Shown here piece by piece: positions 1-64,000 of a stretch of DNA of 64,000 bases. The position numbers and the translations under genes are program-made. The notes below the pieces were generated by a model, which saw nothing but the letters and a program-made list of their open reading frames with translations, was not told the origin of the DNA and searched no databases. This stretch comes from an uncultured Alphaproteobacteria bacterium (GTDB lineage Bacteria; Pseudomonadota; Alphaproteobacteria; RF32; CAG-239). The stretch spans positions 39,371 to 103,370 of the forward strand of contig CAKQLF010000003.1 of NCBI GenBank assembly GCA_934254585.1. Direction: 5' to 3'. The first letter of the stretch is position 1; the number at the start of each line of letters is the position of its first letter.

Positions 1-735
1 CAAAATTGTCCGAGAAAATATGTCATTAACACTTTTGTTTAACAATTCATATTGCGGCATTTTTTTATACTTTTGCAGATTTTCACGCACACGGTCATAA
101 GTTACAACTGTGTCGTTTACAGAATAACCGGCCAAAGTTAAAATGGCGGCAATGGTGGTCAAGCTAAAATCCAAATGGAAGATAGAAACCAAACCAACCG
201 TAATAAACAAATCGTGGAACAATCCAACCAACGCGCCAACGGCAAATTTCCATTCAAAGCGGAACCAAATATACAAACTGATGGCTAACATCGCAAACAC
301 CGAAGCCAACACACCTGAAAGTTTTAGTTCATCACCAACTTGCGGACCAACCGATTCGATTCTTTCAAAAGTGAAATCATCTTCCAACATTTTCTTTATT
401 TGTTGCACGGCAACACGTTGGCTTTCTTCATCGGCATTGTTTGCTTGGGCTCTAATCATCAGCTCATCTTTAGAATCACCGAACGACTGCAGATTTAGCT
501 CGTCAAGCTTTAAGGTATCTAACTCCTCGCGAACTTTATCCACATCAACCGGACCATTTTTGCTTTTAACTTCAATAAGCACACCGCCGGAAAAATCAAT
601 TCCGTAGTTAAAGCCCCGAACGGCAATACTGGCAACAGAAAGCACAATCAGCAACGCTGTAAAGGCGTAAGCCCATTTGCGGAATCCCAAAAAGTCAATA
701 CTTGTATCTTTAATAATCCAACTAAATATTTTCAT
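1..735 (-). CDS. secF: Protein translocase subunit SecF (C-terminal end lies beyond the window edge)
   Basis: Absent from the ORF track because it is open at the window edge. My reverse-strand translation from ATG 735..733 reads MKIFSWIIKDTSIDFLGFRKWAYAFTALLIVLSVASIAVRGFNYGIDFSGG...YIWFRFEWKFAVGALVGLFHDLFITVGL. This is SecF-like and lies 19 nt downstream of secD. Confidence 0.85.
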   Translation of the reverse strand, partial: MKIFSWIIKDTSIDFLGFRKWAYAFTALLIVLSVASIAVRGFNYGIDFSGGVLIEVKSKNGPVDVDKVREELDTLKLDELNLQSFGDSKDELMIRAQANNADEESQRVAVQQIKKMLEDDFTFERIESVGPQVGDELKLSGVLASVFAMLAISLYIWFRFEWKFAVGALVGLFHDLFITVGLVSIFHLDFSLTTIAAILTLAGYSVNDTVVTYDRVRENLQKYKKMPQYELLNKSVNDIFSRTIL

Positions 736-754
736 TTTTCTTATCCTTTATTAC

Positions 755-2305
755 TCATAGTGGAAGTTTAGTCGGTTTAAATTTAGCCATCCACGCTTCG
801 ACCAATAAACGGCTAACCGTAACAGAGGTAAACATAGAGGTAATAATACCGATAATCAAAGTTACGGCAAACCCTCTAACCGGACCGCTGCCGAAATAGA
901 ACAGCACAAAACCTGCAACCATTGTGGTTAAGTTAGAATCGACAATAGTGCGATAAGCTTCGGTAAAGCCTAATGTAATTGCATCACGAATCGAGCGACC
1001 TTTGTTTACTTCTTCACGCATACGCTCAAAAATCAAGATGTTTGCATCAACGGCCATACCCATTGTCAAAATGATACCGGCAATACCAGGCAAGGTTAAG
1101 GTTGTGCCAATAAAGCTCATAATACCAAGCATTAAAACAATGTTCAGCAAAACGGTAATATCTACCATAACGCCAAACAAGCCATAGGCCAAAACCATAA
1201 ATATAACAACCGCAAGCAAACCAACCACCGACGCAACAACGCCATCGTGAATGGAATCTGCGCCCAAGCCTGCGCCGACAGTTCTTTCTTCAATCACCTC
1301 AAGCGGAGCCGGCAAAGCACCGGAACGTAGCAATAAAGCCAAGTCATTAGCGGTTTTAGTGGTGAAGTTTCCTGTAATAATTCCGCTTCCACCGGTGATA
1401 GGTCCCTGAATATTCGGTGCGGAAATAACCTCATTATCCAAAACAATTGCCAATCTTTCATTAATATGATTGCTGGTCACTTCACCGAACTGGCGGCCGC
1501 CCATTGTATTAAAGCGAAAACTTACAACCGGCATACCATCGGCAAACGAAACGCGGGCGTCAGTCAAATTTTCACCGCCGACAACCGGTTTTTTGATAAC
1601 AACATATTGTTCACCTTCCGAACCATTCATAATTCGAGAAGTTTTGCTGATTTTACCGCGTTTTGCTTGCGCCACACTGGTTGTTTCATCAACTAAATGG
1701 AACGACATTTTAGCGGTTTTACCCAAAAGAATTTTCACACTTTCCGGATTTTGCACCCCCGGAAGTTGTACCAAAATACGATCTGAACCTTGCCCTTGAA
1801 TTATCGGCTCTTTTGTTCCCAGTTCATCAATACGGCGACGCACAATGCTTATTGATTGGTCAATAACCCGATATTGAATGGCGGTAATGGCTTGTTTGCT
1901 GTAGGTAATTGTTACAACGCCTTCACCGTTTTCACTTTCAGAAACCTCGAGTCCTTCATCAAGTTTGCGAAAAGCTTCTTTTGCTTTGTCGCGGGCAGAA
2001 AAATCGGCAATTTTAACCACAACGCCTTTTTCCGAAGATTTCAAATCTTGATAACGAATTTTATGGTCGCGCAAAGATTTACGAACGGAATCTTCCAACG
2101 TTCCCATTTTATCTTTCATTACTTCATTCATTTTTACTTGCAATAACAAACTGGATCCGCCTTGCAAATCCAATCCCAAGCTGACCGGCTGCCACCATTT
2201 AGGCAAATTTTGCTGATTTGAAACAATGTTCGGAATCGCAAAAAATACCCCGACAAGGCAAATACCGATGATAATTAAAATTCTTTGCAGAGATAACTTA
2301 TACAT
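755..2305 (-). CDS. secD: Protein translocase subunit SecD
   Basis: 516 aa. N-terminal TM segment, LGLDLQGG motif, large periplasmic domain, and a C-terminal multi-TM block (GLGADSI...LTLPGIAGIILTMGMAVDANILIFERMREE). Sits between yajC and secF. Confidence 0.93.
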   Translation of the reverse strand: MYKLSLQRILIIIGICLVGVFFAIPNIVSNQQNLPKWWQPVSLGLDLQGGSSLLLQVKMNEVMKDKMGTLEDSVRKSLRDHKIRYQDLKSSEKGVVVKIADFSARDKAKEAFRKLDEGLEVSESENGEGVVTITYSKQAITAIQYRVIDQSISIVRRRIDELGTKEPIIQGQGSDRILVQLPGVQNPESVKILLGKTAKMSFHLVDETTSVAQAKRGKISKTSRIMNGSEGEQYVVIKKPVVGGENLTDARVSFADGMPVVSFRFNTMGGRQFGEVTSNHINERLAIVLDNEVISAPNIQGPITGGSGIITGNFTTKTANDLALLLRSGALPAPLEVIEERTVGAGLGADSIHDGVVASVVGLLAVVIFMVLAYGLFGVMVDITVLLNIVLMLGIMSFIGTTLTLPGIAGIILTMGMAVDANILIFERMREEVNKGRSIRDAITLGFTEAYRTIVDSNLTTMVAGFVLFYFGSGPVRGFAVTLIIGIITSMFTSVTVSRLLVEAWMAKFKPTKLPL

Positions 2306-2317
2306 CTGTTTTTCCTT

Positions 2318-2686
2318 TTATTTTTTTGTTTTAGCTTTAGTTTTAGCTTTAGTTTGTTTTGTTTCAACTTTTTCATTTTCAGGAGAAACAACACCGTTAA
2401 TAGTCATACGTTCAACCACAACATTAACGCCGGCAGCAATTTCCACCGTAACCTCAGAGTCGTTGAGTTTGGTTATTTTTCCATAAATTCCCCCGCTGGT
2501 CAAAACCCGATCACCAACTTTTAAGTTTTCAGCCATTGTGGCGTGTTCCTTAATTTTTTTTGTCTGCGGACGAATTAAAAAGAAATAGAAAATAATCAAA
2601 ATTAAACCGAGCTGCGTCAATGTCACAGCCATAGAACCGCTTTGCGCGCCAATTTCTCCGGCGGCAAAAGCATCACTAATCAGCAT
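2318..2686 (-). CDS. yajC: Preprotein translocase subunit YajC, with a Lys/Thr-rich tail
   Basis: 122 aa. Single TM followed by RPQTKKIKEH...LKVGDRVLTSGGIYGKI, the YajC signature. Lies immediately upstream of secD. Confidence 0.88.
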   Translation of the reverse strand: MLISDAFAAGEIGAQSGSMAVTLTQLGLILIIFYFFLIRPQTKKIKEHATMAENLKVGDRVLTSGGIYGKITKLNDSEVTVEIAAGVNVVVERMTINGVVSPENEKVETKQTKAKTKAKTKK

Positions 2687-2783
2687 ATTTTTCTCCTTTC
2701 ATAATAAATTATTGTTACATACTTACAACAATTTGTTGTCAGAAAAAACTAAAATTTCAAGTTATTAACGGAATTTTTATGCT

Positions 2784-3677
2784 TTAGGGGAGGTAAGGGC
2801 GCGGATTAACCGCTTTTTTACCTGAGCGCACTTCAAAGTGCAGCTGTGGCGTGGTCACGCTTCCGGAGCTACCTACCGTGGCTATTTTTTCTCCACGCGT
2901 CACCTTTTGACCTTTTTTCACAAACAAACGATCATTATGAGCATAAGCGGTTATCCAACCATCAGTGTGTTTAATCAAAATCAGGTTTCCAAACCCTTTG
3001 AGCTCATTTCCGGCATAGGCAATTGTTCCGCTGTCAGCTGCTTTTACATTTGTTCCCAACGCGGCTTTAATGTTTATTCCGTCATTTTTGCGGCCGCTGC
3101 CTAAATTGCCATAACCGGAAATTATTGTTCCTTTTACCGGCCAGTCAAACTTCGATTTGCGGGCTTTGGGGGCAACATAACTGTCTGTCACCGGAGCCGA
3201 TTTGACTTTGGAATAAGCAGTTTGCGGGGCAGAATATGTTTTCTTTGTCGCCGAGCTTTGGGCCGAAACTGTGGAGTTTTGAGTTGAAACACTTCCCACA
3301 GAGGCCGGCAAAACCAACCTGTCCCCCACATTTAAGGAATAAGGAGTTTGCAGATTATTTATTTTGCTGAGCGAGGTTATGTCAACATTATATTGCCGTG
3401 AAACACTATATAAAGTGTCGCCTCGCTGCACAGTGTGATATTGCTTTACGGGTAAGCGCAAACTTTGTCCCACCCGCAAAGTGTAGGGGGCGTGTAAATT
3501 GTTGGTGTTTATTAAATCTTTAAGCGGTACGCCGTAACGTCGTGAAATGCTATACAGCGTGTCGCCGCGTTGTACGGTAACCGAATTGCCCGAACCCCAG
3601 TTGCTCCAAATCCAACCTTGACCGGCGCATCCGCTAAGGCTCAAAAGTAAGACAGCTATTCCGATGATTTTTTTCAA
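2784..3677 (-). CDS. NlpD-like lipoprotein: two LysM repeats plus a degenerate LytM (M23) domain
   Basis: Lipobox LSLSGC. Two copies of VQRGDTLYS(I/V)SR.Y. M23-like C-terminus in which the metal ligands look substituted (NDGINI in place of HxxxD; QLHFEV in place of HxH), as in E. coli NlpD. Start codon is TTG and overlaps the upstream gene's stop codon (TTGA). Confidence 0.8.
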   Translation of the reverse strand: MKKIIGIAVLLLSLSGCAGQGWIWSNWGSGNSVTVQRGDTLYSISRRYGVPLKDLINTNNLHAPYTLRVGQSLRLPVKQYHTVQRGDTLYSVSRQYNVDITSLSKINNLQTPYSLNVGDRLVLPASVGSVSTQNSTVSAQSSATKKTYSAPQTAYSKVKSAPVTDSYVAPKARKSKFDWPVKGTIISGYGNLGSGRKNDGINIKAALGTNVKAADSGTIAYAGNELKGFGNLILIKHTDGWITAYAHNDRLFVKKGQKVTRGEKIATVGSSGSVTTPQLHFEVRSGKKAVNPRPYLP

Positions 3678-4729
3678 GGCCGGTTTCCTTTAACATCTTT
3701 TTTATCTCGTGTGCCGATACCATAACGATGGATAGCTAAACTATTGCTTAAATATTTACGGCTGCGCGACAGCATATTTTCGGCTTCATCGTTATTTTTG
3801 CGTCTTGCGTAATAGATGCAGAACATACCCGCATTGACCTTGTCAACATTCAGTTTTCGTATATTTGCGATTATTTTTTCCCACAGAATTTGCATTAGTT
3901 CAGAAATTTTATCATTAGAGAACTGTTCGGAAATAATGCCTATTTTAGTGTGTTCAAAACGGCCGATTTTAACATCTTTGCCGGTACATTCCACGCACGC
4001 GTCAGCGGCCAAGCGAAGCATTTTGTCGCCGGTGTCAAAGCTAAAACCTTTGTTAATGAAATTATAAATATCGGCAAGTTCTATCACAATTAATAACAAC
4101 GGACGATTATAGCGATTGCAAATTTTGACTCTCTCGTCCAGATATCTGTAAAAACTTTCGGCATTCAGAATTTCGCCAATCAGCGTATCTTGTTCCTGAA
4201 CTTGTTTCAGCTGTTTTTCCAAGCTGAGCTGCTGTTTAAGCGGATAGCCCCAAAAACTTATACCGCGACATTGCAGTAATTCATTCAAAATCGGGCGTGC
4301 TCGCAATAAAACCGGTATTTTGCTGCCGTCGGACTTTTGTAAAACCTGTTCGGAAGAGATAATCCGCTTTTTCTTTTTTAGTTGGCGAAAACATTCATCT
4401 ATCATTTCTCGATTTGCCGGAACATCTTTCAATAATGTGCCTAACACATTGTTTTCAATCAAATTTTCGCGCTTATAACCGCAATAGTTTAGTGTATCTC
4501 CGTTAATTTTGGTTATTTTATAATCTCTGTCAATATTAAATTTAAGGTAATACGTTTGCTTGAAATGCTTTTCTTCGGTTGTGGTTAAAATATTACTTTC
4601 TTGCACGAGTTCGGTCATTTCGTGCAGTTTAAAATGCAGTAAAATCACATAAAACAGCAATACCAAAATAAGTGCGCAAAGTCCGTAAATCATTTTTATT
4701 CCTTTTCTACTTCTTGCAAGTTTAACCAA
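3674..4729 (-). CDS. Membrane-anchored PAS domain protein with a degenerate GGDEF domain
   Basis: 351 aa. N-terminal TM, PAS-like segment (ITKINGDTLNYCGYKRENLIENNVLG). GGDEF-type fold (RYNRPLLLIVIELADIYNFINKGFSFDTGDKMLRLAA) but the signature position reads GRFEH rather than GGDEF. Confidence 0.65.
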   Translation of the reverse strand: MVKLARSRKGIKMIYGLCALILVLLFYVILLHFKLHEMTELVQESNILTTTEEKHFKQTYYLKFNIDRDYKITKINGDTLNYCGYKRENLIENNVLGTLLKDVPANREMIDECFRQLKKKKRIISSEQVLQKSDGSKIPVLLRARPILNELLQCRGISFWGYPLKQQLSLEKQLKQVQEQDTLIGEILNAESFYRYLDERVKICNRYNRPLLLIVIELADIYNFINKGFSFDTGDKMLRLAADACVECTGKDVKIGRFEHTKIGIISEQFSNDKISELMQILWEKIIANIRKLNVDKVNAGMFCIYYARRKNNDEAENMLSRSRKYLSNSLAIHRYGIGTRDKKDVKGNRP

Positions 4730-4780
4730 AATAAATAAATATTAGGTAAACAACTATTGATTTTTTTGCATATTTTGCGT

Positions 4781-6262
4781 ATGATGCAACAGTTTAAAAT
4801 AATGGATTGGTGGAAAAAAGTGGCGGAAAAACCGGAAATAGAAGACTTTAGCGGCAACAAATATAAATACGGCTTTGTTACCGATATTGAGGCAGACACC
4901 GCTCCAAAAGGTCTGAATGAAGACATTATCCGCTTGATTTCAGCTAAAAAAAACGAACCGGAATGGTTGTTGGAACGTCGTTTGAAAGCTTATAGGCACT
5001 GGCTGACAATGAGCGAACCGCAGTGGGCAAAATTGGTTTATGACAAAATAGATTATCAAAATTTGAGTTATTACGCCGCACCGGTGCAAAAAGCAAAGCC
5101 GCAAAGCCTGGATGAAGTGGATAAAAATCTTTTAGATACCTACAATCGTTTAGGGATTCCTTTAAAAGAACAAGAGATTTTAGCCGGCGTGGCTGTTGAT
5201 GCCGTGTTTGACAGCGTTTCCGTGGCCACCACCTATCGCGCCCGTTTGGCCGACAAAGGCATTATTTTTTGTTCAATTTCCGAAGCCGTTAAAGAATATC
5301 CGGATTTAGTGCAAAAATATTTAGGTTCGGTTGTTCCGTATACCGACAACTTTTTTGCCTGCTTGAATTCCGCAGTTTTTACCGATGGTTCGTTTGTTTA
5401 TATTCCCAAAGGCGTGACTTGTCCGATGGAACTTTCCACATATTTTCGGATTAACGCTAAAAACACCGGTCAATTTGAACGCACTTTAATTGTTGCCGAA
5501 GACGACAGTTATGTTTCATATCTGGAAGGTTGCACGGCTCCGCAACGTGATGAAAATCAACTTCACGCCGCCATTGTGGAAATTGTAGTATTAAACAATG
5601 CCGAGGTCAAATATTCTACTGTACAAAACTGGTATCCCGGAGATAAAGACGGCAAAGGCGGTGTTTATAATTTTGTGACAAAACGGGCGGCTTGCCGCGG
5701 TCGTAACGCCAAAATTTCGTGGACACAGGTTGAAACTGGTTCGGCCGTTACTTGGAAATATCCGTCTTGCGTGTTGGAAGGAGATAATTCCTGCGGCGAA
5801 TTTTATTCCGTGGCCATTACCAACAACCATCAGCAAGCCGATACCGGAACTAAAATGATTCATTTGGGTAAAAACACCAAATCTAAAATTATTTCCAAAG
5901 GAATTTCCGCCGGTTGTTCCAATCAAACTTATCGCGGCTTGGTGGCTGTTGCCAAAAACGCCGACAACGCCCGCAACTATTCACAATGTGATAGTTTGCT
6001 GATTGGGTCAACTTGCGGCTCGCACACCGTTCCGTATATTACCAATAAAAACAAATCAGCGGTTTTGGAACACGAAGCCACCACTTCCAAAATCAGCGAC
6101 GAACAGTTGTTTTATTGCCGGCAACGCGGCATCAGCGAAGAAGAAGCCATCGGCCTGATTGTTAATGGTTTCTGCAAGGAAGTTATGCAACACTTGCCTA
6201 TGGAATTTGCCATAGAAGCGGCTAAACTTATAAATATCAGCCTTGAAGGCGGAGTAGGATAG
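4781..6262 (+). CDS. sufB: Fe-S cluster assembly scaffold SufB
   Basis: [10 protein letters not shown] near the N-terminus, a long SufB/SufD beta-helix region, C-terminal [21 protein letters not shown]. Followed by sufC and sufD. The start is uncertain: the track ORF opens at 4757 and ATGs occur at 4781 and 4803. Confidence 0.9.
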
Positions 6263-6279
6263 ATAATAAAGGAAAAAAT

Positions 6280-7038
6280 ATGTCAGATATTTTGCTTGAA
6301 ATTAAAAATTTGTGCGCCCGTGTGCCGGAAAAAGAAATTGTCAAAAACTTAAATCTTTGCATAAACAAAGGTGAAGTACACGCTTTGATGGGACCGAACG
6401 GGGCGGGAAAATCCACTCTTTCTTATGTTTTGACCGGCAAACCAGATTATGAGGTAACTTCGGGCAGTGTGGTATTTAAGGGACAAAATTTATTGGATTT
6501 AAAACCGGAAGAGCGTTCTTGGCTCGGTCTGTTTTTGAGTATGCAGGCACCGGTTGCCATTAATGGCGTCAGCTGCAGCAGTTTTTTGAAACACGCTGTC
6601 AACGCCAAACGCAAGTTTCAGGGCCTAAACGAACTTGACGCGGCTGAGTTTTTGAAACTTTTGCGCACCAAAGCCAAAGAATTAAACATTAATGGTGAAA
6701 TGTTAAAGCGTGAAATGAATGTCGGTTTTTCCGGAGGGGAAAAGAAGCGTTTGGAGGCTTTGCAAATGAGCCTGTTGGAGCCGAGTTTAGCTATTTTAGA
6801 TGAAACGGATTCCGGATTGGATGTCGATGCCGTAAAAATAGTGGCGGAAAGTGTCAATAAGTTGCGGACTAAAGAAACGTCACTCTTGGTTATCACCCAT
6901 CACGTTAAACTTTTGACTTATCTGCAGCCTGATTTTGTACACGTTTACGCCGACGGACATATTGTTTGTTCCGGTGATATGTCTTTGGCGCAAGAAATAG
7001 AAAACAACGGCTACACTCCTTTTATAAAGGCGGCTTAA
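6280..7038 (+). CDS. sufC: Fe-S cluster assembly ATPase SufC
   Basis: Walker A GPNGAGKST, ABC signature FSGGEKKR, Walker B LAILDETDSGLD. AGGA-type RBS upstream. Confidence 0.95.
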   Translation: MSDILLEIKNLCARVPEKEIVKNLNLCINKGEVHALMGPNGAGKSTLSYVLTGKPDYEVTSGSVVFKGQNLLDLKPEERSWLGLFLSMQAPVAINGVSCSSFLKHAVNAKRKFQGLNELDAAEFLKLLRTKAKELNINGEMLKREMNVGFSGGEKKRLEALQMSLLEPSLAILDETDSGLDVDAVKIVAESVNKLRTKETSLLVITHHVKLLTYLQPDFVHVYADGHIVCSGDMSLAQEIENNGYTPFIKAA

Positions 7039-8298
7039 ATGAGTTTAACACAGCAAAATATAGAGCTTTGGGGTGATGATATTCCGTGGTTGGCCGGTCT
7101 GCGTGAAAAAGGTTTAAATGCTTTCAAAAAACTGGGCTTCCCTAAGGCTAAAACAGAGGCTTGGAAGTATTCTTATTTTAGTGAAACTGCGTTAGACGGG
7201 CTGACTATTGACAACAAGCCGCACGAGTGTGCTTGCAACGGCGATTGTCATTGCTCAAAAGTCGAAAAATTACCGTTTTCGGTTATAAATGTTTCGTTTT
7301 GCAACGGCAGAGCGGAGGTTGAACATCTTGAATTGCCGAAAGGTTTAATAGTTAAGACTTTAGCCGAAGCTATTTATGATAAAGAAGCGCGAAAATATCT
7401 TAATAAATCGTTTGATATGGAAAAATTTCCGTTTGCCGCGCTCAATACGGCATATTTGGAACAAGGTTTATTTATTGTGGCTGAAAAAAACGCTGTTCTT
7501 AATACCCCTCTTTTGCTTTCTTATCATTCGCACGGGCAGAATCTATGGCAAAACGTCCGCAATCTGATTGTTGTGGAAAATGGAGCCGAACTAACATTGC
7601 TTGAAGATTTCTTTGGCGCGGATAATTTCTATTTTAACAATATGGTTAATGAAATTTATATCGGAACTGGGGCGATACTTAAACATTACAAACGCGTGAA
7701 AGAATCTTCGGCAGCTGTGCATATTGCCTTAAACAGTGTAAATATTCGGCAAAACGGAAAATATACGGCGTTTTGCGCACAGGGCGAATGTAAGTTGGCC
7801 AGAAATGAAACAACGGTTTTGTTACAGCAAGAAGGTGCTGAGACTGATGTCAACGGAGCCTACCGCCTTTATAAAAACGGGCATTCCGACATCACGACAA
7901 ATATTAAACATTTGGCGGCGCACACAATTTCTAACCAATTGGTTAAAGGTGTTTTGGACGGCGCGAGCAAAGGTGTTTTTCAAGGACAAATTCACATAGC
8001 TCCCGATGCTCAGCAAACTGAGGGATATCAACTGCACCGCGCTTTGCTTTTGAGCGACGAGGCCGAAGTCGATTGCAAACCGGAATTGGAGATTTTTGCC
8101 GATGATGTAAAATGTTCGCACGGAGCAACCAGCGGAGATTTGGATAAAGAGCAAATCTTTTATATGCAAACCCGCGGTATATCTTTGGAAGATGCTCGGC
8201 AAATTTTAATTGCCGCTTACCTGAACGAAGCTTTCAGTAAAGTTGAAAACGAGACAATTCGCCGGTGGCTCAAAGCTCCGCTAATGCTGAAACACTAA
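7039..8298 (+). CDS. sufD: Fe-S cluster assembly protein SufD
   Basis: 419 aa. The ATG directly abuts the sufC stop codon (TAAATG). C-terminal SufB/D-family segment (CSHGATSGDLDKEQIFYMQTRGIS). Confidence 0.88.
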   Translation: MSLTQQNIELWGDDIPWLAGLREKGLNAFKKLGFPKAKTEAWKYSYFSETALDGLTIDNKPHECACNGDCHCSKVEKLPFSVINVSFCNGRAEVEHLELPKGLIVKTLAEAIYDKEARKYLNKSFDMEKFPFAALNTAYLEQGLFIVAEKNAVLNTPLLLSYHSHGQNLWQNVRNLIVVENGAELTLLEDFFGADNFYFNNMVNEIYIGTGAILKHYKRVKESSAAVHIALNSVNIRQNGKYTAFCAQGECKLARNETTVLLQQEGAETDVNGAYRLYKNGHSDITTNIKHLAAHTISNQLVKGVLDGASKGVFQGQIHIAPDAQQTEGYQLHRALLLSDEAEVDCKPELEIFADDVKCSHGATSGDLDKEQIFYMQTRGISLEDARQILIAAYLNEAFSKVENETIRRWLKAPLMLKH

Positions 8299-8311
8299 AA
8301 TATTTTGCGTT

Positions 8312-10189
8312 TTACTGTTTATTATATTCGGAGTTTAAGGAGTTTAACTCTTTAATTATTTCCGGATTTGTTATGGTTAAAATCTTATTTTTAACCACAC
8401 CGTTGTCTATTTTATTTTGAATTTCTTCACGGTTAATACTGTCGGCATCTTCTTTCAAGACTAATGCGTGCTGCCACTGGAATAAGGCCTCATTTTTGCG
8501 GCCGGCAAACCAATAGGCGTCACCGAGATGGTCGCAAATAACCGCATTTGCGGGATTCATATCAGCCGCTTCTTCCAAATAAGCTATGGCGTCGTTATAT
8601 TTTCCCAGTCTAAAGTGAACCCAACCCATACTGTCTATAATGTGCCCTTCGTAATAATATTGTTTGTAAGCTTCTAAAATCATTTGCACGGCAGCATCTG
8701 TGTTTTTGTCACTCATAAGATACATATATCCCAAATAATTCAAAACATTCGGGTTGCGGTTGCTGAGTTCCAAGGCTTTGTTCAAAGCCTCTTCAGCTTG
8801 TTTAAACTGATTGTTTTTATAATAACTTGCGCCAAGAGCGTAATAAATCGGCCAACTGTTGACATCTGGTTGTTTTTGTGTGGCCAAGGCTTGCTTATAT
8901 AATTTTATAGCTTCTTCTGTTTGGTTTGTTTCTCTTTCAATATCGGCCAAATTGTTTAGGAGCTGAGTATTTTCCGGATATTCTTTCAGAAGATTGCGCA
9001 ACAATTTTTCAGCAGTTTTGTAATCTTGGAGAGTGTTTAAATTCTCAATCATTTTAAGTTGAGCAATAAAATAAGAGCCGGAATCCTTATTGATTTGCGC
9101 ATAATGACGGTTGGCTTCTTTATAAAGTCCGTTTTCTTCTAAGATATTGGCTAAAGCGATTTGAGAAATTTCATAATCCGGATTCAAAAATGAGGAGGCC
9201 GAAATATAGATTTGGGCAAATTCGCTGCCGCCGTTGGAAACACGGAAAATTGTGCCGATGTTAAACAGTGCTTCGGCCAACCCTTTTTGCGGAGAGTCGA
9301 TGATAGCCGCCGATTCGGAAGTGGTGTTTTCCATCTGATTGTTGATGTTGGAAAGCAAAAAAGATAATGAGCTGTCATCACTGTAACGTTTATAAATTTG
9401 TTGAGCCATTTCTTTGTTGTCGTGGCGTGCATAAAAGTCGGTTATAATTTCTAACACCCGATAAGTTACCTCTCTGGGGTGATTTTTAATTATTTCGGCA
9501 TAACTTTCGGCCGCTTTTGTGGAATTTCCCAAATAATCATAAATCATTCCCTGATGAAAAAGTTTCAAAGTTTCAAGAGATTTATCTTTTTCTATTTTTT
9601 TCAAACTGTTAATGGCCGCTTTTTCATTTTTTTCACCGGCATAAGTCCAAGCCACAAAAAGCGGATTAATAATAGATTTATAAACATCTTGCTTATTTAA
9701 GAGGGTAATGGTTTTGCGGGATTTGGCATAATTTCCATCGCTAAAATCTTTAATGGCGACAATTAGCGGAGCCAAAGAATTTTTGTTGCCGCTGTCTATT
9801 TCTTTTTGTGCATAGGCGGCAGCGGCGTTCAAATCACCCAAAGAAGTTAAAATTACATAAGTATAACGAGTTATATCCGGATTTTTAGTGTCCTTTTCCA
9901 GAACTATTTTGTAATATTCGGCAGCCGTGTCAAAATCGTGACGCAAATGTGCAACCCGACCGGCTAAATAAGCTCCATAAAGAGAGTTTGAGCCATAATA
10001 AGCCATCTGACCATCTTTTTCCATTTTTACTCTGAATGTCGGAGTTATCCAATATCCGTCTTTGTCAAATACGGCGTGCAGAGAATTTTTATCGTCATTG
10101 TTAAAATCAAAAACATTCCGCGAACAGGCCAAAACGGCGGCAGAAATTAAAATTATGGCACAAACAGTCTTTTTCATAATATTTTTCAT
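8312..10189 (-). CDS. TPR-repeat lipoprotein
   Basis: 625 aa. Signal peptide with lipobox AVLAC. Many A-x-x-Y-Y/A-L-x-x-x-P style 34-residue repeats throughout. Confidence 0.75.
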   Translation of the reverse strand: MKNIMKKTVCAIILISAAVLACSRNVFDFNNDDKNSLHAVFDKDGYWITPTFRVKMEKDGQMAYYGSNSLYGAYLAGRVAHLRHDFDTAAEYYKIVLEKDTKNPDITRYTYVILTSLGDLNAAAAYAQKEIDSGNKNSLAPLIVAIKDFSDGNYAKSRKTITLLNKQDVYKSIINPLFVAWTYAGEKNEKAAINSLKKIEKDKSLETLKLFHQGMIYDYLGNSTKAAESYAEIIKNHPREVTYRVLEIITDFYARHDNKEMAQQIYKRYSDDSSLSFLLSNINNQMENTTSESAAIIDSPQKGLAEALFNIGTIFRVSNGGSEFAQIYISASSFLNPDYEISQIALANILEENGLYKEANRHYAQINKDSGSYFIAQLKMIENLNTLQDYKTAEKLLRNLLKEYPENTQLLNNLADIERETNQTEEAIKLYKQALATQKQPDVNSWPIYYALGASYYKNNQFKQAEEALNKALELSNRNPNVLNYLGYMYLMSDKNTDAAVQMILEAYKQYYYEGHIIDSMGWVHFRLGKYNDAIAYLEEAADMNPANAVICDHLGDAYWFAGRKNEALFQWQHALVLKEDADSINREEIQNKIDNGVVKNKILTITNPEIIKELNSLNSEYNKQ

Positions 10190-10293
10190 TACCTTTATTT
10201 CCTAAAACGCAATCCAGACACATTATATATATAATTTATTAGCAATGTGTAAAGACTCTTTCGGATATTGCAAAAAAAGTATTTTTGCTTATA

Positions 10294-11118
10294 ATGGCAA
10301 AATATGGAGAGAATATGGCTGAAATAGAAGAGACCTTGCAGTGGTATATATTTGGCGGAGTTGATGAAATTTGCGCCGAAGAGCCGTTTAATGCCTTGCA
10401 AAGAACGGAAGAACAAGTCGTAAAGACAAAGCCTGACAACGCAAACAATGTTGTTGCACCAGTGTCTTTAGAAACTCAGCGTCCGGCCACCACTTTGTTG
10501 GCGCAAAACAACAGCGGGGCTTGCAGTAATGCGCGTGAAATTTGTGCTTCGGCTAAGTCATTGACCGAACTCAGGGATTTAATGGAAAAGTTTGAGGGGT
10601 GCTCGCTGAAATTTTCAGCCAATTCCACGGTTTTCGGCTATGGCAGCGTAACCGCCAGGGTGATGCTGATTGGTGAAGCCCCCGGAGCTGACGAAGATAT
10701 GCAAGGTAAACCTTTTGTCGGAAGAAGCGGACAACTTTTGACTAAAATGCTGGCGGCAATAGGGTTGAAAAGAGAAGAATGTTACATTACAAATGTGTTG
10801 CCGTGGCGTCCACCCGGAAACCGTACGCCAACCGACGGCGAAGTGGCTGTTTGTTTGCCTTTTTTACAAAGACAGATTGAATTGATTAAGCCGGAATGTA
10901 TTTTTTTATTGGGCGGAAGTGCTGCGAATGCGGTCTTGAATAATGCAGAAAGCATATCACATTTGCGTGGACATTTTATCGACTATACTACAGCCGAAGG
11001 TTTGGTTATACCGACATTGTCAAGTTTTCATCCGGCCTTTTTGCTCCGTTCGCCTCAGCAAAAAGCTAAAGCTTGGTGTGATTTGCTGCGTTTGCAAAGA
11101 AAACTTGCCAAAAGCTAG
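10294..11118 (+). CDS. Family-4 uracil-DNA glycosylase with an N-terminal extension
   Basis: GEAPGADEDMQGKPFVGRSGQLL and the C-terminal HPAFLLR motif are typical of family-4 UDGs. The start is ambiguous: TTG 10285, ATG 10294 or ATG 10315. Confidence 0.8.
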   Translation: MAKYGENMAEIEETLQWYIFGGVDEICAEEPFNALQRTEEQVVKTKPDNANNVVAPVSLETQRPATTLLAQNNSGACSNAREICASAKSLTELRDLMEKFEGCSLKFSANSTVFGYGSVTARVMLIGEAPGADEDMQGKPFVGRSGQLLTKMLAAIGLKREECYITNVLPWRPPGNRTPTDGEVAVCLPFLQRQIELIKPECIFLLGGSAANAVLNNAESISHLRGHFIDYTTAEGLVIPTLSSFHPAFLLRSPQQKAKAWCDLLRLQRKLAKS

Positions 11119-11195
11119 AAATTTAAAAAAATTAAGGAAAATTAAATAATAAAGCAATATACTGACAACATATTTAATACTTTTGGAGTAATAAA

Positions 11196-11936
11196 ATGAA
11201 TAAGTTCAATAAAATTTTGATGTCAAGCTTGAGTTCCTTGTGTGTTTTTTTATCTGCCGCCAACGCAATGGCTGATGAAACAGAAGAAAAAAATGCCACA
11301 TCAGAAGCCGGCGCAATCCTTTTTCGTATTGAAAATATAAAGCCTGTGCAAAACAAAGATGGTATAGTGGATAAGTGTACATTTGTGGTAACAACATACA
11401 ATCGAATGGAAAAGGGTATCAGAGAAGCTAAGTTGAACTTTACCTGGCAAGATAATATCTCAGCTAAATACACAATTAACGGTAATGATATAGAAGTCAA
11501 TAAAGGCAAAGAGGCGCAAACAACTGTTTCTACCGAAGTTACTTTGACCAATATTATGCCGCATCGGCAAAAAAGTTTTGAGGCCAGTGTGAATACCAAT
11601 AAGTGTTTCTTGTTGTTTGATAATTTGCAATACACTGTCAGCTCTTGTGCCAACGAAGGTGATAAAATTGAGCGCAAAAATAATGGTAGAAGTATGAATA
11701 ATAATTCAAAATCTCAGGAAAACAACACTTCAGTCGGAAGTTGCGCTAACAATTTTGATTATATCGATTCGCAAAATCCCGAATATTATTCCGAATTTAA
11801 AGATGTTCCGGAAAGCGTGATTGCCGAGCAGGTTGAAAACGAAAAGAATATCGAAGTAGAAAAAATTACCACCGGTTATGGAAAATTGATGGGTGAATTT
11901 AGCAAAATTAGTGATATTTTGAGTGCTATAAAATAG
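11196..11936 (+). CDS. Secreted hypothetical protein (paralog 1)
   Basis: Signal peptide ending ANA-MADE. GGAG RBS. Shares a Cys-containing core with the next gene. Confidence 0.7.
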   Translation: MNKFNKILMSSLSSLCVFLSAANAMADETEEKNATSEAGAILFRIENIKPVQNKDGIVDKCTFVVTTYNRMEKGIREAKLNFTWQDNISAKYTINGNDIEVNKGKEAQTTVSTEVTLTNIMPHRQKSFEASVNTNKCFLLFDNLQYTVSSCANEGDKIERKNNGRSMNNNSKSQENNTSVGSCANNFDYIDSQNPEYYSEFKDVPESVIAEQVENEKNIEVEKITTGYGKLMGEFSKISDILSAIK

Positions 11937-11946
11937 GAGAAAATAG

Positions 11947-12570
11947 ATGAAAAGTTTGAGTCTGTTAGGAGTGTTGCTGTTGAGTCCGGCAGTTTTACAG
12001 GCTCAAACATTGGCTATTCCGTCTTCAAACACCGCTAAAACACCGGCAAATTCGGTTCAGAAAACATATTCAACCACGGAAGCCGCCGCAGAAACGATGC
12101 AAAAAAAAGAAACGTCACCGGAATATGTGGTTAAAAACTTTAATCAGAATTTGCAAAATAATGATGATAAAAAGTATGACAATAGTCAGCAAAAAGCGTA
12201 TAGCTTTAAAATTATCAATGGTGAGATTGTGCCTGATAACCGACGTTCTATTTTGATTTCTTATGAAGATTACAAAATAAATCGGAGCTTTGACAACTGG
12301 ATGCGTTGTTCGATGCGTATATATGTATTGAATGACTTAACCGAGAAAATAAATAACTTTAGTTTTAAGTTGCATTGGCCGGAAATCAGCACCACGGTGC
12401 AGATGAACAGACTAAACCCCGGAGTGCGCACCTACAAAGATATTGTGTTGTTGGGAAACGGGTGTTTGCATCTTGATAAAACGCCGACTATCGAGGTAAA
12501 CCGTTGCCGCGTCAAGGGAATGACGCAAGAACAATGTGCAGATGCTGTAAAATGGTATCGAAGTAGATAA
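11947..12570 (+). CDS. Secreted hypothetical protein (paralog 2)
   Basis: Signal peptide LLSPAVLQA-QT. AGGAG RBS. RCSMRIYVLND...FKLHW and NGC...VNRC align with paralog 1. Confidence 0.7.
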   Translation: MKSLSLLGVLLLSPAVLQAQTLAIPSSNTAKTPANSVQKTYSTTEAAAETMQKKETSPEYVVKNFNQNLQNNDDKKYDNSQQKAYSFKIINGEIVPDNRRSILISYEDYKINRSFDNWMRCSMRIYVLNDLTEKINNFSFKLHWPEISTTVQMNRLNPGVRTYKDIVLLGNGCLHLDKTPTIEVNRCRVKGMTQEQCADAVKWYRSR

Positions 12571-12577
12571 GAAAAAT

Positions 12578-12599
12578 AGAGGCTTAGGCCTCTTTTTTG
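12578..12599 (+). terminator. Rho-independent terminator
   Basis: AGAGGC-TTAG-GCCTCT hairpin followed by TTTTTT, 8 nt after the stop codon of 11947..12570. Confidence 0.75.
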
Positions 12600-12776
12600 T
12601 TGTCAAAACTAAAAAAATAGACTATAATAAAACTGTATTTATTAAGTATTATAGAAGAGATTTTGTTTACATTTTATGTTTATGAGTTTCGTGTTTTTCT
12701 TTTTTTCTTAGATAAACAATTGTTTTACTTTAAATACAAATTAATTTGATTGTTGAACTTCTAAAAATTATAAATT

Positions 12777-13025
12777 ATGGGACTCGTTTTAGGTTTTGTT
12801 GTATTGCTTATCTTTGGAATTTGCTCAGTAACAGACTTCACTAATATAAAGAATCTTATCGGACAACTTATTGCTGTTATAGGATTTTATTGGTTAGGTT
12901 CACTATTTGCTACTATTCCGGAGGTTCTGAGCTTGCATTTTTCTTTCACAACCATCATCGCCGGCTTTTTTTATTCAATTGCAGCTTTGATTATTTGGAT
13001 GAAAATTGTGTGCATTTTCAAGTAA
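12777..13025 (+). CDS. Small hydrophobic protein (82 aa), hypothetical
   Basis: ORF predicted to contain several TM segments, within a ~900-bp AT-rich intergenic tract. No clear RBS. Confidence 0.35.
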   Translation: MGLVLGFVVLLIFGICSVTDFTNIKNLIGQLIAVIGFYWLGSLFATIPEVLSLHFSFTTIIAGFFYSIAALIIWMKIVCIFK

Positions 13026-13351
13026 TAATAAAACTAATTTATCGTGGTAATTCTTCAAATGTAAGTTTGGAAAATTACCGCGATATTTTTTATTGCTTAA
13101 CTGAAAAATATATTATAAAATAAAGATGTTATTTTAAGTATTATAGTTATCATTATTTATGAATGTTCATAATTTTCCTTTTCTAGGATGATGACTGTTT
13201 TTACTTATATGTTTAATCTCTAAAAAAAAAATTTGATTATGGAGTTCATCATTTTGTTTATGTTTGTTTTTGCCGGTTTAATCGCTATTGGCTGCACAGG
13301 CGGCTCAGGAGGAGATTTCTAAGGGCTGAAACTTTACATATCAATTAGTGT

Positions 13352-13402
13352 ATCACGCTTAAATTTTCAGATGTATGTCTGATTATTTGGCGTGATTTTT
13401 TT
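13352..13402 (+). terminator. Long imperfect hairpin plus T8, terminator-like
   Basis: ATCACGC...TCAGA-TGTATG-TCTGA...GCGTGAT followed by TTTTTTTT. Confidence 0.5.
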
Positions 13403-13513
13403 TATACGAAAAAAAGTGTAATTTTCGCTTAGAATTTAATTGAATATTTAATAATTCGTGCTAATTTACAGCCAAATAGATAAAAATTGCAATTTAATTA
13501 AGGTTTTATACAA

Positions 13514-14263
13514 ATGGAAACACAAACTCTTTCAGATGTTGCGCAAACAGCAACGGAACAGATGTCTTTATGGGATATGGTTTGGTCGTCTGACACCATT
13601 ACTAAAGTGGTTATGATTGGCTTGATTGCCGTTTCGGTATGGTCGTGGGCGATTATAATGGAAAAATTTGCCACTTTACGTCAGGTGCGTAGCTTGTCTA
13701 AAAAATTTGAGGAGGCCTTTTGGTCCGGTGGTTCGTTGGACAGACTTTTTGAAGCAATCGGCAATCGTCCGCGCGACCCGATGTCCTCTATGTTTGTGGC
13801 GGCAATGCGCGAGTGGAAACGCAACACTTTGATGAAAGGTAAAACAGACCGTAGTATCCGCGGCGTTTCTTTACAGCAGCGTATTGAAAAAGCTATGTTG
13901 GTGTCAATGGATAAAGAACTTGATGGTTTGGACACTCACTTGGGATTTTTGGCCACAACTGGTTCGGTTGCTCCGCTTATTGGTTTGTTTGGTACGGTTT
14001 GGGGTATTATTAACAGCTTTAACGCTATTGCTGTTACCCAAAGCAACTCTTTGTCGGCTATGGCTCCGGGTATTGCCGAAGCTTTGTTTACAACCGCGTT
14101 TGGCTTGATTGCGGCTATTCCTGCAGTTGTGGCTTATAATGCCATCACCACGGCAATTGACCGCTATGCTAAAAAACTGGAGAATTTTATGGCTGAATTT
14201 TCAACAATTTTATCTCGTGAAATTGATGAAACAACTCTGAAAGCCGATATGGCGGGAGAATAA
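13514..14263 (+). CDS. tolQ: Tol-Pal system protein TolQ
   Basis: 249 aa MotA/TolQ/ExbB-type protein (LGFLATTGSVAPLIGLFGTVWGII, MAPGIAEALFTTAFGL). Followed by tolR and tolA. Confidence 0.9.
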   Translation: METQTLSDVAQTATEQMSLWDMVWSSDTITKVVMIGLIAVSVWSWAIIMEKFATLRQVRSLSKKFEEAFWSGGSLDRLFEAIGNRPRDPMSSMFVAAMREWKRNTLMKGKTDRSIRGVSLQQRIEKAMLVSMDKELDGLDTHLGFLATTGSVAPLIGLFGTVWGIINSFNAIAVTQSNSLSAMAPGIAEALFTTAFGLIAAIPAVVAYNAITTAIDRYAKKLENFMAEFSTILSREIDETTLKADMAGE

Positions 14264-14265
14264 CT

Positions 14266-14733
14266 ATGGCTTTTATGCAAAATTCCTCCTACACTCGTCG
14301 TCAATCTCGTCGCAAAGCCGATGTTAATATCACAAATCTGATGGATGTGATGATGGTTTTGTTGGTGGTGTTTATGGTGGCTGCTCCGCTGATGACTTCC
14401 GGTATTCCTTTGGATTTGCCAAAAGTCGGCGGTAAAAGTTTGGATGGTAACGAAACCTCTGTTAACATCAGCGTTGACAAAGACGGTTACTATTACATCG
14501 GCGAAACCGTGGTGAATGACGAGGATATATTAGAGCGTTTGAAGGGAATCAAAGGAGCTAATGATGCCTTATCGGTAACAATTTCCGGAGATACCACCAC
14601 TTCTTATGGAAGAGTTATCGGACTGATGGCTATGCTGAAAGAAGCCGGCTATGACAAAGTGGGCTTAAAGACCGAAGCTAAGCCGTATGCCGGTAAAAAC
14701 GCAGGAAAAAACAAGACAAAAAGCAAGAAATAA
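14266..14733 (+). CDS. tolR: Tol-Pal system protein TolR (ExbD family)
   Basis: INITNLMDVMMVLLVVFMV TM segment plus an ExbD-type periplasmic domain. Begins 2 nt after tolQ. Confidence 0.88.
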   Translation: MAFMQNSSYTRRQSRRKADVNITNLMDVMMVLLVVFMVAAPLMTSGIPLDLPKVGGKSLDGNETSVNISVDKDGYYYIGETVVNDEDILERLKGIKGANDALSVTISGDTTTSYGRVIGLMAMLKEAGYDKVGLKTEAKPYAGKNAGKNKTKSKK

Positions 14734-14739
14734 CGACAG

Positions 14740-15744
14740 ATGAACAAGTACTTAAAACGATCGATAGTTTTACATATAGCGGTGTTTGTGCTCTTTATGA
14801 TTGATTTGCCGAATTGGCATCACGATATGACATTGGGCAGTGCACCGATTATTGTTGATTTGTCGCAAGTACGCATTGATGAAATGACTAATTTGCCGTC
14901 AAAAGCCGAATTTGGTCCGGAAGATCGCAAAGCAACAGTGGCCGAGCGCAAAAAAGAGGAACAATACACTAAAGATGTTGCTCCCGAACCTGAGCCTGAA
15001 CCGGCAAAAACGGAAGAAAAATCTGAGCCGGAAAAACAGCCCGAAGTTAGTCCGGACGAAAAGCCGACCGAGGTTAAACAAGATTATTTAGAAGCACCAA
15101 AGCCGGAAAAGAAACCTGAAAGAAAGCCTGATCCTAAGCCGACTCCGAAACAGCCGCCGATTCCGGATTCTAAGCCGAAACCTAAACCTAAGCCGCAACC
15201 AAAACCGGATAATAAGCCGAAAGACACCAAAAAATCCAAGCCGGAAGAAAAGGCCGCTTTGCAGAGCAGTGCTCTAAAGAGCCTGATGCAGGAAATTGAT
15301 AATACCAAAAATTTGGATATTGGAGAAACCACGCAAAGCGCAATGATAAAAGAAGGCACACAAGTTAATAATATGGGAATTGAAGGTGGTAACAGTAATG
15401 GCTCTTACTTGAGTGATTTGACCATTACCGAAACTGATGCCATTGCCAGCTTGTTGCGTCAAAACTGGAATCTTGACCCGGGGGCTATCGGTTTGGAAAA
15501 TATGCGGGTGGAAATCAGAGTGCATTTAAATCGAGATGGTAGTATTAAAAAGATAGAATTTTTGGATATGAGACGTTTCAATTCCGACCCGAGTTATCGT
15601 TCGGTGGCCGAGAGCGCGCAACGCGCCATTATTGCCACACAGCAAGTGTTTAAAGATGTGTTTGCCGGAAAATATTCGGGAAATTATGACAACTGGAGCA
15701 CTTTGCGCTTGAACTTTGACCCACTGGATAAAGGTGTAAATTAA
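14740..15744 (+). CDS. tolA: TolA-like envelope protein
   Basis: N-terminal TM, long Pro/Lys/Glu-rich linker (PKPKPKPQPKPDNKPKD), and a TonB/TolA-type C-terminal domain. Confidence 0.8.
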   Translation: MNKYLKRSIVLHIAVFVLFMIDLPNWHHDMTLGSAPIIVDLSQVRIDEMTNLPSKAEFGPEDRKATVAERKKEEQYTKDVAPEPEPEPAKTEEKSEPEKQPEVSPDEKPTEVKQDYLEAPKPEKKPERKPDPKPTPKQPPIPDSKPKPKPKPQPKPDNKPKDTKKSKPEEKAALQSSALKSLMQEIDNTKNLDIGETTQSAMIKEGTQVNNMGIEGGNSNGSYLSDLTITETDAIASLLRQNWNLDPGAIGLENMRVEIRVHLNRDGSIKKIEFLDMRRFNSDPSYRSVAESAQRAIIATQQVFKDVFAGKYSGNYDNWSTLRLNFDPLDKGVN

Positions 15745-15778
15745 CAGTTTTCTTTTTAACAAGCTTGGAGGTGGGGAT

Positions 15779-17236
15779 ATGGAAAACATCTATCAACGAA
15801 AGTTGTTTTATCCCTTTATCGGGTTAATATGCTTGTTGAATGTGCTGGGTGTTATCTTGTGCTATTTTTACAACAACACGGCAATGGCCGATGAAATGGA
15901 GCATTTGCGCGCAAGTTGGTTTGTAAGTCAGGGCTATTTGCCATATCGGGATTTTTTTGAGCATCATCACCCTTTGCTGTGGTTTGGATGGTCTCCCTTA
16001 ATGAAAATCTTACCGCAGAAATTTGATTATGCTTGGTACACCGCCAGATTTGCGGCGGCGTTGTTTTCCATAGGAAGTTTAACTGTTTTTTTCTTTTGGG
16101 TGAAACGTTTCTTCGGCGGTGTGAAAACGGCCTGTCTGGCGATATGCTTTTCTTTTATGATTTATGTAAATTGGTACACGTTTTCAATTTTTAAGCCCGA
16201 TACATTTGCACGTTTTTTCTATATGTTGGGATTGTATGAATTTTTTGCTTTTTGCCAAAATAAAAAAACAAAAGATTTAGTATGGTGTGGCGTTAACTTT
16301 ACGATTTCGTTTTTATTTCTACAGACTTTGATATTCAGTATTTTACCGCTAATGTTTCCGACGATTTGGCTGTTATATAAAAAACAAATCAGTTGGAAAG
16401 CAATGGTGATTGCCGCCGTTATACCTTTATTGATGTTTTTGGCGGCACTGATATTTTTATCTCTTACGGATTCGCTGTCGGCATATTTTCAACTTAATTG
16501 GGTATTTAATAGTTATCTATTTAAGGTGTCGCAGTTTCATAACAATCCGGTTATATATTTTTACGGAATATATATCTTTATGGCGGCGGTGTCATCTTTG
16601 TTTCTTATTATTAAACGCAAAACTGATTTCAACATCAACGTTGTTATTATGTTGTTTTGGGGCGAACTGTTTCATCTGTTATATTTTTCCGCCGTATGGC
16701 CGCATTATTTTGTGTATTTATTTATTTTTTCCGCAGTCATTTGGGCTTTAACTTTTCAGTATATAACCGACGGTGTTTTCATAAACACTACAAAATTGTG
16801 TCTTATTGCCGGTATTGCCATCAATGCTTCTATGCTTTATGTGCTTTATGTGCATAACAACAAAAGCATTATGAACATTATGAACATTATGAACATAATA
16901 GAAAATTCGGAGAATAAAACAGTATTAAATTGTATAGATGTTTTTTATGTTTGGGAGCCTTTGCATCACTATTATTGGTTTTATCCGAATATGGAAGTCG
17001 TTGACAGTGTTCTACATAACAGGTATCCGGAATTTGATATAAATGAATATCTGCAAAGCAATAAAATTGAATACATTTCTATGGATAAAAATATTAAATG
17101 CGATGCCGTTTTAGAAGAAAACGCTTTGCCGCCTGATAATCATAAAAACTTGCAAAATTTCAGCATAAGGCCGGAAGTGTACGATAAATATGAGGAAATT
17201 TACAGCGATTTTTATAAGCGAAAAGCTGATTTTTAA
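15779..17236 (+). CDS. Polytopic membrane protein, ArnT/PMT (GT-C) like glycosyltransferase
   Basis: 485 aa with more than 10 predicted TM segments. First-loop DE motif (MADEMEHLRASWFVSQGYLPYRDFFEHHHP) as in GT39/GT83-type enzymes. Confidence 0.5.
   Translation: MENIYQRKLFYPFIGLICLLNVLGVILCYFYNNTAMADEMEHLRASWFVSQGYLPYRDFFEHHHPLLWFGWSPLMKILPQKFDYAWYTARFAAALFSIGSLTVFFFWVKRFFGGVKTACLAICFSFMIYVNWYTFSIFKPDTFARFFYMLGLYEFFAFCQNKKTKDLVWCGVNFTISFLFLQTLIFSILPLMFPTIWLLYKKQISWKAMVIAAVIPLLMFLAALIFLSLTDSLSAYFQLNWVFNSYLFKVSQFHNNPVIYFYGIYIFMAAVSSLFLIIKRKTDFNINVVIMLFWGELFHLLYFSAVWPHYFVYLFIFSAVIWALTFQYITDGVFINTTKLCLIAGIAINASMLYVLYVHNNKSIMNIMNIMNIIENSENKTVLNCIDVFYVWEPLHHYYWFYPNMEVVDSVLHNRYPEFDINEYLQSNKIEYISMDKNIKCDAVLEENALPPDNHKNLQNFSIRPEVYDKYEEIYSDFYKRKADF
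16868..16894 (+). repeat. In-frame 9-bp tandem repeat (ATTATGAAC x3) encoding IMNIMNIMN
   Basis: Read directly from the sequence. Lies inside CDS 15779..17236. Confidence 0.95.
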
Positions 17237-17344
17237 ATAACACTTTCAGCCGCGGCGCACATTTTATTTGCAGCTTAGACAAAGATATAAGAAAAGCTCC
17301 AAAGTGGCTAGTCTTCGGAGCTTGAAAATACCTTCCAGTATCAA

Positions 17345-17884
17345 TCAGTAGTTCTCTTCGTGTATTTCGAAATAACTTTGCGGATGAGCGCAAACAGGAC
17401 AAACTGTTGGGGCTTCCATCCCCACAACAATATGCCCGCAGTTACGGCATTCCCAAACCTTTACGCTTGATTTGGCAAAAACCTGTTTAGTTTCCACATT
17501 TTTCAGCAAAGCTTTATATCTTTCTTCGTGGCGTTTTTCAATAGCGGCCACAGCGCGAAATTTTTCAGCTAAAGCGGAAAAACCTTCCTTTTCTGCAGTT
17601 TTAGCAAAGCCGTCATACATATCGGTCCATTCATAATTTTCACCGTCTGCAGCTTGTTGTAAATTGGCTACGGTGTTTCCTAAACCGCCCAATTCCTTAA
17701 ACCACATTTTGGCGTGCTCCTTTTCATTATCTGCAGTTTTTGTAAACAAAGCTGAAATTTGCTCATAACCTTCTTTTTTGGCCACACTGGCAAAATAGGT
17801 ATATTTATTGCGAGCCTGGCTTTCACCGGCAAACGCTGTTTGCAAATTTTTTTCAGTTTGAGTACCTTCATATTTATTAGTCAT
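17345..17884 (-). CDS. rbr: Rubrerythrin
   Basis: Ferritin-like di-iron domain (two E..H motifs: [16 protein letters not shown]) plus a C-terminal rubredoxin-like CRNCG...CPVC. Confidence 0.92.
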
Positions 17885-18257
17885 ATTCAGATCCTTTTAC
17901 ATTTTTGCAATTTTTACAAATATAATTGATGTTGAGGCTATAAGAAATAAGCTCACCATTAAGTTGGCGTTCAATATCATCTTTAACCCCGGAAACAACT
18001 ATATCCGAGATTCTTCCGCATTTGGCGCAGACCAGATGATCGTGCTCCGGCAAGATTTTATCATAACAATCAATTTGATTGGGAAGACAAATCTTACGAA
18101 TCAGATTATCTTTCAAAAGCACATTTAAATTATTATAAACCGTGGCGCGCACAATAGACGGCATCAATTTCTGCGCGAGGGCAAAAATTTGTTCCGCCGT
18201 ATAGTGTTGGCGGGCATTGTTTATAATATTTAAAATAAGTTGCTTTTGCTTAGTCAT
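17877..18257 (-). CDS. Fur-family regulator, PerR-like
   Basis: 126 aa. Winged-helix N-terminus ([29 protein letters not shown]), [10 protein letters not shown] and CKNC Cys pairs. Overlaps the rubrerythrin start by 8 nt. Confidence 0.8.
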
Positions 18258-18373
18258 TAAATTTCCAAATTTAGAATGATTCTAAAAATTTTATATACTA
18301 ATAAAAAATAAAAAGCAAGCATAAAATAAGAAAACTTCGATTCTTATTGAACCGAAGTTTTAGAGGGGTTTGA

Positions 18374-18958
18374 TTATTGTGCTTCATACAGAAATTTATA
18401 GAGCACAATTTCACTCTCATTACCGCGCTTAAAAAAAGCTTTAAGAGCTTCTTCACTACAAAACTTGCGAATTTTGATATAAGCTATAATATGGCGGTGA
18501 ACACCAAAATTTATCAACTCATTTTCAGCTTTAAAGCCAAAAGAGCTACGTCTTGCCGCTTTTTCGATTTCATCAATGTTTCCGCGATAAATCAAATCAA
18601 CCATAGCGTTTGCACAAAACGAATTAATCTCTAAATAGGCAAGAATTTCCGTTTCGACACCGCGTTGGATAAGGGCTTTTTCGGCCGATTCGCAGAGTTT
18701 ATACTTTTGCGTATAAGCTAGAATCTCGTTGTGTACACCACGTTTAATCAGGGCGATTTCACCTCGTTCGGCTAAAGAACGGGTTGAAATGTAAGCCAAA
18801 ATTTCTTCCGAATTTCCACGCTCTACAAAAACTTTGCTTGCATTTTCGGTAAAACGGAAAGATAAATTGTCCGAGATAAACTTTAGAAGCTCATCGTGAT
18901 TGGCATTCTGAATCAAAGCAAACTGCTCTTTTTCAGTAAGAGAAATTTTTTTGCGCAT
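18374..18958 (-). CDS. Hypothetical protein built from about six ~30-aa repeats (RG...EILAY)
   Basis: Repeated (L/F)(I/V).RG...EI(L/I)AY(I/L) units. A hairpin terminator lies downstream at about 18331..18365. Confidence 0.65.
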   Translation of the reverse strand: MRKKISLTEKEQFALIQNANHDELLKFISDNLSFRFTENASKVFVERGNSEEILAYISTRSLAERGEIALIKRGVHNEILAYTQKYKLCESAEKALIQRGVETEILAYLEINSFCANAMVDLIYRGNIDEIEKAARRSSFGFKAENELINFGVHRHIIAYIKIRKFCSEEALKAFFKRGNESEIVLYKFLYEAQ

Positions 18959-19120
18959 ATAAAAAATAATTAAAAAATTAATAATCTAAAAATCAGAGGG
19001 TAAAATAGCATATTTTTTATTTAACGGCAAGTCCAAAATGACAAAAAATCAGTAGATAAACATAAAATATTGCCAAAAATAAAAAATAGTGTTACACTGA
19101 AAATCTAAATATTAAGGATT

Positions 19121-19972
19121 ATGTATAAGAATTTTATTAATTATTTTTTAGCTGCATTAGTTTTGGTCGGTCTGTATTTCTTTATGACGTTGCCTACAAG
19201 TTGTTCATTAAATGATGAAGATGTGGATGATGAAGAAATTGTGGATAGCGTAGAGCCTTTTGACAATGTCGCAAGGGCAGATGCGCTTTCAGAAGATATT
19301 TTTTCATTTATCTGTTTGGTAGAAGGCGGAATTTTGAATGAAAATACCGGCGAGAACTATAATTGTGGCGCGCGTTGGACTACTTGGTACGGAGTAACGA
19401 CAACTCCTGAGGGTAAGTTGTTGAAAAAAGGTCAGGTAATTTCAAAAGCACAGGCTAAAGCTTGGTCTTTTGAGCATTTGCGCAAGCAGGTGTATCCATT
19501 TTTGAAGTATTTTTCTCACAAATTATCGGACGAGCAAATTATTGGAATTTGCTTGTTTGTTTACAATGTGGGAGGAGAGGCTTTAACCGGATATTCGGCT
19601 ACTGGCGAATATGTGAAAGAACCTTGCGAGTTTTTTAAGGCTGTCGAAAAGAGGTTGACACCTGAAGAGTGTGTTAACAAAATGACAGAATATAGAAAAT
19701 CAGCCGGCAAGCGTGCTAATGGTTTACTAAAGCGTCATTGGGTGCAGGGCGCGGCTTATTTAGGGATTCTTACCGCCAATAATATTGGTGATTTGGAACC
19801 TCGAAAGTTTTATCAGACCAAAAATTTTGGTAATTACTATTGGGTTGACAAAGAGCGTCAGCCGATAGCCGATGAAAATGGTTTCTATAAGTTGCGTTAC
19901 GATGATGTAACCATCAATACTTTCTTCAATATGAATGAAGGTCTTGAGGAAACAGTAAATTCAATTAAGTGA
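19121..19972 (+). CDS. Membrane- or lipid-anchored lysozyme-like protein (GH24-like)
   Basis: N-terminal hydrophobic segment ending LPTSC. LVEGG...WTTWYGVT, IIGICLFVYNVGGEAL and GLLKRHWVQGAAYL resemble phage-type lysozyme motifs. The register around the catalytic Asp is not conserved. Confidence 0.5.
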   Translation: MYKNFINYFLAALVLVGLYFFMTLPTSCSLNDEDVDDEEIVDSVEPFDNVARADALSEDIFSFICLVEGGILNENTGENYNCGARWTTWYGVTTTPEGKLLKKGQVISKAQAKAWSFEHLRKQVYPFLKYFSHKLSDEQIIGICLFVYNVGGEALTGYSATGEYVKEPCEFFKAVEKRLTPEECVNKMTEYRKSAGKRANGLLKRHWVQGAAYLGILTANNIGDLEPRKFYQTKNFGNYYWVDKERQPIADENGFYKLRYDDVTINTFFNMNEGLEETVNSIK

Positions 19973-20020
19973 AAGAAAAAAGGAGTGACTTTGTACAAGG
20001 CCGCTCCTTTTTTCTTTTTT

Positions 20021-20968
20021 TTAGGCTTCTTTGAGATATTTTTTCAATGCTAAAATGTGCTCAATCGGTATAGCTTCAAAATTGGTATGAATATTGTCGA
20101 CATATTTGGGATAAGCCATATAATCTCCGTAGTTTGCCGTCAAATAAGTGTCGACATCGTTTATAGAGCTAAATTCATAGCCGCAGAATTTTATTTTCTT
20201 TAGCGGAAAAATTGTTTCGTAATCCAGAAAAAACGAATATTTTGGTGCGTGCAGAAAATCACAACTGGTAAAAACAGCCGGCTTATCATTTTCCGATGCG
20301 GCCGGAACACCTTCCATAATTTTTTCAAAATGAATGTGGCGTAGTGTTTGCTGATATTTTTGTTTGTCGCCTCCTTTATAAGGAACACGATATTTGCATA
20401 TTTTCTTTTGCACCTCTTTGGTTAATTTTTGTTTTTCCGCCCAACTTTCAACTTTACGGCTGTATAATTCGTACGGAAATATGTCAATCCAAGTTTCCGG
20501 AATATGCTTATGCTGAATTTTAACCATATTAGAGGAGCCGTTTTTCCCGCAATGAAAGCGTAGTTCCAAGTCGTTGTCGGAATTTTCTTGGTTAAACAAG
20601 TCAATTATTTTGTCATAATCTTCGCGTAGCATACCGATATCAATATCATCGTCCCAAGGAATAAAATCACGATGACGAAAAGCTCCCAACAAAGTTCCAT
20701 AGTCCAACCAATATCGGATTTTGTGTTTTTTACAAAAAGCATCAACGCTTTTTAAAATTTTCAGATTAGCCAACTGTATTTCTCGCATAAGTCCGTTAGC
20801 TGGCGGAATCTTAGTTATATCCGGTAATGAGCAGTATTCTAATTTATTAATGCGATTAAGCGCGTCAAACAAAAGCTCTTTATTGCTAGGTTTCGTCTTA
20901 AAAATCGGCAGTCCGCAGAAAAAGTAAGTTGTCTTATTGGGTTTTATTTTTTTCTTAAAAATACTCAT
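20021..20968 (-). CDS. LicD-family phosphotransferase (phosphocholine/phospho-alditol transferase family)
   Basis: YWLDYGTLLGAFRHRDFIPWDDDIDIGM is the LicD signature. Confidence 0.8.
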   Translation of the reverse strand: MSIFKKKIKPNKTTYFFCGLPIFKTKPSNKELLFDALNRINKLEYCSLPDITKIPPANGLMREIQLANLKILKSVDAFCKKHKIRYWLDYGTLLGAFRHRDFIPWDDDIDIGMLREDYDKIIDLFNQENSDNDLELRFHCGKNGSSNMVKIQHKHIPETWIDIFPYELYSRKVESWAEKQKLTKEVQKKICKYRVPYKGGDKQKYQQTLRHIHFEKIMEGVPAASENDKPAVFTSCDFLHAPKYSFFLDYETIFPLKKIKFCGYEFSSINDVDTYLTANYGDYMAYPKYVDNIHTNFEAIPIEHILALKKYLKEA

Positions 20969-20977
20969 AATCTGTAC

Positions 20978-21907
20978 CTATATTTTTTTGTTGTCCTTTT
21001 TACCCAAACCAAAATTCATACCCAATAAACATAAGATATAATATTTTTTATGGGTTGGGTCCTTAGAAAAATAAAACAGTTTGCTCAAAAATCTTTTAGT
21101 TTTGAAACAAAGCAGCTCAAAAACTGATTTTTTATAAGGAGATAATTGGGCGTATTTCAGCCATTGATTTTTCAACGGGTGACGGCAATAAGCGTGCCAC
21201 GGCTTTTTCACAAATCCGGTATAATGGATAATCACAGGATTTTTAAAGTGTTTTACAAATGACGGAACATTAAATTTTTGTTCTAAAAATTTGGTTTTAG
21301 TGTCCCACAGTCCGTTCAAGATGTCTTGGTCGTGGAATAATATTCTTTCGTGGTTTTTGTTATAGTAATCCAGAGCTTCGCCGAGCAAATTATGTCCGTT
21401 CAATTCTTTAATATTGAATAAAATCATACCTGCATTAAAATATTTTCCACCCTTTAGCCGCAGGTTCTGAGTTTGTAAAGCTCCTTTTTCTTCTACCACT
21501 CCGGCGCAGTATGAGGTTAAATCCGTGGCAAACAATTCATCGAGCGGCGAGGTTACAATCATATCGCCGTCTAAATACAAAACCTTGTCGGCATCATTTG
21601 GCAAAAAATCCGTAATCTTAAAACGATATAGCGAACCTATAGATAAATAGCCAAAGTTCATCGTATTATATTGTCTAAATTCATCTTTATCTATCTTATG
21701 CAAAACTATTTCACATTTTTTAAGATTGTTAAGTTCTTTTAGCTTTGCAATGTCGTTTTCAGCAATATCATCACTGATAAGATGAAAAATTTGCGTTGTT
21801 TCCGCGGAGGAATTTGCCAAAATAGACGTCATTGTCACCGCGGTAAATGGTAGATAATTACGGTCTGAACAAAAATATATGTGCTGATTAGAGAATTTAT
21901 TGCTCAT
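20978..21907 (-). CDS. Glycosyltransferase family 8 (LPS glycosyltransferase-like)
   Basis: YLDGDMIV (DxD), FNAGMILFN, HDQDILN. Confidence 0.8.
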   Translation of the reverse strand: MSNKFSNQHIYFCSDRNYLPFTAVTMTSILANSSAETTQIFHLISDDIAENDIAKLKELNNLKKCEIVLHKIDKDEFRQYNTMNFGYLSIGSLYRFKITDFLPNDADKVLYLDGDMIVTSPLDELFATDLTSYCAGVVEEKGALQTQNLRLKGGKYFNAGMILFNIKELNGHNLLGEALDYYNKNHERILFHDQDILNGLWDTKTKFLEQKFNVPSFVKHFKNPVIIHYTGFVKKPWHAYCRHPLKNQWLKYAQLSPYKKSVFELLCFKTKRFLSKLFYFSKDPTHKKYYILCLLGMNFGLGKKDNKKI

Positions 21908-22166
21908 TTATCAATCTTTCAAAAATTTTCGGATAGCTCACTCTAGCGCAAAAATAAACATAGAGCAATGAAAAAACATATCTTTCACACAAAATGTAAC
22001 AGTCATTAAAAACCACTCCTGAAAAGCGGCTTTTAGGGTGGGGCGGATAGATAAGGGCGAACTCAAATGATTTTTCCACCGATTTGGAGATTTAGAGAAG
22101 CAATAATATTCTCTCATTTAACATATTTTAATTTATGTTATATATAATTCAAGCAGAGGTGGTAAA

Positions 22167-22991
22167 ATGAAAAAGTTTGTATTAATTTTAGGTTTTGTTA
22201 TGGCGTTAAACACAAACGCTTGTGCGGAAAATATAAAAGATGAACAATATCCTAATTATGTTGAGCAATCTGATGAAATATTGGCAACTGCACAAAAGTT
22301 TAAAGATTTGCTTAAAACAAACAATCCGCAACTGATTGCGCAAAACGTTGTTTATCCGTTTTCACTCGGTTGGGGTGTACCGAGTATCCATAATGAGCAG
22401 GAATTTATTGAAAAATACGATATTATTTTGCCGGAATATCTGCGTCAATATTTTATAGATTCAGCAGCAGAACAATGGGGAAGCGGTCAAAATCTTGGCG
22501 GAATTTGTTTAAATGATTGTCCTGACGCTCATTTAACCGATGATGGCAAGATAATCTGGATTAAAAACAGCGAAGAATTAAAACAATATCGTACGGAGTA
22601 TATTGAAAAAGAAAAACAAACGATTCATCCGAGCCTAAAAAATTATAATTATAATTTGTATACAATGGAAACCAAAGATTGGTTGATTCGCATTGACGAT
22701 ATGGAAGGGCTGTATGAAGTATCTACCCAGATAGATATTCCGAATATATACCGTTTTACGGCATGGGAAAAAGGCAAAACGATATCCGATAAACCAGATA
22801 TCGTTATTGACCAAGGGCATACTGAAAAAGACCCCGAATTTAGGTATTCTCCGGAATATTATGTGTTCAATAATTCTGAATATCATGCAATCTTTACAAA
22901 TGATCCTATAGGTCCAATGGACCATATACCATATTACATAGAAATATATAAAAATTTCTGTTCAGAAACACCAATAATGATTATGAAATAA
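22167..22991 (+). CDS. Secreted hypothetical protein
   Basis: Signal peptide MKKFVLILGFVMALNTNACA. GAGGTGG RBS. Convergent with the MuF-lysozyme gene across a 7-nt gap. Confidence 0.7.
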   Translation: MKKFVLILGFVMALNTNACAENIKDEQYPNYVEQSDEILATAQKFKDLLKTNNPQLIAQNVVYPFSLGWGVPSIHNEQEFIEKYDIILPEYLRQYFIDSAAEQWGSGQNLGGICLNDCPDAHLTDDGKIIWIKNSEELKQYRTEYIEKEKQTIHPSLKNYNYNLYTMETKDWLIRIDDMEGLYEVSTQIDIPNIYRFTAWEKGKTISDKPDIVIDQGHTEKDPEFRYSPEYYVFNNSEYHAIFTNDPIGPMDHIPYYIEIYKNFCSETPIMIMK

Positions 22992-22998
22992 TATTAGT

Positions 22999-24177
22999 CT
23001 ACTGATAAAAACCACCTTGTAAAGCAAACATAATTTTTGCGTCATTACGGAATTTGTTACCGTCATCTATATGCAAGTTAGATGCGATTCCCTGGATGTC
23101 TTTATTTGTGGCACTTAGCCATAAATTTTTCCATACATATTTTCCAAACGGATGACTTTTATCAATTTTTTCTTTTTTTGCTTTTTGTGTGACATTATTT
23201 TGATAATGCACATCAAAAATAGCACGCTGCAAATTCCAATCCATAATGGTAAAGTTCGGAAACTGTTCAACCAATTCATTCCACTTTGCTTCTATAATTT
23301 CACGGTCTATGGCATCGCATTGAGCATCGGTTAAACGCAATTTTGTTACATTTTTGAAAAATGTATGTCTTAATATATCCAAGCCTTTGGCGTGCTTCTG
23401 ATATTCTGTATATTCATGTAATTTATCAAATTCTTCTTTGATTTCCGCCTTTGTTGCCGGTTTTCCGGTGTCTGCCATATAGTATGGTAAACTATTCTGT
23501 TCCTTTTCCGTAATCAGATGTCCCGTACAAACCGTATCTTTACCAACACTATCCAAGTAAGGATAATTTGTAAATCCCTCAATGCCGTCTTTGCGCAAAA
23601 AGTTCATAATATCGCGGAATTTTTCTTCAGTTAGCACGCTGTTATTTTTACGAAAAATCGCATCGCTTGCCGTGGTAACTTTATCATTTTCGGCATATTG
23701 CGGAAGATTGGATGTATCAAAATCAATCGGCTTAAGTGTTTTTTGCAACTCTTTAAACATATCAAGTCCGCTGACGTCTACAATCATCGGCTTATCCTTA
23801 TATCTTTCCGGTCTATACGGCTCTGCCCAACAGCGACAGTTATAATCCTCCCCGGGATGTCCTCCCTCGGGTGGAATATGCCAATTGAAAATTTTACCTT
23901 CACGCTCAGCATGCTTTCCACGAACTCTGTCGTCTTTTTCAGTCCGCCAAATATAATAATCTTCCAGATTTTCATTCATTTCATCCGTCAAAATACTGCT
24001 TAGCTTGGGATTAAATGAATTTTCACTCGGCACATCTATTTCTCCGCGAGGGTCATCATCTGTATCATACCTCGGATTAAGGTAATACCAATCACTTTGT
24101 CCTTGCTTTTTGTGGCTACGTTTGACTGACTTAAAGCCGTGCAGCCTTTGATACAAATCATCTCTTAATTTATTCAT
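22999..24177 (-). CDS. MuF-motif (phage minor head protein-like) protein fused to a T4-lysozyme-like (GH24) domain
   Basis: WRTEKDDRVRGKHAEREGKIF...PGEDYNCRCWAEP matches the Phage_Mu_F/SPP1 gp7 core. IEGFTNYPYLDSVGKDTVCTGHL aligns in register with T4L [22 protein letters not shown], keeping the Glu, Asp and Thr positions. Confidence 0.7.
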   Translation of the reverse strand: MNKLRDDLYQRLHGFKSVKRSHKKQGQSDWYYLNPRYDTDDDPRGEIDVPSENSFNPKLSSILTDEMNENLEDYYIWRTEKDDRVRGKHAEREGKIFNWHIPPEGGHPGEDYNCRCWAEPYRPERYKDKPMIVDVSGLDMFKELQKTLKPIDFDTSNLPQYAENDKVTTASDAIFRKNNSVLTEEKFRDIMNFLRKDGIEGFTNYPYLDSVGKDTVCTGHLITEKEQNSLPYYMADTGKPATKAEIKEEFDKLHEYTEYQKHAKGLDILRHTFFKNVTKLRLTDAQCDAIDREIIEAKWNELVEQFPNFTIMDWNLQRAIFDVHYQNNVTQKAKKEKIDKSHPFGKYVWKNLWLSATNKDIQGIASNLHIDDGNKFRNDAKIMFALQGGFYQ

Positions 24178-24284
24178 TTTGCTATTCCTTTATGTTAAGG
24201 GTTAAAAATTATTTTTGGTTATTATCATAAAGGATAGGGTACCACAGCAGACAATAATTTAAATCCGCCAGCTCGAAAAATGAT

Positions 24285-24806
24285 TCATTTTGCTCGAAAA
24301 GTGTTTTTTTGTTTTCTAAATTCGGTTATCCAATTTCTTATGGTCGTTTCCGGTGTTGTCGATTGAAAACTTGGCTTTAAATACTTAAATTCACCTTGGT
24401 GAAGCCTATCAACAATATTATTAACGAACTCTTTGATTGTCTTGTAATCATTATTTTGGTCGTATTCTTGCAGTAGAAACTCTTTAAATAATCTATTCTT
24501 TTCGCCTTTTGCCAATCCACCTCTGGCATGTCTTTCTTTTTCTTGTTTTTGCATTTTGATAGTCGTTTTTTCTTGAATGGTATCGGCTTCTTGCATGGCG
24601 GCAATAGTTATACTTTGTTGCAACTCTCTCGCACTGTTTGCTAGTTCTTCTATAAATAGCAGAATTTCTTTTAGTTCTTTTGACATTTTATAATTTAACG
24701 GCAAAGATTTAAGGTCTTTTTGCTTATAATGTTCAATACGCCAAACTAATGCTCGCTTTTCTTTATCGGTTAAAATGTATCTATCTTTATTTTGATCTAA
24801 TTCCAT
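24285..24806 (-). CDS. Hypothetical protein (173 aa), upstream of and co-directional with the MuF-lysozyme gene
   Basis: Clean ORF with a charged, helical-looking sequence. No motif recognised. Confidence 0.55.
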   Translation of the reverse strand: MELDQNKDRYILTDKEKRALVWRIEHYKQKDLKSLPLNYKMSKELKEILLFIEELANSARELQQSITIAAMQEADTIQEKTTIKMQKQEKERHARGGLAKGEKNRLFKEFLLQEYDQNNDYKTIKEFVNNIVDRLHQGEFKYLKPSFQSTTPETTIRNWITEFRKQKNTFRAK

Positions 24807-25113
24807 ATTAACGTGCCTTTATCATTTTTTTATATATCTATATTTAGATGTTAAAATAATAAAATGCAATGTGATATTGTAACACAAAAAACAATTTGCA
24901 GATGTAAAAACCTAACTTTATACTTAGTATTTTATGGTGGTGGAGGGGATACCAAAAAACTAAGTCGTATATTTATTACACCGAAATAATGAAAATTTAA
25001 ACCGTTGGTATCTTTAATTGTCCAGACCATCTACGACATCTGGTCACTTTCTACCCCCGTATCGCAACCATAGTTCCATTACAAAAATAAGAATTGCTAG
25101 CCTAACCAAATTA

Positions 25114-25196
25114 AGAAAAATGTGTATATTAGAATCACAAATATTTAGAATTTTGTGTATATTTTATATGAATAATTCTTGAATTTTGTGTATTTA
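25114..25196 (+). promoter_or_regulatory. Three direct repeats (consensus AGAAWWTGTGTATATT) phased at exactly 33 bp
   Basis: Copies start at 25114, 25147 and 25180, 50-135 nt upstream of the ATPase ATG at 25249. Confidence 0.6.
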
Positions 25197-25248
25197 TATG
25201 CTATTTATACCTTATAAAATGTGTGTAATCTATTTTAAGGACAAGTCA

Positions 25249-26598
25249 ATGTATCGTAAAGCTGAGCAAATATTGAAAGTATGGAAGGCTAACTTAAAAA
25301 AGAAAGCCTTGCTTATAACCGGTCAACGACAAGCCGGTAAGACTTATATTGTGCGTGAGTTCGGTAAAGCTAATTATAAACACTATGTAGAAATTAACTT
25401 CATTACGACACCCTCTGCTAAAGATATCTTCTCAGGAGATTTAAATGCCGACACTTTGATTATGAATTTAACCGCCTTTATAGGTAAGCCGTTAGAAAAA
25501 GGAAAAACTCTGATATTTCTTGATGAAATACAAGAATGTCCGAATGCTCGAACAGCAATTAAGTTTTTGGTTGATGATGGGCGATTTGATTATATTGAAT
25601 CAGGCTCACTTTTGGGTGTTCAATATAAACAAGTTCCGTCTTATCCTGTAGGTTATGAAGAGATATATCAGATGTATCCGATGGATTTTGAAGAATTTTG
25701 TATTGCAAATGGTGTTCAAACCTCAACGCTTGATTATCTGCGCGAATGTTATGAAAAACAGACGCCGATAACTGATTCCATTCATCAAACAATGTCTAAT
25801 CTATTTAAGTATTACATTGTTGTCGGTGGTATGCCTGATGTGGTCAAAAGATTTATAAACACACGTGATATAGGACAAGTTGTGGGTGTCCAACGAGATA
25901 TTATTGCCCAATATCGGCAAGATATAAACAAATATTCTATCACCGGCAAAAATATGATTAACCATATATTTGATAATATACCATCACAACTGGATGATAA
26001 AAATCGCCGATTTATGCTCTCTTCAATTCAAAAGAATGCCAGACTTCGCGATTATGAAGATTCTTTTGTTTGGCTATCCGATGCCGGAGTTGCTCTGCCG
26101 TGTTATAATTTGACAGAGCCCAAAATACCTCTTAAAATCAACGAACAAAGCCGTTTATTCAAACTCTATATGAGTGATGTCGGCTTACTCTGTGCGATGA
26201 GCTTGGAAAATGTTCAATTTGAGATATTACAAGGGAATTTATCCATAAATATGGGGGGAATCTTAGAAAATGCCTTTGCTGAACTCTTAAAAGCTAACGG
26301 TTTTGCTCTGCGTTACTTAAATAAAAAGAACATCGGTGAGTTGGATTTTGTGGTTCAGCAAAGTGATGAAGTTGTACCGATTGAAATTAAATCAGGTAAA
26401 GATTATAAGGCACATGCCGCACTCAATAATGCTTTAAAAGTTAAGGAATGGAACCTCAAAAAAGGTATTGTATTTTGTATGGATAATATCCAAAAAACTG
26501 ATAAAATAACTTATCTTCCGTGGTATTTGGTGATGTTTTTAAAACAAAATAATTCTGACGAATCAATGATTATAAATGTTGATTTGAGTGGATTATGA
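25249..26598 (+). CDS. AAA_14-type ATPase with a DUF4143-like C-terminal nuclease-fold domain
   Basis: Walker A GQRQAGKTY, Walker B IFLDEIQECP, C-terminal ELDFVV...VPIEIKSG. AAGGA RBS before ATG 25249; the track ORF opens earlier at 25186. Confidence 0.75.
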   Translation: MYRKAEQILKVWKANLKKKALLITGQRQAGKTYIVREFGKANYKHYVEINFITTPSAKDIFSGDLNADTLIMNLTAFIGKPLEKGKTLIFLDEIQECPNARTAIKFLVDDGRFDYIESGSLLGVQYKQVPSYPVGYEEIYQMYPMDFEEFCIANGVQTSTLDYLRECYEKQTPITDSIHQTMSNLFKYYIVVGGMPDVVKRFINTRDIGQVVGVQRDIIAQYRQDINKYSITGKNMINHIFDNIPSQLDDKNRRFMLSSIQKNARLRDYEDSFVWLSDAGVALPCYNLTEPKIPLKINEQSRLFKLYMSDVGLLCAMSLENVQFEILQGNLSINMGGILENAFAELLKANGFALRYLNKKNIGELDFVVQQSDEVVPIEIKSGKDYKAHAALNNALKVKEWNLKKGIVFCMDNIQKTDKITYLPWYLVMFLKQNNSDESMIINVDLSGL

Positions 26599-27045
26599 TA
26601 GTAAATAGTCTGCCGAAATTTGCGAACTTCACGAAAAAAATAGAGAAAATTAATGATACACAAAAAACAAAACGTGTGCTTAATTTTACACTGTGATGCG
26701 AACACCCTAAAAATGCCCATAAAGCCTTATAATTAAAATAAATCTTGTTTTGGTAAAAATAAATCTTTTTCTACTTTAAGTAATAAAAATAAAATTTATA
26801 TTTTGAAAATTTTACAACTATTTGAAGTTACAAGATATCATATGGCGAAGTGCCGCAATCGCTGTTTGAAGAAATCAAGCCGTACTACGACAAACTTTCG
26901 TATTTGGTAGAAAAATTTGAAGTAAAATTTTGCAAAGGAATTGTTAAGTTGGTAGGTATAAAATCATAATATAATAATATAATTGCTTTTTAGTTTGTTA
27001 TTTGATAGCTTTTACATCATCAAATATATTGAGGAAGGAAAACTC

Positions 27046-28803
27046 ATGAATATTTTTTCTTTTTGCATCGGTGCGGCTGTGGTTTGTTTGTATTTTAAAT
27101 GGAAAAAGCAGGCAAATCCAAATAATTCGGATAATAAAATTAAATTGTCTGAAATTAGTAACGACCAGGCATTGAATAAAGTTATTCATCTGATAGATAG
27201 TGGTAGAAATATTTTTATAACAGGCGGTGCAGGGACAGGTAAGAGCTATATGCTTCGTCAGTTAAAATTACATTATAAAACATCTCTAAATTTAACAAGC
27301 ACGACAGGAATATCTGCTATTAATATAAACGGGCAAACAATACATGCTTGGTCTGGTATCGGTATAGATAATAATCCTAACTCATTATGGAATGTACTAA
27401 ATCGAATTATTTCCAATCCAGTGTTAAAAAAACAAATCCTCGATTGTAAAATGTTGGCAATAGATGAAATATCAATGTTACATAAAGATACATTGGAATT
27501 CTTAAATTTAGTTTTGCAAAAAATACGTTGTAACGAGCAACCTATGGGAGGAATACAAACTATTTTTATAGGCGATTTTTTCCAATTACCACCTGTAGTA
27601 AAAGATCGAAAGATTAGTATTGATGATTTTTGTTTCAGTTCTGAAACATGGAAGAAATTGAATTTAGAAACAATTTTATTAAAAGAAGTCAAAAGACAAA
27701 ATGAAATTAGGTATATTAATGTATTAAATCACATAAGAGAAGGTATCGTGGATGAAAAAGACTGGGAGGTTATATTAGATAGATATAATAAAATGCCTCT
27801 TGATATTATTAGTGATAAGACAAAATTACATTTATATTCTACAAACAAGGAAGCAGATGGCTTCAATAATATGTGCTTTGAGCTTATAAAATCGGAGTCT
27901 ATTACATTTGAAAGCGAAGACAAAATAGAATATTATAATGAAAAACAACAGTTAATTTGCATAGAAACCAATCCTGATAAATGGGGAGACTTCGGTAATG
28001 TTTTCAATGAAGATTTTAGAGTACCCCGAGACTTAAAACTAAAAATAGGCTGTAGAGTTATGCTTTTAAAAAACATAGATGTCAAATCAAAGTTAGCCAA
28101 TGGTAGTTGCGGTACGGTAACAGATATTGCAAATGACGTCATTGTAATCAAATTTGATAAAGGTCCGTCTGCTCCTGTTGCAAAAGCAGAATTTGAAAGT
28201 TTTAGATATCGAAAAAAATCATTTGGTGTGGATAAAGGAGATAGTTTCAAACAGCGTATTGTACGCAAACAGTTTCCTGTACGTTTAGCATATGGTATTA
28301 CTATTCACAAATCGCAAGGAATGACATTTGATGAATTGGTTGTGCATTTAGATAAAATATTTGCGGATGGTCAATGTTATGTAGCTTTAAGCCGTACAAC
28401 ATCACTAGAAGGCTTAAACCCAATTGGATTTAATCCTAATAAAATAGTCGTAAATAAAGATGTCGTTAATTTTTATAAAAAATTAGATGATGCATCGATT
28501 ATAAATAATTCAAACAATTTGAATGCAGAAGATAATGAAAGGGAAAAACTTATAAAACAAGCAATAGAAGAAGGTAAAATATTAAAAATAAAATATCATT
28601 CCAATTCACAATACAAAAATGAAGAAACCGTGAGAACTGTTAAGCCTAAAAGACTTGCATACGGAAGAGATTTGAATAATGAAGAAAATGAAAGTTCATA
28701 TCATTTAGAAAATAATAAATTATATATGATAGCATTTTGTGAATTAAGACAACAAACCCGACATTTTAGGGTTGAAAATATTGAAGATATAGAGGTTTTA
28801 TAA
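27046..28803 (+). CDS. Pif1/RecD-like SF1 helicase with an N-terminal hydrophobic segment and a C-terminal WYL domain
   Basis: GGAGTGKSY, AIDEISML, GDFFQLPPV, ITIHKSQGMTFD, YVALSRTTSLEGL. C-terminal LKIKYHS...VRTVKPKRLAY...LYMIAFCELRQQTRHFRVENIEDIEVL is WYL-like. GAGGAAGGA RBS before ATG 27046. Confidence 0.8.
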   Translation: MNIFSFCIGAAVVCLYFKWKKQANPNNSDNKIKLSEISNDQALNKVIHLIDSGRNIFITGGAGTGKSYMLRQLKLHYKTSLNLTSTTGISAININGQTIHAWSGIGIDNNPNSLWNVLNRIISNPVLKKQILDCKMLAIDEISMLHKDTLEFLNLVLQKIRCNEQPMGGIQTIFIGDFFQLPPVVKDRKISIDDFCFSSETWKKLNLETILLKEVKRQNEIRYINVLNHIREGIVDEKDWEVILDRYNKMPLDIISDKTKLHLYSTNKEADGFNNMCFELIKSESITFESEDKIEYYNEKQQLICIETNPDKWGDFGNVFNEDFRVPRDLKLKIGCRVMLLKNIDVKSKLANGSCGTVTDIANDVIVIKFDKGPSAPVAKAEFESFRYRKKSFGVDKGDSFKQRIVRKQFPVRLAYGITIHKSQGMTFDELVVHLDKIFADGQCYVALSRTTSLEGLNPIGFNPNKIVVNKDVVNFYKKLDDASIINNSNNLNAEDNEREKLIKQAIEEGKILKIKYHSNSQYKNEETVRTVKPKRLAYGRDLNNEENESSYHLENNKLYMIAFCELRQQTRHFRVENIEDIEVL

Positions 28804-29517
28804 GATTAATAGAATATTTACTTTATGCATCTTATGGATATCACATAACGTCTTGAATTAATAGATTTCAATAATTTTAAAAATTGTATGATAAACATCA
28901 TATTGTATTTGATATTGTTCTGTTTCCAAGCATTGGTTATATTGTACCGAAAGGAAATACAATGAAGACTGTTAAAATCTATATGGTTAGGAAGCCGTCA
29001 GATATTGAAGAAATAATGGAGTATTCCTGCGTTATAGCAACCAGACAGAGAAAGTTGTAATGAAGGAAACGGTCAACCTACCACAAGTCTGGTATGATGC
29101 TGTGTTACGAAATCCGATGGACAATTACATCTTTTTATCTGGTAAAGGTGGTTATAACGTTGAAAACCACCGCCAAGTGCTTGAATTCCAATGCGCCGAC
29201 AAATCACCCCTTTACGTCGCCCCGTCCGGCTCCTCATACTGCTGTTACATGTGAGTTGAATTATAAAAATGCGCAAATATGAGTATATCCAGCCGAGCAA
29301 CTGCACAACTTTCCGGATGTTATATATAATGCTGGCAGAACCTTGACGCAAATTGAAATGATATTAAAACGGACATACGGGAATCCGCTACCGATAAAGT
29401 CGCAGGACCATTTATTCCGTATAAGGCACAAGCTGGAACAAATGGTCGCCCGCTACAAACAATGCGAGAGTGAACTAAAGAACGAACGTCAAAAGAAAAA
29501 ATGACATTTTGTTTAAT

Positions 29518-30432
29518 TTATTGTGATAAAGGGGAATGTCGGGTAAATTTAATTTCACCTAAAATATCTTCACTCTGATGATGTTCTAAACCCATAATAC
29601 AAATTCTCTCATTATCTACGATACTTTTATCAAATAAATTGTAGTGTTTTTCCGGAATCTTGTCTACATCATCAAAATCCATTGAAGCTATGGCACCAGA
29701 AATATAATCAGGAACCCGAATTAATTCATCAAAAATCTCTTTATTGTATTCTTTACCGCCCCAAAATCCATAAATTTCATTATCATAAATTCTTTTGTTA
29801 AGTAAATTTGAATATCCTAGGCGCACAAGTTCATTTACAATACCATCTTGAAAATCCGTTATTTTATCTCTATCCGGCACCCACATAATATGCTTGGCTT
29901 TTGCTTTTATTAAGAGAAATTCTAATATTGCAGACATAATATGTGCCGTAATAGTGACATTAGACAGCGTTTTCAAATCAATTTCTTTCCGATTGAGATA
30001 ATTTCTCATCTTTTTCATTTTGTGGATAAATTCTTCTTTTTTAGCTGGAGGCCAATTTTCCATATATTTAATTGTTTTATCTAAGACTTGTTTACTATCT
30101 TCCAACGCAAACACATTATTTTTATTTTTAATTATAAATGCCACTGAGAAAAAATAAGGAGCCTCCTTAATATAGTTAATAGCTTTTTCCGAAAGATTCT
30201 TAAAATCCTTAATATCTTTGGATAAATGCCTTTTTATTTCATAATTTAACATCTGAGGCGGAACAAAAGGAAAAATTGTAAAGGTCATGACATCATTAGT
30301 TTTATCTTTATCATCAAGACAGTAATCACTGGTAATGTACCAAGAATCTACACGCTTAAAATTCTGTTGAAACTTTTTCCATTTTTCAACAAAATCAGGA
30401 AAATGGCTGGATAGGATTGTTTTTCTATTCAT
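29518..30432 (-). CDS. Hypothetical protein (304 aa), last gene of the R-M operon; weak DUF3800-like pattern
   Basis: WYITSDYCLDD...MTFTIFP, WVPDRDKI and IRVPDYISGAIAS loosely resemble the N-terminal and C-terminal acidic motifs of DUF3800. This is recollection only. Confidence 0.6.
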   Translation of the reverse strand: MNRKTILSSHFPDFVEKWKKFQQNFKRVDSWYITSDYCLDDKDKTNDVMTFTIFPFVPPQMLNYEIKRHLSKDIKDFKNLSEKAINYIKEAPYFFSVAFIIKNKNNVFALEDSKQVLDKTIKYMENWPPAKKEEFIHKMKKMRNYLNRKEIDLKTLSNVTITAHIMSAILEFLLIKAKAKHIMWVPDRDKITDFQDGIVNELVRLGYSNLLNKRIYDNEIYGFWGGKEYNKEIFDELIRVPDYISGAIASMDFDDVDKIPEKHYNLFDKSIVDNERICIMGLEHHQSEDILGEIKFTRHSPLSQ

Positions 30433-30495
30433 GTCTTCACCATAGTACGTTTGTCATATTATATACTTAGGTTTTATTTCTAAAAATAACAAGAT

Positions 30496-30954
30496 TTATA
30501 GCTTCAAATATTCTAAAAACGCTTGACAGCCTTCGTAAATATCCCAGTAGCTCTCATCAAAATTGCCAGTATACCACGGGTCGCGGATATTGCGCGGATT
30601 ATTCGTAAAATCAAGAAGACGATGGATTTTGTGTCCCGTATCTGGACCTATAAGTGATTGAATGTCCTCAATATTACTGTTATCCATTGCTAAAATATAA
30701 TCATAATACACATAATCTCGCGGGCGAATGCGGCGTGAATAATGTTCTTCAAACGGCACATGCATTGACTTTAATATCTCGCGTGTGCCATAATGAATGC
30801 CGGCGTGGCACATCTCATTATAGCTTTCGGTTGCGGCAGAATTAATTTCAAACTGCTCGGACAAACCTCGTTCCTCAATCATTTGCTTAAACACAAACTG
30901 CGCCATCGGCGACCGGCAAATATTCCCCAAACATACAAACAAAACTTTAATCAT
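30496..30954 (-). CDS. Low-molecular-weight protein-tyrosine phosphatase / ArsC-fold phosphatase
   Basis: VLFVCLGNICRSPMA (CX5R-S P-loop) and DPWYTGNF (general-acid Asp). Internal ATG 30954..30952 shares one base with the hsdR TGA (TGATG). Confidence 0.85.
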   Translation of the reverse strand: MIKVLFVCLGNICRSPMAQFVFKQMIEERGLSEQFEINSAATESYNEMCHAGIHYGTREILKSMHVPFEEHYSRRIRPRDYVYYDYILAMDNSNIEDIQSLIGPDTGHKIHRLLDFTNNPRNIRDPWYTGNFDESYWDIYEGCQAFLEYLKL

Positions 30955-33900
30955 CACGCTTCCATAATATTGTCTGTCCAAAGCTCGCATTGTGTCATAA
31001 CAGTTTGTACGGCGTCTTCAACACCTTCCGGTGGATATTTGTGCTTTTTAAGTAATCTTTTTATGAGCATACGCATTTTGGCCCGAGCCGTTTCTTTTTT
31101 CTGCCAATCTATCGTTTTATTTTTACGCAAAGTTTCGGTAAGTTCTTTTGTTATAGCAATTAATTCATCATTTTCATAAAAATCCTTAACAGCTTGCGGA
31201 CGCGTCAAGGCATCATAAAAAGCCGCTTCTTCGACATTAAGACCTAAATCTTCGCCTTCTTTTTGTGCCGAGGCGATTTGTTTTGCCAGATTAAGCAGCT
31301 CTTCGATAACTTGCTCATTAGTCAACATACCGTTCAAATAGCGGTTCATAGACTCTTGTATCATTTCGCTGAACTTTTCCGAACGCACAACATTAGTATG
31401 GCGATAAATAGAAATCTGCTCAGCTATCAGCTTTTTCAGCAATTCTACGGCTAAGTTTTTTTCTTTCATCTTGGATATTTCTTCCAAAAACTTTGGATCA
31501 AATAGCGAAAATTCTTCTTTTATATCCGAAAACAGGTTGATAACACCATCGCTCTTTATGCTCTGTTCCAACAGTTCGTTAATGCGCTTATTCATTTCCG
31601 GCAATGATATTTTTTTACCGCCTCCGCTTTCGGTTAAACGCAAAATCATAATTCTGACTGCCTCTAAAAACGCCGCCTCAATACGCAAATTTTCTTCAAC
31701 AATGGATGCGCAAAGCGATAGTGCCTGATGTAACATAAGAGCTTGCTTAATAAAGGCATCTTTTTCTTTATTTTTCTCTCTAGCAATGATAAAGTTTGTG
31801 GCACCGCTTATCAATCTTGCTCTGACTAAATTTGAACCAGTAGCAAATTCGCTATAATCAAAACCATGCAATAAATCGCGGCAGACCTGCAATTTTTCCC
31901 TGAATTTATTATATGCTGTGCTGGCAATGTCCATATTGCCGTAGTTCTTTCTATCGCGGATAGTATAATCATTCATTGCCTTTTTCAAAGCGCTGGCAAT
32001 ACCGATATAATCAACCACCAAACCGCCTTCTTTATCTTCAAACACGCGATTAACCCGCGCAATCGCTTGCATCAGGTTATGCCCTTCCATCGGCTTATAA
32101 ACATACATTGTCGCCAATGACGGCACATCAAAACCGGTTAGCCACATATCAACGACAATGGCAATTTTCAGCGGATCGTTATTATCCTTAAATTTGCGCG
32201 CCAATTCTTCTTTATGCGATTTATTGCCGATAATTTTCCGCCAGTCTTCGGGGTCATTATTACTTGAGGTCATAACCACGGCAATTTTATCTTGCCAGTT
32301 TGGACGCAATTCCAAAAGACGATGATAAATTTTCAGGGCAATCGGACGAGAATAGGCCACAATCATAGCCTTACCGGTCAACAAATTTTCGCGATAGTTT
32401 TCGTAGTGGTCCAAAATATCGCAGACAAGCGAATTGATAGTGTCATCATCGCTCAAAATAGTTTCCATTTGTCCGAGCTGTTTTTTGCTCTTTTCAATGA
32501 CTTCCGGCTCGGCATTTTGCGCCATTAAATCATATTCAGCATCAATAAGTTGCAAAATTTCCGGCTTTAGATGAAGTTTTATGACGCGGCTTTCATAATA
32601 AACCGGACGCGTTGCGCCGTCTTCCACCGCTTGTGTCATATCGTAAACATCGATATAGTCGCCAAATACCTCTCGCGTGTTGCGGTCATCAAGAGAAAGC
32701 GGAGTTCCGGTAAAACCGATATATGTCGCGTTTGGCAGAGAATTGCGAATAATTCGCGCCGTACCGACTCTAATATTTCCGTCTTTATCTATCTTTTCAG
32801 ACAAGCCATATTGGCCGCGGTGTGCCTCGTCAGCCATCACGATAATATTCCGGCGTTCTGACAACGGCTCCGCTGATTCCTCAAACTTTTGCATCGTGGT
32901 AAAGAAAATTCCATTAGCTTTGATACCCTCTAAAAGCTGTTTCAAATGAGCACGGCTTGTTGCGTGCACCGATTCTTGGCGCAAAAAATCTTTGCATTTA
33001 GCAAATTGCGTATAAAGTTGGTCATCCAAATCGTTACGGTCGGTAATAACAACTATTGTCGGGCTGTTTAATGCACTTTGCAATAAATGAGCATAAAACA
33101 CCATAGAAAGCGATTTTCCGCTGCCCTGCGTATGCCAGAACACACCGCCTTTACCGTCTGTTTGCGTGGCGTGCTTGGTAGATTCAATAGCTTTTTTAAC
33201 CGCAAAATATTGATGATAACCGGATAGAATTTTGACGGCACCTTTGTTTCCGTTAGAAAAGCAAATAAAATTTTTCAATATATCCAACAGACGCGATTTT
33301 TCAAAAATCCCATTAAAAAATGTGTCAAACTGCGCATATTTGGTGTTTTCGTACGAACCGTCAACCGTTTTCCACTCCATAAAACGTGTTTCATCAGAAG
33401 TAATCGTTCCGGCTTTAGATACCGCCAAATCACTCATCACGCAAATTGCGTTATATATAAACATAGACGGAATTTCGTGTTTATAATTTTGAATTTGCCG
33501 ATATGCTTCTGAAGCATCTGTTTCTTCGCGGGACGGGGATTTTAATTCCATCAGCACGAGCGGCAAACCGTTGATAAACAGCAGAACATCCGGACGTTTC
33601 TCGCTGTTTTCAATAAAAGTCCATTGGTTGGCGATGATAAAGGAGTTATTATCTGGATTTTCATAATCAATCAAATAAACAATCGTATCGCGCGGCTCGC
33701 CTTTTTCGGTATAGCGGACGGTGATGCCGTTTTGCAAATAATCCATAAAAACAGCGTTTTTCTGCGTTAATTCGGCATTTTCAAAGTTTTTGAGCTTAAA
33801 CAGAGCCTCGTTTATCGCCTCATCCGGCAAATTAGGATTGATTTGGTGGAGAGAATTTGTCAGCACAGCCTCATACAACGGCGAAGTAAAATCCCTAGTT

Positions 33901-34001
33901 TCCACATCCGGCCCATAAATATGCGTATATCCCATGCCCTCAAACAACTCTATAATAGAGTTTTCATACGCTTCTTCATTTACCGGATTTGTGTAGGTCA
34001 T
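30954..34001 (-). CDS. hsdR: Type I restriction enzyme, R subunit
   Basis: 1015 aa. N-terminal nuclease region, QGSGKSL Walker A, MADEAHRGQ DEAH box, helicase C-terminal motifs (QAIARVNR). Confidence 0.95.
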   Translation of the reverse strand: MTYTNPVNEEAYENSIIELFEGMGYTHIYGPDVETRDFTSPLYEAVLTNSLHQINPNLPDEAINEALFKLKNFENAELTQKNAVFMDYLQNGITVRYTEKGEPRDTIVYLIDYENPDNNSFIIANQWTFIENSEKRPDVLLFINGLPLVLMELKSPSREETDASEAYRQIQNYKHEIPSMFIYNAICVMSDLAVSKAGTITSDETRFMEWKTVDGSYENTKYAQFDTFFNGIFEKSRLLDILKNFICFSNGNKGAVKILSGYHQYFAVKKAIESTKHATQTDGKGGVFWHTQGSGKSLSMVFYAHLLQSALNSPTIVVITDRNDLDDQLYTQFAKCKDFLRQESVHATSRAHLKQLLEGIKANGIFFTTMQKFEESAEPLSERRNIIVMADEAHRGQYGLSEKIDKDGNIRVGTARIIRNSLPNATYIGFTGTPLSLDDRNTREVFGDYIDVYDMTQAVEDGATRPVYYESRVIKLHLKPEILQLIDAEYDLMAQNAEPEVIEKSKKQLGQMETILSDDDTINSLVCDILDHYENYRENLLTGKAMIVAYSRPIALKIYHRLLELRPNWQDKIAVVMTSSNNDPEDWRKIIGNKSHKEELARKFKDNNDPLKIAIVVDMWLTGFDVPSLATMYVYKPMEGHNLMQAIARVNRVFEDKEGGLVVDYIGIASALKKAMNDYTIRDRKNYGNMDIASTAYNKFREKLQVCRDLLHGFDYSEFATGSNLVRARLISGATNFIIAREKNKEKDAFIKQALMLHQALSLCASIVEENLRIEAAFLEAVRIMILRLTESGGGKKISLPEMNKRINELLEQSIKSDGVINLFSDIKEEFSLFDPKFLEEISKMKEKNLAVELLKKLIAEQISIYRHTNVVRSEKFSEMIQESMNRYLNGMLTNEQVIEELLNLAKQIASAQKEGEDLGLNVEEAAFYDALTRPQAVKDFYENDELIAITKELTETLRKNKTIDWQKKETARAKMRMLIKRLLKKHKYPPEGVEDAVQTVMTQCELWTDNIMEA

Positions 34002-34025
34002 GAGTTATGCTCCTTTAAACTATTT

Positions 34026-34352
34026 TTAATCTTCGTTGATGTACTCAGGATAAAAAGGAATTGAAAACTTTATACGGGAAATATGTTCATTATTATACCC
34101 TCGTTCTCCGTTAATATTTGCACCAAGAACACTAATTCCAATTTTACTTTCTCCTTTAGCTGTTCCGCCTTCTGAGCTTGTAACAGCAATATCAAAATCT
34201 ATGGCATGACTATTATAATCTAAACTAGATACTTTATAAGCTGCAATAACATGGCATTTATTATTTGGGTGTAAGTTATATTTTTGTTTTAATTTTTGCG
34301 TAGCATCTACTATATCAGAAACAGATTGTTCAATAAATTCTTTCAATTCCAT
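34026..34352 (-). CDS. Small protein (108 aa) resembling the trypco2 (trypsin-co-occurring domain 2) family
   Basis: N-terminal helix MELKEFIEQSVSDIVDA, then a beta-rich segment IDFDIAVTSSEGGTAKGESKIGISVLGANINGERGYNNEHISRIKFSIP. The pattern matches what I recall of trypco2. The ATG overlaps the upstream TAA (TAATG). Confidence 0.6.
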   Translation of the reverse strand: MELKEFIEQSVSDIVDATQKLKQKYNLHPNNKCHVIAAYKVSSLDYNSHAIDFDIAVTSSEGGTAKGESKIGISVLGANINGERGYNNEHISRIKFSIPFYPEYINED

Positions 34353-35191
34353 TATTTTTTCTCCTTTAAGCCTTTAAGAAATTCTGACATATTATCTTTA
34401 CGTTCTTTATTATCTTTTATCAAAACGCAGAATAAAAGCAACTGATAAAGTTCATCATACCAATTTTCCAATTCCAAATCAGTCAAATTTAAAACTAATT
34501 CTTTTTTATTTTTACCATCTCTATTATTATGGCGAATATCTAGATTATTAAGCATATTATTAGCCGTTTTAAAATAGTCTGTAAACCCTTCTATAGGTTT
34601 ATCTAAAGTCGGCTCATATTCTTGTGCAATACGTCGTAAAATATCTTTTTTCTCGGCTAATTTACCTTCTAAAGATGCATGATGATACATTAAAATTGCC
34701 ATTGCCGTATCTTCTGAAGATATTTCAGCAACAGCAGTTGCTGCAGGATTTTTAGGAATAAGGATAACTTTTTCATCTTCCTCAAAAACATGTTTTTCAT
34801 AATTAAGATGTTCAAGCAGAATATTTATATTTTGTTCAAACATTAAAAACTCACGAGTTTTTGTAAAATGAGGCGAGAATAATTTTGTATTTACTAAGTT
34901 AACCATATTACAAATATATTCTAATTTGCAAATTTTTCCTTCATCCGCAAGAGCCTTTAAACCTGTAAGGTCTAATTTTTTCATCATATCCTCTGCTGTA
35001 AGACAAGCACCTCTTTGCTTCCATTCATAAAAACAAGTATTATTTACTGCATTCACAATAGTAGTTTGATTACCATTAACGTAATAACGATTATCTATAA
35101 GTAATGGAGAATTAAATAATTGTTCTATAACTACAAATTCAGAAAATGTATTATATTTACTTTCTAAAATCTCAAAAATATTCTTTCGCAT
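34352..35191 (-). CDS. Hypothetical protein (279 aa) between hsdS and hsdR
   Basis: Clean ORF starting 11 nt after hsdS, with its stop overlapping the next start. No family recognised. Notable strings: ILMYHHASLEGKL and NNLDIRHNNRDG. Confidence 0.65.
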   Translation of the reverse strand: MRKNIFEILESKYNTFSEFVVIEQLFNSPLLIDNRYYVNGNQTTIVNAVNNTCFYEWKQRGACLTAEDMMKKLDLTGLKALADEGKICKLEYICNMVNLVNTKLFSPHFTKTREFLMFEQNINILLEHLNYEKHVFEEDEKVILIPKNPAATAVAEISSEDTAMAILMYHHASLEGKLAEKKDILRRIAQEYEPTLDKPIEGFTDYFKTANNMLNNLDIRHNNRDGKNKKELVLNLTDLELENWYDELYQLLLFCVLIKDNKERKDNMSEFLKGLKEKK

Positions 35192-35202
35192 TTATTTTTC
35201 CC

Positions 35203-36348
35203 TTATAATAACATATCTGCAGCATTAAATTTGTTTATGTCAACTTTTGATACATCAATTTCGCCACTCATAAGTTTCGGCAACAAGGCATCCCGAAGTG
35301 CCACCAGCCGAGTATTTTCTTGTTGGTTATGCCCAATTAACATATATAATGGTGTCGCATCTTCATTATATTTTTTTACTAGTCCAAGATTTATTTCTTT
35401 TATTGGCATATTTTCTATATGTTGAGGGTATATATGAGGTTGGGCAGAACCTGTTTGGGCTTCAAAAATTTCTTGTTGCCTCATTTTCAGAGTAACGTAC
35501 CAAAAGTATACATATGGTGTAATCGTAGCATCTATAAATGATGAATCAGATGACCAAACAGGTATATGCCATAAATTAACATAACCAGCATTTGCTCCAG
35601 AGGCTGAAATGGTTATTACTGGGGTGATTGTATTTGCTTGATTATGATAAGTTGCCGGAGATAAACCTCCAGCCACAACAGGTACGATTCCCTTTACAGC
35701 ATCTTTAGATAATAAGTTTTTTCCTCTTTTAGGTGATAAATATTCTCCAATGCTTTTATTACCCAATTTTATATCCGGAAAATATTGCTTAAACAAAGCC
35801 TGAGCCTGTTGTTCTAAATTATTATTTATCTTACTATTCAGCTCGATTTTATCATCCAGCACACCCAACACCACCGCAATCTTTTTCTGAATATCCATCG
35901 GCGGCAACAAGATTTTCATAGGTGCTAATTCAGAAGAAAATGTTATCTGAGGAAATGTGCCGGAACGAGTTTCAGCTAAATGTTGTAACTCACTGATGAT
36001 ATTTTTAGATTTTAAGATATTAAATAAAAACTTAGATAATATCTTTTCTTTATTAGGGCGCAGAACCATTAATTTTGTGGATGCAATATAGTTAGATGTA
36101 TCATCAAAATCTACGTAAGCAAATCTTTTGTTTGCAGGCCTTATTTCAGAGTACAAAATATCATCTTTTTTGAAAGTTTTTTTGAATTGTCCTTTTAATT
36201 TTTCATTTTTTACAAGTTCATGATTCAAAATTTTTCCTTCTAAAACATCAGAGGTATTAACCAATACAACATGCTCATCCTTGTTGTGATATGTCTCAGA
36301 AATAGATGAGCAAACATCCCCCAATCTAACTTCTTGCCATTTAGTCAT
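35203..36348 (-). CDS. hsdS: Type I restriction enzyme, S (specificity) subunit
   Basis: 381 aa. Two target-recognition halves separated by a conserved helix (KIAVVLGVLDDKIELNSKINNNLEQQAQALFKQYF) and ended by a C-terminal helix (LVALRDALLPKLMSGEI). Confidence 0.9.
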   Translation of the reverse strand: MTKWQEVRLGDVCSSISETYHNKDEHVVLVNTSDVLEGKILNHELVKNEKLKGQFKKTFKKDDILYSEIRPANKRFAYVDFDDTSNYIASTKLMVLRPNKEKILSKFLFNILKSKNIISELQHLAETRSGTFPQITFSSELAPMKILLPPMDIQKKIAVVLGVLDDKIELNSKINNNLEQQAQALFKQYFPDIKLGNKSIGEYLSPKRGKNLLSKDAVKGIVPVVAGGLSPATYHNQANTITPVITISASGANAGYVNLWHIPVWSSDSSFIDATITPYVYFWYVTLKMRQQEIFEAQTGSAQPHIYPQHIENMPIKEINLGLVKKYNEDATPLYMLIGHNQQENTRLVALRDALLPKLMSGEIDVSKVDINKFNAADMLL

Positions 36349-36367
36349 TAAACTTCCTTTATAATAA

Positions 36368-37429
36368 TTATTTTCTATCTTTTGAGGTTAACCTATTGTT
36401 TATCATATCTATCAATAATAAAGTTTTTTCATTTTGAGGTAAAGCCTCAATTTGTTTTATCCATATTTCTTTATCGGCAAGAGTAATATAATGTTTATTT
36501 ACTCTACACATATAATCTCTTAATGCATTTATCGCATTATCTATATCACCCAACATTATACATAATTCTGCTAAATTATAATAATTTACATATATTTTTT
36601 CATCTAAACTGATTGATTCTAAAATACATTTTTTAGCATTTTGATAATCTTTTATACCAATATATGCACATCCTAGATTAGCCAACACACCAGCATCTCT
36701 TTTTATTTTTAAGCATTCTTCTAAATCGTTAATGGCCTTTTTATACTCTTCTTTCTTTAAATATACTTCTGCACGTAAAGATAAATTTTGTATTGTCTTC
36801 ATAATTTCAATAGATGAACTTATAGTGCCTATTGCCTTATCATAATTCTTACTAGATATATCATGTGCTATGTTTATAGATATACCTGAAAGCATTGAAT
36901 TAGCTTTAACCTCTTTTGCAAGATTTTCAACTTCTTGAAGTTGCTTTCTCATTTCATCCACATTAACTGAAGTCTGTTCTTTCTGAGTTTTGCATTCTGC
37001 TATAATCTTATCAATTTCTCTTTTTTTATCTTCAAAAAACTTTACAAAACAAATAGGAACTATAATTGCAAAGATACCAACCATAATAGCCAACATAGAG
37101 AGCCAAAAATTTAGATAGTAACTTTGATGTTCAAAATACTTTTCCAAAAATTGTTTATATTCATATTTCTGCATATCATCAATGGGCTTAACTACATTAT
37201 TAGTAGCTATATGATACGATTGATTAGTTGCATCATTAACAATCGTCAATGTTTCAATAAAATTTTTATTTGCAATAATACTTTCTTCAACTAATGTCCT
37301 AATACTTAAATATTGCCATATAGTAAGAGCCACCATTGTAGTACAAAGAATTCCATATGTAATAACTGCATATTTTAATATAGGATAGACTTTTATATTT
37401 CTTAAAACTAATTTTAAATTTTTCATCAT
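36368..37429 (-). CDS. Two-TM membrane protein with a cytoplasmic coiled coil and TPR repeats
   Basis: 353 aa. Hydrophobic segments at about residues 15-45 and 97-125, then a charged helical stretch, then TPR-like repeats (YKKAINDLEECLKI..., YQNAKKCILESISL..., IDNAINALRDYM). Confidence 0.65.
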   Translation of the reverse strand: MMKNLKLVLRNIKVYPILKYAVITYGILCTTMVALTIWQYLSIRTLVEESIIANKNFIETLTIVNDATNQSYHIATNNVVKPIDDMQKYEYKQFLEKYFEHQSYYLNFWLSMLAIMVGIFAIIVPICFVKFFEDKKREIDKIIAECKTQKEQTSVNVDEMRKQLQEVENLAKEVKANSMLSGISINIAHDISSKNYDKAIGTISSSIEIMKTIQNLSLRAEVYLKKEEYKKAINDLEECLKIKRDAGVLANLGCAYIGIKDYQNAKKCILESISLDEKIYVNYYNLAELCIMLGDIDNAINALRDYMCRVNKHYITLADKEIWIKQIEALPQNEKTLLLIDMINNRLTSKDRK

Positions 37430-37528
37430 TTTTCGACCTTGTTTTTCCTATGCTTGTTTACTTACAAATCTTCATTTACCCTAATATTATCACATTACAA
37501 ATTGGAAATGTATATATTTTTTTAATTT

Positions 37529-38494
37529 CTACCCATTATTCAGCACGCTTAAAATTACTTGTTTCATCGTTTCTTTTTCTTCCGGCTTGCTTTCGGCAAT
37601 TAAGATCGTAAGAGTAAATAATGTTGTATTATCAATAAGTTGAATATTGTTTTGATAGAGAATTCCGTTTTTATCCAGAAAATACAAAAAACAGGCCGCG
37701 CCAATCCGCTTATTACCATCTGTAAAGCTATGGTTTTTAACTAGAAAATAGAGCAACATTGCCGCTTTTTCTTCTAACGAAGGATAACATTCTTGCCCTC
37801 CGAATGTCTGATAAATTTGGTTAATAGAGCTGTCAAAACTATCATCTTTGGGGTTTGCGAATACGTCAGAACCAAACTCCGGTTTCATTTTATCAATAAC
37901 GTTCAAAAATTCTTCTTTTTTAATAATCACCGCCGGTTTTGTTGTCTTACCTTTAGTATCAAGAGTTTTGTTATCATAATCATCCAGCAAATCCAGACCG
38001 GAAGCAAAATCAGCCATTAAGGCACTTAACTTTTTAGCATCATCTAGATTATCTACCTGATGCTCAATACTTCGGTTTAAGAGCTTAATCGCATTTTGTA
38101 ACTGTGAAATTTTGGATTTTTGCTCTTGTAACCGTTTTTCATTAACAGCATATCCGTCTACAAGATATTGCTTTAATATCCCTGTCGCCCATTTGCGGAA
38201 TCTACTTGCTTCTATTGAGTTTGCTCTGTATCCAACAGCCAAAACTATATCTAAGTTATAGAACTCAACAGGTTTATCTGAATTTGGAATGTGCATTTTT
38301 TGCACATTGCTTTTTTCCTCAATTTCCCCAGATTTAAAAATATTATTGATGTGCCTTGATACACCGGATCTGTCTATATTAAATAATTTAGCAATTTCTT
38401 GTTTATTAAGCCAAATAGTATCTGCTTGATAGTCTATCTGAACATCTATATCGCCATACGATGTATCATATATTTTTAAAGCATTAGTTCCCAT
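37529..38494 (-). CDS. RhuM-like N-terminal domain fused to a Fic/Doc (death-on-curing) domain
   Basis: WLNKQEIAKLFNIDRSGVSRHINNIFKSGE is RhuM-like. HSFTDGNKRIGAACFLYFL is the Doc-type Fic motif. The ATG directly abuts the hsdM stop codon. Confidence 0.8.
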   Translation of the reverse strand: MGTNALKIYDTSYGDIDVQIDYQADTIWLNKQEIAKLFNIDRSGVSRHINNIFKSGEIEEKSNVQKMHIPNSDKPVEFYNLDIVLAVGYRANSIEASRFRKWATGILKQYLVDGYAVNEKRLQEQKSKISQLQNAIKLLNRSIEHQVDNLDDAKKLSALMADFASGLDLLDDYDNKTLDTKGKTTKPAVIIKKEEFLNVIDKMKPEFGSDVFANPKDDSFDSSINQIYQTFGGQECYPSLEEKAAMLLYFLVKNHSFTDGNKRIGAACFLYFLDKNGILYQNNIQLIDNTTLFTLTILIAESKPEEKETMKQVILSVLNNG

Positions 38495-40006
38495 TTACTT
38501 TATCTCCCAGCCGATTGCTTTCAGCTTTTCGCGGATTTCCGACTGCAAAGCGTCGGACTGCTTGAACATATCCGCAAGCTCGCCTGTCAGGCGTTTCATC
38601 TTGTCTTCAAACGGTTCGCCGTCATCTTGCTGTTCTTCAATACCGACATAGCGTCCCGGCGTTAAAATATAATCCTGCGCCGCAATTTCCGCTGTCGTGG
38701 CAACGGCGCAAAAGCCTTTGATATTCTCTAATGTGCCGTTTTGAAATGCCGTAAACATATCGGCAATCTTTTTAATATCGGCATCAGTAAAATCGCGGTG
38801 CTTGCGGTCAACCATATAGCCCATTTTACGCGCATCAATAAATACAGTGCGTCCTTTTTGTGGCTTATTTTTGCTGATAAACCACAGCGTTACCGGAATT
38901 GTAACGCTATAAAACAGTTGCGGCGGCAAAGCGATAATACCCTCTATCAAATCGGCTTCAATAATGTTTTTGCGGATTTCACCTTCGCCGCTGGTTTGGG
39001 TGGAAAGCGCGCCGTTTGCCAACACCAAACCGATTTTACCATTCGGTGCGAGATGGTGTATCATGTGTTGAATCCACGCATAGTTTGCATTTCCGGCAGG
39101 CGGAATGCCATACTTCCAACGCACATCATCTTGTAACTTATCTTGTCCCCAATTAGAAAGGTTAAACGGTGGATTAGCCATAATAAAATCAAACTTTTCA
39201 TGCGGGTGCTGGTCATTAAAAAATGTATCCGCCTGATATGGCCCGAAATCAGCATCAATGCCGCGAATTGCCATATTCATTTTTGCCATTTTCCAGGTAT
39301 CAGCGTTGGATTCTTGCCCATAAACCGATATGTGGTCGCGATTTCCGCCATGTGCCTGTAAAAATTTAACCGATTGAACGAACATTCCGCCGGAACCACA
39401 GCAAGGGTCATAAACGCGGCAGTTGTCAAACGGTTTCAAAACTTCCACAATGGTCTTAACAATGCTTGATGGCGTATAAAATTCACCGCCTTTGGTGCCT
39501 TCGTATGCGGCAAACTGGGCAATACAGTATTCGTATGTGCGCCCGAGCAAGTCTTTATCTTCGTCGGTCTCAGACATATCAATATTGTTGGTAAAGAGGT
39601 CAACAACATTGCCTAAAACACGTTTATCTAGGTCTTGGTTGGCATAATTCTTAGGCAGAACATTCTTAAGCGATTTATTTTCAGCTTCAATGGCTCGCAT
39701 GGCATCATCAATAATAATGCCGATTTCAGGAGTATGTGCCGCTTCAGCAATTTTACTCCAACGAGCGGCTTCCGGAACATAAAATATACCTTCCATTGTG
39801 TAGGCATCTTTTTCATCTTCAAAGCCATCGCCCTCTGCAACTAGCTGATTATAGCGTTTTTCAAAGGCCGCAGAAATATAACGCAAAAAAATAAGCCCGA
39901 CAATTACTTTTCGGTAATCTGCCGCCGGAATATGTCCCCACAGCTCACATGCCGCATTCCAAATTTGCTTTTCAAAACCAATATTGGCGTTATTTTTTTC
40001 TGCCAT
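38495..40006 (-). CDS. hsdM: Type I restriction enzyme, M (N6-adenine methyltransferase) subunit
   Basis: HsdM N-terminal domain (FEKQIWNAACELWG), SAM motif DPCCGSGGMF, catalytic IMANPPFN. Confidence 0.95.
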   Translation of the reverse strand: MAEKNNANIGFEKQIWNAACELWGHIPAADYRKVIVGLIFLRYISAAFEKRYNQLVAEGDGFEDEKDAYTMEGIFYVPEAARWSKIAEAAHTPEIGIIIDDAMRAIEAENKSLKNVLPKNYANQDLDKRVLGNVVDLFTNNIDMSETDEDKDLLGRTYEYCIAQFAAYEGTKGGEFYTPSSIVKTIVEVLKPFDNCRVYDPCCGSGGMFVQSVKFLQAHGGNRDHISVYGQESNADTWKMAKMNMAIRGIDADFGPYQADTFFNDQHPHEKFDFIMANPPFNLSNWGQDKLQDDVRWKYGIPPAGNANYAWIQHMIHHLAPNGKIGLVLANGALSTQTSGEGEIRKNIIEADLIEGIIALPPQLFYSVTIPVTLWFISKNKPQKGRTVFIDARKMGYMVDRKHRDFTDADIKKIADMFTAFQNGTLENIKGFCAVATTAEIAAQDYILTPGRYVGIEEQQDDGEPFEDKMKRLTGELADMFKQSDALQSEIREKLKAIGWEIK

Positions 40007-40048
40007 TTTAGACCTCTTAATTTTGTAAAATTATAAACTGTTGCGATT

Positions 40049-40077
40049 ATGATATTTACTAAGATTTTAAAAGTCAA
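40049..40077 (-). promoter_or_regulatory. Sigma-70-type promoter candidate for the hsdM operon
   Basis: TTGACT, 17 nt spacer, TATCAT read on the minus strand. AAGAGG RBS before the hsdM ATG. Confidence 0.5.
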
Positions 40078-40142
40078 AATAAATATCGCTGTTTCCGCCA
40101 AAATCTAAGAGGCCGGCTATAAAAAAAACGCAAAGGGGAGGA

Positions 40143-40488
40143 TGGTGGGCACTGCAAGACTGACTACGCTAACGCTCCGCCGACGCGTCGTTCACAGCCT
40201 TTGGCTGCCGGCGTTCTGCCGCCCGCCTTTCTCTCGCTCTCAAACTTGCTTTCTCGCAAGTTCGAGGACCTTTTAAAATGCCCACAAAAAAACCACTCCT
40301 AAAGAGTGGTCTTTATGGTGGGCACTGCAAGACTGACTACGCTAATGCTCCGCCGACGTATCGTTCACAGCCTTTGGCTGCCGGCGTTCTGTCGCCCGCC
40401 TTTCTCTCGCTCTCAAACTTGCTTTCTCGCAAGTTCGAGAACCTTTTAAAATGCCAACAAAAAAAACACTCCTAAAGAGTGGTCTTTA
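40143..40488 (-). repeat. Two tandem 173-bp repeat units, each carrying an exact copy of the last 19 nt of tRNA-Met plus its terminator hairpin and a GC-rich core
   Basis: Units 40143..40315 and 40316..40488 differ at 7 positions by my hand alignment. Each begins (plus strand) with TGGTGGGCACTGCAAGACT, identical to the tRNA 3' end at 40489..40507. Confidence 0.9.
40458..40482 (-). terminator. Rho-independent terminator of tRNA-Met
   Basis: Minus strand reads CACTC-TTTAG-GAGTG followed by T8, immediately after the CCA end. Confidence 0.65.
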
Positions 40489-40565
40489 TGGTGGGCACTG
40501 CAAGACTCGAACTTGCGACCAGACCGTTATGAGCGGCCGGCTCTAACCAACTGAGCTAAGTGCCC
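40489..40565 (-). tRNA. tRNA-Met (anticodon CAT); tRNA-Ile2 (lysidine) not excluded
   Basis: Hand-folded 77-nt cloverleaf: GGGCACT/AGTGCCC acceptor, GCTC/GAGC D stem, GGCCG-CTCATAA-CGGTC anticodon arm, GCAAG-TTCGAGT-CTTGC T arm, encoded CCA. G1-C72 pairing argues against an initiator tRNA. Confidence 0.9.
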
Positions 40566-40582
40566 AACCAGATAACAGCGTT

Positions 40583-40611
40583 AACATAAAATAATAAAAA
40601 ACTTTAGTCAA
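40583..40611 (-). promoter_or_regulatory. Sigma-70-type promoter candidate for tRNA-Met
   Basis: TTGACT, 17 nt spacer, TATGTT on the minus strand, about 18 nt upstream of the tRNA 5' end. Confidence 0.5.
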
Positions 40612-40755
40612 GAATTATTTTGCAACTTGACACATATTGCAAATTAAAAACAGAAAACGAACGATTGAGAATAAAAAAAGAATCGTGTATTTTATAAAAA
40701 ACAACAATACTAAAGGAAATACACGATGGATAAAGAATACAATAAAAGAAAGTAA

Positions 40756-40959
40756 AAGTTTTTTTGCCAGCCTTATTGTTCGGCTGACAAAGGTTCTATT
40801 GAAAATAGAAACAAAATTTTACATCAGTTTTTGCCTAAGAAAACTAATTTTGATTTGCCTTCTCAAGATACTCTTGATAATATTCAGAGGTCTATCAACA
40901 ATAGACCCCTGAAATTACTTGGTTGGAATACACCTTCCTCCGCTTTCTCGTTCGTTTAG
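40756..40959 (+). pseudogene. C-terminal fragment of an IS30-family transposase
   Basis: My translation reads KFFCQPYCSADKGSIENRNKILHQFLPKKTNFDLPSQDTLDNIQRSINNRPLKLLGWNTPSSAFSFV*. It matches the IS30 C-terminal pattern (F..PY.SW.RG.NEN.NGLLR...PK...LNNRPRK.LG..TP). It has no start codon and no DDE core upstream. Confidence 0.7.
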
Positions 40960-41128
40960 CAACTTTAATCTACAAAGTGCTAAGATGAAAACCACACCGA
41001 AAAAATTGCTGATTGCAGGTAAATAATAGCATATTGTGTCGGGCAAACATTAGAGTTTCCAATAAATATATGGTTTTCTGTAAGGCAATTAATGAAACTT
41101 CACACGCGCGTTTTATGCCTTGTTTCAT

Positions 41129-41755
41129 TTATTTGCCAGTGAAAAAAAAGTCACATAGATTATCGGAAGCTGAACAATCACAAGCTAAAGCCGCTTTATC
41201 CGGAGATATGGGAATTTGATTATCCTTGGCGCAAGCATAGGCAGAGCCTTTTCCAAAAGCAGATCCGTGAAGACAATCAGTAAGACTCAACTCCATATTT
41301 GTTAGAAGATTATTAATATTATCCTGTGTCTGTATACCAACTGCGCCAAAATAATTTTGCCAGGCCTGTGTTGCCAACTCAATACAGGCATCTTCAGGAA
41401 TATGTCTTATTGCTATTGAATAAGCTCTCATTTCACCATCCATATCATCAATATCAAAATGCGTACCATCATACCAAGCAGCGGTAATTATAACTTCTCC
41501 ATTAAAAGCATTTTTTATTTCACCATTTTCATCATACATTTCCGCCGGAATAATTCCAGAAGCTTTCAAATCAATATCACTTAAACTCGCGTAATTTTTT
41601 TGATTAGCGTATAATGTTTTTATGTTATTGGCTATTGTTATAACTTCATCAATAACTTTATTGGTTTTGAACTTGGTCATTGCTTTGGAATAACCGGCAA
41701 TACCACCAACGCTTAAAACACCGATGATGGCCAGAACTCCCAACATTTCAATCAT
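41129..41755 (-). CDS. Type IV pilin-like protein (paralog A)
   Basis: Contains G-RSMIEMLGVLAIIGVLSVGGIAGYSKAM, a class III signal-type N-terminus with Glu at +5 after the Gly. Cys-rich C-terminus. The start is unresolved: no ATG/GTG/TTG lies just upstream of the Gly. The first in-frame ATG is the Met of SMIEML, at 41755. The frame stays open up to 42172. Confidence 0.7.
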   Translation of the reverse strand: MIEMLGVLAIIGVLSVGGIAGYSKAMTKFKTNKVIDEVITIANNIKTLYANQKNYASLSDIDLKASGIIPAEMYDENGEIKNAFNGEVIITAAWYDGTHFDIDDMDGEMRAYSIAIRHIPEDACIELATQAWQNYFGAVGIQTQDNINNLLTNMELSLTDCLHGSAFGKGSAYACAKDNQIPISPDKAALACDCSASDNLCDFFFTGK

Positions 41756-41863
41756 CGAACGACCATAATCTCTCGCCCCGTGCTGGAGAGAGTGGCACGA
41801 CAGTGCCGAGTGAGGGGTATTTATTAAATTGCAAACAGCTCTTAACCATCGTCCCAATCTATT

Positions 41864-42028
41864 GTCATTGCCGGACGAGATCCGGCAATCTAGATTCGCG
41901 GGTCTGTGCCCGCGAATGACACTAAAGAAGTGCCCGTTAATGACGCAGAAAAGGTGTTTTAAAACCTTGCAACAAATACTAAGCCAACACCTCCAGCTAC
42001 CGTCATTCTCAGGCTTGTCCTGAGAATC
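41864..42028 (-). repeat. Cassette of three perfect 9-bp-stem hairpins with shared ATT...AAT ends and GTCATT/AATGAC flanks
   Basis: Plus strand: ATTGCCGGA-cgaga-TCCGGCAAT (41867..41889), ATTCGCGGG-tctgtg-CCCGCGAAT (41894..41917), ATTCTCAGG-cttgt-CCTGAGAAT (42005..42027). A half-site GCCCGTTAATGAC lies near 41931..41944. Confidence 0.85.
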
Positions 42029-42124
42029 TTGTGCGAACCGACACTTATGTAATAATAAGGCAAATTTATTGACTAGGTTAGTACCTTGTTGCAACAAGAT
42101 TCTAGGCACAGGGTCTAGAATGAC
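42019..42124 (-). repeat. Conserved leader block 1 (copy A), repeated at 56346..56451
   Basis: 106 nt with 3 mismatches between copies (hand alignment). Contains the 14-bp palindrome CTTGTTGCAACAAG. Confidence 0.9.
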
Positions 42125-42181
42125 CATAGAGCGGTGTAAACGAGTACTTTTTTCAATGCTAAAATTTTTCAAAAAATCAAT

Positions 42182-42342
42182 AAAAACGTCTGTAGCGGCA
42201 AAAAATGTGCCTTTAATCAGACATTTAGGATTTGCAGAGAGAGAGAGAGACCTTTTGATTGCTTATTTTTCATCTTTCTTTCCTCATAAAATTAGGTGAA
42301 TTGTTAAACACCTTAATTATAGCAAACACTCCTTAATAAATA
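42182..42342 (-). repeat. Conserved leader/promoter block 2 (copy A), repeated at 56542..56698
   Basis: About 128 nt are near-identical (one mismatch in the -24 element, one 1-nt indel, one further mismatch). About 30 nt of weaker similarity follow. Contains an (AG)7 tract at 42236..42250. Confidence 0.9.
42197..42212 (-). promoter_or_regulatory. Sigma-54 (RpoN)-type -24/-12 promoter candidate upstream of pilin-like paralog A
   Basis: Minus strand reads AGGCACATTTTTTGCC, with GG and GC separated by exactly 10 nt (consensus TGGCAC-N5-TTGC). Confidence 0.5.
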
Positions 42343-42446
42343 TATAACTTTTAATCCAAGCTAATAAAAATAATTTTGCTTATGGTAACAGGTGTAGACT
42401 TATATATTTTATAAAAATCTAAAATTTTTTCAAAAAAATCTTTTAC

Positions 42447-42479
42447 CCACTTGCACTGTCAAAAATTGCTCCCTATATA
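42447..42479 (+). promoter_or_regulatory. Sigma-32 (heat-shock)-type promoter candidate for dnaK
   Basis: CCCACTTGCAC, 14 nt spacer, CCCTATAT. Compare the E. coli sigma-32 consensus CCCTTGAA-N13-15-CCCCATNT. Lies about 35 nt upstream of the dnaK ATG. Confidence 0.5.
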
Positions 42480-42513
42480 CATTTTTAGAAATGAAACAGG
42501 AGGATTTAAAATT

Positions 42514-44430
42514 ATGAGTAATAAAGTTATAGGTATTGACCTCGGTACAACAAACTCTTGCTTTGCCGTTATGGAAGGTAAAGAAGCTAAAGTTTTGGAA
42601 AACTCCGAAGGCGCGCGCACAACGCCGTCTATGGTTGCTTTCACCGATACGGAACGTTTGGTTGGCTATCCGGCAAAACGTCAGGCTGTTACCAATCCGG
42701 AAAATACCTTGTTTGCCATTAAAAGATTGATTGGCCGTCGCTATGATTCGGCTGAGGTTGAAAAATTTAAGGAACATTGTCCGTTTAAAATTGTTCCGGG
42801 CGACAACGGCGATGCTTGGGTAGAAGTTAAAGGCCAAAAATATGCGCCGTCTCAAATTTCGGCTATTGTTTTGCAAAAAATTAAGGAATATGCCGAGAGC
42901 TATTTGGGTGAAAAAGTGGAAAAAGCCGTTATTACTGTTCCGGCTTACTTCAATGACTCGCAACGTCAGGCTACTAAAGATGCCGGTAAAATTGCCGGAT
43001 TGGAAGTTTTGCGTATTATCAATGAACCGACAGCCGCTGCTTTGGCTTATGGTATGGATAAAAAAGCTTCCGGCACAATCGTTGTTTATGACCTTGGTGG
43101 TGGTACATTCGATGTTTCCATTTTGGAAATCGGCGACGGCGTGTTTGAAGTTAAAGCCACAAACGGCGATACGTTCTTGGGCGGTGAAGACTTTGACCAA
43201 CGTATTGTTAACTATTTGGCGGACGAGTTCAAAAAAGACAACGGCATTGATTTGCGCGGTGACAGACTTGCTTTGCAACGTTTGAAAGAAGCTGCCGAAA
43301 AAGCTAAAATTGAATTGTCTTCAACAACTCAAACCGAAATCAATTTGCCGTTTATCACTGCGGATTCAACAGGTCCTAAACACCTGAACATTAAATTAAC
43401 CCGCGCTAAATTAGAATCTTTGGTTGACGATTTGATTGAAAAAACCGCGATTCCTTGTCAAAAAGCTTTGTCCGACGCCGGATTGAAAGCCAGCGATATT
43501 AGTGAAGTTATTTTGGTTGGCGGTATGACTCGTATGCCGAAAGTTCAAGAAAAAGTTAAAGAAATTTTCGGCCGCGAACCGCACAAAGGTGTAAACCCTG
43601 ATGAAGTTGTTGCCGTCGGCGCAGCTATTCAAGGCGGTGTTTTGATGGGTGACGTTAAAGACGTGTTGCTGTTGGATGTTACTCCGTTGTCTTTGGGTAT
43701 TGAAACTTTGGGCGGCGTGTTCACTCGTTTGATTGATCGTAACACCACTATTCCGACCAGAAAGTCGCAGGTATTCTCTACGGCTGAAGATGGTCAAACC
43801 GCGGTAACCATCAGAGTGTTCCAAGGTGAGCGTGAAATTGCCGCACACAACAAATTGCTTGGCCAGTTTGATTTGGTTGGTATTCCGCCTGCACCGCGTG
43901 GTATGCCGCAAATTGAGGTAACTTTTGATATTGACGCCAATGGTATTGTAAATGTATCGGCAAAAGATAAGGCTACCAACAAGGAACAAGCCATTCGTAT
44001 TCAAGCTTCCGGCGGTTTGAGCGATGCGGAAATTGACCAGATGGTTAAAGATGCCGAAGCCAATGCCGAGTCTGACAAAAAGCAAAAAGAATTGGTAGAT
44101 GCTAAAAACCGTGCCGAAAGTCTGGTTCACGAAGTTGAGAAGAACTTGAAAGAATTTGGCGATAAGGTTGCCGAAGCTGATAAAAACAGCATTACCGCTG
44201 CGGTTGAAGCTGTAAAAGCCAGTATGGAAAAAGAAGACCTTGAAGACTTGAAGTCTAAGACCGACGCTTTGATGCAGGCTTCTATGAAATTGGGCGAGGC
44301 TATGTATAAGACACAGCAGGCTCAGGGGGCACAGGGTGCGGCTCAGGGCGCAGACACCGGAGCGGCTTCCGGCGAACAGCCGAAGAAAGATGACAATGTA
44401 GTTGACGCTGATTTTGAAGAAGTTAAATAA
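42514..44430 (+). CDS. dnaK: Molecular chaperone DnaK (Hsp70)
   Basis: [43 protein letters not shown] 9 nt upstream of ATG 42514; the track ORF opens at 42451. Confidence 0.97.
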
Positions 44431-44447
44431 CGTTGTTTTGTTAAAGA

Positions 44448-44484
44448 AAATATCCGTTTCAGCAATGAGACGGATATTTTTTTG
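44448..44484 (+). terminator. Rho-independent terminator after dnaK
   Basis: ATATCCGTTTC-AGCAAT-GAGACGGATAT followed by TTTTTT. Confidence 0.75.
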
Positions 44485-44550
44485 CTTGTTGACATTTATC
44501 CTGAAAAACATATACTGAACTAAATGTTAAATTTTTAATTCTTAATTTTT

Positions 44551-45171
44551 ATGACAAACAATATTATTAAATTTTCGCAGAAGAACATCCCAAAAATTAA
44601 AGCCGGTATGTTTTGGTATGACGACGACACTTTTTCAGCTGATTTAATTGCAGATAAAAAAGTTAAAGCCGTTGTTGAATTGGTGGATGCCGGTTTGGGT
44701 GTAGTTTACGGTGATCTTTTGGTACCTGATAAAAAAATGAAGTGGGCTAAAGCTGAAAAATATATTGAATTTTTCAACGAATATACCCGAACTGATGATT
44801 ATTGGGTAAGAAAGAGTTTGTGCGAATATATGGTAAATATATTTGCAGAAGATGATATGCAACGCTACATTCTTGAATTTGTCGGCAGCAAGCATATGGG
44901 TTCTCCAAATGAAAAAATCTGTTTATATGATGATTTTCAGTATCTTGATGTAAAATCTTCTGCGGATAAAATTCAAACTGCCTTTGAAAAACTGCAAAAA
45001 ACTTCTCGTTTTGATGAAGTGAAAGGCTTTTTCAAAATAGCGAGGAAAAGAAATTATTGGACTGAAACATCCGGAAAAATAGAACGATGGAATTTGGCTT
45101 TTGTGCCGTCTATTGCCGGAAGAAAAATGTATGTTCGTCCGGTTTTAGCAATGGCTATTTTTGAATGGTAA
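44551..45171 (+). CDS. Hypothetical protein (206 aa) with a DUF1566-like C-terminal pattern, inserted between dnaK and dnaJ
   Basis: NYWTETSGKIERWNLAFVPSIAGRKMYVRPVLA resembles the YW(S/T)S...VRPV end of DUF1566/Lcl-C domains (recollection). Has its own terminator. Confidence 0.55.
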   Translation: MTNNIIKFSQKNIPKIKAGMFWYDDDTFSADLIADKKVKAVVELVDAGLGVVYGDLLVPDKKMKWAKAEKYIEFFNEYTRTDDYWVRKSLCEYMVNIFAEDDMQRYILEFVGSKHMGSPNEKICLYDDFQYLDVKSSADKIQTAFEKLQKTSRFDEVKGFFKIARKRNYWTETSGKIERWNLAFVPSIAGRKMYVRPVLAMAIFEW

Positions 45172-45179
45172 GTAATAAA

Positions 45180-45212
45180 CAGTTCTGAAATTTGATTTTC
45201 AGAGCTGTTTTT
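45180..45212 (+). terminator. Rho-independent terminator
   Basis: CAGTTCTGAAA-TTTGATT-TTCAGAGCTG followed by TTTTT. Confidence 0.7.
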
Positions 45213-45304
45213 GCTTTAAAATCGTGTAAGATTTTGTTTTTGGCTTGCATTCGGTAAATAAAAAAACTAAGTAGAGGGGTAGATGAATTAATTGGACGAG
45301 AAAA

Positions 45305-46441
45305 ATGGTCGAAACAGAATACTATGATTTGTTGGAAGTGAGCACCACAGCCAACTCAGAAGAAATTAAAAAAGCTTTCCGCAAACAAGCAATGAAATAT
45401 CACCCCGACAGAAACCCTGGTGATAAAGAAGCCGAACAGAAGTTTAAGCAAATTAACGAAGCGTATGAGGTTTTGAAAGACGAGCAAAAACGCGCGGCTT
45501 ATGACCGCTATGGTAAAAACGCGTTTGCCGGCGGCGGAATGGGCGGCGGAAATCCGTTTGGCGGCGGGTTTGATTTTAACAGTGGCGGTTTTGCCGATGT
45601 GTTTAACGATATTTTTTCCGAATTTATGGGCGGTGGCGCGCGTCAGCGTTCATATAGCCAACGCGGCAGCGACTTGCGTTATAATTTGAATATCACATTG
45701 GAAGAAGCTTTTAACGGGGTGGAAAAAGAAATTGTTATTCCAACTACCAAAGAATGTGAAACTTGTCACGGTCACGGTACCAAAGACGGTAAAGAACCTG
45801 AAATATGCCCGACTTGCAAGGGGAGTGGTAAAGTACGCACTCAACAAGGCGGATTTTTTGTTTTTGAAACAGCTTGCCCAAATTGTAAGGGCACAGGGCG
45901 GGTGATTAAGGAAACTTGTTCTGATTGTCGCGGAGCCGGTCAGGTTAAAATCAATAAAAAGCTGAAAATAAACATTAAGGCCGGTATTGAAAGCAATATG
46001 CGGATTCGGGTAGCCGGTGAGGGAATGGCCGGTATTCACGGCGGTGAAAATGGTGATTTGTATGTTGGTATTGTGGTTGAGCCGCATAAGCTTTATGAGC
46101 GTCACGGCGATGATTTATACACGGCGATTCCAATTTCCGTAAGTTGCGCCATTTTAGGCGGTGAGGTGGAAATTCCGGCAATTGACGGAACAAAAGTTAA
46201 AGTGGAAGTTCCGGCCGGAACTCAAAATGATACGCTGATAAAAGTAAAAGGGCAGGGTATGCACTTGTATGATTCTGAACGCCGCGGAGATTTATATGTC
46301 AGTGCGAAAGTGATTATTCCGACTAAGCTTAACGCCAAACAAAAAGAGCTGATGGAAGCGTTTCGGGCAGAAAACAAAGACGATTCGTGTCAACCTGAAC
46401 TGAAAAGCTTTTTTGAGCGTATAAAAGATTTGTTTAAATAA
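45305..46441 (+). CDS. dnaJ: Molecular chaperone DnaJ
   Basis: J domain ([19 protein letters not shown]), Gly-rich linker, four CxxCxGxG zinc-finger repeats. Confidence 0.96.
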
Positions 46442-46460
46442 TTTTTTATAATGGCACATA

Positions 46461-46501
46461 AAAAAAAGATTACCACCTCACAGGCAGTAATCTTTTTTTT
46501 G
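46461..46501. terminator. Bidirectional hairpin terminator between dnaJ and the convergent small gene
   Basis: A8-GATTAC...GTAATC-T8. Confidence 0.65.
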
Positions 46502-46507
46502 TAGATG

Positions 46508-46702
46508 TTAGAAACCATATCTCTTCTTATGCAAATGACCGGCCGCCACCGAAGCCAACGCAACAAAAGCGGAAACGCCGGCTATCATAAAAGCGTAAGC
46601 TGCAACAGTAAGATTTCCACTGAAACCGAAAATCCAAAACAACAGAATGCCAATTTCAGAGATAAATAGGCTAACACACCAAATTTTTTCAAACTTTGTC
46701 AT
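46508..46702 (-). CDS. Small two-TM membrane protein (64 aa), hypothetical
   Basis: Two hydrophobic helices and a basic C-terminus. Confidence 0.45.
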   Translation of the reverse strand: MTKFEKIWCVSLFISEIGILLFWIFGFSGNLTVAAYAFMIAGVSAFVALASVAAGHLHKKRYGF

Positions 46703-46976
46703 AAAATCAACGGGTTAATTTTAAGAGAGATGTCCTTTAACATATCCCGCTCTCTCTTTTAATTAAAAAAAATAAAAAACAAGTAACGGAAATATAGAGT
46801 GAAACATCTAAGCTTAAAAAAGCGCGGATAAAGACAAATTTACACACTAATAACCATAATACTTGAAAAACAGCCACATTATATCACGCAAATTATTTAT
46901 CGACAAGAAAAAAAGACAGAAGTATAGATAATATCTGACTTTTTTTTACTTTACATATAACATCCGATTTTTAGAG

Positions 46977-48461
46977 CTAAATGTCTATTTGATAGCCATT
47001 ATCTCGTTCAACTAACTGTGAAACCACATCAAAATCGGCGGAGTTGCACGAATAGATGGTGTATAAAGTTTCACCGGCTTTAACTCGGTCTCCGGTTTTT
47101 TTGTGTAAATCAACGCCGGAACCCAAACACTGAGTGGCACCGGCATATACTCCGATTTTGTTGATTGTTACGTTGCTTATGCTTTTCACCACCCCATCAT
47201 AAGGAGCTACAACATCTCGCACATATTGCCCCAGAGCCGGAACTTCATTGGCACCTTGAGAGTTGACAATTTTTTGAAAAGCTTCAAAGGCGCGTCCGCT
47301 TTCTAAGATTTCCTTTGCTAAAGCATAGCCCTGTCCGCCGCGCAATTGCGGATCAAATTCTAAAACGCGTCCGGCTAAAAATAGGGATTTTTCTTTCAAA
47401 TCAACAGGAGCGTCATCATAGTTGCGTAAAACTTTCATAACATCACGCGCCTCTAAAACCGCGCCCAAGCCGTTTCCAATCGGCTCGCTGCCATCGGTAA
47501 TTACGGCATCAATCTGTAAACCCAACATATCTCCGATATATTCAACTTGTTTACGGATGCGAATTGCCTCATTTGTCGAATGGATTCGCGCGTTTGCGCC
47601 AACCGGAATGTCTAAAACCAAATGACTGACGCCACTTGAAATCATCATCGCCAAAATAGAGGCAATAACCAACTCATTTTGGTTTATACCAAGTTGACTA
47701 CGCACATTTTGAAGTATGTGATTAACTTTTGTTTCTTCCAAGGTGTCATAATTAACCAGTGCGCCGTTATTTTCTCGTACCAATTTTTGAAATTTAGCAG
47801 CATTAAAGTCCACATTGGCCAAAGCTCCCATAGTATCGGCAACACCGGCGCAGGAAGTCAGAGAGCGAATTGCCGGTTTAGCCATAGGCAAACCATAGGC
47901 GGAAACAATTCCCAAAATAATCAAATCGGTTTTATTTCCGGCAACACCGCCTAAGCAATGCTGATTGACCACCATATTTTTTTCGTCCCAGTGCAAAACC
48001 TTTTGTGCAACCAAAGCTTCGGTTAAGGAAACCAATTCTGTCGCGCTCATAGAAGCGGAACACGCCACCAAAAAGGCCGATATATCGGTTTGAGAATAGC
48101 GTCCCGAGGCAATATCGTTAATAATTGCCGCATATTCTCCGGAAGTTAAAATTTCTCCAGCTATTTTGCGGTGAAGAGCCGCGCTACTCGCCGACGGTGC
48201 TGCCAGATTTATATTGATTTCCGAGCCTTCCGATAAGTTTAGAGCGTTAAAAGCATCATCATTTAAACCTATTTCATCGGCGGATAATAAATTGTCATCA
48301 TCTGCAATTTGCAGAAAAGCATAAATAATTTTTCCGCCTTTCTGCAGTTCAATTCGCGTTATTTTATTGATGTCATCAACCCGATATTGTGAGCAATGTT
48401 TATGAATATAGGCAATATTTTCCCCAAATGAATTAACAGGTATATGTTTTACTTTTAACAT
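46977..48461 (-). CDS. Thymidine phosphorylase-family protein (long, about 500-aa type)
   Basis: 494 aa. Glycosyl-transferase family-3 core (HCLGGVAGNKTDLII, SLTSCAGVADTM), pyrimidine-nucleoside-phosphorylase C-terminal domain (VKAGETLYTIYS). Confidence 0.8.
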   Translation of the reverse strand: MLKVKHIPVNSFGENIAYIHKHCSQYRVDDINKITRIELQKGGKIIYAFLQIADDDNLLSADEIGLNDDAFNALNLSEGSEININLAAPSASSAALHRKIAGEILTSGEYAAIINDIASGRYSQTDISAFLVACSASMSATELVSLTEALVAQKVLHWDEKNMVVNQHCLGGVAGNKTDLIILGIVSAYGLPMAKPAIRSLTSCAGVADTMGALANVDFNAAKFQKLVRENNGALVNYDTLEETKVNHILQNVRSQLGINQNELVIASILAMMISSGVSHLVLDIPVGANARIHSTNEAIRIRKQVEYIGDMLGLQIDAVITDGSEPIGNGLGAVLEARDVMKVLRNYDDAPVDLKEKSLFLAGRVLEFDPQLRGGQGYALAKEILESGRAFEAFQKIVNSQGANEVPALGQYVRDVVAPYDGVVKSISNVTINKIGVYAGATQCLGSGVDLHKKTGDRVKAGETLYTIYSCNSADFDVVSQLVERDNGYQIDI

Positions 48462-48474
48462 TCAAACCTCACTA

Positions 48475-49110
48475 TTAACGATATACTAAAACAATTCCGG
48501 CTCCATCTTGACAAACATTGGCGGCGGCACCAATTCCTAAAGGTGCCGGATAAGACGAATTGCCCACGATGCCGATTGCTTTGTTAGAAGTTGAAGAGCC
48601 CTGAGAATTTATTACTTTTTTGGTTATATCTGTAACACTCGCTTTGGCTTTTACATTACTGACAACACCCATTCCCAAAAAGCCGCTTGAAGACGGGCCG
48701 CCCCAGTTGTTTGTAGACATTTGCATACAAGTTTCTTCTGACAAATTATCAATAGTTACGGCAAACACTCCATTGTCAGAATAATAAACAACGTCAAACG
48801 CCGAGTTTGCGGTTCCGCATAAATTTCCGCCACAATCATCATAACCATTGTATAATGCGCTAGGCAGTCCCTTGGCGTTTCCTAAATAAGAAACCATTGA
48901 GCCGCTCGTATATCCGTCAGCTAAATATTCCCGAACCATTTTTTTGGCGTGACTGGCTAAATCTCCGGTTTCGTCAATAATTTGCGTTGCCTCATAAGAA
49001 TCTTGCATTTTATTTATCATATTTATGCCGCCAACACTCAAAACACCGATAATCGCTAAGACACCCAGCATTTCAATCATACTACGTCCTTGTTCGTTCA
49101 TATTTTTCAT
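48475..49110 (-). CDS. Type IV pilin-like protein (paralog C)
   Basis: MKNMNEQG-RSMIEMLGVLAIIGVLSVGGI: short basic leader, Gly, then Glu at +5. Cys pairs in the C-terminal half. Confidence 0.8.
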   Translation of the reverse strand: MKNMNEQGRSMIEMLGVLAIIGVLSVGGINMINKMQDSYEATQIIDETGDLASHAKKMVREYLADGYTSGSMVSYLGNAKGLPSALYNGYDDCGGNLCGTANSAFDVVYYSDNGVFAVTIDNLSEETCMQMSTNNWGGPSSSGFLGMGVVSNVKAKASVTDITKKVINSQGSSTSNKAIGIVGNSSYPAPLGIGAAANVCQDGAGIVLVYR

Positions 49111-49130
49111 CTCTTATTCCTTTCTGTTAA

Positions 49131-49691
49131 TTACATACAGCCCTTAAAATCAATGTGTATATTATTCTTTTTTCTGCTGCAAGCTTTTACGGCTGTGGCC
49201 ATATCAATAGCATCGTAAAACTTTCTGTCGTTAAGCATTATATATTCAAAACCCAGGTTATTATTTTTCTTTATAATATTTGAAGTTACCAATTTCATAC
49301 AGTCAGTGTCACCGAGGCCGATAATTTGAACACTAAACCCTGTTAAAACGGAAGAAACAACTCCCGATTCATATATAGTATATGTTGCGTCAGAATCTCC
49401 GATAAATTTACTTTTACCGTCATATTCCCAATTTTTAGGGTAGGCGTTATTTTTATACATAAACATTGAGAGATTCCCTCTGCCATCGGTATCGTAGGCT
49501 TCATCATATTGGCACGACATTTTTTTTGCCAAATTAACAAATTCGGCTACATCGGCAACTAACTGTGCTGATTTTTGACTTGCCTGCATACGTCCTATCA
49601 CTTGCAAGCCCCCCACACTTAAAACGCCGATAATGGCTAAAACGCCTAGCATTTCAATCATTGAACGACCTGTCTCGGATATTTTTATCAT
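49131..49691 (-). CDS. Type IV pilin-like protein (paralog D)
   Basis: MIKISETG-RSMIEMLGVLAIIGVLSVGGL. GAGGAG RBS. Confidence 0.8.
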   Translation of the reverse strand: MIKISETGRSMIEMLGVLAIIGVLSVGGLQVIGRMQASQKSAQLVADVAEFVNLAKKMSCQYDEAYDTDGRGNLSMFMYKNNAYPKNWEYDGKSKFIGDSDATYTIYESGVVSSVLTGFSVQIIGLGDTDCMKLVTSNIIKKNNNLGFEYIMLNDRKFYDAIDMATAVKACSRKKNNIHIDFKGCM

Positions 49692-49704
49692 TAAATTCTC
49701 CTCA

Positions 49705-49750
49705 AATAAGATAACAAGAAAACAGCTCCGTTTCAGAACTGTTTTCTTGT
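49705..49750 (-). terminator. Perfect 12-bp hairpin after the 702-aa gene
   Basis: ACAAGAAAACAG, 13 nt loop, CTGTTTTCTTGT, followed on the minus strand by TATCTTATTT. Confidence 0.6.
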
Positions 49751-49758
49751 CGCTGTTT

Positions 49759-51867
49759 TTATTTTCTGTCTTTAGGCTTCATAACCTCAGGAGCTTTTTG
49801 CACCTGTTTAATTTGGTTGGTAACCGGTTTATAAACGGTTTGCTGCCACGGGCTTTCTTCAACATATTCGTGTCCGCAAATACTTATACCCAAGCTGCGT
49901 AAAGCCGTTTCAGTCGGAATAAATATATCTAATCCGTCGTTAGTTTTTACACCGGAAGGAGCCATACCGTTTATGGTGCAATCCTTATAAATCAGCGCGC
50001 CTCCCACTGTTACGTTTTGAATAAAGGTATTGGCTAAAATTTCCGCACCTTTAGCTTCGGTGTAACGATAACCTTCAACTCTCGCGCTGTTTTCCAGATA
50101 GTCTTCACCATCTTTAAAGTCGTTAACATCTAACAAACCCAAAGTCAAGAAACCGTTTCGTCCCACTTCCGGCAAATTCAGATTTAAGGCCAACGGAGTA
50201 TATTTAGTGGCTTTGTCAAGCATAAACAATGCGGTGTTTTTAATCGGGTTAATGCGTACCGCTCTGGCATTAAGCTTATCTCCGCGAACAGTGAAAATTT
50301 CATAGTTGTTGTTTGCTTTGTCAACCAAATCACCCGAAGTCAAAATAAAGCGGTCAGAAATCAGCAATCCGGCACCTTTGCGTCCGTTAGGGCTTTTTAT
50401 TTGCACAATTGACGAGCGTAGACGATAAATAGTTTCCGGCGACAATTGTTTGCACGGGTCTGTGGCGTTGACGCAGAAATTATCCAAAGCTTTGACATCA
50501 CCGGTATCAATCCAAGTGTCGTCAACCACTTGACACATTCCGTCGGCCTTAACATTGCCGTTTTCATCAATGCACGAATTAATCAAGTCAGTAGTGCTGA
50601 CAACATTGCCGTCTTCAACTATTTCATCAATAATAACTCCGCCGTCGGCAATAACTCCGCCGTCTTCTTCAATAATTTGCGGTGTTTCCACAACTTCAAC
50701 AGGAATAGGAGTGGTACAAGGAGCACAGCCGCTGGCAATATAGCCGCCGTTTTCATAAACTTCCGGCATCATAGTCATATTTTGTGTTTGACATTGGCAA
50801 GGCTGACAAGGCTGGCACATTGCCGGATTAAATTCCGGTCGGCCGATTTCACAGCGTGTTGCGCACTGATATTCTTGTTTATATCCGCATTTAGCCGGAT
50901 CTAAAGCTCTTTCTTCTTCAATTAAGGCTAAACGCTGCGCTGTCATATCTTCAGGTGAAACTCGGGTTGAAAGACGTTCTTCAAACCCCGGCAAATTGCG
51001 TAAATTGCCGGTTGCGTCGGCAAACGCTCTTTCAATCAGTTTAATTTCGCCGTTTACTTCGCCTTCATCAAGTTCGCCATAACCGGTACTTTCGCCTTTC
51101 CAATAAATTTTGGTTTGTGTCAAATCCATCAATCTCCAAACCACGGTAATTTCGGAAGAGCCTTTGCGTTCGTTGTTCTTTTGAGCTTTATCCCAATTAT
51201 ATTCATCACAAATGTTCATAAAATAATCGGTGATTTCGGCGGTCAACACATATTCCGGAAGTTCGGAAGGTGTGTTTTCTAAGCACAAATCGTGCGGCAT
51301 AGGCAAAACTTTATAACAATCGCCGACAACATCTTCAAACACGCTGTTAAAGGCTATGTTTTTTTCTAAAACACGTCCTTTGTTCAGAGTTGCTTCTTTG
51401 TCATAGCGGCGGCAACCGAAAATGCGAAAACGATAATTTCCCAATTTGGTTGAATAAGGTTCATCGATTCCATTCTTTTTGATGCGAAAATCAACGTGCG
51501 CCAAAGCTAAAGGAGCCATCTGGCAACAGTTGCGCATTGTTGCTTCATAAACCACAGGCGTGTAAGGAACATAATTCTTGATTTTTATTCTTTCCGGCTG
51601 CCGTTCAGAACATTTTTTGCAAGGTCCGGGGAACAGACTGCCGTCTTTTGTGCAGGATTTGCACGGTCCACCGGGAAACAAGCTGCCGTCTTTATCATTG
51701 TTATCGCAGCCGACGCACGACCCGCCCGGAAACAAACTTCCGTCACGATCTTCCTGCTGAGCGACTTTTGCGCCATTGCCATAACCGGCTGCTATTGCCG
51801 CTGTGCCAAGCAAGCTTATTCCTGCCACTATCACGGCCAAATATGATATTTTGCGAGATTTATTCAT
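49759..51867 (-). CDS. Secreted Cys-rich protein with a C-terminal trypsin-like domain that appears to lack the catalytic triad
   Basis: Signal peptide. Three DGSLFPG(G)xC..C repeats. CQPCQPCQCQ. C-terminal GAGLLISDRFILTSGDLV / NTALFML / VGGALI occupy the places where S1 proteases have TNAHV / DIAL / GDSGGP. Confidence 0.7.
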   Translation of the reverse strand: MNKSRKISYLAVIVAGISLLGTAAIAAGYGNGAKVAQQEDRDGSLFPGGSCVGCDNNDKDGSLFPGGPCKSCTKDGSLFPGPCKKCSERQPERIKIKNYVPYTPVVYEATMRNCCQMAPLALAHVDFRIKKNGIDEPYSTKLGNYRFRIFGCRRYDKEATLNKGRVLEKNIAFNSVFEDVVGDCYKVLPMPHDLCLENTPSELPEYVLTAEITDYFMNICDEYNWDKAQKNNERKGSSEITVVWRLMDLTQTKIYWKGESTGYGELDEGEVNGEIKLIERAFADATGNLRNLPGFEERLSTRVSPEDMTAQRLALIEEERALDPAKCGYKQEYQCATRCEIGRPEFNPAMCQPCQPCQCQTQNMTMMPEVYENGGYIASGCAPCTTPIPVEVVETPQIIEEDGGVIADGGVIIDEIVEDGNVVSTTDLINSCIDENGNVKADGMCQVVDDTWIDTGDVKALDNFCVNATDPCKQLSPETIYRLRSSIVQIKSPNGRKGAGLLISDRFILTSGDLVDKANNNYEIFTVRGDKLNARAVRINPIKNTALFMLDKATKYTPLALNLNLPEVGRNGFLTLGLLDVNDFKDGEDYLENSARVEGYRYTEAKGAEILANTFIQNVTVGGALIYKDCTINGMAPSGVKTNDGLDIFIPTETALRSLGISICGHEYVEESPWQQTVYKPVTNQIKQVQKAPEVMKPKDRK

Positions 51868-51879
51868 AAATTTGTTCTC

Positions 51880-53403
51880 CTATACCTGTTTAGATGGCAT
51901 TACATAACGATATGACAATGCCTCCGCTATATGTATTTTAGATACATTTTGTTCATTTTGCAAGTCTGCAATTGTGCGTGCCAATTTTAAAATGCGATGA
52001 TAAGCTCGAGCCGACATTTTCATTTTATCGGCAAAGCCTATCAACATTTTTTGCGTTTCCGCATCAAGCTTTGTCACTTCTTCCAATATATCACCTTTTA
52101 ACTGAGAGTTAGTGTGCAATGTCGGAAATCCTAATTTTTTGAAACGTTCTTCCTGAATTTTACGCGCGGCAATCACTCGTTTGCGAATAACGGCCGAACT
52201 TTCGCCTTTTTTGACTTCGGAAATTTCCCACGGGCTGACAGGCGGAACTTGAATGTGAATATCAAATCTGTCCATCAAGGGGCCGGAAATTCGTGATTGA
52301 TATTCTTCGGCACATTTGGGTGCGCGCGAACATTCTTGTCCCTGACACCCCAAATAGCCGCAACGGCACGGATTCATTGCCGCAATCAGCTGAAAATTTG
52401 CCGGATATTGAGTGTGACAGTTGACTCTGGAAATGCTGACATAGCCGGTTTCAATCGGTTGACGCAAAGCTTCCAGCGTGGCGCGGTTAAATTCCGGAAG
52501 TTCATCTAAAAACAGTACACCGTTATGGGCTAGTGATATTTCCCCTGGAACACCTTTACGCCCGCCGCCGATAAGAGCCGGTGTAGATGCGTTGTGATGC
52601 GGGTCACGATAAGGACGTTCAAAACTTATTTCACCATTTTTCAGCTCGCCGGCAATAGAATGAATCATACAAGTTTCCAAAGCTTCTTCAGTTGTTAACG
52701 GAGGCAAAATGGTTGTTAAACGCGAGGCCAACATAGATTTTCCTGCCCCCGGAGTGCCGACCATCAACATATTGTGCGCGCCGGCAGCGGCAATTTCCAA
52801 CGCTCTTTTAGCCGTTTCCTGACCTTTAACATCAGACATATCAAGCGTGGAAACAGTGCTTTTTCTCTGGCGTATTTCCGGTTTTGGCAGTTGTTGCACT
52901 CCCTTAAAGTGATTAATAAGAGCAAGCAAACTCGGGGCGGCGACAATATCTTGCAATCCGGACCAAACGGCCTCGCTGCCTTCTGCTTCGGGGCAAACCA
53001 AACCTTTATGGCGGCGATTCGCGTGAATTGCCACCGGCAAAACTCCGTTGACAGGCATAATTGCACCGTCTAAACCTAATTCACCAATCACAATGTAATC
53101 GGAAATTTCTTCCGGCGGCACCACGCCCAAGCCGGCCAAAATTGCCAGAGCAATAGGCAAATCGAAATGCGAGCCCTCTTTAAGTAAATCTGCCGGAGCC
53201 AAGTTAATTATTATTCTTTTAGCCGGAAGTTCAATACCAATGGCATTTAAGGCGGCGCGCACGCGTTCTTTGCTTTCGGCAATGGTTTTGTCGGGCAAAC
53301 CGACAATTGTAAACGCCGGAAGACCGGACGAAATCTGCAATTGTAAATCAACGTCCAGCGTATCCAATCCGTTAAAAGCTATGGTATTAACATGAGCCTG
53401 CAT
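51880..53403 (-). CDS. comM: Mg-chelatase-like ATPase ComM/YifB
   Basis: Lon-like N-terminal domain, Walker A GTPGAGKS, LFLDELPEF, C-terminal ChlI domain. Confidence 0.92.
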   Translation of the reverse strand: MQAHVNTIAFNGLDTLDVDLQLQISSGLPAFTIVGLPDKTIAESKERVRAALNAIGIELPAKRIIINLAPADLLKEGSHFDLPIALAILAGLGVVPPEEISDYIVIGELGLDGAIMPVNGVLPVAIHANRRHKGLVCPEAEGSEAVWSGLQDIVAAPSLLALINHFKGVQQLPKPEIRQRKSTVSTLDMSDVKGQETAKRALEIAAAGAHNMLMVGTPGAGKSMLASRLTTILPPLTTEEALETCMIHSIAGELKNGEISFERPYRDPHHNASTPALIGGGRKGVPGEISLAHNGVLFLDELPEFNRATLEALRQPIETGYVSISRVNCHTQYPANFQLIAAMNPCRCGYLGCQGQECSRAPKCAEEYQSRISGPLMDRFDIHIQVPPVSPWEISEVKKGESSAVIRKRVIAARKIQEERFKKLGFPTLHTNSQLKGDILEEVTKLDAETQKMLIGFADKMKMSARAYHRILKLARTIADLQNEQNVSKIHIAEALSYRYVMPSKQV

Positions 53404-53418
53404 TGTTTTTCTTTACTC

Positions 53419-54027
53419 CTACCACCTTGGCACGGTTTCGCCGTTGCGCCAACGCCGTGTCGGAAAACTACCGGCTTTAAGCGCGTCATATTTTGACGAC
53501 ATTGTCGGCACATTGCGCAATTGTGTGTAGCCGGCACATTCCAAGCGTTCTATACACTCGGCAATTTGCTCGTTATTGCCGCGGCAATAGGCTAACACGC
53601 GGGTTTGCAAATTTTGCATAACCACCTGATTCGGATAATATTTATTGTTTAGCACATCAGGAAATTCGCCTTCAATGTCATCGGCAGAAATTTCCTCATC
53701 TTCATCATCTTTAGTTTTACCTTCAATCTTGTTGTTTTCGATTAAAGTCTGTTCTTCAAGCTTTTCTTCTTGTTCGTTCAATCGGGCTAATTCAGCCGAA
53801 GATTCTGCATAGCCGTAAATTTGCGGAATGTAATCCATACACCCCGGAACTTGATAGGCACCGGCATCGTCATAAACCACCACCATTGTTTCTTGTTGAC
53901 AAGATGGATAGGCATAGCCGTCCGGTTCGGTCTGAGAATAATTTTTTTGCGAAGTTCCGTCAATTTCAACACAGGCGGCTAAAAACACCGCGCTGAATCC
54001 GATTAAAAACTTTTTCAAATTTATCAT
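53419..54027 (-). CDS. Hypothetical lipoprotein
   Basis: Lipobox FLAAC, acidic middle region, several Cys. Confidence 0.65.
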   Translation of the reverse strand: MINLKKFLIGFSAVFLAACVEIDGTSQKNYSQTEPDGYAYPSCQQETMVVVYDDAGAYQVPGCMDYIPQIYGYAESSAELARLNEQEEKLEEQTLIENNKIEGKTKDDEDEEISADDIEGEFPDVLNNKYYPNQVVMQNLQTRVLAYCRGNNEQIAECIERLECAGYTQLRNVPTMSSKYDALKAGSFPTRRWRNGETVPRW

Positions 54028-54118
54028 ATTTCCTCTGCTAAAAAGCCATTTTTTGTCAGCATATATCTAAAACGTTAAAATAATATTTAAGAAAAGCGGA
54101 TAAAAAATAAAAAAATCC

Positions 54119-54243
54119 TTGCATTTACGGGTGTTTCGTGTATATTAACCCACGTCCCTTGCCGAAATTTATGGTTCGGCTATACATTAACCGACTCTGC
54201 CAAGAGTCATTTGTTGAGTAATCCATAAGGAGATATTAAAAAT
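54119..54243 (+). promoter_or_regulatory. Promoter candidate (TTGCAT-16 nt-TATATT) plus a structured ~90-nt leader upstream of rpsF
   Basis: Leader contains the GCCGAA...TTCGGC and GACTCT...AGAGTC hairpins. Position is compatible with an S6:S18 autoregulatory rpsF leader. Confidence 0.4.
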
Positions 54244-54582
54244 ATGGCAAATTATGAAAGCGTTTTAATCGCTCGTCAGGATCTCGGCGCATCTCAAATT
54301 AACACTCTCGTTTCAGATTTGAGCGAAGTGATTAAAAAAGAAGGCGGCGAAGTAGTAAAAGTTGATAATTGGGGCTTGAAAAATTTAGCTTACCGTATCA
54401 AGAAAAACCGTAAAGGTTATTATGTTTTGTTAAACATTGTTGCTCCGGCTAAAGCTGTTGCAGAATACGAAAGACTAATCAGATTAAACGAAGATGTTAT
54501 TCGTTATATGACAGTCAAAGTAGAAGATTTCAATAACGATATGGCTTCAGAAGAAGATTCTGCTGCCGTTGCAGAAGCATAA
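54244..54582 (+). CDS. rpsF: 30S ribosomal protein S6
   Basis: [14 protein letters not shown]...[19 protein letters not shown]. Confidence 0.95.
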
Positions 54583-54595
54583 GGAGTTTACAACA

Positions 54596-54820
54596 ATGGC
54601 TAAACAAACATTTTTCAAAAGAAAAACTTGTCCATTTTCAGGTGAAAACGGCTTGAAAATTGATTACAAAGATGTAAAACTTCTGTCTCGTTACGTTTCA
54701 GAAAAAGGTAAAATTATTCCTTCACGCATCACCTCTGTTTCTGCTAAAAAACAAAGAGAATTGGCTCGCGCTATCAAACGCGCTCGTTATATTGCTTTGT
54801 TACCGTATGTTGCTATGTAG
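54596..54820 (+). CDS. rpsR: 30S ribosomal protein S18
   Basis: [59 protein letters not shown] before ATG 54596. Confidence 0.95.
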
Positions 54821-54826
54821 GAGGAT

Positions 54827-55315
54827 ATGATGGAAGTAATTTTACTCGAACACGTAGAAAAATTGGGCAGAATGGGCGATAAAGTTAATGTTAAAAACGG
54901 TTACGCCCGTAACTATTTGTTGCCTCAAGGTAAAGCTTTGCGCGCTACCGAAAACAATATGGCTTATTTTGAAGCTCAAAAAGCAGCTTTGGAAGCTCAT
55001 AACCAAGAATTGTTTGAAACAGCTTCTAAATTGGCAGAATCTTTGAATGGCTTTAACGCTGTGTTGATTCGTCAAGCTGCCGAAACAGGTCAACTTTATG
55101 GTTCTGTAACTATTCGTGACATTGCTGCCGCTATTAAAGATGCCGGCTTTGATGTTGCCCGTCGTTATGTTTATTTGGAAAAACCTATCAAAGATTTGGG
55201 TATTTACCAAGTAAAATTGAACTTGCATCCGGAAGTTTCTCAAACAATTTTGATTAATATTGCCAGAACTTCGGAAGAAGCTAAAAAGCAAGCTAAAGCT
55301 TATAACCAAGAATAA
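54827..55315 (+). CDS. rplI: 50S ribosomal protein L9
   Basis: MEVILLEHVEKLGRMGDKVNVKNGYARNYLLPQGKA. Confidence 0.95.
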   Translation: MMEVILLEHVEKLGRMGDKVNVKNGYARNYLLPQGKALRATENNMAYFEAQKAALEAHNQELFETASKLAESLNGFNAVLIRQAAETGQLYGSVTIRDIAAAIKDAGFDVARRYVYLEKPIKDLGIYQVKLNLHPEVSQTILINIARTSEEAKKQAKAYNQE

Positions 55316-55339
55316 TTTTTATTCGGTTGTAAATCAAAT

Positions 55340-55373
55340 TCCCTCCGCTTTATTCGCAGAGGGGATTTTTTTT
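55340..55373 (+). terminator. Rho-independent terminator after rplI
   Basis: CCCTCCGC...GCAGAGGG hairpin followed by a T9 run. Confidence 0.7.
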
Positions 55374-55443
55374 ACCGAGATTAAATTAAGTGTTATCAAT
55401 TTGCCGATAGACAACGCAGTTTTCGGAATGTCTTTCTTGTAAG

Positions 55444-56079
55444 TTAAAAAACAATCGTAACATTGCAGCGTTGTGTTTTGTTGCAGGAATCACAAAACTC
55501 TTTCATTTGTGTTAAGGTTAAATTGCTTAAGCAATTGGATTTATTACAGTATGCATCACCATAGTAATATCCTGAGCCTCCACCAACCATCAGCATACCA
55601 TAAATTGTTTGATGTAGCGGTTGAACAATATTATTTAACATTTCAAAACAAATTTTTTCATTGAAATTATCAGACGATTTATTGCCTTGCTCATCTATAT
55701 TCAGTCCTCCTAAGTTGAAATCAATAATGATTCCTTCTTTAGTAAAAGAGGTATGAATATTGTCTGGTTGCCGATATCTTGCATTAACCCAGTTTCCTAA
55801 ACTGTCTTGCAGATATGCTGCATCTAATTTCGTCCAAGTGCTTGGTACAAGATTAAGAGTTATGATATAGTCGGTCAAATACTGTTCATATTTGATATTT
55901 TTTTGAAAACTTTGACGATATTCAAGCAAGCCGAAAATTAAATCATTATATTCTTGAATTAGTTTATTAACCTTAAATCTTTCCATCGCTTTGCTATAGC
56001 CGGCAATACCGCCAACGCTCAGCACGGCGATGATGGCCAAAACGCCTAACATTTCAATCATACTTCTTCCGCACTGCAC
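55444..56079 (-). CDS. Type IV pilin-like protein (paralog B)
   Basis: In-frame GTG at 56079 would give the leader (M)QCG-RSMIEMLGVLAIIAVLSVGGIAGYSKAM. The frame is open further upstream to at least 56436, and the start is unresolved. Confidence 0.7.
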   Translation of the reverse strand: MQCGRSMIEMLGVLAIIAVLSVGGIAGYSKAMERFKVNKLIQEYNDLIFGLLEYRQSFQKNIKYEQYLTDYIITLNLVPSTWTKLDAAYLQDSLGNWVNARYRQPDNIHTSFTKEGIIIDFNLGGLNIDEQGNKSSDNFNEKICFEMLNNIVQPLHQTIYGMLMVGGGSGYYYGDAYCNKSNCLSNLTLTQMKEFCDSCNKTQRCNVTIVF

Positions 56080-56104
56080 GCCATCTGCTAGGAATTTTCG
56101 CGCT

Positions 56105-56238
56105 CGTGTACTTTTTTTGTACACGTCGCTTAAAAATCCCGTCGCATCTGACGCACATTGCGGAAGAAGATTTCTAATATGTTTTGTCTGTCTGGTCACT
56201 ACTTGCGCTTTTCTCACTCGTGTACTACTCTGTACACA
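56105..56238 (-). repeat. Two copies of a GTGTAC-loop-GTACAC-GAG hairpin module in the paralog B leader
   Basis: Plus strand CGTGTAC-T7-GTACACG at 56105..56125 and GTGTAC-tactct-GTACAC at 56220..56237. The flanks CTCG/GAAAA are also shared. Confidence 0.8.
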
Positions 56239-56345
56239 TTGTTCGAAAAGTGCGGCGTATTGACGCACGACATCCAAACCCTTGAATGTGATGTTGGTTT
56301 TCTTTTTATGGTCAAGCACCACTTTATTGTCATTGCCGGACGTGT

Positions 56346-56451
56346 CCCGAGAATCTTGTGCGAACCGACACTTATGTAATAATAAGGCAAATTTATTGAC
56401 TAGGTTAGTACCTTGTTGCAACAAGATTCTAGGCACAGGGCTTAGAATGAC
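56346..56451 (-). repeat. Conserved leader block 1 (copy B)
   Basis: See copy A at 42019..42124. Confidence 0.9.
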
Positions 56452-56541
56452 TGGTGCTAGAATTGCTTGCTTTGTGCCGCCTGCCAGTTTCGTGCTGTGC
56501 TTGTTATTCTCGCATACATCATTTTTTCTGCCAAACCCTAC

Positions 56542-56698
56542 AAAAACGTCTGTAGCGGCAAAAAATGTACCTTTAATCAGACATTTAGGATTTGCAGAGA
56601 GAGAGAGAGACCTTTTGATTGCTTATTTTTCATCTTTCTTTCCTCATAAAATAGGTGAATTATTAAACATCTAAACTCTAGCAAACTCTTCTTAATAA
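56542..56698 (-). repeat. Conserved leader/promoter block 2 (copy B)
   Basis: See copy A at 42182..42342. (AG)7 tract at 56596..56610. Confidence 0.9.
56557..56572 (-). promoter_or_regulatory. Sigma-54-type -24/-12 candidate upstream of pilin-like paralog B
   Basis: Minus strand reads AGGTACATTTTTTGCC. GG-N10-GC is kept; there is one change (C to T) in the -24 element relative to copy A. Confidence 0.4.
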
Positions 56699-56708
56699 GT
56701 CAATAAAG

Positions 56709-57206
56709 TCAATATAAATGTTTGCAAAAAGCCAATATTTGTTGCAGAGCTTGGTGCGGTTGGTTTAGCTGTATTTTATTTTTGTCGATATAACAGCAAT
56801 TATTTTTCTCATCATACAGACAATAAGGTGTCACAAATTTTTTTCCATATACGGGGCTGTCATCAATATGCACGCAAATATTTTCACGTTGACAATATTC
56901 CGCTTTGGCTTTGTTCCACAAATTATCGTCAACCTTAAACGAACCATCATCAAAAAAAGCTATTTGGTGTCTTTGTTCGTAATAATCATAAATGCACCAT
57001 AATTTAGTATAAGGAATTTGATATTGATTCAGATAAGACAAAATTGTTTCGCGCGGTCCGCCGCTGATAATATAAACTTCCAAATTGTTTTTCAGGGCTT
57101 CAAGCAAAAATAGCCTGAAAAAATCAGGTTTGACATTTATTACACCGTGAAAGTCTATGCCTATTTTAGTTTTAGTAAGTTGTTTCATTTCCAAAGTTTT
57201 TTGCAT
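56709..57206 (-). CDS. Hypothetical protein (165 aa), possibly HAD-like fold
   Basis: KIGIDFHGVIN near the N-terminus resembles HAD motif I, but with His in place of the second Asp. Overlaps the upstream gene end by up to 35 nt. Confidence 0.5.
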   Translation of the reverse strand: MQKTLEMKQLTKTKIGIDFHGVINVKPDFFRLFLLEALKNNLEVYIISGGPRETILSYLNQYQIPYTKLWCIYDYYEQRHQIAFFDDGSFKVDDNLWNKAKAEYCQRENICVHIDDSPVYGKKFVTPYCLYDEKNNCCYIDKNKIQLNQPHQALQQILAFCKHLY

Positions 57207-60200
57207 ACCATTCTTTCAAAGAGTTGGGGCTGAGCATAGATAAAGAGTTTATATCCACTTTGGCATTGTCGGCGTTGCCGTTAATTTTGTATGTTGCGGC
57301 AAAAATTGTTCCATCTTTGCTGGCGAGTAAATTACCAACCACCGGAATTTTGCCCAAAAAGCGGTTAATGCTATAGGCCGGAGCAATTACACCGTGCATT
57401 TTTATGTCATCTGTGGCGCGGTTATAGGTGCCATCGGTGGTTATTCCCACAACGTTTCCTTCTGCCTTAGCCTGTTTCAGAGTTAAAATTTTATACTGAT
57501 ATTCAAAAGGGGCGTTAAAGTGAGTAAAGGTTAAGCCGTCTCCTTTTAACAAATCTAACATCCCCGTAAAAGAGGCAACACTCAACAATTTTGCCACCAC
57601 TGGGGCGTTTTGAATACTAAAATCGCGTACTTGCATATGACCGATAAATTTTTTATCTGCTTGGCGGCGAGCTTCAATTTTCATTGTTCCGCCAACCATA
57701 TTATCATATAGCCTTAATACTTTAAGGGTACTGCCGGCATTGTTACTGTCAATAGTTAAATAGTGTTCTTTATTGCCTTTAGGAATGTAATCGAGTTTCA
57801 ATTTAATTGATTTATCAATACCATAGTTACCAACCATATGCAATTCATCCATACCGATACCATAACGTATTTTTGCACTTCCGGCAAAATTTTGGATTGG
57901 GGTTGAATTGTTTGTCCATAAACGATTAACCGTCATAAAAATATCGGTAGTATTGGCTTTTTCCAAGCCATCATCATCATTTTCCTGAACCGGTAATTGT
58001 TTGTTGTCTTTTTGACGTTTTTCTTTAACTTTCTCAAAAAATGTTGATAAATCATAGCTCAGGCCGGATATGTCGACTTTCAATTGCGGATTATTGCTGT
58101 CTGTAAGACTGACTTTGGCTCGCGCAGAAGTTTTAGGTCCTTTAATTTGATTAATATCAACCGATTTTACGCGTCCGCTTGGATACATACTCAACCCACC
58201 GGAAATATTAAATCCGGATTTCTGTAGATTTATGTTTTTAATCGCGGTTATTTTGTCTTTTTTAATTGTGACATCGGCACTGGCCGAAGCGTTTTGTTTC
58301 AGCTCTTTCACAAAACCGAGAAAAGCATAATCAATAGCCGCGTTTTTCAAATCTGCTTTCAATTTTATGCTAATGTCGTTGTTTTGCTGCACTGTAATAT
58401 CGGCGTCAACCAGAGCGTATCCTTCAATATTCGGAGCTTGCAGAATGGCCCAGTCCAATCCCAAAGCCTTTTTAGCAGCGTCGTCAAACTTAAAGGAAAT
58501 GTTACATTTGCTTTTATATTTTTTTTCGGCAAATTTTTCTTGAATATTCAATTGTATCGGTAAAGAATCGTAATTTGCTTCGCCGGTTAAACTCCACCCC
58601 GCCGAATTAACTTCTAAAAGCAGATTAGGAGAAGATAGGGTGTGATTTGGCACAAATTCCGTATTTGATACATCGTGCAAATCGGCTTTGACTTCAATTT
58701 TTATGTCTTTAGCGTCTAAATCCTGTTTCAGTTCAAAATCCAATTTTAACTGTACATCAACATTACCTTTAATACTTTTAGAATCTACACCCATTCCGGA
58801 GGCAATTTTTAACGGTGGATTGTTTATCAAATTCAGGGCATCTGTAATGCTTGAATTTCCTATCAGATTAATTGAAATAAAGTTGTCTTCTTTATCTAAA
58901 TCATAAATATTGACATTGCCGCCGGTTATAATAACGCCATCGCTGACGCCTTTGTCCACATCAATTGAAATATTGTGCTGTGTAAACTTAGCTCGGCCGT
59001 AAACATTGTGAACTTCCGGCATTCCGTCTAAATAGTGCAGGTCGCCATCTTCCAAATCTGCAATTCCATCTAAACTGAGCAGACCGAAAGATTTTGTTTT
59101 ATTGTCATATCCGAATTTAAAGGCAAATAGAGCGTTTTTAGCCATACCGGAGGTTAAACCGTCTTTACACCATTGCCACGCCGGCTCAGCCAAATATCTT
59201 GGCCAAAAACGCGAAAGATATTCTAAAGAAAATTCATCAATTTCTGCCTTAAATTCCGCTGTTACGCCTTCAAGCGAATGTTCCAGATAATAGTTCTCCA
59301 AGCCGTTGGCCTGAAAACTGATTTTGGCTGTCTGCCCCCCCATTTTGAAGTCGGCATTATTTATTTTCAGTTCATCAAAACCTCCGCTGAGTTCTCCGGT
59401 CAACATAACTTCATCAATTTCGTAGTTATATTTTTCATCTTTATCAAATGCAATATATCCGTGTCCGCCATCAAGTTCAAAGTTAATTTTTTGCAGCGCA
59501 TCGCTTAAATAAGCGGCGGCGTTTTCCGGATGTTGTAAAATTTCGGACAAATTAACAATGGTGTCAATTTTCCCGTTTACCGGAACATCAATGTTCAAAG
59601 CTGATAACGGAGTGTCTCCAACATTTTTAGAGTCTAAACCTTTGAGTATATCCGACAAGATTAAATCGGAAAAATAAACTTCCAAATCAAGTTTATCATT
59701 TGTGGCGTGATATTCGCTTTCAAAACCGACCGAAGCTATTTGTTCGTTCAAATTTACCAGAGCGTCGGCGTTAAGTTCCAAATTAACCAAATTACGGCTA
59801 AACTCAAAATTCAAGTCCGACAGCATCCATTTTCGCCCGAGATTAACTTCGTGAAACTCAACTTCAGCACCTTTAATGGTAATATTATTCACATAGCTTT
59901 CGGGATAAATTTTCTCTTCCGAATTATAATTGTTTAGAAATTCCTTTAGTTTTTCCACATAAAAGGTGAGTTTTCGTTTATTTACTTCATTAATATTTTC
60001 TTTTTCCACCCCATAGTCGGCAAAAATATAAACCGTAGGATTTTCTATGCTGACATCGCTTGGAGCAATAATGCCTTTAAGCAGAGCCCGCAAACTGAAA
60101 GAAAGATATAACTTAGGCGCGCTTATTGAAAAATTTCCGTCTTTTTTCTTTAAGTTAATATCCTCTGCCGTAATGCGTAAAGGTTGAATCGAGCGTACAA

Positions 60201-60405
60201 GCTCCAAATTCACATTACCTAAACCAACGCTGTAATCACTTTCATCATAATTAAGAGCCTGAATGATGTAAGGTTTCAAATATGGCACGGAAACCGGCCC
60301 TTTATACAGTGTCCACATAAACAGCAGCAACACCACAAACATACCAACCATAAAAAAATTTAAGGTTTTGCGTAAAAAATATAATTGTGGCGATAATTTT
60401 TTCAT
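57172..60405 (-). CDS. Large AsmA/YhdP-like envelope protein (DUF3971-type)
   Basis: 1077 aa. A single N-terminal TM followed by a long beta-rich, repeat-like sequence. The C-terminal GKIPVVGNLLASKDGTIFAATYKINGNADNAKVDIN resembles the AsmA-like C-terminus. Confidence 0.6.
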   Translation of the reverse strand: MKKLSPQLYFLRKTLNFFMVGMFVVLLLFMWTLYKGPVSVPYLKPYIIQALNYDESDYSVGLGNVNLELVRSIQPLRITAEDINLKKKDGNFSISAPKLYLSFSLRALLKGIIAPSDVSIENPTVYIFADYGVEKENINEVNKRKLTFYVEKLKEFLNNYNSEEKIYPESYVNNITIKGAEVEFHEVNLGRKWMLSDLNFEFSRNLVNLELNADALVNLNEQIASVGFESEYHATNDKLDLEVYFSDLILSDILKGLDSKNVGDTPLSALNIDVPVNGKIDTIVNLSEILQHPENAAAYLSDALQKINFELDGGHGYIAFDKDEKYNYEIDEVMLTGELSGGFDELKINNADFKMGGQTAKISFQANGLENYYLEHSLEGVTAEFKAEIDEFSLEYLSRFWPRYLAEPAWQWCKDGLTSGMAKNALFAFKFGYDNKTKSFGLLSLDGIADLEDGDLHYLDGMPEVHNVYGRAKFTQHNISIDVDKGVSDGVIITGGNVNIYDLDKEDNFISINLIGNSSITDALNLINNPPLKIASGMGVDSKSIKGNVDVQLKLDFELKQDLDAKDIKIEVKADLHDVSNTEFVPNHTLSSPNLLLEVNSAGWSLTGEANYDSLPIQLNIQEKFAEKKYKSKCNISFKFDDAAKKALGLDWAILQAPNIEGYALVDADITVQQNNDISIKLKADLKNAAIDYAFLGFVKELKQNASASADVTIKKDKITAIKNINLQKSGFNISGGLSMYPSGRVKSVDINQIKGPKTSARAKVSLTDSNNPQLKVDISGLSYDLSTFFEKVKEKRQKDNKQLPVQENDDDGLEKANTTDIFMTVNRLWTNNSTPIQNFAGSAKIRYGIGMDELHMVGNYGIDKSIKLKLDYIPKGNKEHYLTIDSNNAGSTLKVLRLYDNMVGGTMKIEARRQADKKFIGHMQVRDFSIQNAPVVAKLLSVASFTGMLDLLKGDGLTFTHFNAPFEYQYKILTLKQAKAEGNVVGITTDGTYNRATDDIKMHGVIAPAYSINRFLGKIPVVGNLLASKDGTIFAATYKINGNADNAKVDINSLSMLSPNSLKEWYAKNFGNETTY

Positions 60406-60420
60406 TAACTTTTCCCAAAA

Positions 60421-61537
60421 TCAGACCAACGGATTTTCACTTTGTATTTTTTGCGCCAGTGCCGCCGACAAGAACAAATCAATGTCACCGTCCAAAACGC
60501 CTTTAATATCAGAGGATTCGGCGTTGGTGCGTAAATCTTTTATCAAGCGGTATGGTTGTAAAACATAGGAGCGGATTTGATATCCCCAACCATTGTCCCC
60601 CTGATTATCACGCACTTCTTGAGCTTTATCGGCACGCTTTTGCATTTCTCTTTCATATAAGCGCGCTCTAAGCATTTTCCAACAATTGTCGCGGTTTTGA
60701 AATTGCGAACGTTGAGTTTGGCTTGAAACCACAATTCCTGTAGGAATATGCGTGATTCGCACGGCGGAGTCTGTTTTGTTAATATGTTGTCCGCCGGCAC
60801 CGGAGGCACGATAAGTGTCAATACGGCAGTCGGATTCGTTAATTTCTATTTGAATATTATCATCAATAACCGGATAAATTCCGATGGAGGCAAAGCTTGT
60901 ATGGCGTCTTGCCGCGCTGTCAAACGGCGAAATGCGCACCAATCTGTGAACGCCGCTTTCCGATTTCAGCCAACCATAGGCGTTGTGTCCGCTGATTTTA
61001 ATGGTGGCAGATTTTATTCCGGCAACATCGCCTTCGGTTTCTTCAATATATTCAACTTTATAATGATGTGTTTCCGCCCAACGAATATACATTCTGAGCA
61101 GCATTTGCGCCCAGTCCATAGCTTCGGTTCCACCGCTGCCGGCGTGCACTTCCAAATAAGTGTCGTTTCCATCGGCCTCGCCGGAAAGCAAAGCCTCCAA
61201 TTCAGCGTGTTTAACCGATTTTTGCAAATTATCCAAATTTGTTTGCAGCTCAGCAAGCATTGCTTCATCATTTTCACTTTCGGCAAACTCAATCATTTCC
61301 GCATAATCATCAAGTGTTTGTACATAGCCGTCATAGGCATCTAAAGACGCTTCAAGCGTATTTTTTTCACTCATCAATTTTTGGGCTTTTTCTTGATTTT
61401 CCCAAAGATTCGGATCGGCTGATAAGGCTTCTAATTCTTCACGGCGTTGAACAGCGTTGTCATAGTCAAAGAGACCTCCTCAGCAATGCTAATGATTGCT
61501 TAATTTCGGTAATGATATTATAAAATTCTGCCCGCAT
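60421..61537 (-). CDS. prfB: Peptide chain release factor 2, with programmed +1 frameshift
   Basis: Frame 0 reads ATG(61537) MRAEFYNIITEIKQSLALLRRSL then TGA. The site AGGAGG-TCT-CTT-TGA-C lies at 61465..61480. The +1 frame continues DYDNAVQRREELE... into the 318-aa track ORF, which carries SPF and GGQ. Confidence 0.95.
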
Positions 61538-63969
61538 TAATATTCTCCTCCCATTTGAACGGAACTGTCGTCATTTTCCGGACCGGCAATACTTTCATCT
61601 CCATCGCCGATAACCCGCTGTTTGTTATTAAATTCAAAATCAGGTTTAAGTGCCTCAATAATCACCGTCGAGTCGCTTGGAGAAGAAGGCTTTCCGGTTT
61701 GCGGATTTACTCTGACTAACTTGATGCCTTCCGGAATACGGAAATTTGTGTCCGGAGAATTTTTCAAAGCTTCGGCCATAAAATCATAAAAAATAGGCAA
61801 AGCCGCTCTGGCTCCGGTTTCCGAACGCCCTAAACTTATCGGTTCGTCATAGCCCACATAAACACCGGCCACCAAATCAGGAGTAAAGCCGACAAACCAA
61901 GCGTCTTTGGTTTCATTGGTGGTTCCGGTTTTTCCGGCAACGTGACGATGCAACCCGTTCAAACGCGCTCCGGTTCCGCGGGTGGCAACGCCTTCCAAAA
62001 TAGAGGTCATTTGATAAGCCGACAGAGGGTCTACCACTTGTTCGCGAACTACTTTGAAGTCCGGAGCAGGTTGATTTTCCCATTTAGCGGCGTGACAGTC
62101 AGGACACGGAGTTTGTTCGTGACGATAAATCGTATGTCCTTTACGGTCTTGAATACGTTCAATCATATATGGAGGCACCTTCTTTCCGCCGTTGACAATA
62201 ACGGCATAGGCGGCAACCATACTGATAACTCGGGTGTCAGCCGCTCCTAAAGAAGAGGAAAGATATGGTGCCAAATGGTCGTTAACTCCGATACGCTTAG
62301 ACATTTCAACGATTTTATCCATACCGATATCTTGAGCCAAACGTACTGTCATTAGGTTTTTAGATAATTCCACTCCGCGGCGCAAAGTCATTAAGCCATA
62401 AAATTTTTTAGAAAAGTTTACCGGTTTCCATTTTGGCATACCAACACCTTGATCCAACACAAAAGGAGCGTCCAAAATCAAATCTGTAGGAGAATATCCA
62501 AGTTCCAACGCTGTCAAATAAACAAAAGGCTTGAATGTCGAGCCTGTCTGTCGATAGGCTTGAGTTGCGCGGTTAAACTGTGATTTAGCAAAAGAAAAAC
62601 CTCCGACCAAGGCCAAAACTTTGCCGGTATGCGGGTCCATAACCGCCATACCGCCTTCCACTTCGGGAATTTGGCGCAAATTATATTGTTCTTGTTTGTT
62701 GTCGGCAACTTTTTCCGCATATATCACATCGCCTTTTTGCAAAACTTGTTCGACCGATGTCGGAACCGGTCCCAAATTTTTACCCTTTTCGGCAAAACGA
62801 GCCCAATTCAGCAAGGTCAAAGGAATTATACCATTTTTACCGGATGCGGTTTCTATTTCGGCTTTATCCTTGGCCACCTTCAAAACCACGGCCTTTTCCC
62901 AGGTATCTTCTGCTCCACCCACAAGTTTTGCCTCTTGCAGGCTTTTTTTATAATTTTCATCAATCTTAATTTTTGCGGTGGCTCCGCGCCAACCGTGCCG
63001 ACGGTCATATTCAATTAAACCCTTGCGCAGTGCTTTAGTGGCTATTTCCTGTAAACGCGGGTCAATAGTGGTGCGGACAATCAGACCACCTTGATACAGT
63101 GCTTCGTCACCAAAATTACGACTGATGGTACGGCGCACTTCTTCGCTGTAATATTCCGTGTCTTTTAAGAAACCGCTTTTGCGTTCAACAACAGTCAACG
63201 GACGTTTTTTAGCTTCTTCGGCTTCTTTTTCATCAGCATAACCGTCTTCAACCATACGGGAAATCACCCAGTTTCGACGAGCGACGGCGGCATCATATTT
63301 TGTTTTGGGATTATAGTTGTTAGGACCTTTAGGCAACGCCGCTAAATAGGCAATTTCATCAAGCGTCAAATCATCAAGCGACTTACCAAAATAGTTCATT
63401 GCAGCAGCAGCCACGCCATAAGCGCGGTTACCTAAATAAATTTCATTAAGATAAAGTTCCAAAATATGTTCTTTGGAAAAAGCCTTGTCAATGCGTCTGG
63501 CTAAAATAGCTTCCTTAATTTTACGCGTATAAGAGAGTTCGGAGCTCAGCAAAAAATTTTTAGCCACTTGTTGCGTAATTGTTGAAGCACCGGCAGGGCG
63601 TCTGCCTGTTCCGATTTTTTTCAGGTTACCGATAACAGCGCGGACAATGCCTAAATAATCAATGCCGGAGTGGGTATAGAAATGTTTATCTTCTGCGGCT
63701 ATAAAGGCGTGCTTAACTTTATCGGGAATTTTTTCAATTGGCACGAATAAGCGTTTTTCGGCGGCATATTCCATCATAACTTGACCATCACCCGCAAAAA
63801 GACGGGTGGTTACCGGCGGTTCATAGGTTTCCAATTGGCGGTAGTCCGGAATAGTTATATTTATTTTGGTAATGCCATAAGTAATGCCTATTACCAAAAC
63901 AATTAGAAAAAACAAAGCCATACTGGCCAAATAAGATAAAATTCTCAGCATTTGTTCCCACTTACGCAA
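61537..63969 (-). CDS. mrcA: Penicillin-binding protein 1A (bifunctional transglycosylase/transpeptidase)
   Basis: GT51 motifs (FIAAEDKHFYTHSGID, RKIKEAILA), transpeptidase STFKP and KTGTT. The track start is TTG 63969; an ATG lies at 63951. The stop codon overlaps the prfB ATG by 1 nt (TAATG). Confidence 0.95.
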   Translation of the reverse strand: MRKWEQMLRILSYLASMALFFLIVLVIGITYGITKINITIPDYRQLETYEPPVTTRLFAGDGQVMMEYAAEKRLFVPIEKIPDKVKHAFIAAEDKHFYTHSGIDYLGIVRAVIGNLKKIGTGRRPAGASTITQQVAKNFLLSSELSYTRKIKEAILARRIDKAFSKEHILELYLNEIYLGNRAYGVAAAAMNYFGKSLDDLTLDEIAYLAALPKGPNNYNPKTKYDAAVARRNWVISRMVEDGYADEKEAEEAKKRPLTVVERKSGFLKDTEYYSEEVRRTISRNFGDEALYQGGLIVRTTIDPRLQEIATKALRKGLIEYDRRHGWRGATAKIKIDENYKKSLQEAKLVGGAEDTWEKAVVLKVAKDKAEIETASGKNGIIPLTLLNWARFAEKGKNLGPVPTSVEQVLQKGDVIYAEKVADNKQEQYNLRQIPEVEGGMAVMDPHTGKVLALVGGFSFAKSQFNRATQAYRQTGSTFKPFVYLTALELGYSPTDLILDAPFVLDQGVGMPKWKPVNFSKKFYGLMTLRRGVELSKNLMTVRLAQDIGMDKIVEMSKRIGVNDHLAPYLSSSLGAADTRVISMVAAYAVIVNGGKKVPPYMIERIQDRKGHTIYRHEQTPCPDCHAAKWENQPAPDFKVVREQVVDPLSAYQMTSILEGVATRGTGARLNGLHRHVAGKTGTTNETKDAWFVGFTPDLVAGVYVGYDEPISLGRSETGARAALPIFYDFMAEALKNSPDTNFRIPEGIKLVRVNPQTGKPSSPSDSTVIIEALKPDFEFNNKQRVIGDGDESIAGPENDDSSVQMGGEY

Positions 63970-64000
63970 GTTAAAAATTTATTGAAAATTTATAACAATC

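Follow-up and report, generated by a model that had tools for sequence, protein, structure and literature searches.

A restriction-modification operon beside a tRNA gene

The window analysed here, a 64,000-nt stretch of DNA from an uncultured human-gut alphaproteobacterium, holds nine co-directional genes on the minus strand next to a tRNA-Met gene (Table 1). The initial annotation had seen in them a type I restriction-modification (R-M) operon whose genes hsdM, hsdS and hsdR are interspersed with genes of other kinds. This description was upheld, and the R-M genes are intact: all nine open reading frames are present, the intergenic distances of 0, 99, 19, 11, -1, 24, -1 and 63 nt were reproduced, and profile searches against Pfam, PADLOC and NCBIfam confirmed the domain calls. 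Four genes rather than the proposed six are embedded in the R-M system, since the low-molecular-weight (LMW) phosphatase gene and the 304-aa gene (u304) sit past hsdR. These four encode a RhuM-Doc fusion and a 2-TM TPR protein in the slot between hsdM and hsdS (slot 1), and the 279-aa protein u279 and a 108-aa Trypco2-like protein in the slot between hsdS and hsdR (slot 2). Nor is the arrangement unusually dense, as had been suggested, because the distance of 4,493 nt from hsdM to hsdR is ordinary for this hsd family (median 3,737 nt; equal or larger in 10 of 40 loci). Five embedded genes were found in one related locus, L116.

Table 1. Position, strand and supporting evidence of the operon genes and of the surrounding features
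Feature	Position	Strand	Evidence or remark
AAA_14/DUF4143 ATPase, rest of island	25186-26598	+	PADLOC PDC-S01, E = 2e-181
PIF1-WYL helicase, rest of island (island 25186..28803)	26983-28803	+	Pfam domains
u304, 304 aa, predicted RNase H-like fold	29518..30432	-	AF2 and Foldseek
LMW phosphotyrosine phosphatase, 152 aa	30496..30954	-	LMWPc (PF01451), 117 bits
hsdR, restriction/translocase subunit, intact	30954..34001	-	HSDR_N, SWI2_SNF2/ResIII, T1R_D3-like, T1RH-like_C
108-aa Trypco2/Pepco-like protein, slot 2	34026..34352	-	1-nt overlap with u279; PF19631 match below cutoff
u279, unnamed 279-aa family, slot 2	34352..35191	-	family embedded in ATP-dependent R-M systems
hsdS, specificity subunit	35203..36348	-	Methylase_S (PF01420)
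2-TM, coiled-coil, TPR protein, slot 1, variable position	36368..37429	-	TPR_1/2/8
Candidate internal promoter, 99-nt gap	37486..37514	-	TATACA-17-GATAAT, TG-extended -10; consensus match only
RhuM/Ant-like N-terminal domain fused to Doc-type Fic domain, slot 1, first gene	37529..38494	-	PDC-S23
hsdM, type I methyltransferase subunit, intact	38495..40006	-	HsdM_N and N6_Mtase (PF12161 and PF02384), E = 1e-109
Sigma-70-like promoter candidate upstream of hsdM	40049..40077	-	TTGACT-17-TATCAT, 10/12; consensus match only
Two 173-nt tandem units, 96% identical	40142..40487	.	the final 20 nt of the tRNA are repeated in each
tRNA-Met (CAT), immediately upstream of operon	40489..40565	-	ARAGORN; Rfam RF00005, 64.7 bits

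Judged by their domains, the three hsd products would form a regular type I enzyme. HsdM matches the PADLOC model MTase_I (E = 1e-193) and contains the SAM-binding motif DPCCGSGG as well as NPPF, the PADLOC Specificity_I models match two stretches of the 381-aa HsdS, in keeping with its two halves, and HsdR scores 611 bits against TIGR00348 (cutoff 285), carries the motifs D..ELK, GSGKS and DEAH and has EcoR124I HsdR as its nearest solved structure (PDB, E = 1e-31). This hsdR is 75-94% identical in at least 588 loci across phyla, and the frame of hsdM and hsdR together is 75-98% identical across phyla. HsdS reaches only 24-36% identity in most related loci, so that specificity has been swapped. 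The genes also differ in composition: GC3 is 0.42-0.44 in hsdM (0.435) and hsdR, versus 0.16-0.17 in three cargo genes and 0.30 in RhuM-Doc.

The promoter-like site previously placed upstream of hsdM is present. Matches to the promoter consensus hardly exceed chance here (69 in the region versus 53 +/- 8.4 expected). The remaining promoter candidates, including a TATAAT ahead of u304, sit in the two largest gaps of 99 and 63 nt. With respect to separate promoters or terminators, which according to the initial annotation would have made the inserts an incidental mosaic, candidate promoters were found, and the intergenic gaps contain no terminator-like site on the minus strand. Therefore, a single transcript of all nine genes is possible as far as the sequence can tell. 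The identical nine-gene order occurs in 23 metagenome contigs carrying an identical TPR protein, which probably represent one strain or species. No transposase or integrase was found by Pfam search among the products of the operon.

The operon sits in a variable, defence-rich island by the tRNA-Met gene. Its two 173-nt tandem units look like stacked att-like scars, and the 18-mer GTCTTGCAGTGCCCACCA is present three times versus 0.01 times expected by chance. The rest of the island also yielded partial matches to PDC-S68/M16A.

Downstream of hsdR, the LMW phosphatase shows the motifs of its family, CLGNICRS (the CX5R(S/T) P-loop) and DPWY (the DP acid motif), and a frame-like GC3 of 0.425, above the GC content of the window (0.38). 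u304 has 58 homologues confined to gut Alphaproteobacteria, and profile searches returned no sequence-family match. Its AF2 model (pLDDT 90.1) matched RNase HII best (1eke; Foldseek probability 0.98, E = 5.6e-3), with RNase H2, RNase HIII and PIWI domains next in rank, all at E > 1e-3 and with TM-scores of 0.3-0.4; D36, D73, D187 and D242 are invariant. As the pair of phosphatase and u304 genes recurs in L095 behind an unrelated hsd system (hsdR 32% identical) and a reverse transcriptase, we regard both as neighbours at the site and not as cargo. The other loci with an hsdR 94% identical to the one studied here, L014 and L015, lack the pair; L094 and L099 have a truncated phosphatase, and the sister locus L100 has no u304. 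The start ATG of the phosphatase gene and the stop codon of hsdR share one base, which is odd for a mere neighbour.

The four embedded proteins

It had been stated that none of the inserts belongs to a nameable system. This held for u279, the Trypco2-like protein and the 2-TM TPR protein, for which PADLOC-DB v2.0.0 has no model, and failed for RhuM-Doc, which matches PDC-S23 (PDLC04965) over its full length (E = 3.4e-118; residues 3-319 on profile positions 4-324 of 327). PDC-S23 is a predicted candidate system only, and the PADLOC PDCs in general are embedding-based predictions that have been validated only in part. RhuM-Doc further contains PF13310 and PF02661 (46.3 bits, cutoff 24), falls just under the cutoff of TIGR01550 (35.1 versus 38.65 bits), and matches Doc-like toxin and Ant families in PHROG as well as a Doc-family protein in the PDB (9vzc, E = 4e-5). 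Its Fic motif HSFTDGNKR conforms to the Doc-type HxFx(D/N)(A/G)NKR. The Doc protein of phage P1 is reportedly a kinase that phosphorylates EF-Tu. RhuM-Doc shares with P1 Doc and the Fic toxins this motif and the Doc-directed matches. In contrast to P1 Doc, its Fic domain follows a fused RhuM/Ant-like domain, and the gene is embedded behind hsdM with a gap of 0 nt. It follows hsdM in homologous loci as well. It is not paired with a Phd-type antitoxin either: its neighbours are hsdM and the 2-TM TPR gene, and none of the nine products has a Phd-like domain.

The 2-TM TPR protein has predicted transmembrane segments at residues 17-38 and 104-134, and the GC3 of its gene is 0.169. Homologues occupy the same slot in the divergent locus L121 (41% identical) and in L125 (86%). 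The closest homologue outside its family, P0225, is 28-30% identical and stands in a housekeeping context.

For u279, no match was obtained in Pfam, NCBIfam, PADLOC or PHROG, and its AF2 model (pLDDT 85.9) had no Foldseek match at E <= 0.001 in the PDB or BFVD. It has at least 540 homologues, all unnamed and none of them in the plasmid or phage collections, and distant homologues share no invariant Ser or Cys. An Abi_C protein fills the same slot in L095; u279 showed no profile similarity to it (hhalign probability 0.1%). As the protein has no recognisable domain or fold, it is its position that suggests u279 as a defence module. In 38 of 48 informative loci, u279 is embedded in a type I or an SNF2/type III Mod-like system: 21 of them are type I systems of at least four hsd families, and in 17 it is flanked by an SNF2 helicase on one side and a type III Mod-like methyltransferase on the other. 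In the other ten, tblastn found no R-M gene, although one of them, L007, encodes Eco57I-like methyltransferases according to Pfam. u279 usually comes immediately behind hsdS and ahead of hsdR, and stop and start codons of adjacent genes often overlap or nearly do so. When an hsd locus has the Trypco2-like gene, this gene usually follows u279.

The 108-aa protein resembles Pepco (Trypco1/2), a pore-forming defence effector characterized by experiment (Evans et al. 2025, bioRxiv 10.1101/2025.11.14.688446) and described as the protease-activated part of protease-effector modules (Kaur et al. 2020, PMC7159879; bioRxiv 10.1101/2025.11.14.688446). Its match to PF19631 (Trypco2) spans positions 1-74 of 78 and scores 16.7 bits, under the Pfam gathering score of 24.2, which sets it apart from Pepco proper; of 39 members of its family, 27 match PF19631 at E < 0.1 (best E = 3.7e-4). 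Like Pepco (117 aa), it is small and combines an amphipathic N-terminal helix (hydrophobic moment 1.55, Kyte-Doolittle) with a subsequent beta-strand region. Its C-terminus (IKFS-I98-PFYPEYINED) has a conserved FSIP with invariant F96, P99 and P102, and I98 stands ahead of a short Pro/charged tail as I97 does in SsPepco, a likeness of position. Unlike Pepco, the protein has no protease in its operon (no peptidase domain at E <= 0.1 in Pfam in any of the nine products, and no adjacent trypsin-, caspase- or subtilisin-like protease). Its partner gene is u279; in phages, a repressor gene takes this place. The phage relatives have longer tails with many Pro, Lys and Glu residues, and in temperate phages of Porphyromonas and Bacteroides they are encoded directly after the repressor, a rexAB-like position. 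The hosts of the family are gut Alphaproteobacteria and Bacteroidota phages and not Actinobacteria or cyanobacteria. Taken by sequence and position, the u279 and Trypco2-like families appear as unnamed passengers that recur inside restriction systems; together with the 2-TM TPR family, they are found mainly in uncultured gut bacteria.

A conserved frame with exchangeable cargo

Sister loci with hsdM and hsdR 96-99% identical to those of the window hold different cargo in both slots. In L100, the frame is nearly the same (hsdM 98%, hsdR 98%), hsdS is 36%, RhuM-Doc 80%, u279 94% and the Trypco2-like protein 50% identical, and an unrelated 353-aa gene lies in slot 1. L096 (hsdM 99%, hsdR 96%) has a 475-aa protein of no assigned family and an AAA_15/21 ATPase in the two slots. 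The alleles of u279 and the Trypco2-like protein are uncoupled, with pairs of identities of 94/50, 64/98 (L125) and 95/48%. Related loci have defence-like cargo in slot 1, namely a TIR protein, a HATPase_c_3 protein, a PtuA/AriAB-like AAA_21-DUF4435 protein and several membrane proteins, and Abi_C is found among the cargo of sister loci. The reading frames of the four inserts are intact, and members of each family from distant loci retain 40-60% identity and the same slot. The inserts are not randomly distributed among homologous hsd loci, as their usual positions indicate, whereas the idea of a single co-inherited system fell with the swapping of cargo between sister loci. These comparisons suggest that the interior of the operon is swapped gene by gene within a conserved hsdM/hsdR frame.

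Variable genes within hsd loci have precedents. The rlo genes of Campylobacter are said to be variable open reading frames between hsd genes, and they resemble the present case in that these frames vary among strains with related hsd genes. The gene families are different here, and an AAA_15/21 ATPase, which would be RloA-like, is present only in the sister locus L096 and not in the window. In the prr locus, too, the operon of a type I enzyme, the type IC system EcoprrI, encloses a non-R-M gene, prrC. The nearest solved relative of the present HsdR, EcoR124I, is also of type IC; by analogy, a latent, R-M-linked suicide effector is a plausible logic for u279. In contrast to prr, u279 occurs in type III Mod-like/SNF2 systems too, and a PrrC-type anticodon nuclease was rejected for all inserts, none of which has the ABC-ATPase N-domain or anticodon-nuclease C-domain in Pfam, PADLOC or NCBIfam searches. 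That R-M systems can have defence genes embedded in them has already been published: 'guilt-by-embedding' has revealed candidate defence genes in type I R-M, BREX and DISARM systems, and experiments demonstrated defence activity in seven tested embedded systems (Payne, Hughes, Fineran and Jackson 2024, bioRxiv 10.1101/2024.01.29.577857). The present operon agrees with these cases in its non-R-M genes nested amid hsdM, hsdS and hsdR, in its variable and often defence-like cargo, and in RhuM-Doc as a full-length PDC-S23; it differs in the three inserts that have no PADLOC model.

Passengers, guards and rival readings

Given the observed gene content, catalytic motifs, slots, mosaic identities, composition and distribution across loci, we consider it likely, with a probability of roughly 60%, that the operon is a mobile R-M frame with swappable passengers acting as autonomous abortive-infection modules. 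An intact type I operon, from a family that appears to move readily between phyla, would provide hsdM and hsdR as homology arms, and recombination would exchange the DNA between them gene by gene. The R-M genes would carry out classical restriction of unmethylated DNA. The four passengers would serve as a second line of defence, expressed with the operon or from internal promoters of their own. Their biochemical activities and anti-phage role are predictions. RhuM-Doc may combine a toxin kinase of the Doc type with a sensor domain resembling Ant/RhuM, and the 108-aa protein may, like Pepco, form a small beta-barrel that permeabilises membranes. The 2-TM TPR protein may act as a sensor or scaffold anchored in the membrane, and u279 may be a new R-M-associated protein. 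The LMW phosphatase and u304 would mark the chromosomal side of the island, outside the R-M unit.

The strongest competitor, which we judge clearly less probable, is a guard function like that of PrrC, which EcoprrI keeps latent and Stp of phage T4 activates (PMC1484252, PMC2610378). u279, together with the Trypco2-like protein where present, would bind the R-M enzyme and be kept latent by it. Once a phage anti-restriction protein blocks the enzyme, u279 would be set free and cause cell death, for example via membrane permeabilisation by the 108-aa protein. The near-confinement of u279 to ATP-dependent R-M systems of several unrelated families, directly after hsdS or before hsdR, and the Trypco2-like gene that usually trails it point in this direction. 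However, the ten informative loci in which tblastn found no R-M gene do not fit a guard, u279 is missing from the Bacillota branch of this hsd family, and the enzymes of u279-bearing systems differ widely. The alleles of u279 are uncoupled from those of hsdR and the Trypco2-like protein, which argues against tight co-evolving contacts. A more speculative and still less probable variant would have u279 as an adaptor or sentinel of ATP-dependent restriction enzymes (type I of several families, SNF2/type III Mod-like) that, once restriction is blocked or overwhelmed, licenses membrane-permeabilising effectors such as the adjacent protease-less Pepco-like protein. If so, u279 would represent a new class of abortive-infection switch, coupled to R-M and novel in its fold, and the 108-aa protein would be the first pore of the Pepco type whose activation needs no dedicated protease.

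It is improbable that the inserts have no defence function and have gathered in a recombination hot spot as selfish or neutral hitch-hikers, for instance as toxins of the addiction type or leftovers of mobile elements. The variation of cargo between near-identical frames, its foreign GC3, the candidate internal promoters and a Doc-type toxin domain typical of addiction modules would all agree with such an incidental mosaic. Against it stand the four intact reading frames, whose families are maintained in the same slot, the recognised defence domains in sister cargo (TIR, PtuA/AriAB-like ATPase, Abi_C), an operon free of transposases and integrases, and the published defence activity of embedded systems.

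Very little speaks for u279 as a control or establishment factor of a mobile R-M system, comparable to C proteins or restriction alleviation, that delays or tempers the nuclease/translocase subunit after horizontal transfer. Its location directly upstream of hsdR, or between helicase and methyltransferase, across several R-M classes and the exceptional mobility of the host hsd family are in line with this idea. However, searches of Pfam and NCBIfam detected neither an HTH nor any other DNA-binding domain, the equally mobile Bacillota branch manages without u279, and some homologues have no detected R-M neighbour or, in L011, form tandem paralogues. Finally, the notion of one integrated nine-gene defence system under one promoter, the strongest form of what the initial annotation proposed, draws on co-directionality, short gaps without an intergenic terminator and the gene order conserved in the 23 contigs, and is hardly tenable given that the parts assort independently in sister loci, that the phosphatase-u304 pair lies behind an unrelated hsd system, that L100 has no u304 and that candidate internal promoters are present in the 99-nt and 63-nt gaps.

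A detail of the layout runs counter to the favoured reading of autonomous passengers: gaps of 0 to 24 nt and two 1-nt overlaps would also fit a functional coupling of the passengers with the R-M genes.

The hsd frame and its exchange slots

The best-supported reading of the locus is that of a classical type I restriction-modification (R-M) system, in which a conserved frame of hsdM and hsdR would hold two exchange slots, one between hsdM and hsdS (slot 1) and one between hsdS and hsdR (slot 2). All nine co-directional open reading frames on the minus strand, with every spacing claimed by the initial annotation, were found in the window, and its domain labels were borne out by domain searches of the nine products. 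These identified HsdM_N and N6_Mtase domains in the hsdM product, a RhuM segment joined to a Fic/Doc domain in a 321-aa protein (RhuM-Doc), hsdS, a complete hsdR and a clear LMW-PTP phosphatase; no family was matched by the 279-aa and 304-aa proteins, here termed u279 and u304. The translations show the catalytic motifs DPCCGSGG and NPPF in HsdM and D..ELK, GSGKS and DEAH in HsdR, and the motifs HSFTDGNKR of the Doc domain and CLGNICRS and DPWY of the phosphatase are likewise readable.

In a scan using one genome per species, at least 588 loci carried an hsdR 75-94% identical to that of the window. They are spread over Alphaproteobacteria, Bacillota, Bacteroidota, Melainabacteria, Treponema, Fusobacteriota and Actinomycetota, and this degree of identity across such groups implies recent inter-phylum transfer among gut bacteria. 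The whole locus had no match among plasmids by megablast. When the window's proteins were mapped onto related and other loci (numbered L; percentages denote identity to the window's proteins), the interior genes proved to assort independently, so that the inserts do not form one co-inherited set. L100 combines hsdM (98%), RhuM-Doc (80%), an unrelated 353-aa membrane protein, hsdS (36%), u279 (94%), the 108-aa protein (50%) and hsdR (98%). In L096, the frame and RhuM-Doc are nearly the same (hsdM 99%, RhuM-Doc 98%, hsdR 96%), with a 475-aa unknown in slot 1 and an AAA_15/21 ATPase replacing u279 and the 108-aa gene in slot 2; L125 has a u279 of 64% alongside a 108-aa protein of 98% and a TPR protein of 86%. 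Further cargo of slot 1 in related loci, there the interval from hsdM or RhuM-Doc to hsdS, includes a TIR protein, an AAA_21-DUF4435 protein (PtuA/AriAB-like) and a HATPase_c_3 protein, along with small unknowns and several unrelated membrane proteins. In the Bacillota branch, inverted extra hsdS copies take the place of u279 in a shufflon-like arrangement. Judged from these comparisons, the frame shared across phyla shows clear cassette behaviour, and we count it among the new elements. A near-identical hsdM/hsdR frame in different phyla, together with exchange of its interior, provides a natural case in which the spread of defence cargo among human-gut bacteria can be tested directly.

The embedding had been regarded as unusually dense. 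The distance from hsdM to hsdR is 4,493 nt compared to a median of 3,737 nt (range 789-5,458 nt) across 40 related loci, ten of which are as large or larger, and five embedded genes are found in L116-L119; the density is therefore normal for the family. Since it has already been published that defence genes can lie nested in R-M operons ('guilt-by-embedding', bioRxiv 10.1101/2024.01.29.577857), the locus as a whole is neither categorically new nor a surprise.

The four slot genes would be independent second-line modules that came from AT-rich donors, a function that we infer, as we do all others at the locus. The overall GC content of the window is 38%, and GC3 amounts to 0.44 in hsdM, 0.42 in hsdR and 0.43 in the phosphatase gene, 0.17 in both the TPR gene and u279, 0.16 in the 108-aa gene, 0.26 in hsdS, 0.30 in RhuM-Doc and 0.25 in u304. 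Expression of the slot genes might occur with the operon or via internal promoters. The single promoter-like site proposed for the operon exists; the region is barely enriched in consensus matches (69 versus 53 ± 8.4 expected), and additional candidates occur in the 99-nt gap, at about 37486-37514, and in the 63-nt gap before u304. No terminator-like site was detected in the minus-strand intergenic gaps of the operon, and one transcript for all nine genes is possible.

The second slot 1 gene encodes a 353-aa protein with TPR repeats and two hydrophobic segments (residues 17-38 and 104-134). The GTDB species genomes yielded generic TPR matches only and no orthologue; searching the representative library in full uncovered a family with the same N-terminal two-TM region. 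Its closest relative (41%) lies between hsdM and hsdS of the divergent locus L121 (hsdR 73%, u279 42%), and a remoter member (28-30%) in a housekeeping context. By the positive-inside rule, both termini, and hence the TPR domain, would be cytoplasmic. The identical protein was present in 47 index blocks, and the nine-gene order was conserved in the 23 contigs read. Close relatives of the locus derive exclusively from metagenome-assembled genomes of uncultured gut Alphaproteobacteria.

A Pepco-like protein that lacks its protease partner

The 108-aa protein of slot 2 has just 41 homologues. Its own match to Pfam Trypco2 spans nearly the whole model at 16.7 bits, below the threshold of 24.2, and 27 of the 39 aligned family members match Trypco2 individually (best E = 3.7e-4); the family profile found no match in the PDB. 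Trypco1 and Trypco2 were originally defined by occurring next to trypsin-like peptidases (PMC7159879) and are now named Pepco, a pre-assembled nonameric or decameric beta-barrel that requires an amphipathic N-terminal helix and becomes a lethal pore once its protease cleaves behind a conserved Ile (I97 in a protein of 117 aa) and so takes off the C-terminal tail (bioRxiv 10.1101/2025.11.14.688446). Set against this published description, the 108-aa protein has the same layout: an N-terminal helix of amphipathic character (hydrophobic moment 1.55), a beta-strand-like alternating region, a conserved ...KFS-I98-P motif and a proline- and acid-rich tail of 10 residues. Unlike Pepco, it is not accompanied by a protease, as none of the nine products contains a peptidase domain.

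Within hsd loci, the gene nearly always lies 3' of u279 (L003, L006, L016, L019, L100, L116-L119, L124-L126 and L128), the exception being L018, in which the preceding gene encodes a three-TM membrane protein. Relatives 24-43% identical are encoded on viral (IMG/VR) contigs and by temperate Porphyromonas and Bacteroides phages (L211-L231), and u279 was absent from these viral loci. In the two annotated phage genomes from which the gene order was read, BK068089.1 (L230, 5001-5405) and PQ571275.1 (L231, 5001-5390), the relative is situated a few bases 3' of a repressor/HTH regulator in the same orientation, a spot equivalent to that of rexAB in lambda; the repressor-like genes upstream had no match in the PDB. 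Because of this rexAB-like position and the viral loci lacking u279, the data support a role of the 108-aa protein as a putative self-contained exclusion or abortive-infection effector that would need no dedicated adjacent protease. A protease-less Pepco-like protein that is also found in prophage immunity regions constitutes a new element, and its occurrence there and in R-M operons prompts the question of what keeps pores of this type under control. A distant Trypco2-like homologue (40%) stands alone beside an IS (rve) element in L101/L102; a weak Peptidase_C1-like gene on the other strand, at a distance of approximately 2.5 kb, is the sole protease seen near any member of the family.

The u279 family and a possible guard model

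Homologues of u279 fall into at least 540 sequence clusters at E ≤ 1e-3, none with a Pfam domain or a meaningful name. By tblastn, no homologue was found in plasmids and phage genomes; seven distant ones are located on IMG/VR contigs. AF2 predicts a mixed alpha/beta structure with confidence (pLDDT 85.9), and this model matched nothing in the PDB or BFVD by Foldseek at E ≤ 0.001. The sequence profile retrieved only coiled-coil noise from the PDB, PADLOC-DB v2.0.0 contains no u279 model, and hhalign indicated no relationship to the slot-equivalent Abi_C protein of L095 or to the 254-aa protein of L121. Residues invariant in homologues down to 29% identity include E91, N95, E156, Y169, H171, K181, E193, E242, Y245, D246 and Y249, and in some loci conservation is confined to the C-terminal half (residues 143-279). 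The idea of u279 as the missing protease was dismissed as unsupported, given that its distant homologues share neither an invariant Ser/Cys nor a metalloprotease motif.

A census of the genomic context covered 93 loci, 48 of them with at least 3 kb of sequence on either side. In 21 of the 48, the setting is a type I system with u279 usually directly 3' of hsdS and 5' of hsdR, and at least four hsd families serve as host (hsdR 70-94%, 40-43%, 33-34% and 27% identical to that of the window). In seventeen loci, u279 is flanked on one side by an SNF2-family helicase and on the other by a type III Mod homologue, a methyltransferase that matches PDB 6k0w (E = 9e-78) and EcoP15I Mod (E = 5e-60); DUF2971 and RhuM genes often come next, and these 17 are not independent events, since many are closely related to one another. 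The remaining ten have no R-M gene by tblastn; in L007, one of these, Pfam revealed two Eco57I-like methyltransferases. The u279 homologues in the SNF2-helicase/Mod-like loci L160-L188 (e.g. L163, 2097-10697) are approximately 30-35% identical to that of the window.

According to this distribution, u279 is a specific associate of ATP-dependent R-M systems. The main rival to independent modules is a PrrC-like guard model for u279, acting with or without the Pepco-like protein. That u279 is strictly embedded in R-M loci keeps this model alive, but it is weakened by the variety of the host enzymes and by the alleles of the 108-aa protein, which are uncoupled from those of u279. A large unnamed family with a confident, unmatched fold that occurs almost only within restriction systems of several classes makes a clean candidate for some new function, in defence or as an R-M accessory, and RefSeq-based screens would have missed it. 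As an unnamed, fold-orphan and R-M-specific family, u279 is a new element.

Genes downstream of hsdR and the chromosomal setting

The phosphatase and u304 had also been counted as embedded genes; they are neighbours of the system and not cargo, as a 92-96% identical pair also follows an unrelated type I system in L095 (hsdM 34%, hsdR 32%), whose hsdS and hsdR are separated by an Abi_C protein and whose hsdR is followed by a reverse transcriptase. The phosphatase is reduced to its final 39 residues in L094, just downstream of a SocA/Panacea gene, and in L099. In L100, the phosphatase is present and u304 absent, and both are missing from L014 and L015, other loci with an hsdR of 94%. The GC3 of the phosphatase gene equals that of the frame genes. 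A pairing of a Doc kinase with the phosphatase (present without RhuM-Doc in L095) and an action of the phosphatase against phage kinases (the T7-kinase paper offers no such link) were both rejected as pure speculation.

The u304 family comprises 58 proteins, all from gut Alphaproteobacteria. Its AF2 model (pLDDT 90) bears a weak but consistent likeness to RNase HII, H2 and HIII as well as to PIWI domains (Foldseek probability ≤ 0.98, every E > 1e-3), and with the invariant aspartates D36, D73, D187 and D242 this modelled fold points to a probable RNase H-like nuclease.

Features in and around the operon (window positions)
Feature	Position	Strand	Location
Stretch with partial similarity to the tRNA repeat	22008-22042		
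AAA_14/DUF4143 ATPase and PIF1-WYL helicase	25186-28803		just beyond u304
92-aa ORF	29073-29351	minus	downstream of u304
u304	29518-30432	minus	
Promoter-like site	40077..40049	minus	
Two 173-nt tandem units with tRNA-Met	40142-40565		
tRNA-Met	40489-40565		directly upstream of operon
Bundlin/PilS-like gene	41129-42172		upstream of tRNA

With the PIF1-WYL helicase and the ATPase, which matches PADLOC PDC-S01 (E = 2e-181), at one end and the tRNA gene at the other, the interval between approximately 25 kb and 40 kb has the appearance of a tRNA-adjacent defence island. The tRNA was the sole match of an Rfam search of 28-42 kb. The tandem units adjoining it are 96% identical, each repeats its last 20 nt, and they look like stacked att-like scars that may stem from repeated integration or excision. 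No integrase was found near the repeats, and the search for the far end of the island detected no 3'-end repeat beyond the three adjacent copies in the window or in 99 compared loci; the stretch near 22 kb was discarded as an island end, its similarity to the repeat being merely a terminator-like hairpin.

In other loci, a PIF1-WYL helicase is found directly 3' of hsdR (L004) and an AAA_14/DUF4143 gene directly 5' of a u304 homologue (L098). The locus has two alternative upstream contexts, dnaK/dnaJ or pheS/pheT (L110 versus L111), which may reflect either a rearrangement or an artefact of assembly, and the bundlin/PilS-like product varies from 322 to 347 aa among metagenome copies. The 92-aa ORF has no PADLOC or PHROG match; its counterpart in L095 is 59% identical, L100 has a fragment of it, and it sits in a local GC-rich patch with overlapping plus-strand ORFs.

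Follow-up and report, generated by a model that had tools for sequence, protein, structure and literature searches.

Two small genes, ORF279 and ORF108, are embedded between hsdS and hsdR of a Type I restriction-modification (R-M) operon. This locus raises the question whether they work together as one unit or are separate passengers, and what each of them may contribute to defence. The original prediction, made on the 64,000-nucleotide stretch of DNA analysed here (the window), proposed that they form a dedicated effector/adaptor module with a trypco2-like small partner. As it pointed out, the pair does occupy the position that prrC takes in the prr locus, between hsdS and hsdR. Based on the evidence below, this interval is read as a cargo slot, and ORF279 and ORF108 as two separate defence candidates instead of an obligate pair, a reading given slightly better than even chances.

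The TAA stop of ORF279 (34354..34352) and the ATG start of ORF108 (34352..34350) have one base in common, which produces the TAATG listed in Table 1. An internal AAGGAG Shine-Dalgarno sequence precedes the ORF108 ATG by 8 nt. The translational coupling that had been deduced from the overlap is real. The same stop/start overlap is present in L004/5, L016, L046, L090, L094 and L201. The gaps are 11 nt from the end of hsdS to ORF279 and 24 nt from ORF108 to the start of hsdR, all genes lie on the minus strand, and a promoter/terminator scan, otherwise uninformative in this AT-rich DNA, gave no convincing terminator on the minus strand from hsdS to hsdR. Both ORFs would be transcribed and translated together with the R-M operon. 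The GC content of the embedded genes is 0.26-0.34, versus 0.41-0.44 for hsdM and hsdR. The exact ORF279 sequence and the exact ORF108 sequence are each on record on 39 contigs; judged by sequence conservation, both are real genes and chance ORFs are ruled out. Elsewhere in the operon, the position of the 353-aa TPR gene is taken by other genes in L006-L008.

Table 1. Features of the hsd operon and its embedded ORFs (positions in the window)
Feature	Position	Strand	Description and basis
hsdM	38495..40006	-	First gene of the operon; homologues with HsdM_N/N6_Mtase
RhuM+Fic/DOC gene (PADLOC PDC-S23), embedded	37529..38494	-	Pfam Virulence_RhuM 2.5e-19, Fic 7.6e-12; PDC-S23 3.4e-118
353-aa TPR protein, embedded	36368..37429	-	Variable hsdM-hsdS slot; TPR_2, TPR_8, TPR_1 matches
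hsdS	35203..36348	-	Upstream of the slot; homologues in related loci with Methylase_S; local phmmer
ORF279	34352..35191	-	279 aa; ORF call and translation; member of a large uncharacterised R-M-embedded family (ORF279L)
ORF279 residues 27-117	34841..35113	-	Variable N-terminal region; alignment A2
ORF279 residues 118-279	34355..34840	-	Conserved C-terminal domain; motifs YxH..LKG, LNNLxIRHNN, LExWYDExYQ
Codons CGC CAT AAT AAT	34523..34534	-	R220-H221-N222-N223 motif; read from sequence
AAGGAG Shine-Dalgarno for ORF108	34361..34366	-	Within the 3' end of ORF279; sequence
TAATG stop/start overlap ORF279/ORF108	34350..34354	-	Read from sequence
ORF108	34026..34352	-	108 aa; divergent, protease-less Trypco2/Pepco-like small protein
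ORF108 residues 2-25	34278..34349	-	N-terminal amphipathic helix; AF2 helix 3-25; hydrophobic moment 0.44
ORF108 residues 49-99	34056..34208	-	Amphipathic beta segments IDFDIAVT, KIGISVLGA, SRIKFSIP; AF2, beta moments
ORF108 residues 99-108	34029..34058	-	Conserved tail PFYPEYINED after I98; homologue conservation
hsdR	30954..34001	-	Downstream of the slot; homologues with HSDR_N/ResIII/T1RH-like_C; 593 relatives in metagenomes

Trypco1/2 were defined by Kaur et al. 2020 (PMC7159879). A hallmark of Trypco2 is a neighbouring gene for a trypsin- or caspase-like protease, usually fused to STAND, vWA-MoxR or another sensor. Trypco2 (PF19631) is the same as Pepco, the pore-forming beta-barrel effector that proteases activate in Avs and VMAP-type systems (PMC7159879; bioRxiv 10.1101/2025.11.14.688446). 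ORF108 matches PF19631 with an E-value of 0.0089 and 16.7 bits, below the Pfam gathering threshold (GA) of 24.2 bits; residues 1-96 align to positions 1-74 of the 78 in the profile, spanning its whole domain. For ORF108, 41 close homologues were found, and 30 of 38 also match the profile below threshold (best E-value 3.7e-4). Transitive profile links lead to accepted or named members. The profile of the ORF108 family (A1) finds P0217 at E=6e-16, which itself scores 25.9 bits against Pfam and is above the GA, and P0239 at 1.8e-15, whose NCBI (PGAP) name is ‘trypco2 family protein’. In addition, hhalign of A1 against alignment A3 gives 99.95%, and by tblastn a PGAP ‘trypco2 family protein’ on a Sulfitobacter plasmid is matched at E=3e-3. 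No match was obtained between the family profile and PDB sequences. The trypco2-like nature of the small protein is thus borne out at the profile level, and ORF108 is a member of a divergent branch of the Trypco2 (‘Pepco’) family that has no protease.

The architecture of ORF108 agrees with the helix-then-beta layout described earlier, and the quoted peptide IDFDIAVTSSEGG...RIKFSIP is present. The hydrophobic moment of the N-terminal helix is equalled by only 0.9% of shuffles, and the family's MELK(D/E)FI start is kept across alignments A1 and A3. In the AF2 monomer, with a pLDDT of only 60 and thus too poor for a fold search, strands are predicted at residues 50-61 and 88-99, and residues 63-88 have low confidence. 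The beta-periodicity moments of the segments range from 0.36 to 0.72, and no TM segment was found in ORF108. F53, A56, F96 and P99 are invariant in the family. The conserved Ile98 is followed by the invariant Pro99 and a short tail of 10 residues, in which P102 is invariant as well and E103 and I105 are kept at 90% or more.

According to Evans et al. 2025 (bioRxiv 10.1101/2025.11.14.688446), who addressed the Pepco mechanism, Pepco pores are SDS-resistant 9-10-mer beta-barrels that permeabilise membranes and are activated by removal of a disordered C-terminal tail that follows a conserved Ile. In SsPepco, this tail comprises about 20 residues, is charged, Pro-rich and disordered, and is cut after Ile97-Arg98. 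ORF108 resembles this family in its size (~105-120 aa), its N-terminal amphipathic helix, its amphipathic beta segments and a conserved Ile close to where the last strand ends. In contrast to the SsPepco tail, that of ORF108 has only 10 residues, shows high conservation and has an invariant Pro as its first residue.

The genomic setting differs too. As had been stated, no protease or NTPase gene is adjacent to ORF108, its neighbours being hsdS, ORF279 and hsdR; a trypsin- or caspase-like protease, a STAND and a MoxR-vWA NTPase are all missing there. Across the 13 distinct loci carrying the Trypco2-like (Trypco2L) subfamily of ORF108, window included, neither ORF279 nor any neighbour has a protease domain. 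More distant relatives have no linked protease either, with the sole exception of L095, where a weak Peptidase_C1 match lies ~2.5 kb away on the opposite strand. These distant genes stand alone in the lysogeny modules of prophages and in mobile elements, one of them directly after a phage repressor gene, while ORF108 itself sits in an hsdS-hsdR slot. A PGAP-named trypco2 protein is also encoded within a sugar ABC-transporter operon, beside DUF2160, and the trypco2 fold therefore reaches beyond defence.

ORF108 is probably a Pepco-like membrane pore with a protease-independent trigger. By homology to SsPepco, its amphipathic beta segments would drive assembly into an oligomeric beta-barrel, at whose base the N-terminal amphipathic helices would sit. 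Once triggered, it would permeabilise the inner membrane and so provide an abortive-infection back-up to restriction. This pore formation is inferred from remote homology; the Pfam score is sub-threshold and the pLDDT of the monomer is low. Since there is no dedicated protease and an invariant Pro follows Ile98, the trigger should be something other than the canonical cut by trypsin or caspase. Candidates are altered expression, a binding partner, or cleavage at another site by a protease of the host or phage. Pepco/Trypco2 pores have so far been understood only as substrates of linked proteases. A protease-less branch in hsdS-hsdR slots and beside prophage repressors implies a different trigger and would extend this effector biology.

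ORF279 belongs to a large family, with 540 homologues in a word-indexed search and at least 1140 clusters at 50% identity in an exhaustive one. No match was found in Pfam, NCBIfam, PADLOC or PHROGs, its profile retrieved only coiled-coil noise from PDB sequences, tblastn found nothing among annotated plasmids and phages, and IMG/VR gave no relative. The AF2 model has a mean pLDDT of 82.6, and Foldseek returned no hit below E=0.5 (best 0.56 in PDB and 0.67 in BFVD), so this check pointed to no known family. Within the databases searched, the family is thus without a detectable relative in sequence or predicted fold.

Across alignment A2, the mean pairwise identity is 34% for residues 27-117 versus 68-71% for residues 118-279. 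In L004, the N-terminal half is only ~45% identical at the DNA level, whereas from about residue 120 of ORF279 onward the identity of the operon is 91-100%. Among 83 superfamily members, Y169, G176, K181 and E193 are kept at 100%, R220, H221, N222, N223, E242, Y245, D246 and Y249 at 91% or more, and W244 and Q250 at 85-87%. Some paralogues join the ORF279L domain to LCP cell-envelope enzymes (LytR_cpsA_psr), and these have N, T or E in place of H221. Several candidate activities were tried and rejected. For a protease, there is no HExxH and no Ser/His/Asp or Cys/His pattern kept superfamily-wide. A nuclease signature is missing, and H221 is lost in the LCP fusions. For HEPN, there is no Rx4-6H, as R220 and H221 are adjacent and no His follows 4-6 residues downstream; together with the empty database and fold searches, this places the protein outside the known Abi and HEPN families, as anticipated. 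ORF279 would be a self-contained defence candidate, with residues 27-117 as a fast-diversifying recognition region and the C-terminal domain (RHNN and WYDExYQ motifs) carrying out or transmitting the response. With its hypervariable N-terminal part, its conserved C-terminal domain, its horizontal spread across phyla and its place in defence neighbourhoods, ORF279L recalls Avs, AbiJ and HEPN-type single-protein sensors. Unlike these, ORF279L has no NTPase, HEPN (Rx4-6H) or nuclease signature and no significant fold match.

Next, the genomic contexts of ORF279L were compared at 80 species-level loci. At 48 of these, the gene lies in R-M operons of three types: hsdS, 279, (cargo), hsdR in 33 loci, other Type I gene orders in 5, Type III (SNF2-DUF4391-279-Mod-x-Res) in 8 and MmeI-type in 2. 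About 30 loci are solitary or in another context, some among housekeeping genes. The hosts of R-M-embedded copies are Alphaproteobacteria, Melainabacteria, Elusimicrobia and Clostridia; the single archaeal locus (Methanimicrococcus) has no recognisable R-M context. The distribution is patchy and crosses phyla. Among close HsdR relatives (75-83% identity), the 279 gene is absent from 65 of 66 informative loci, where other cargo is found instead. For that reason, a core-subunit role of ORF279 in this HsdR lineage was dismissed. Its placement before hsdR or mod would reflect co-expression with R-M, not a structural role. On the original survey question, whether the pair always sits in hsd loci, Trypco2L is in an hsdS-hsdR slot in 12 of its 13 distinct loci, window included. 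Copies of ORF279L additionally occur in operons of Type III and MmeI-type and on their own.

A dedicated two-gene module, in which an ORF279 sensor/adaptor gates the ORF108 effector, takes over from the missing protease/NTPase and guards the Type I enzyme in a PrrC-like manner, is considered unlikely. The stop/start overlap with its internal Shine-Dalgarno sequence speaks for it, as does the variable N-terminal region of ORF279, which is typical of immune sensors. The pair was also found, as foreseen, in other genomes: ORF279L lies immediately upstream of Trypco2L in 11 of the 13 distinct loci (10 besides the window), with the overlap in 7 and always in the order 279 then small gene, across several 279 clades. 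Moreover, the conserved ends of ORF108, MELKDFIEQSVSDI and SRIKFSIPFYPEYI, could provide one shared docking surface that is retained when alleles are swapped. On the other hand, Trypco2L is absent from most ORF279L loci. ORF279L directly abuts hsdR in 18 of the 33 hsd loci and is followed by mod in Type III operons, and the ~30 solitary copies have no partner. Conversely, L199 (hsdS, Trypco2L, hsdR) and L200 carry Trypco2L of the same subfamily but no ORF279L; in L200, it is coupled to an unrelated 319-aa membrane protein in a mobile element. Pairwise distances of ORF279 and the small gene are uncorrelated (r=-0.03), and co-evolution of the two was rejected for this lack of co-variation. The window and L094 share 95% identity in 279 and 48% in the small gene; for L004, the values are 60% and 99%. 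The boundaries of the exchanged cassettes map to the 3' end of ORF279 and the 5' end of hsdR, and two operons are 97-100% identical on both sides of the small gene, with only the small-gene allele differing. These comparisons indicate that ORF279 and ORF108 are replaced independently by recombination in conserved flanks, and the locus is a clean natural example of cassette turnover within a restriction operon. The absence of a protease signature in ORF279 and the autonomous systems SoFic, PD-Lambda-5 and AbiL in the same slot also weigh against the module. Neither the constant co-occurrence nor the co-variation of an obligate two-gene module was found for ORF279L and Trypco2L, and this part of the original prediction is not upheld.

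The reading as two separate defence candidates leaves room for a looser relation. Trypco2L is found in 0 of 65 related hsd loci without ORF279L, and the association gives a Fisher p of 5e-5 on earlier counts (9/37 vs 0/65), confounded by taxon. Because of this, the 11 of 13 co-occurrences and the 7 overlaps, a facultative functional link is conceivable, and ORF279L and Trypco2L may be connected in this way. Several other genes tightly coupled downstream of ORF279L are likewise effector-like: two RNxxxH families (222 and 263 aa), a TM-HNH protein and a 2-TM protein resembling SieB, which was counted in favour of the dedicated module. The HEPN assignment of the 263/332-aa and 222-aa slot proteins is by their conserved RNxxxH motif alone, and they have no match in Pfam or PADLOC. 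In L117, the HEPN263 homologue lies upstream and not downstream of ORF279L, which speaks against the module. From the gene arrangements, swappable effector-like genes behind ORF279L are the pattern expected of a sensor with exchangeable effectors. It is rather unlikely that ORF279L, with its hypervariable N-terminal region, its conserved RHNN/WYDExYQ domain and a fold without known relatives, is a new kind of immune sensor alongside SAM-dependent R-M (Type I, III and IIL), e.g. one that senses anti-restriction and licenses plugged-in small effectors (Trypco2-like pore, RNxxxH, 2-TM, TM-HNH). If true, it would offer a protease-independent way to fire Pepco-type pores.

Alternatively, ORF279 might be an R-M accessory, either a guard sensing inhibition of SAM-dependent helicase-type enzymes (Type I, III and IIL) or a regulator or assembly factor of HsdR/Res, with ORF108 as unrelated cargo. 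Its presence within R-M operons of three types at 48 of the 80 loci favours this, and so do the usual overlap with or abutment to the next R-M gene (ATGA-type with hsdR, 4-17 nt with DUF4391 or mod) and the precedents of PrrC and PARIS as R-M guards, reviewed in PMC12707154. Nevertheless, ~30 of 80 loci are beside no recognisable R-M gene, some of them between housekeeping genes, 65 of 66 close HsdR relatives work without ORF279, the GC content of ORF279 marks it as cargo and its domain is also fused to LCP enzymes, so this explanation seems distinctly unlikely. That neither gene is defensive, both being selfish or neutral passengers such as an addiction module or a small membrane- or transport-associated protein hitch-hiking in a recombination hot spot, is very improbable: the ABC-transporter operon, the copies amid housekeeping genes and the LytR_cpsA_psr fusions would fit, but the slot co-occupants are overwhelmingly known defence genes, the distribution is patchy and crosses phyla, alleles turn over rapidly, prophage-borne relatives lie beside a repressor gene and the characterised Pepco is a defence effector.

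Two separate defence candidates in a cargo slot, the favoured reading, can be placed beside known systems. With the anticodon nucleases PrrC/RloC of Type I R-M loci, the two ORFs share the hsdS-hsdR position, co-expression with the restriction enzyme and a candidate role as back-up when restriction fails (PMC12707154). In contrast, neither has the N-terminal ABC-type ATPase or the C-terminal anticodon-nuclease domain (Pfam, NCBIfam, PADLOC), and ORF279L is not confined to Type I, with further copies in operons of Type III and Type IIL or on their own. As the ORF279L family is large, crosses phyla in gut bacteria, is found with three R-M types and has no database or fold match, it is a concrete candidate that can be tested, either as a new defence gene or as an accessory of R-M. 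Through their embedding, ORF279L (48 of 80 loci) and Trypco2L (12 distinct loci in the hsdS-hsdR slot) are R-M-embedded defence candidates in the sense of the ‘guilt-by-embedding’ of Payne et al. 2024 (10.1101/2024.01.29.577857), a class of genes nested in a known multi-gene defence system that recur in unrelated hosts and have no mobility or housekeeping function. In contrast to the candidates of that study, ORF279 and ORF108 match none of the 5027 PADLOC v2 (v2.0.0) models, PDC and HEC candidates included. TgvAB, which sits in the V. cholerae T1RM operon (PMC11411939), is similar in that genes are nested as variable cargo in a multi-gene defence operon, a feature shared with the guilt-by-embedding candidates, but differs in that ORF279 and ORF108 are not an obligate two-gene unit. 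Elsewhere, the hsdS-hsdR slot is filled by SoFic, PD-Lambda-5, AbiL, AlbA_2/Schlafen or HEPN-motif genes, and SoFic, PD-Lambda-5, AbiL and RhuM-Fic/PDC-S23 are at positions equivalent to those of guilt-by-embedding candidates.

ORF279 and ORF108 belong to a compact minus-strand operon, the genes of which are listed below in operon order. One base is common to the TAA stop of ORF279 (34354..34352) and the ATG start of ORF108 (34352..34350), and AAGGAG is located 8 nt upstream of this ATG. Spacers of 11 nt and 24 nt separate hsdS from ORF279 and ORF108 from hsdR, respectively. The placement of both ORFs and their overlap in the original prediction match the coordinates read from the sequence exactly.

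Coordinates of the genes in the Type I restriction-modification (R-M) operon
Feature	Position	Strand	Remark
hsdM	38495..40006	-	first in operon order
RhuM+Fic gene	37529..38494	-	second in operon order
TPR protein gene	36368..37429	-	third in operon order
hsdS	35203..36348	-	directly before ORF279
ORF279	34352..35191	-	ORF call
ORF108	34026..34352	-	ORF call
hsdR	30954..34001	-	after ORF108
164-aa ORF	30496..30990	-	last, after hsdR

Besides the window, ten further distinct loci have a gene of the ORF108-type subfamily (Trypco2L) right behind a 279 homologue, six of them with the same stop/start overlap. This recurrence lends some support to a true sensor-effector pair. However, the pairing is not obligate, as most 279 loci have no Trypco2L-type gene behind 279. 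At locus L199, a Trypco2L gene that retains the FSIPFYPEYI tail occupies the hsdS-hsdR interval, and a 279 gene is absent from the entire locus. In L200, a mobile element without hsd genes, it overlaps the gene of an unrelated 319-aa membrane protein. Furthermore, the pairwise identities of the 279 protein and the small protein are uncorrelated (r=-0.03): the window shares 95% (279 protein) and 48% (small protein) identity with L094, and 60% and 99% with L004. A DNA sliding-window comparison places the cassette boundaries at the ORF279 3' end and the hsdR 5' end, and indicates that the ORF279 N-terminal half is swapped on its own. The hsdS-hsdR slot also hosts known autonomous systems, i.e. 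SoFic (E=3.5e-111), PD-Lambda-5, AbiLi and an AlbA_2/Schlafen protein. These four observations speak against a sensor-effector pair and weaken the idea of a dedicated module within the hsd locus, as originally proposed. ORF279 and ORF108 are co-expressed passengers of the restriction operon that are independently exchangeable. This leaves two specific defence candidates that can be put to the test, and a clear-cut example of cassette turnover. Since none of the 65 related hsd loci without a gene of the ORF279 family (ORF279L) carries Trypco2L, a facultative link is kept alive as a rather improbable reading; the association gave Fisher p=5e-5 on earlier counts (9/37 vs 0/65) and is confounded by host taxon.

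In L200 (3045-4351), the overlap is 4 nt and the element bears integrase and resolvase genes. The 319-aa protein has a coiled-coil N-terminal part and hydrophobic, probably transmembrane (TM), segments; the same effector may take part here in another kind of two-gene arrangement.

Scanning one genome per species, with local HMM annotation and Pfam spot checks, yielded 80 ORF279L loci. The order hsdS, 279, (cargo), hsdR is found in 33 of these, whose hosts are Alphaproteobacteria, Gastranaerophilales/Melainabacteria and Elusimicrobia; 18 of the 33 have no cargo, the 279 gene overlapping hsdR or adjoining it directly. The remainder comprises other Type I gene orders (5/80), Type III clusters in Clostridia and relatives (SNF2-DUF4391-279-Mod-x-Res; 8/80), neighbours of MmeI-type enzymes (2/80) and solitary or other neighbourhoods (about 30/80), with WYL/WCX, HNH, a CAAX-protease-like gene or housekeeping genes. 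In the clostridial loci L067, L065, L063 and L077, the conserved order is SNF2 helicase, DUF4391, ORF279-like gene, Type III Mod, small ORF and Type III Res, with stop/start overlaps at either end of the ORF279-like gene.

Scanning metagenomes with HsdR retrieved close relatives with 75-83% identity to the HsdR of the window. In 65 of their 66 informative loci the 279 gene is missing and other genes lie between hsdS and hsdR. Therefore, ORF279 is itself cargo, in agreement with its GC content of 0.28 vs 0.41-0.44 for hsdR/hsdM, and a role as core subunit of this HsdR lineage is ruled out. A second, less likely reading takes ORF279 as an R-M guard or accessory; the solitary neighbourhoods speak against it. 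PrrC-type hsd-embedded guards are among the closest known systems, by position only. In human-gut metagenome contigs with such HsdR relatives (L118-L196), oppositely oriented partial hsdS copies with a ~329-aa gene alongside look like phase-variable hsdS shufflons, and the hsdS-hsdR interval is filled by many different unannotated genes (~210-450 aa).

Both ORFs represent conserved genes. For ORF279, a word-indexed search gave 540 matches and an exhaustive one 1140 clusters at 50% identity; for ORF108, 41 close matches were found. For ORF279, no match was obtained in Pfam, NCBIfam, PADLOC or PHROGs, nor in a profile search of PDB sequences. In its AF2 model (pLDDT 82.6), the N-terminal half is mixed alpha/beta and the C-terminal half helical; for the model, Foldseek found nothing better than E=0.5 in PDB and BFVD. 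Conserved across 83 superfamily members are W57, R60, E91, N95, A155, E156, Y169, H171, G176, K181 and E193, along with the motifs LNNLxIRHNN (215-223) and LExWYDExYQ (241-250). Residues 27-117 are variable, with a mean pairwise identity of 34% vs 68-71% in the C-terminal part. A protease, HEPN or nuclease was rejected, as no such signature is present. Based on this anatomy and on its distribution, ORF279 is taken as a defence candidate in its own right, in which the diversifying region would serve recognition and the conserved domain output.

In rare paralogues, a linker and a TM helix join the whole domain to an extracellular LytR_cpsA_psr domain. In P0333, P0350 and P0381 (875-941 aa), it forms the cytoplasmic N-terminus of these cell-envelope enzymes, and the linker leading to the TM helix is long and charged. 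P0363 (399 aa) has a C-terminal TM anchor in place of these parts. None of the four proteins retains the His of RHNN, which is substituted.

Pfam Trypco2 (PF19631) matches residues 1-96 of ORF108 over profile positions 1-74 of 78 (E=0.0089), with 16.7 bits falling below the cut-off of 24.2 bits. Scanned singly, 30 of 38 homologues match this model, and other models recur in at most four of the homologues. A search with the ORF108 family profile (A1) found 1395 proteins, among them P0217, which scores above the Pfam cut-off (25.9 bits), and P0239, named 'trypco2 family protein' by NCBI. Comparing A1 with the alignment of more distant proteins including the P0217/P0239 group (A3), hhalign gives 99.95%, and a Sulfitobacter plasmid protein that PGAP names 'trypco2 family protein' is also matched by tblastn. 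Together, these matches bear out the predicted trypco2-like nature of ORF108. Residues 2-25 form an amphipathic helix (hydrophobic moment 0.44, equalled by 0.9% of shuffles), followed by amphipathic beta segments, which fits the family architecture; no TM segment was found.

The original definition of Trypco1 and Trypco2 is that of proteins which, in NTPase conflict systems, partner trypsin-like peptidases (PMC7159879). Trypco2, later named Pepco and the closest known system to ORF108, is a pre-assembled 9-10-mer beta-barrel that becomes a membrane pore once a linked protease cuts off its C-terminal tail after a conserved Ile (10.1101/2025.11.14.688446). In contrast, ORF108 has no linked protease, and the tail that follows Ile98 has only ten residues, is conserved and is led by an invariant Pro. 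ORF108 is therefore treated as a peripheral, protease-less branch of the family. By analogy with Pepco, it would form an oligomeric beta-barrel that permeabilises the membrane once triggered, providing an abortive-infection layer behind restriction; its trigger has to be something other than the canonical linked protease.

Prophages and mobile elements harbour more distant Trypco2-like genes, which are solitary there. One follows a phage repressor gene directly, in the same orientation (L198; Porphyromonas phage BK068089.1, 811-1215), while the Sulfitobacter gene (L197; NZ_CP081131.1, 163341-163637) lies within a sugar ABC-transporter operon, adjoining DUF2160. The fold thus has defence-like and non-defence contexts, so that these loci bear both ways on a third, unlikely reading, a non-defence role for ORF279 and ORF108 alike.

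Defence genes embedded in R-M operons are an established phenomenon (Payne et al. 2024, 10.1101/2024.01.29.577857; TgvAB, PMC11411939). PADLOC includes neither ORF. The finding amounts to a Pepco branch without protease that is carried in R-M operons, beside a large family, likewise R-M-embedded, that is still uncharacterised.

Two further families, neither of them annotated, also use the slot and have a conserved RNxxxH motif (IRNCITH/VRNCIEH and LRNSIIH). Their members, of 263/332 aa and 222 aa, lie in or beside it (L006:8904-9695, L117:2142-3140, L049:6852-7520) and have no match in Pfam or PADLOC; the motif suggests putative HEPN-type RNases.

Within the operon, the 321-aa RhuM+Fic/DOC protein (PADLOC candidate PDC-S23, E=3e-118) starts immediately 3' of the hsdM stop, and its gene also follows hsdM in L004, L006-8, L044, L046 and L094. 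The interval from RhuM-Fic to hsdS is a second variable slot, filled here by the gene of the 353-aa TPR-repeat protein, with a very low GC of 0.26; related operons have an AAA_15/AAA_21 ATPase or unknown genes there. The 164-aa ORF overlaps the hsdR 3' end by 37 nt. In L004/5 and L094, the homologues that follow hsdR contain a low-molecular-weight phosphatase (LMWPc) domain, and phmmer with the window protein found others at this position in L018 and L021; judging from these homologues, this would be a conserved, unexplained hsdR-phosphatase linkage.

A tRNA-Met gene (40489..40565, -) lies just upstream of hsdM, and the GC content at about 24000..38000 (0.28-0.36) is below that of the flanks (~0.40), which would fit a genomic island that had integrated at this tRNA. 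In a 347-aa ORF (41129..42172, -), an internal SMIEMLGVLAIIGVLSVGGIAGY stretch resembles a prepilin-type N-terminal segment, which we take to be the probable true gene start.
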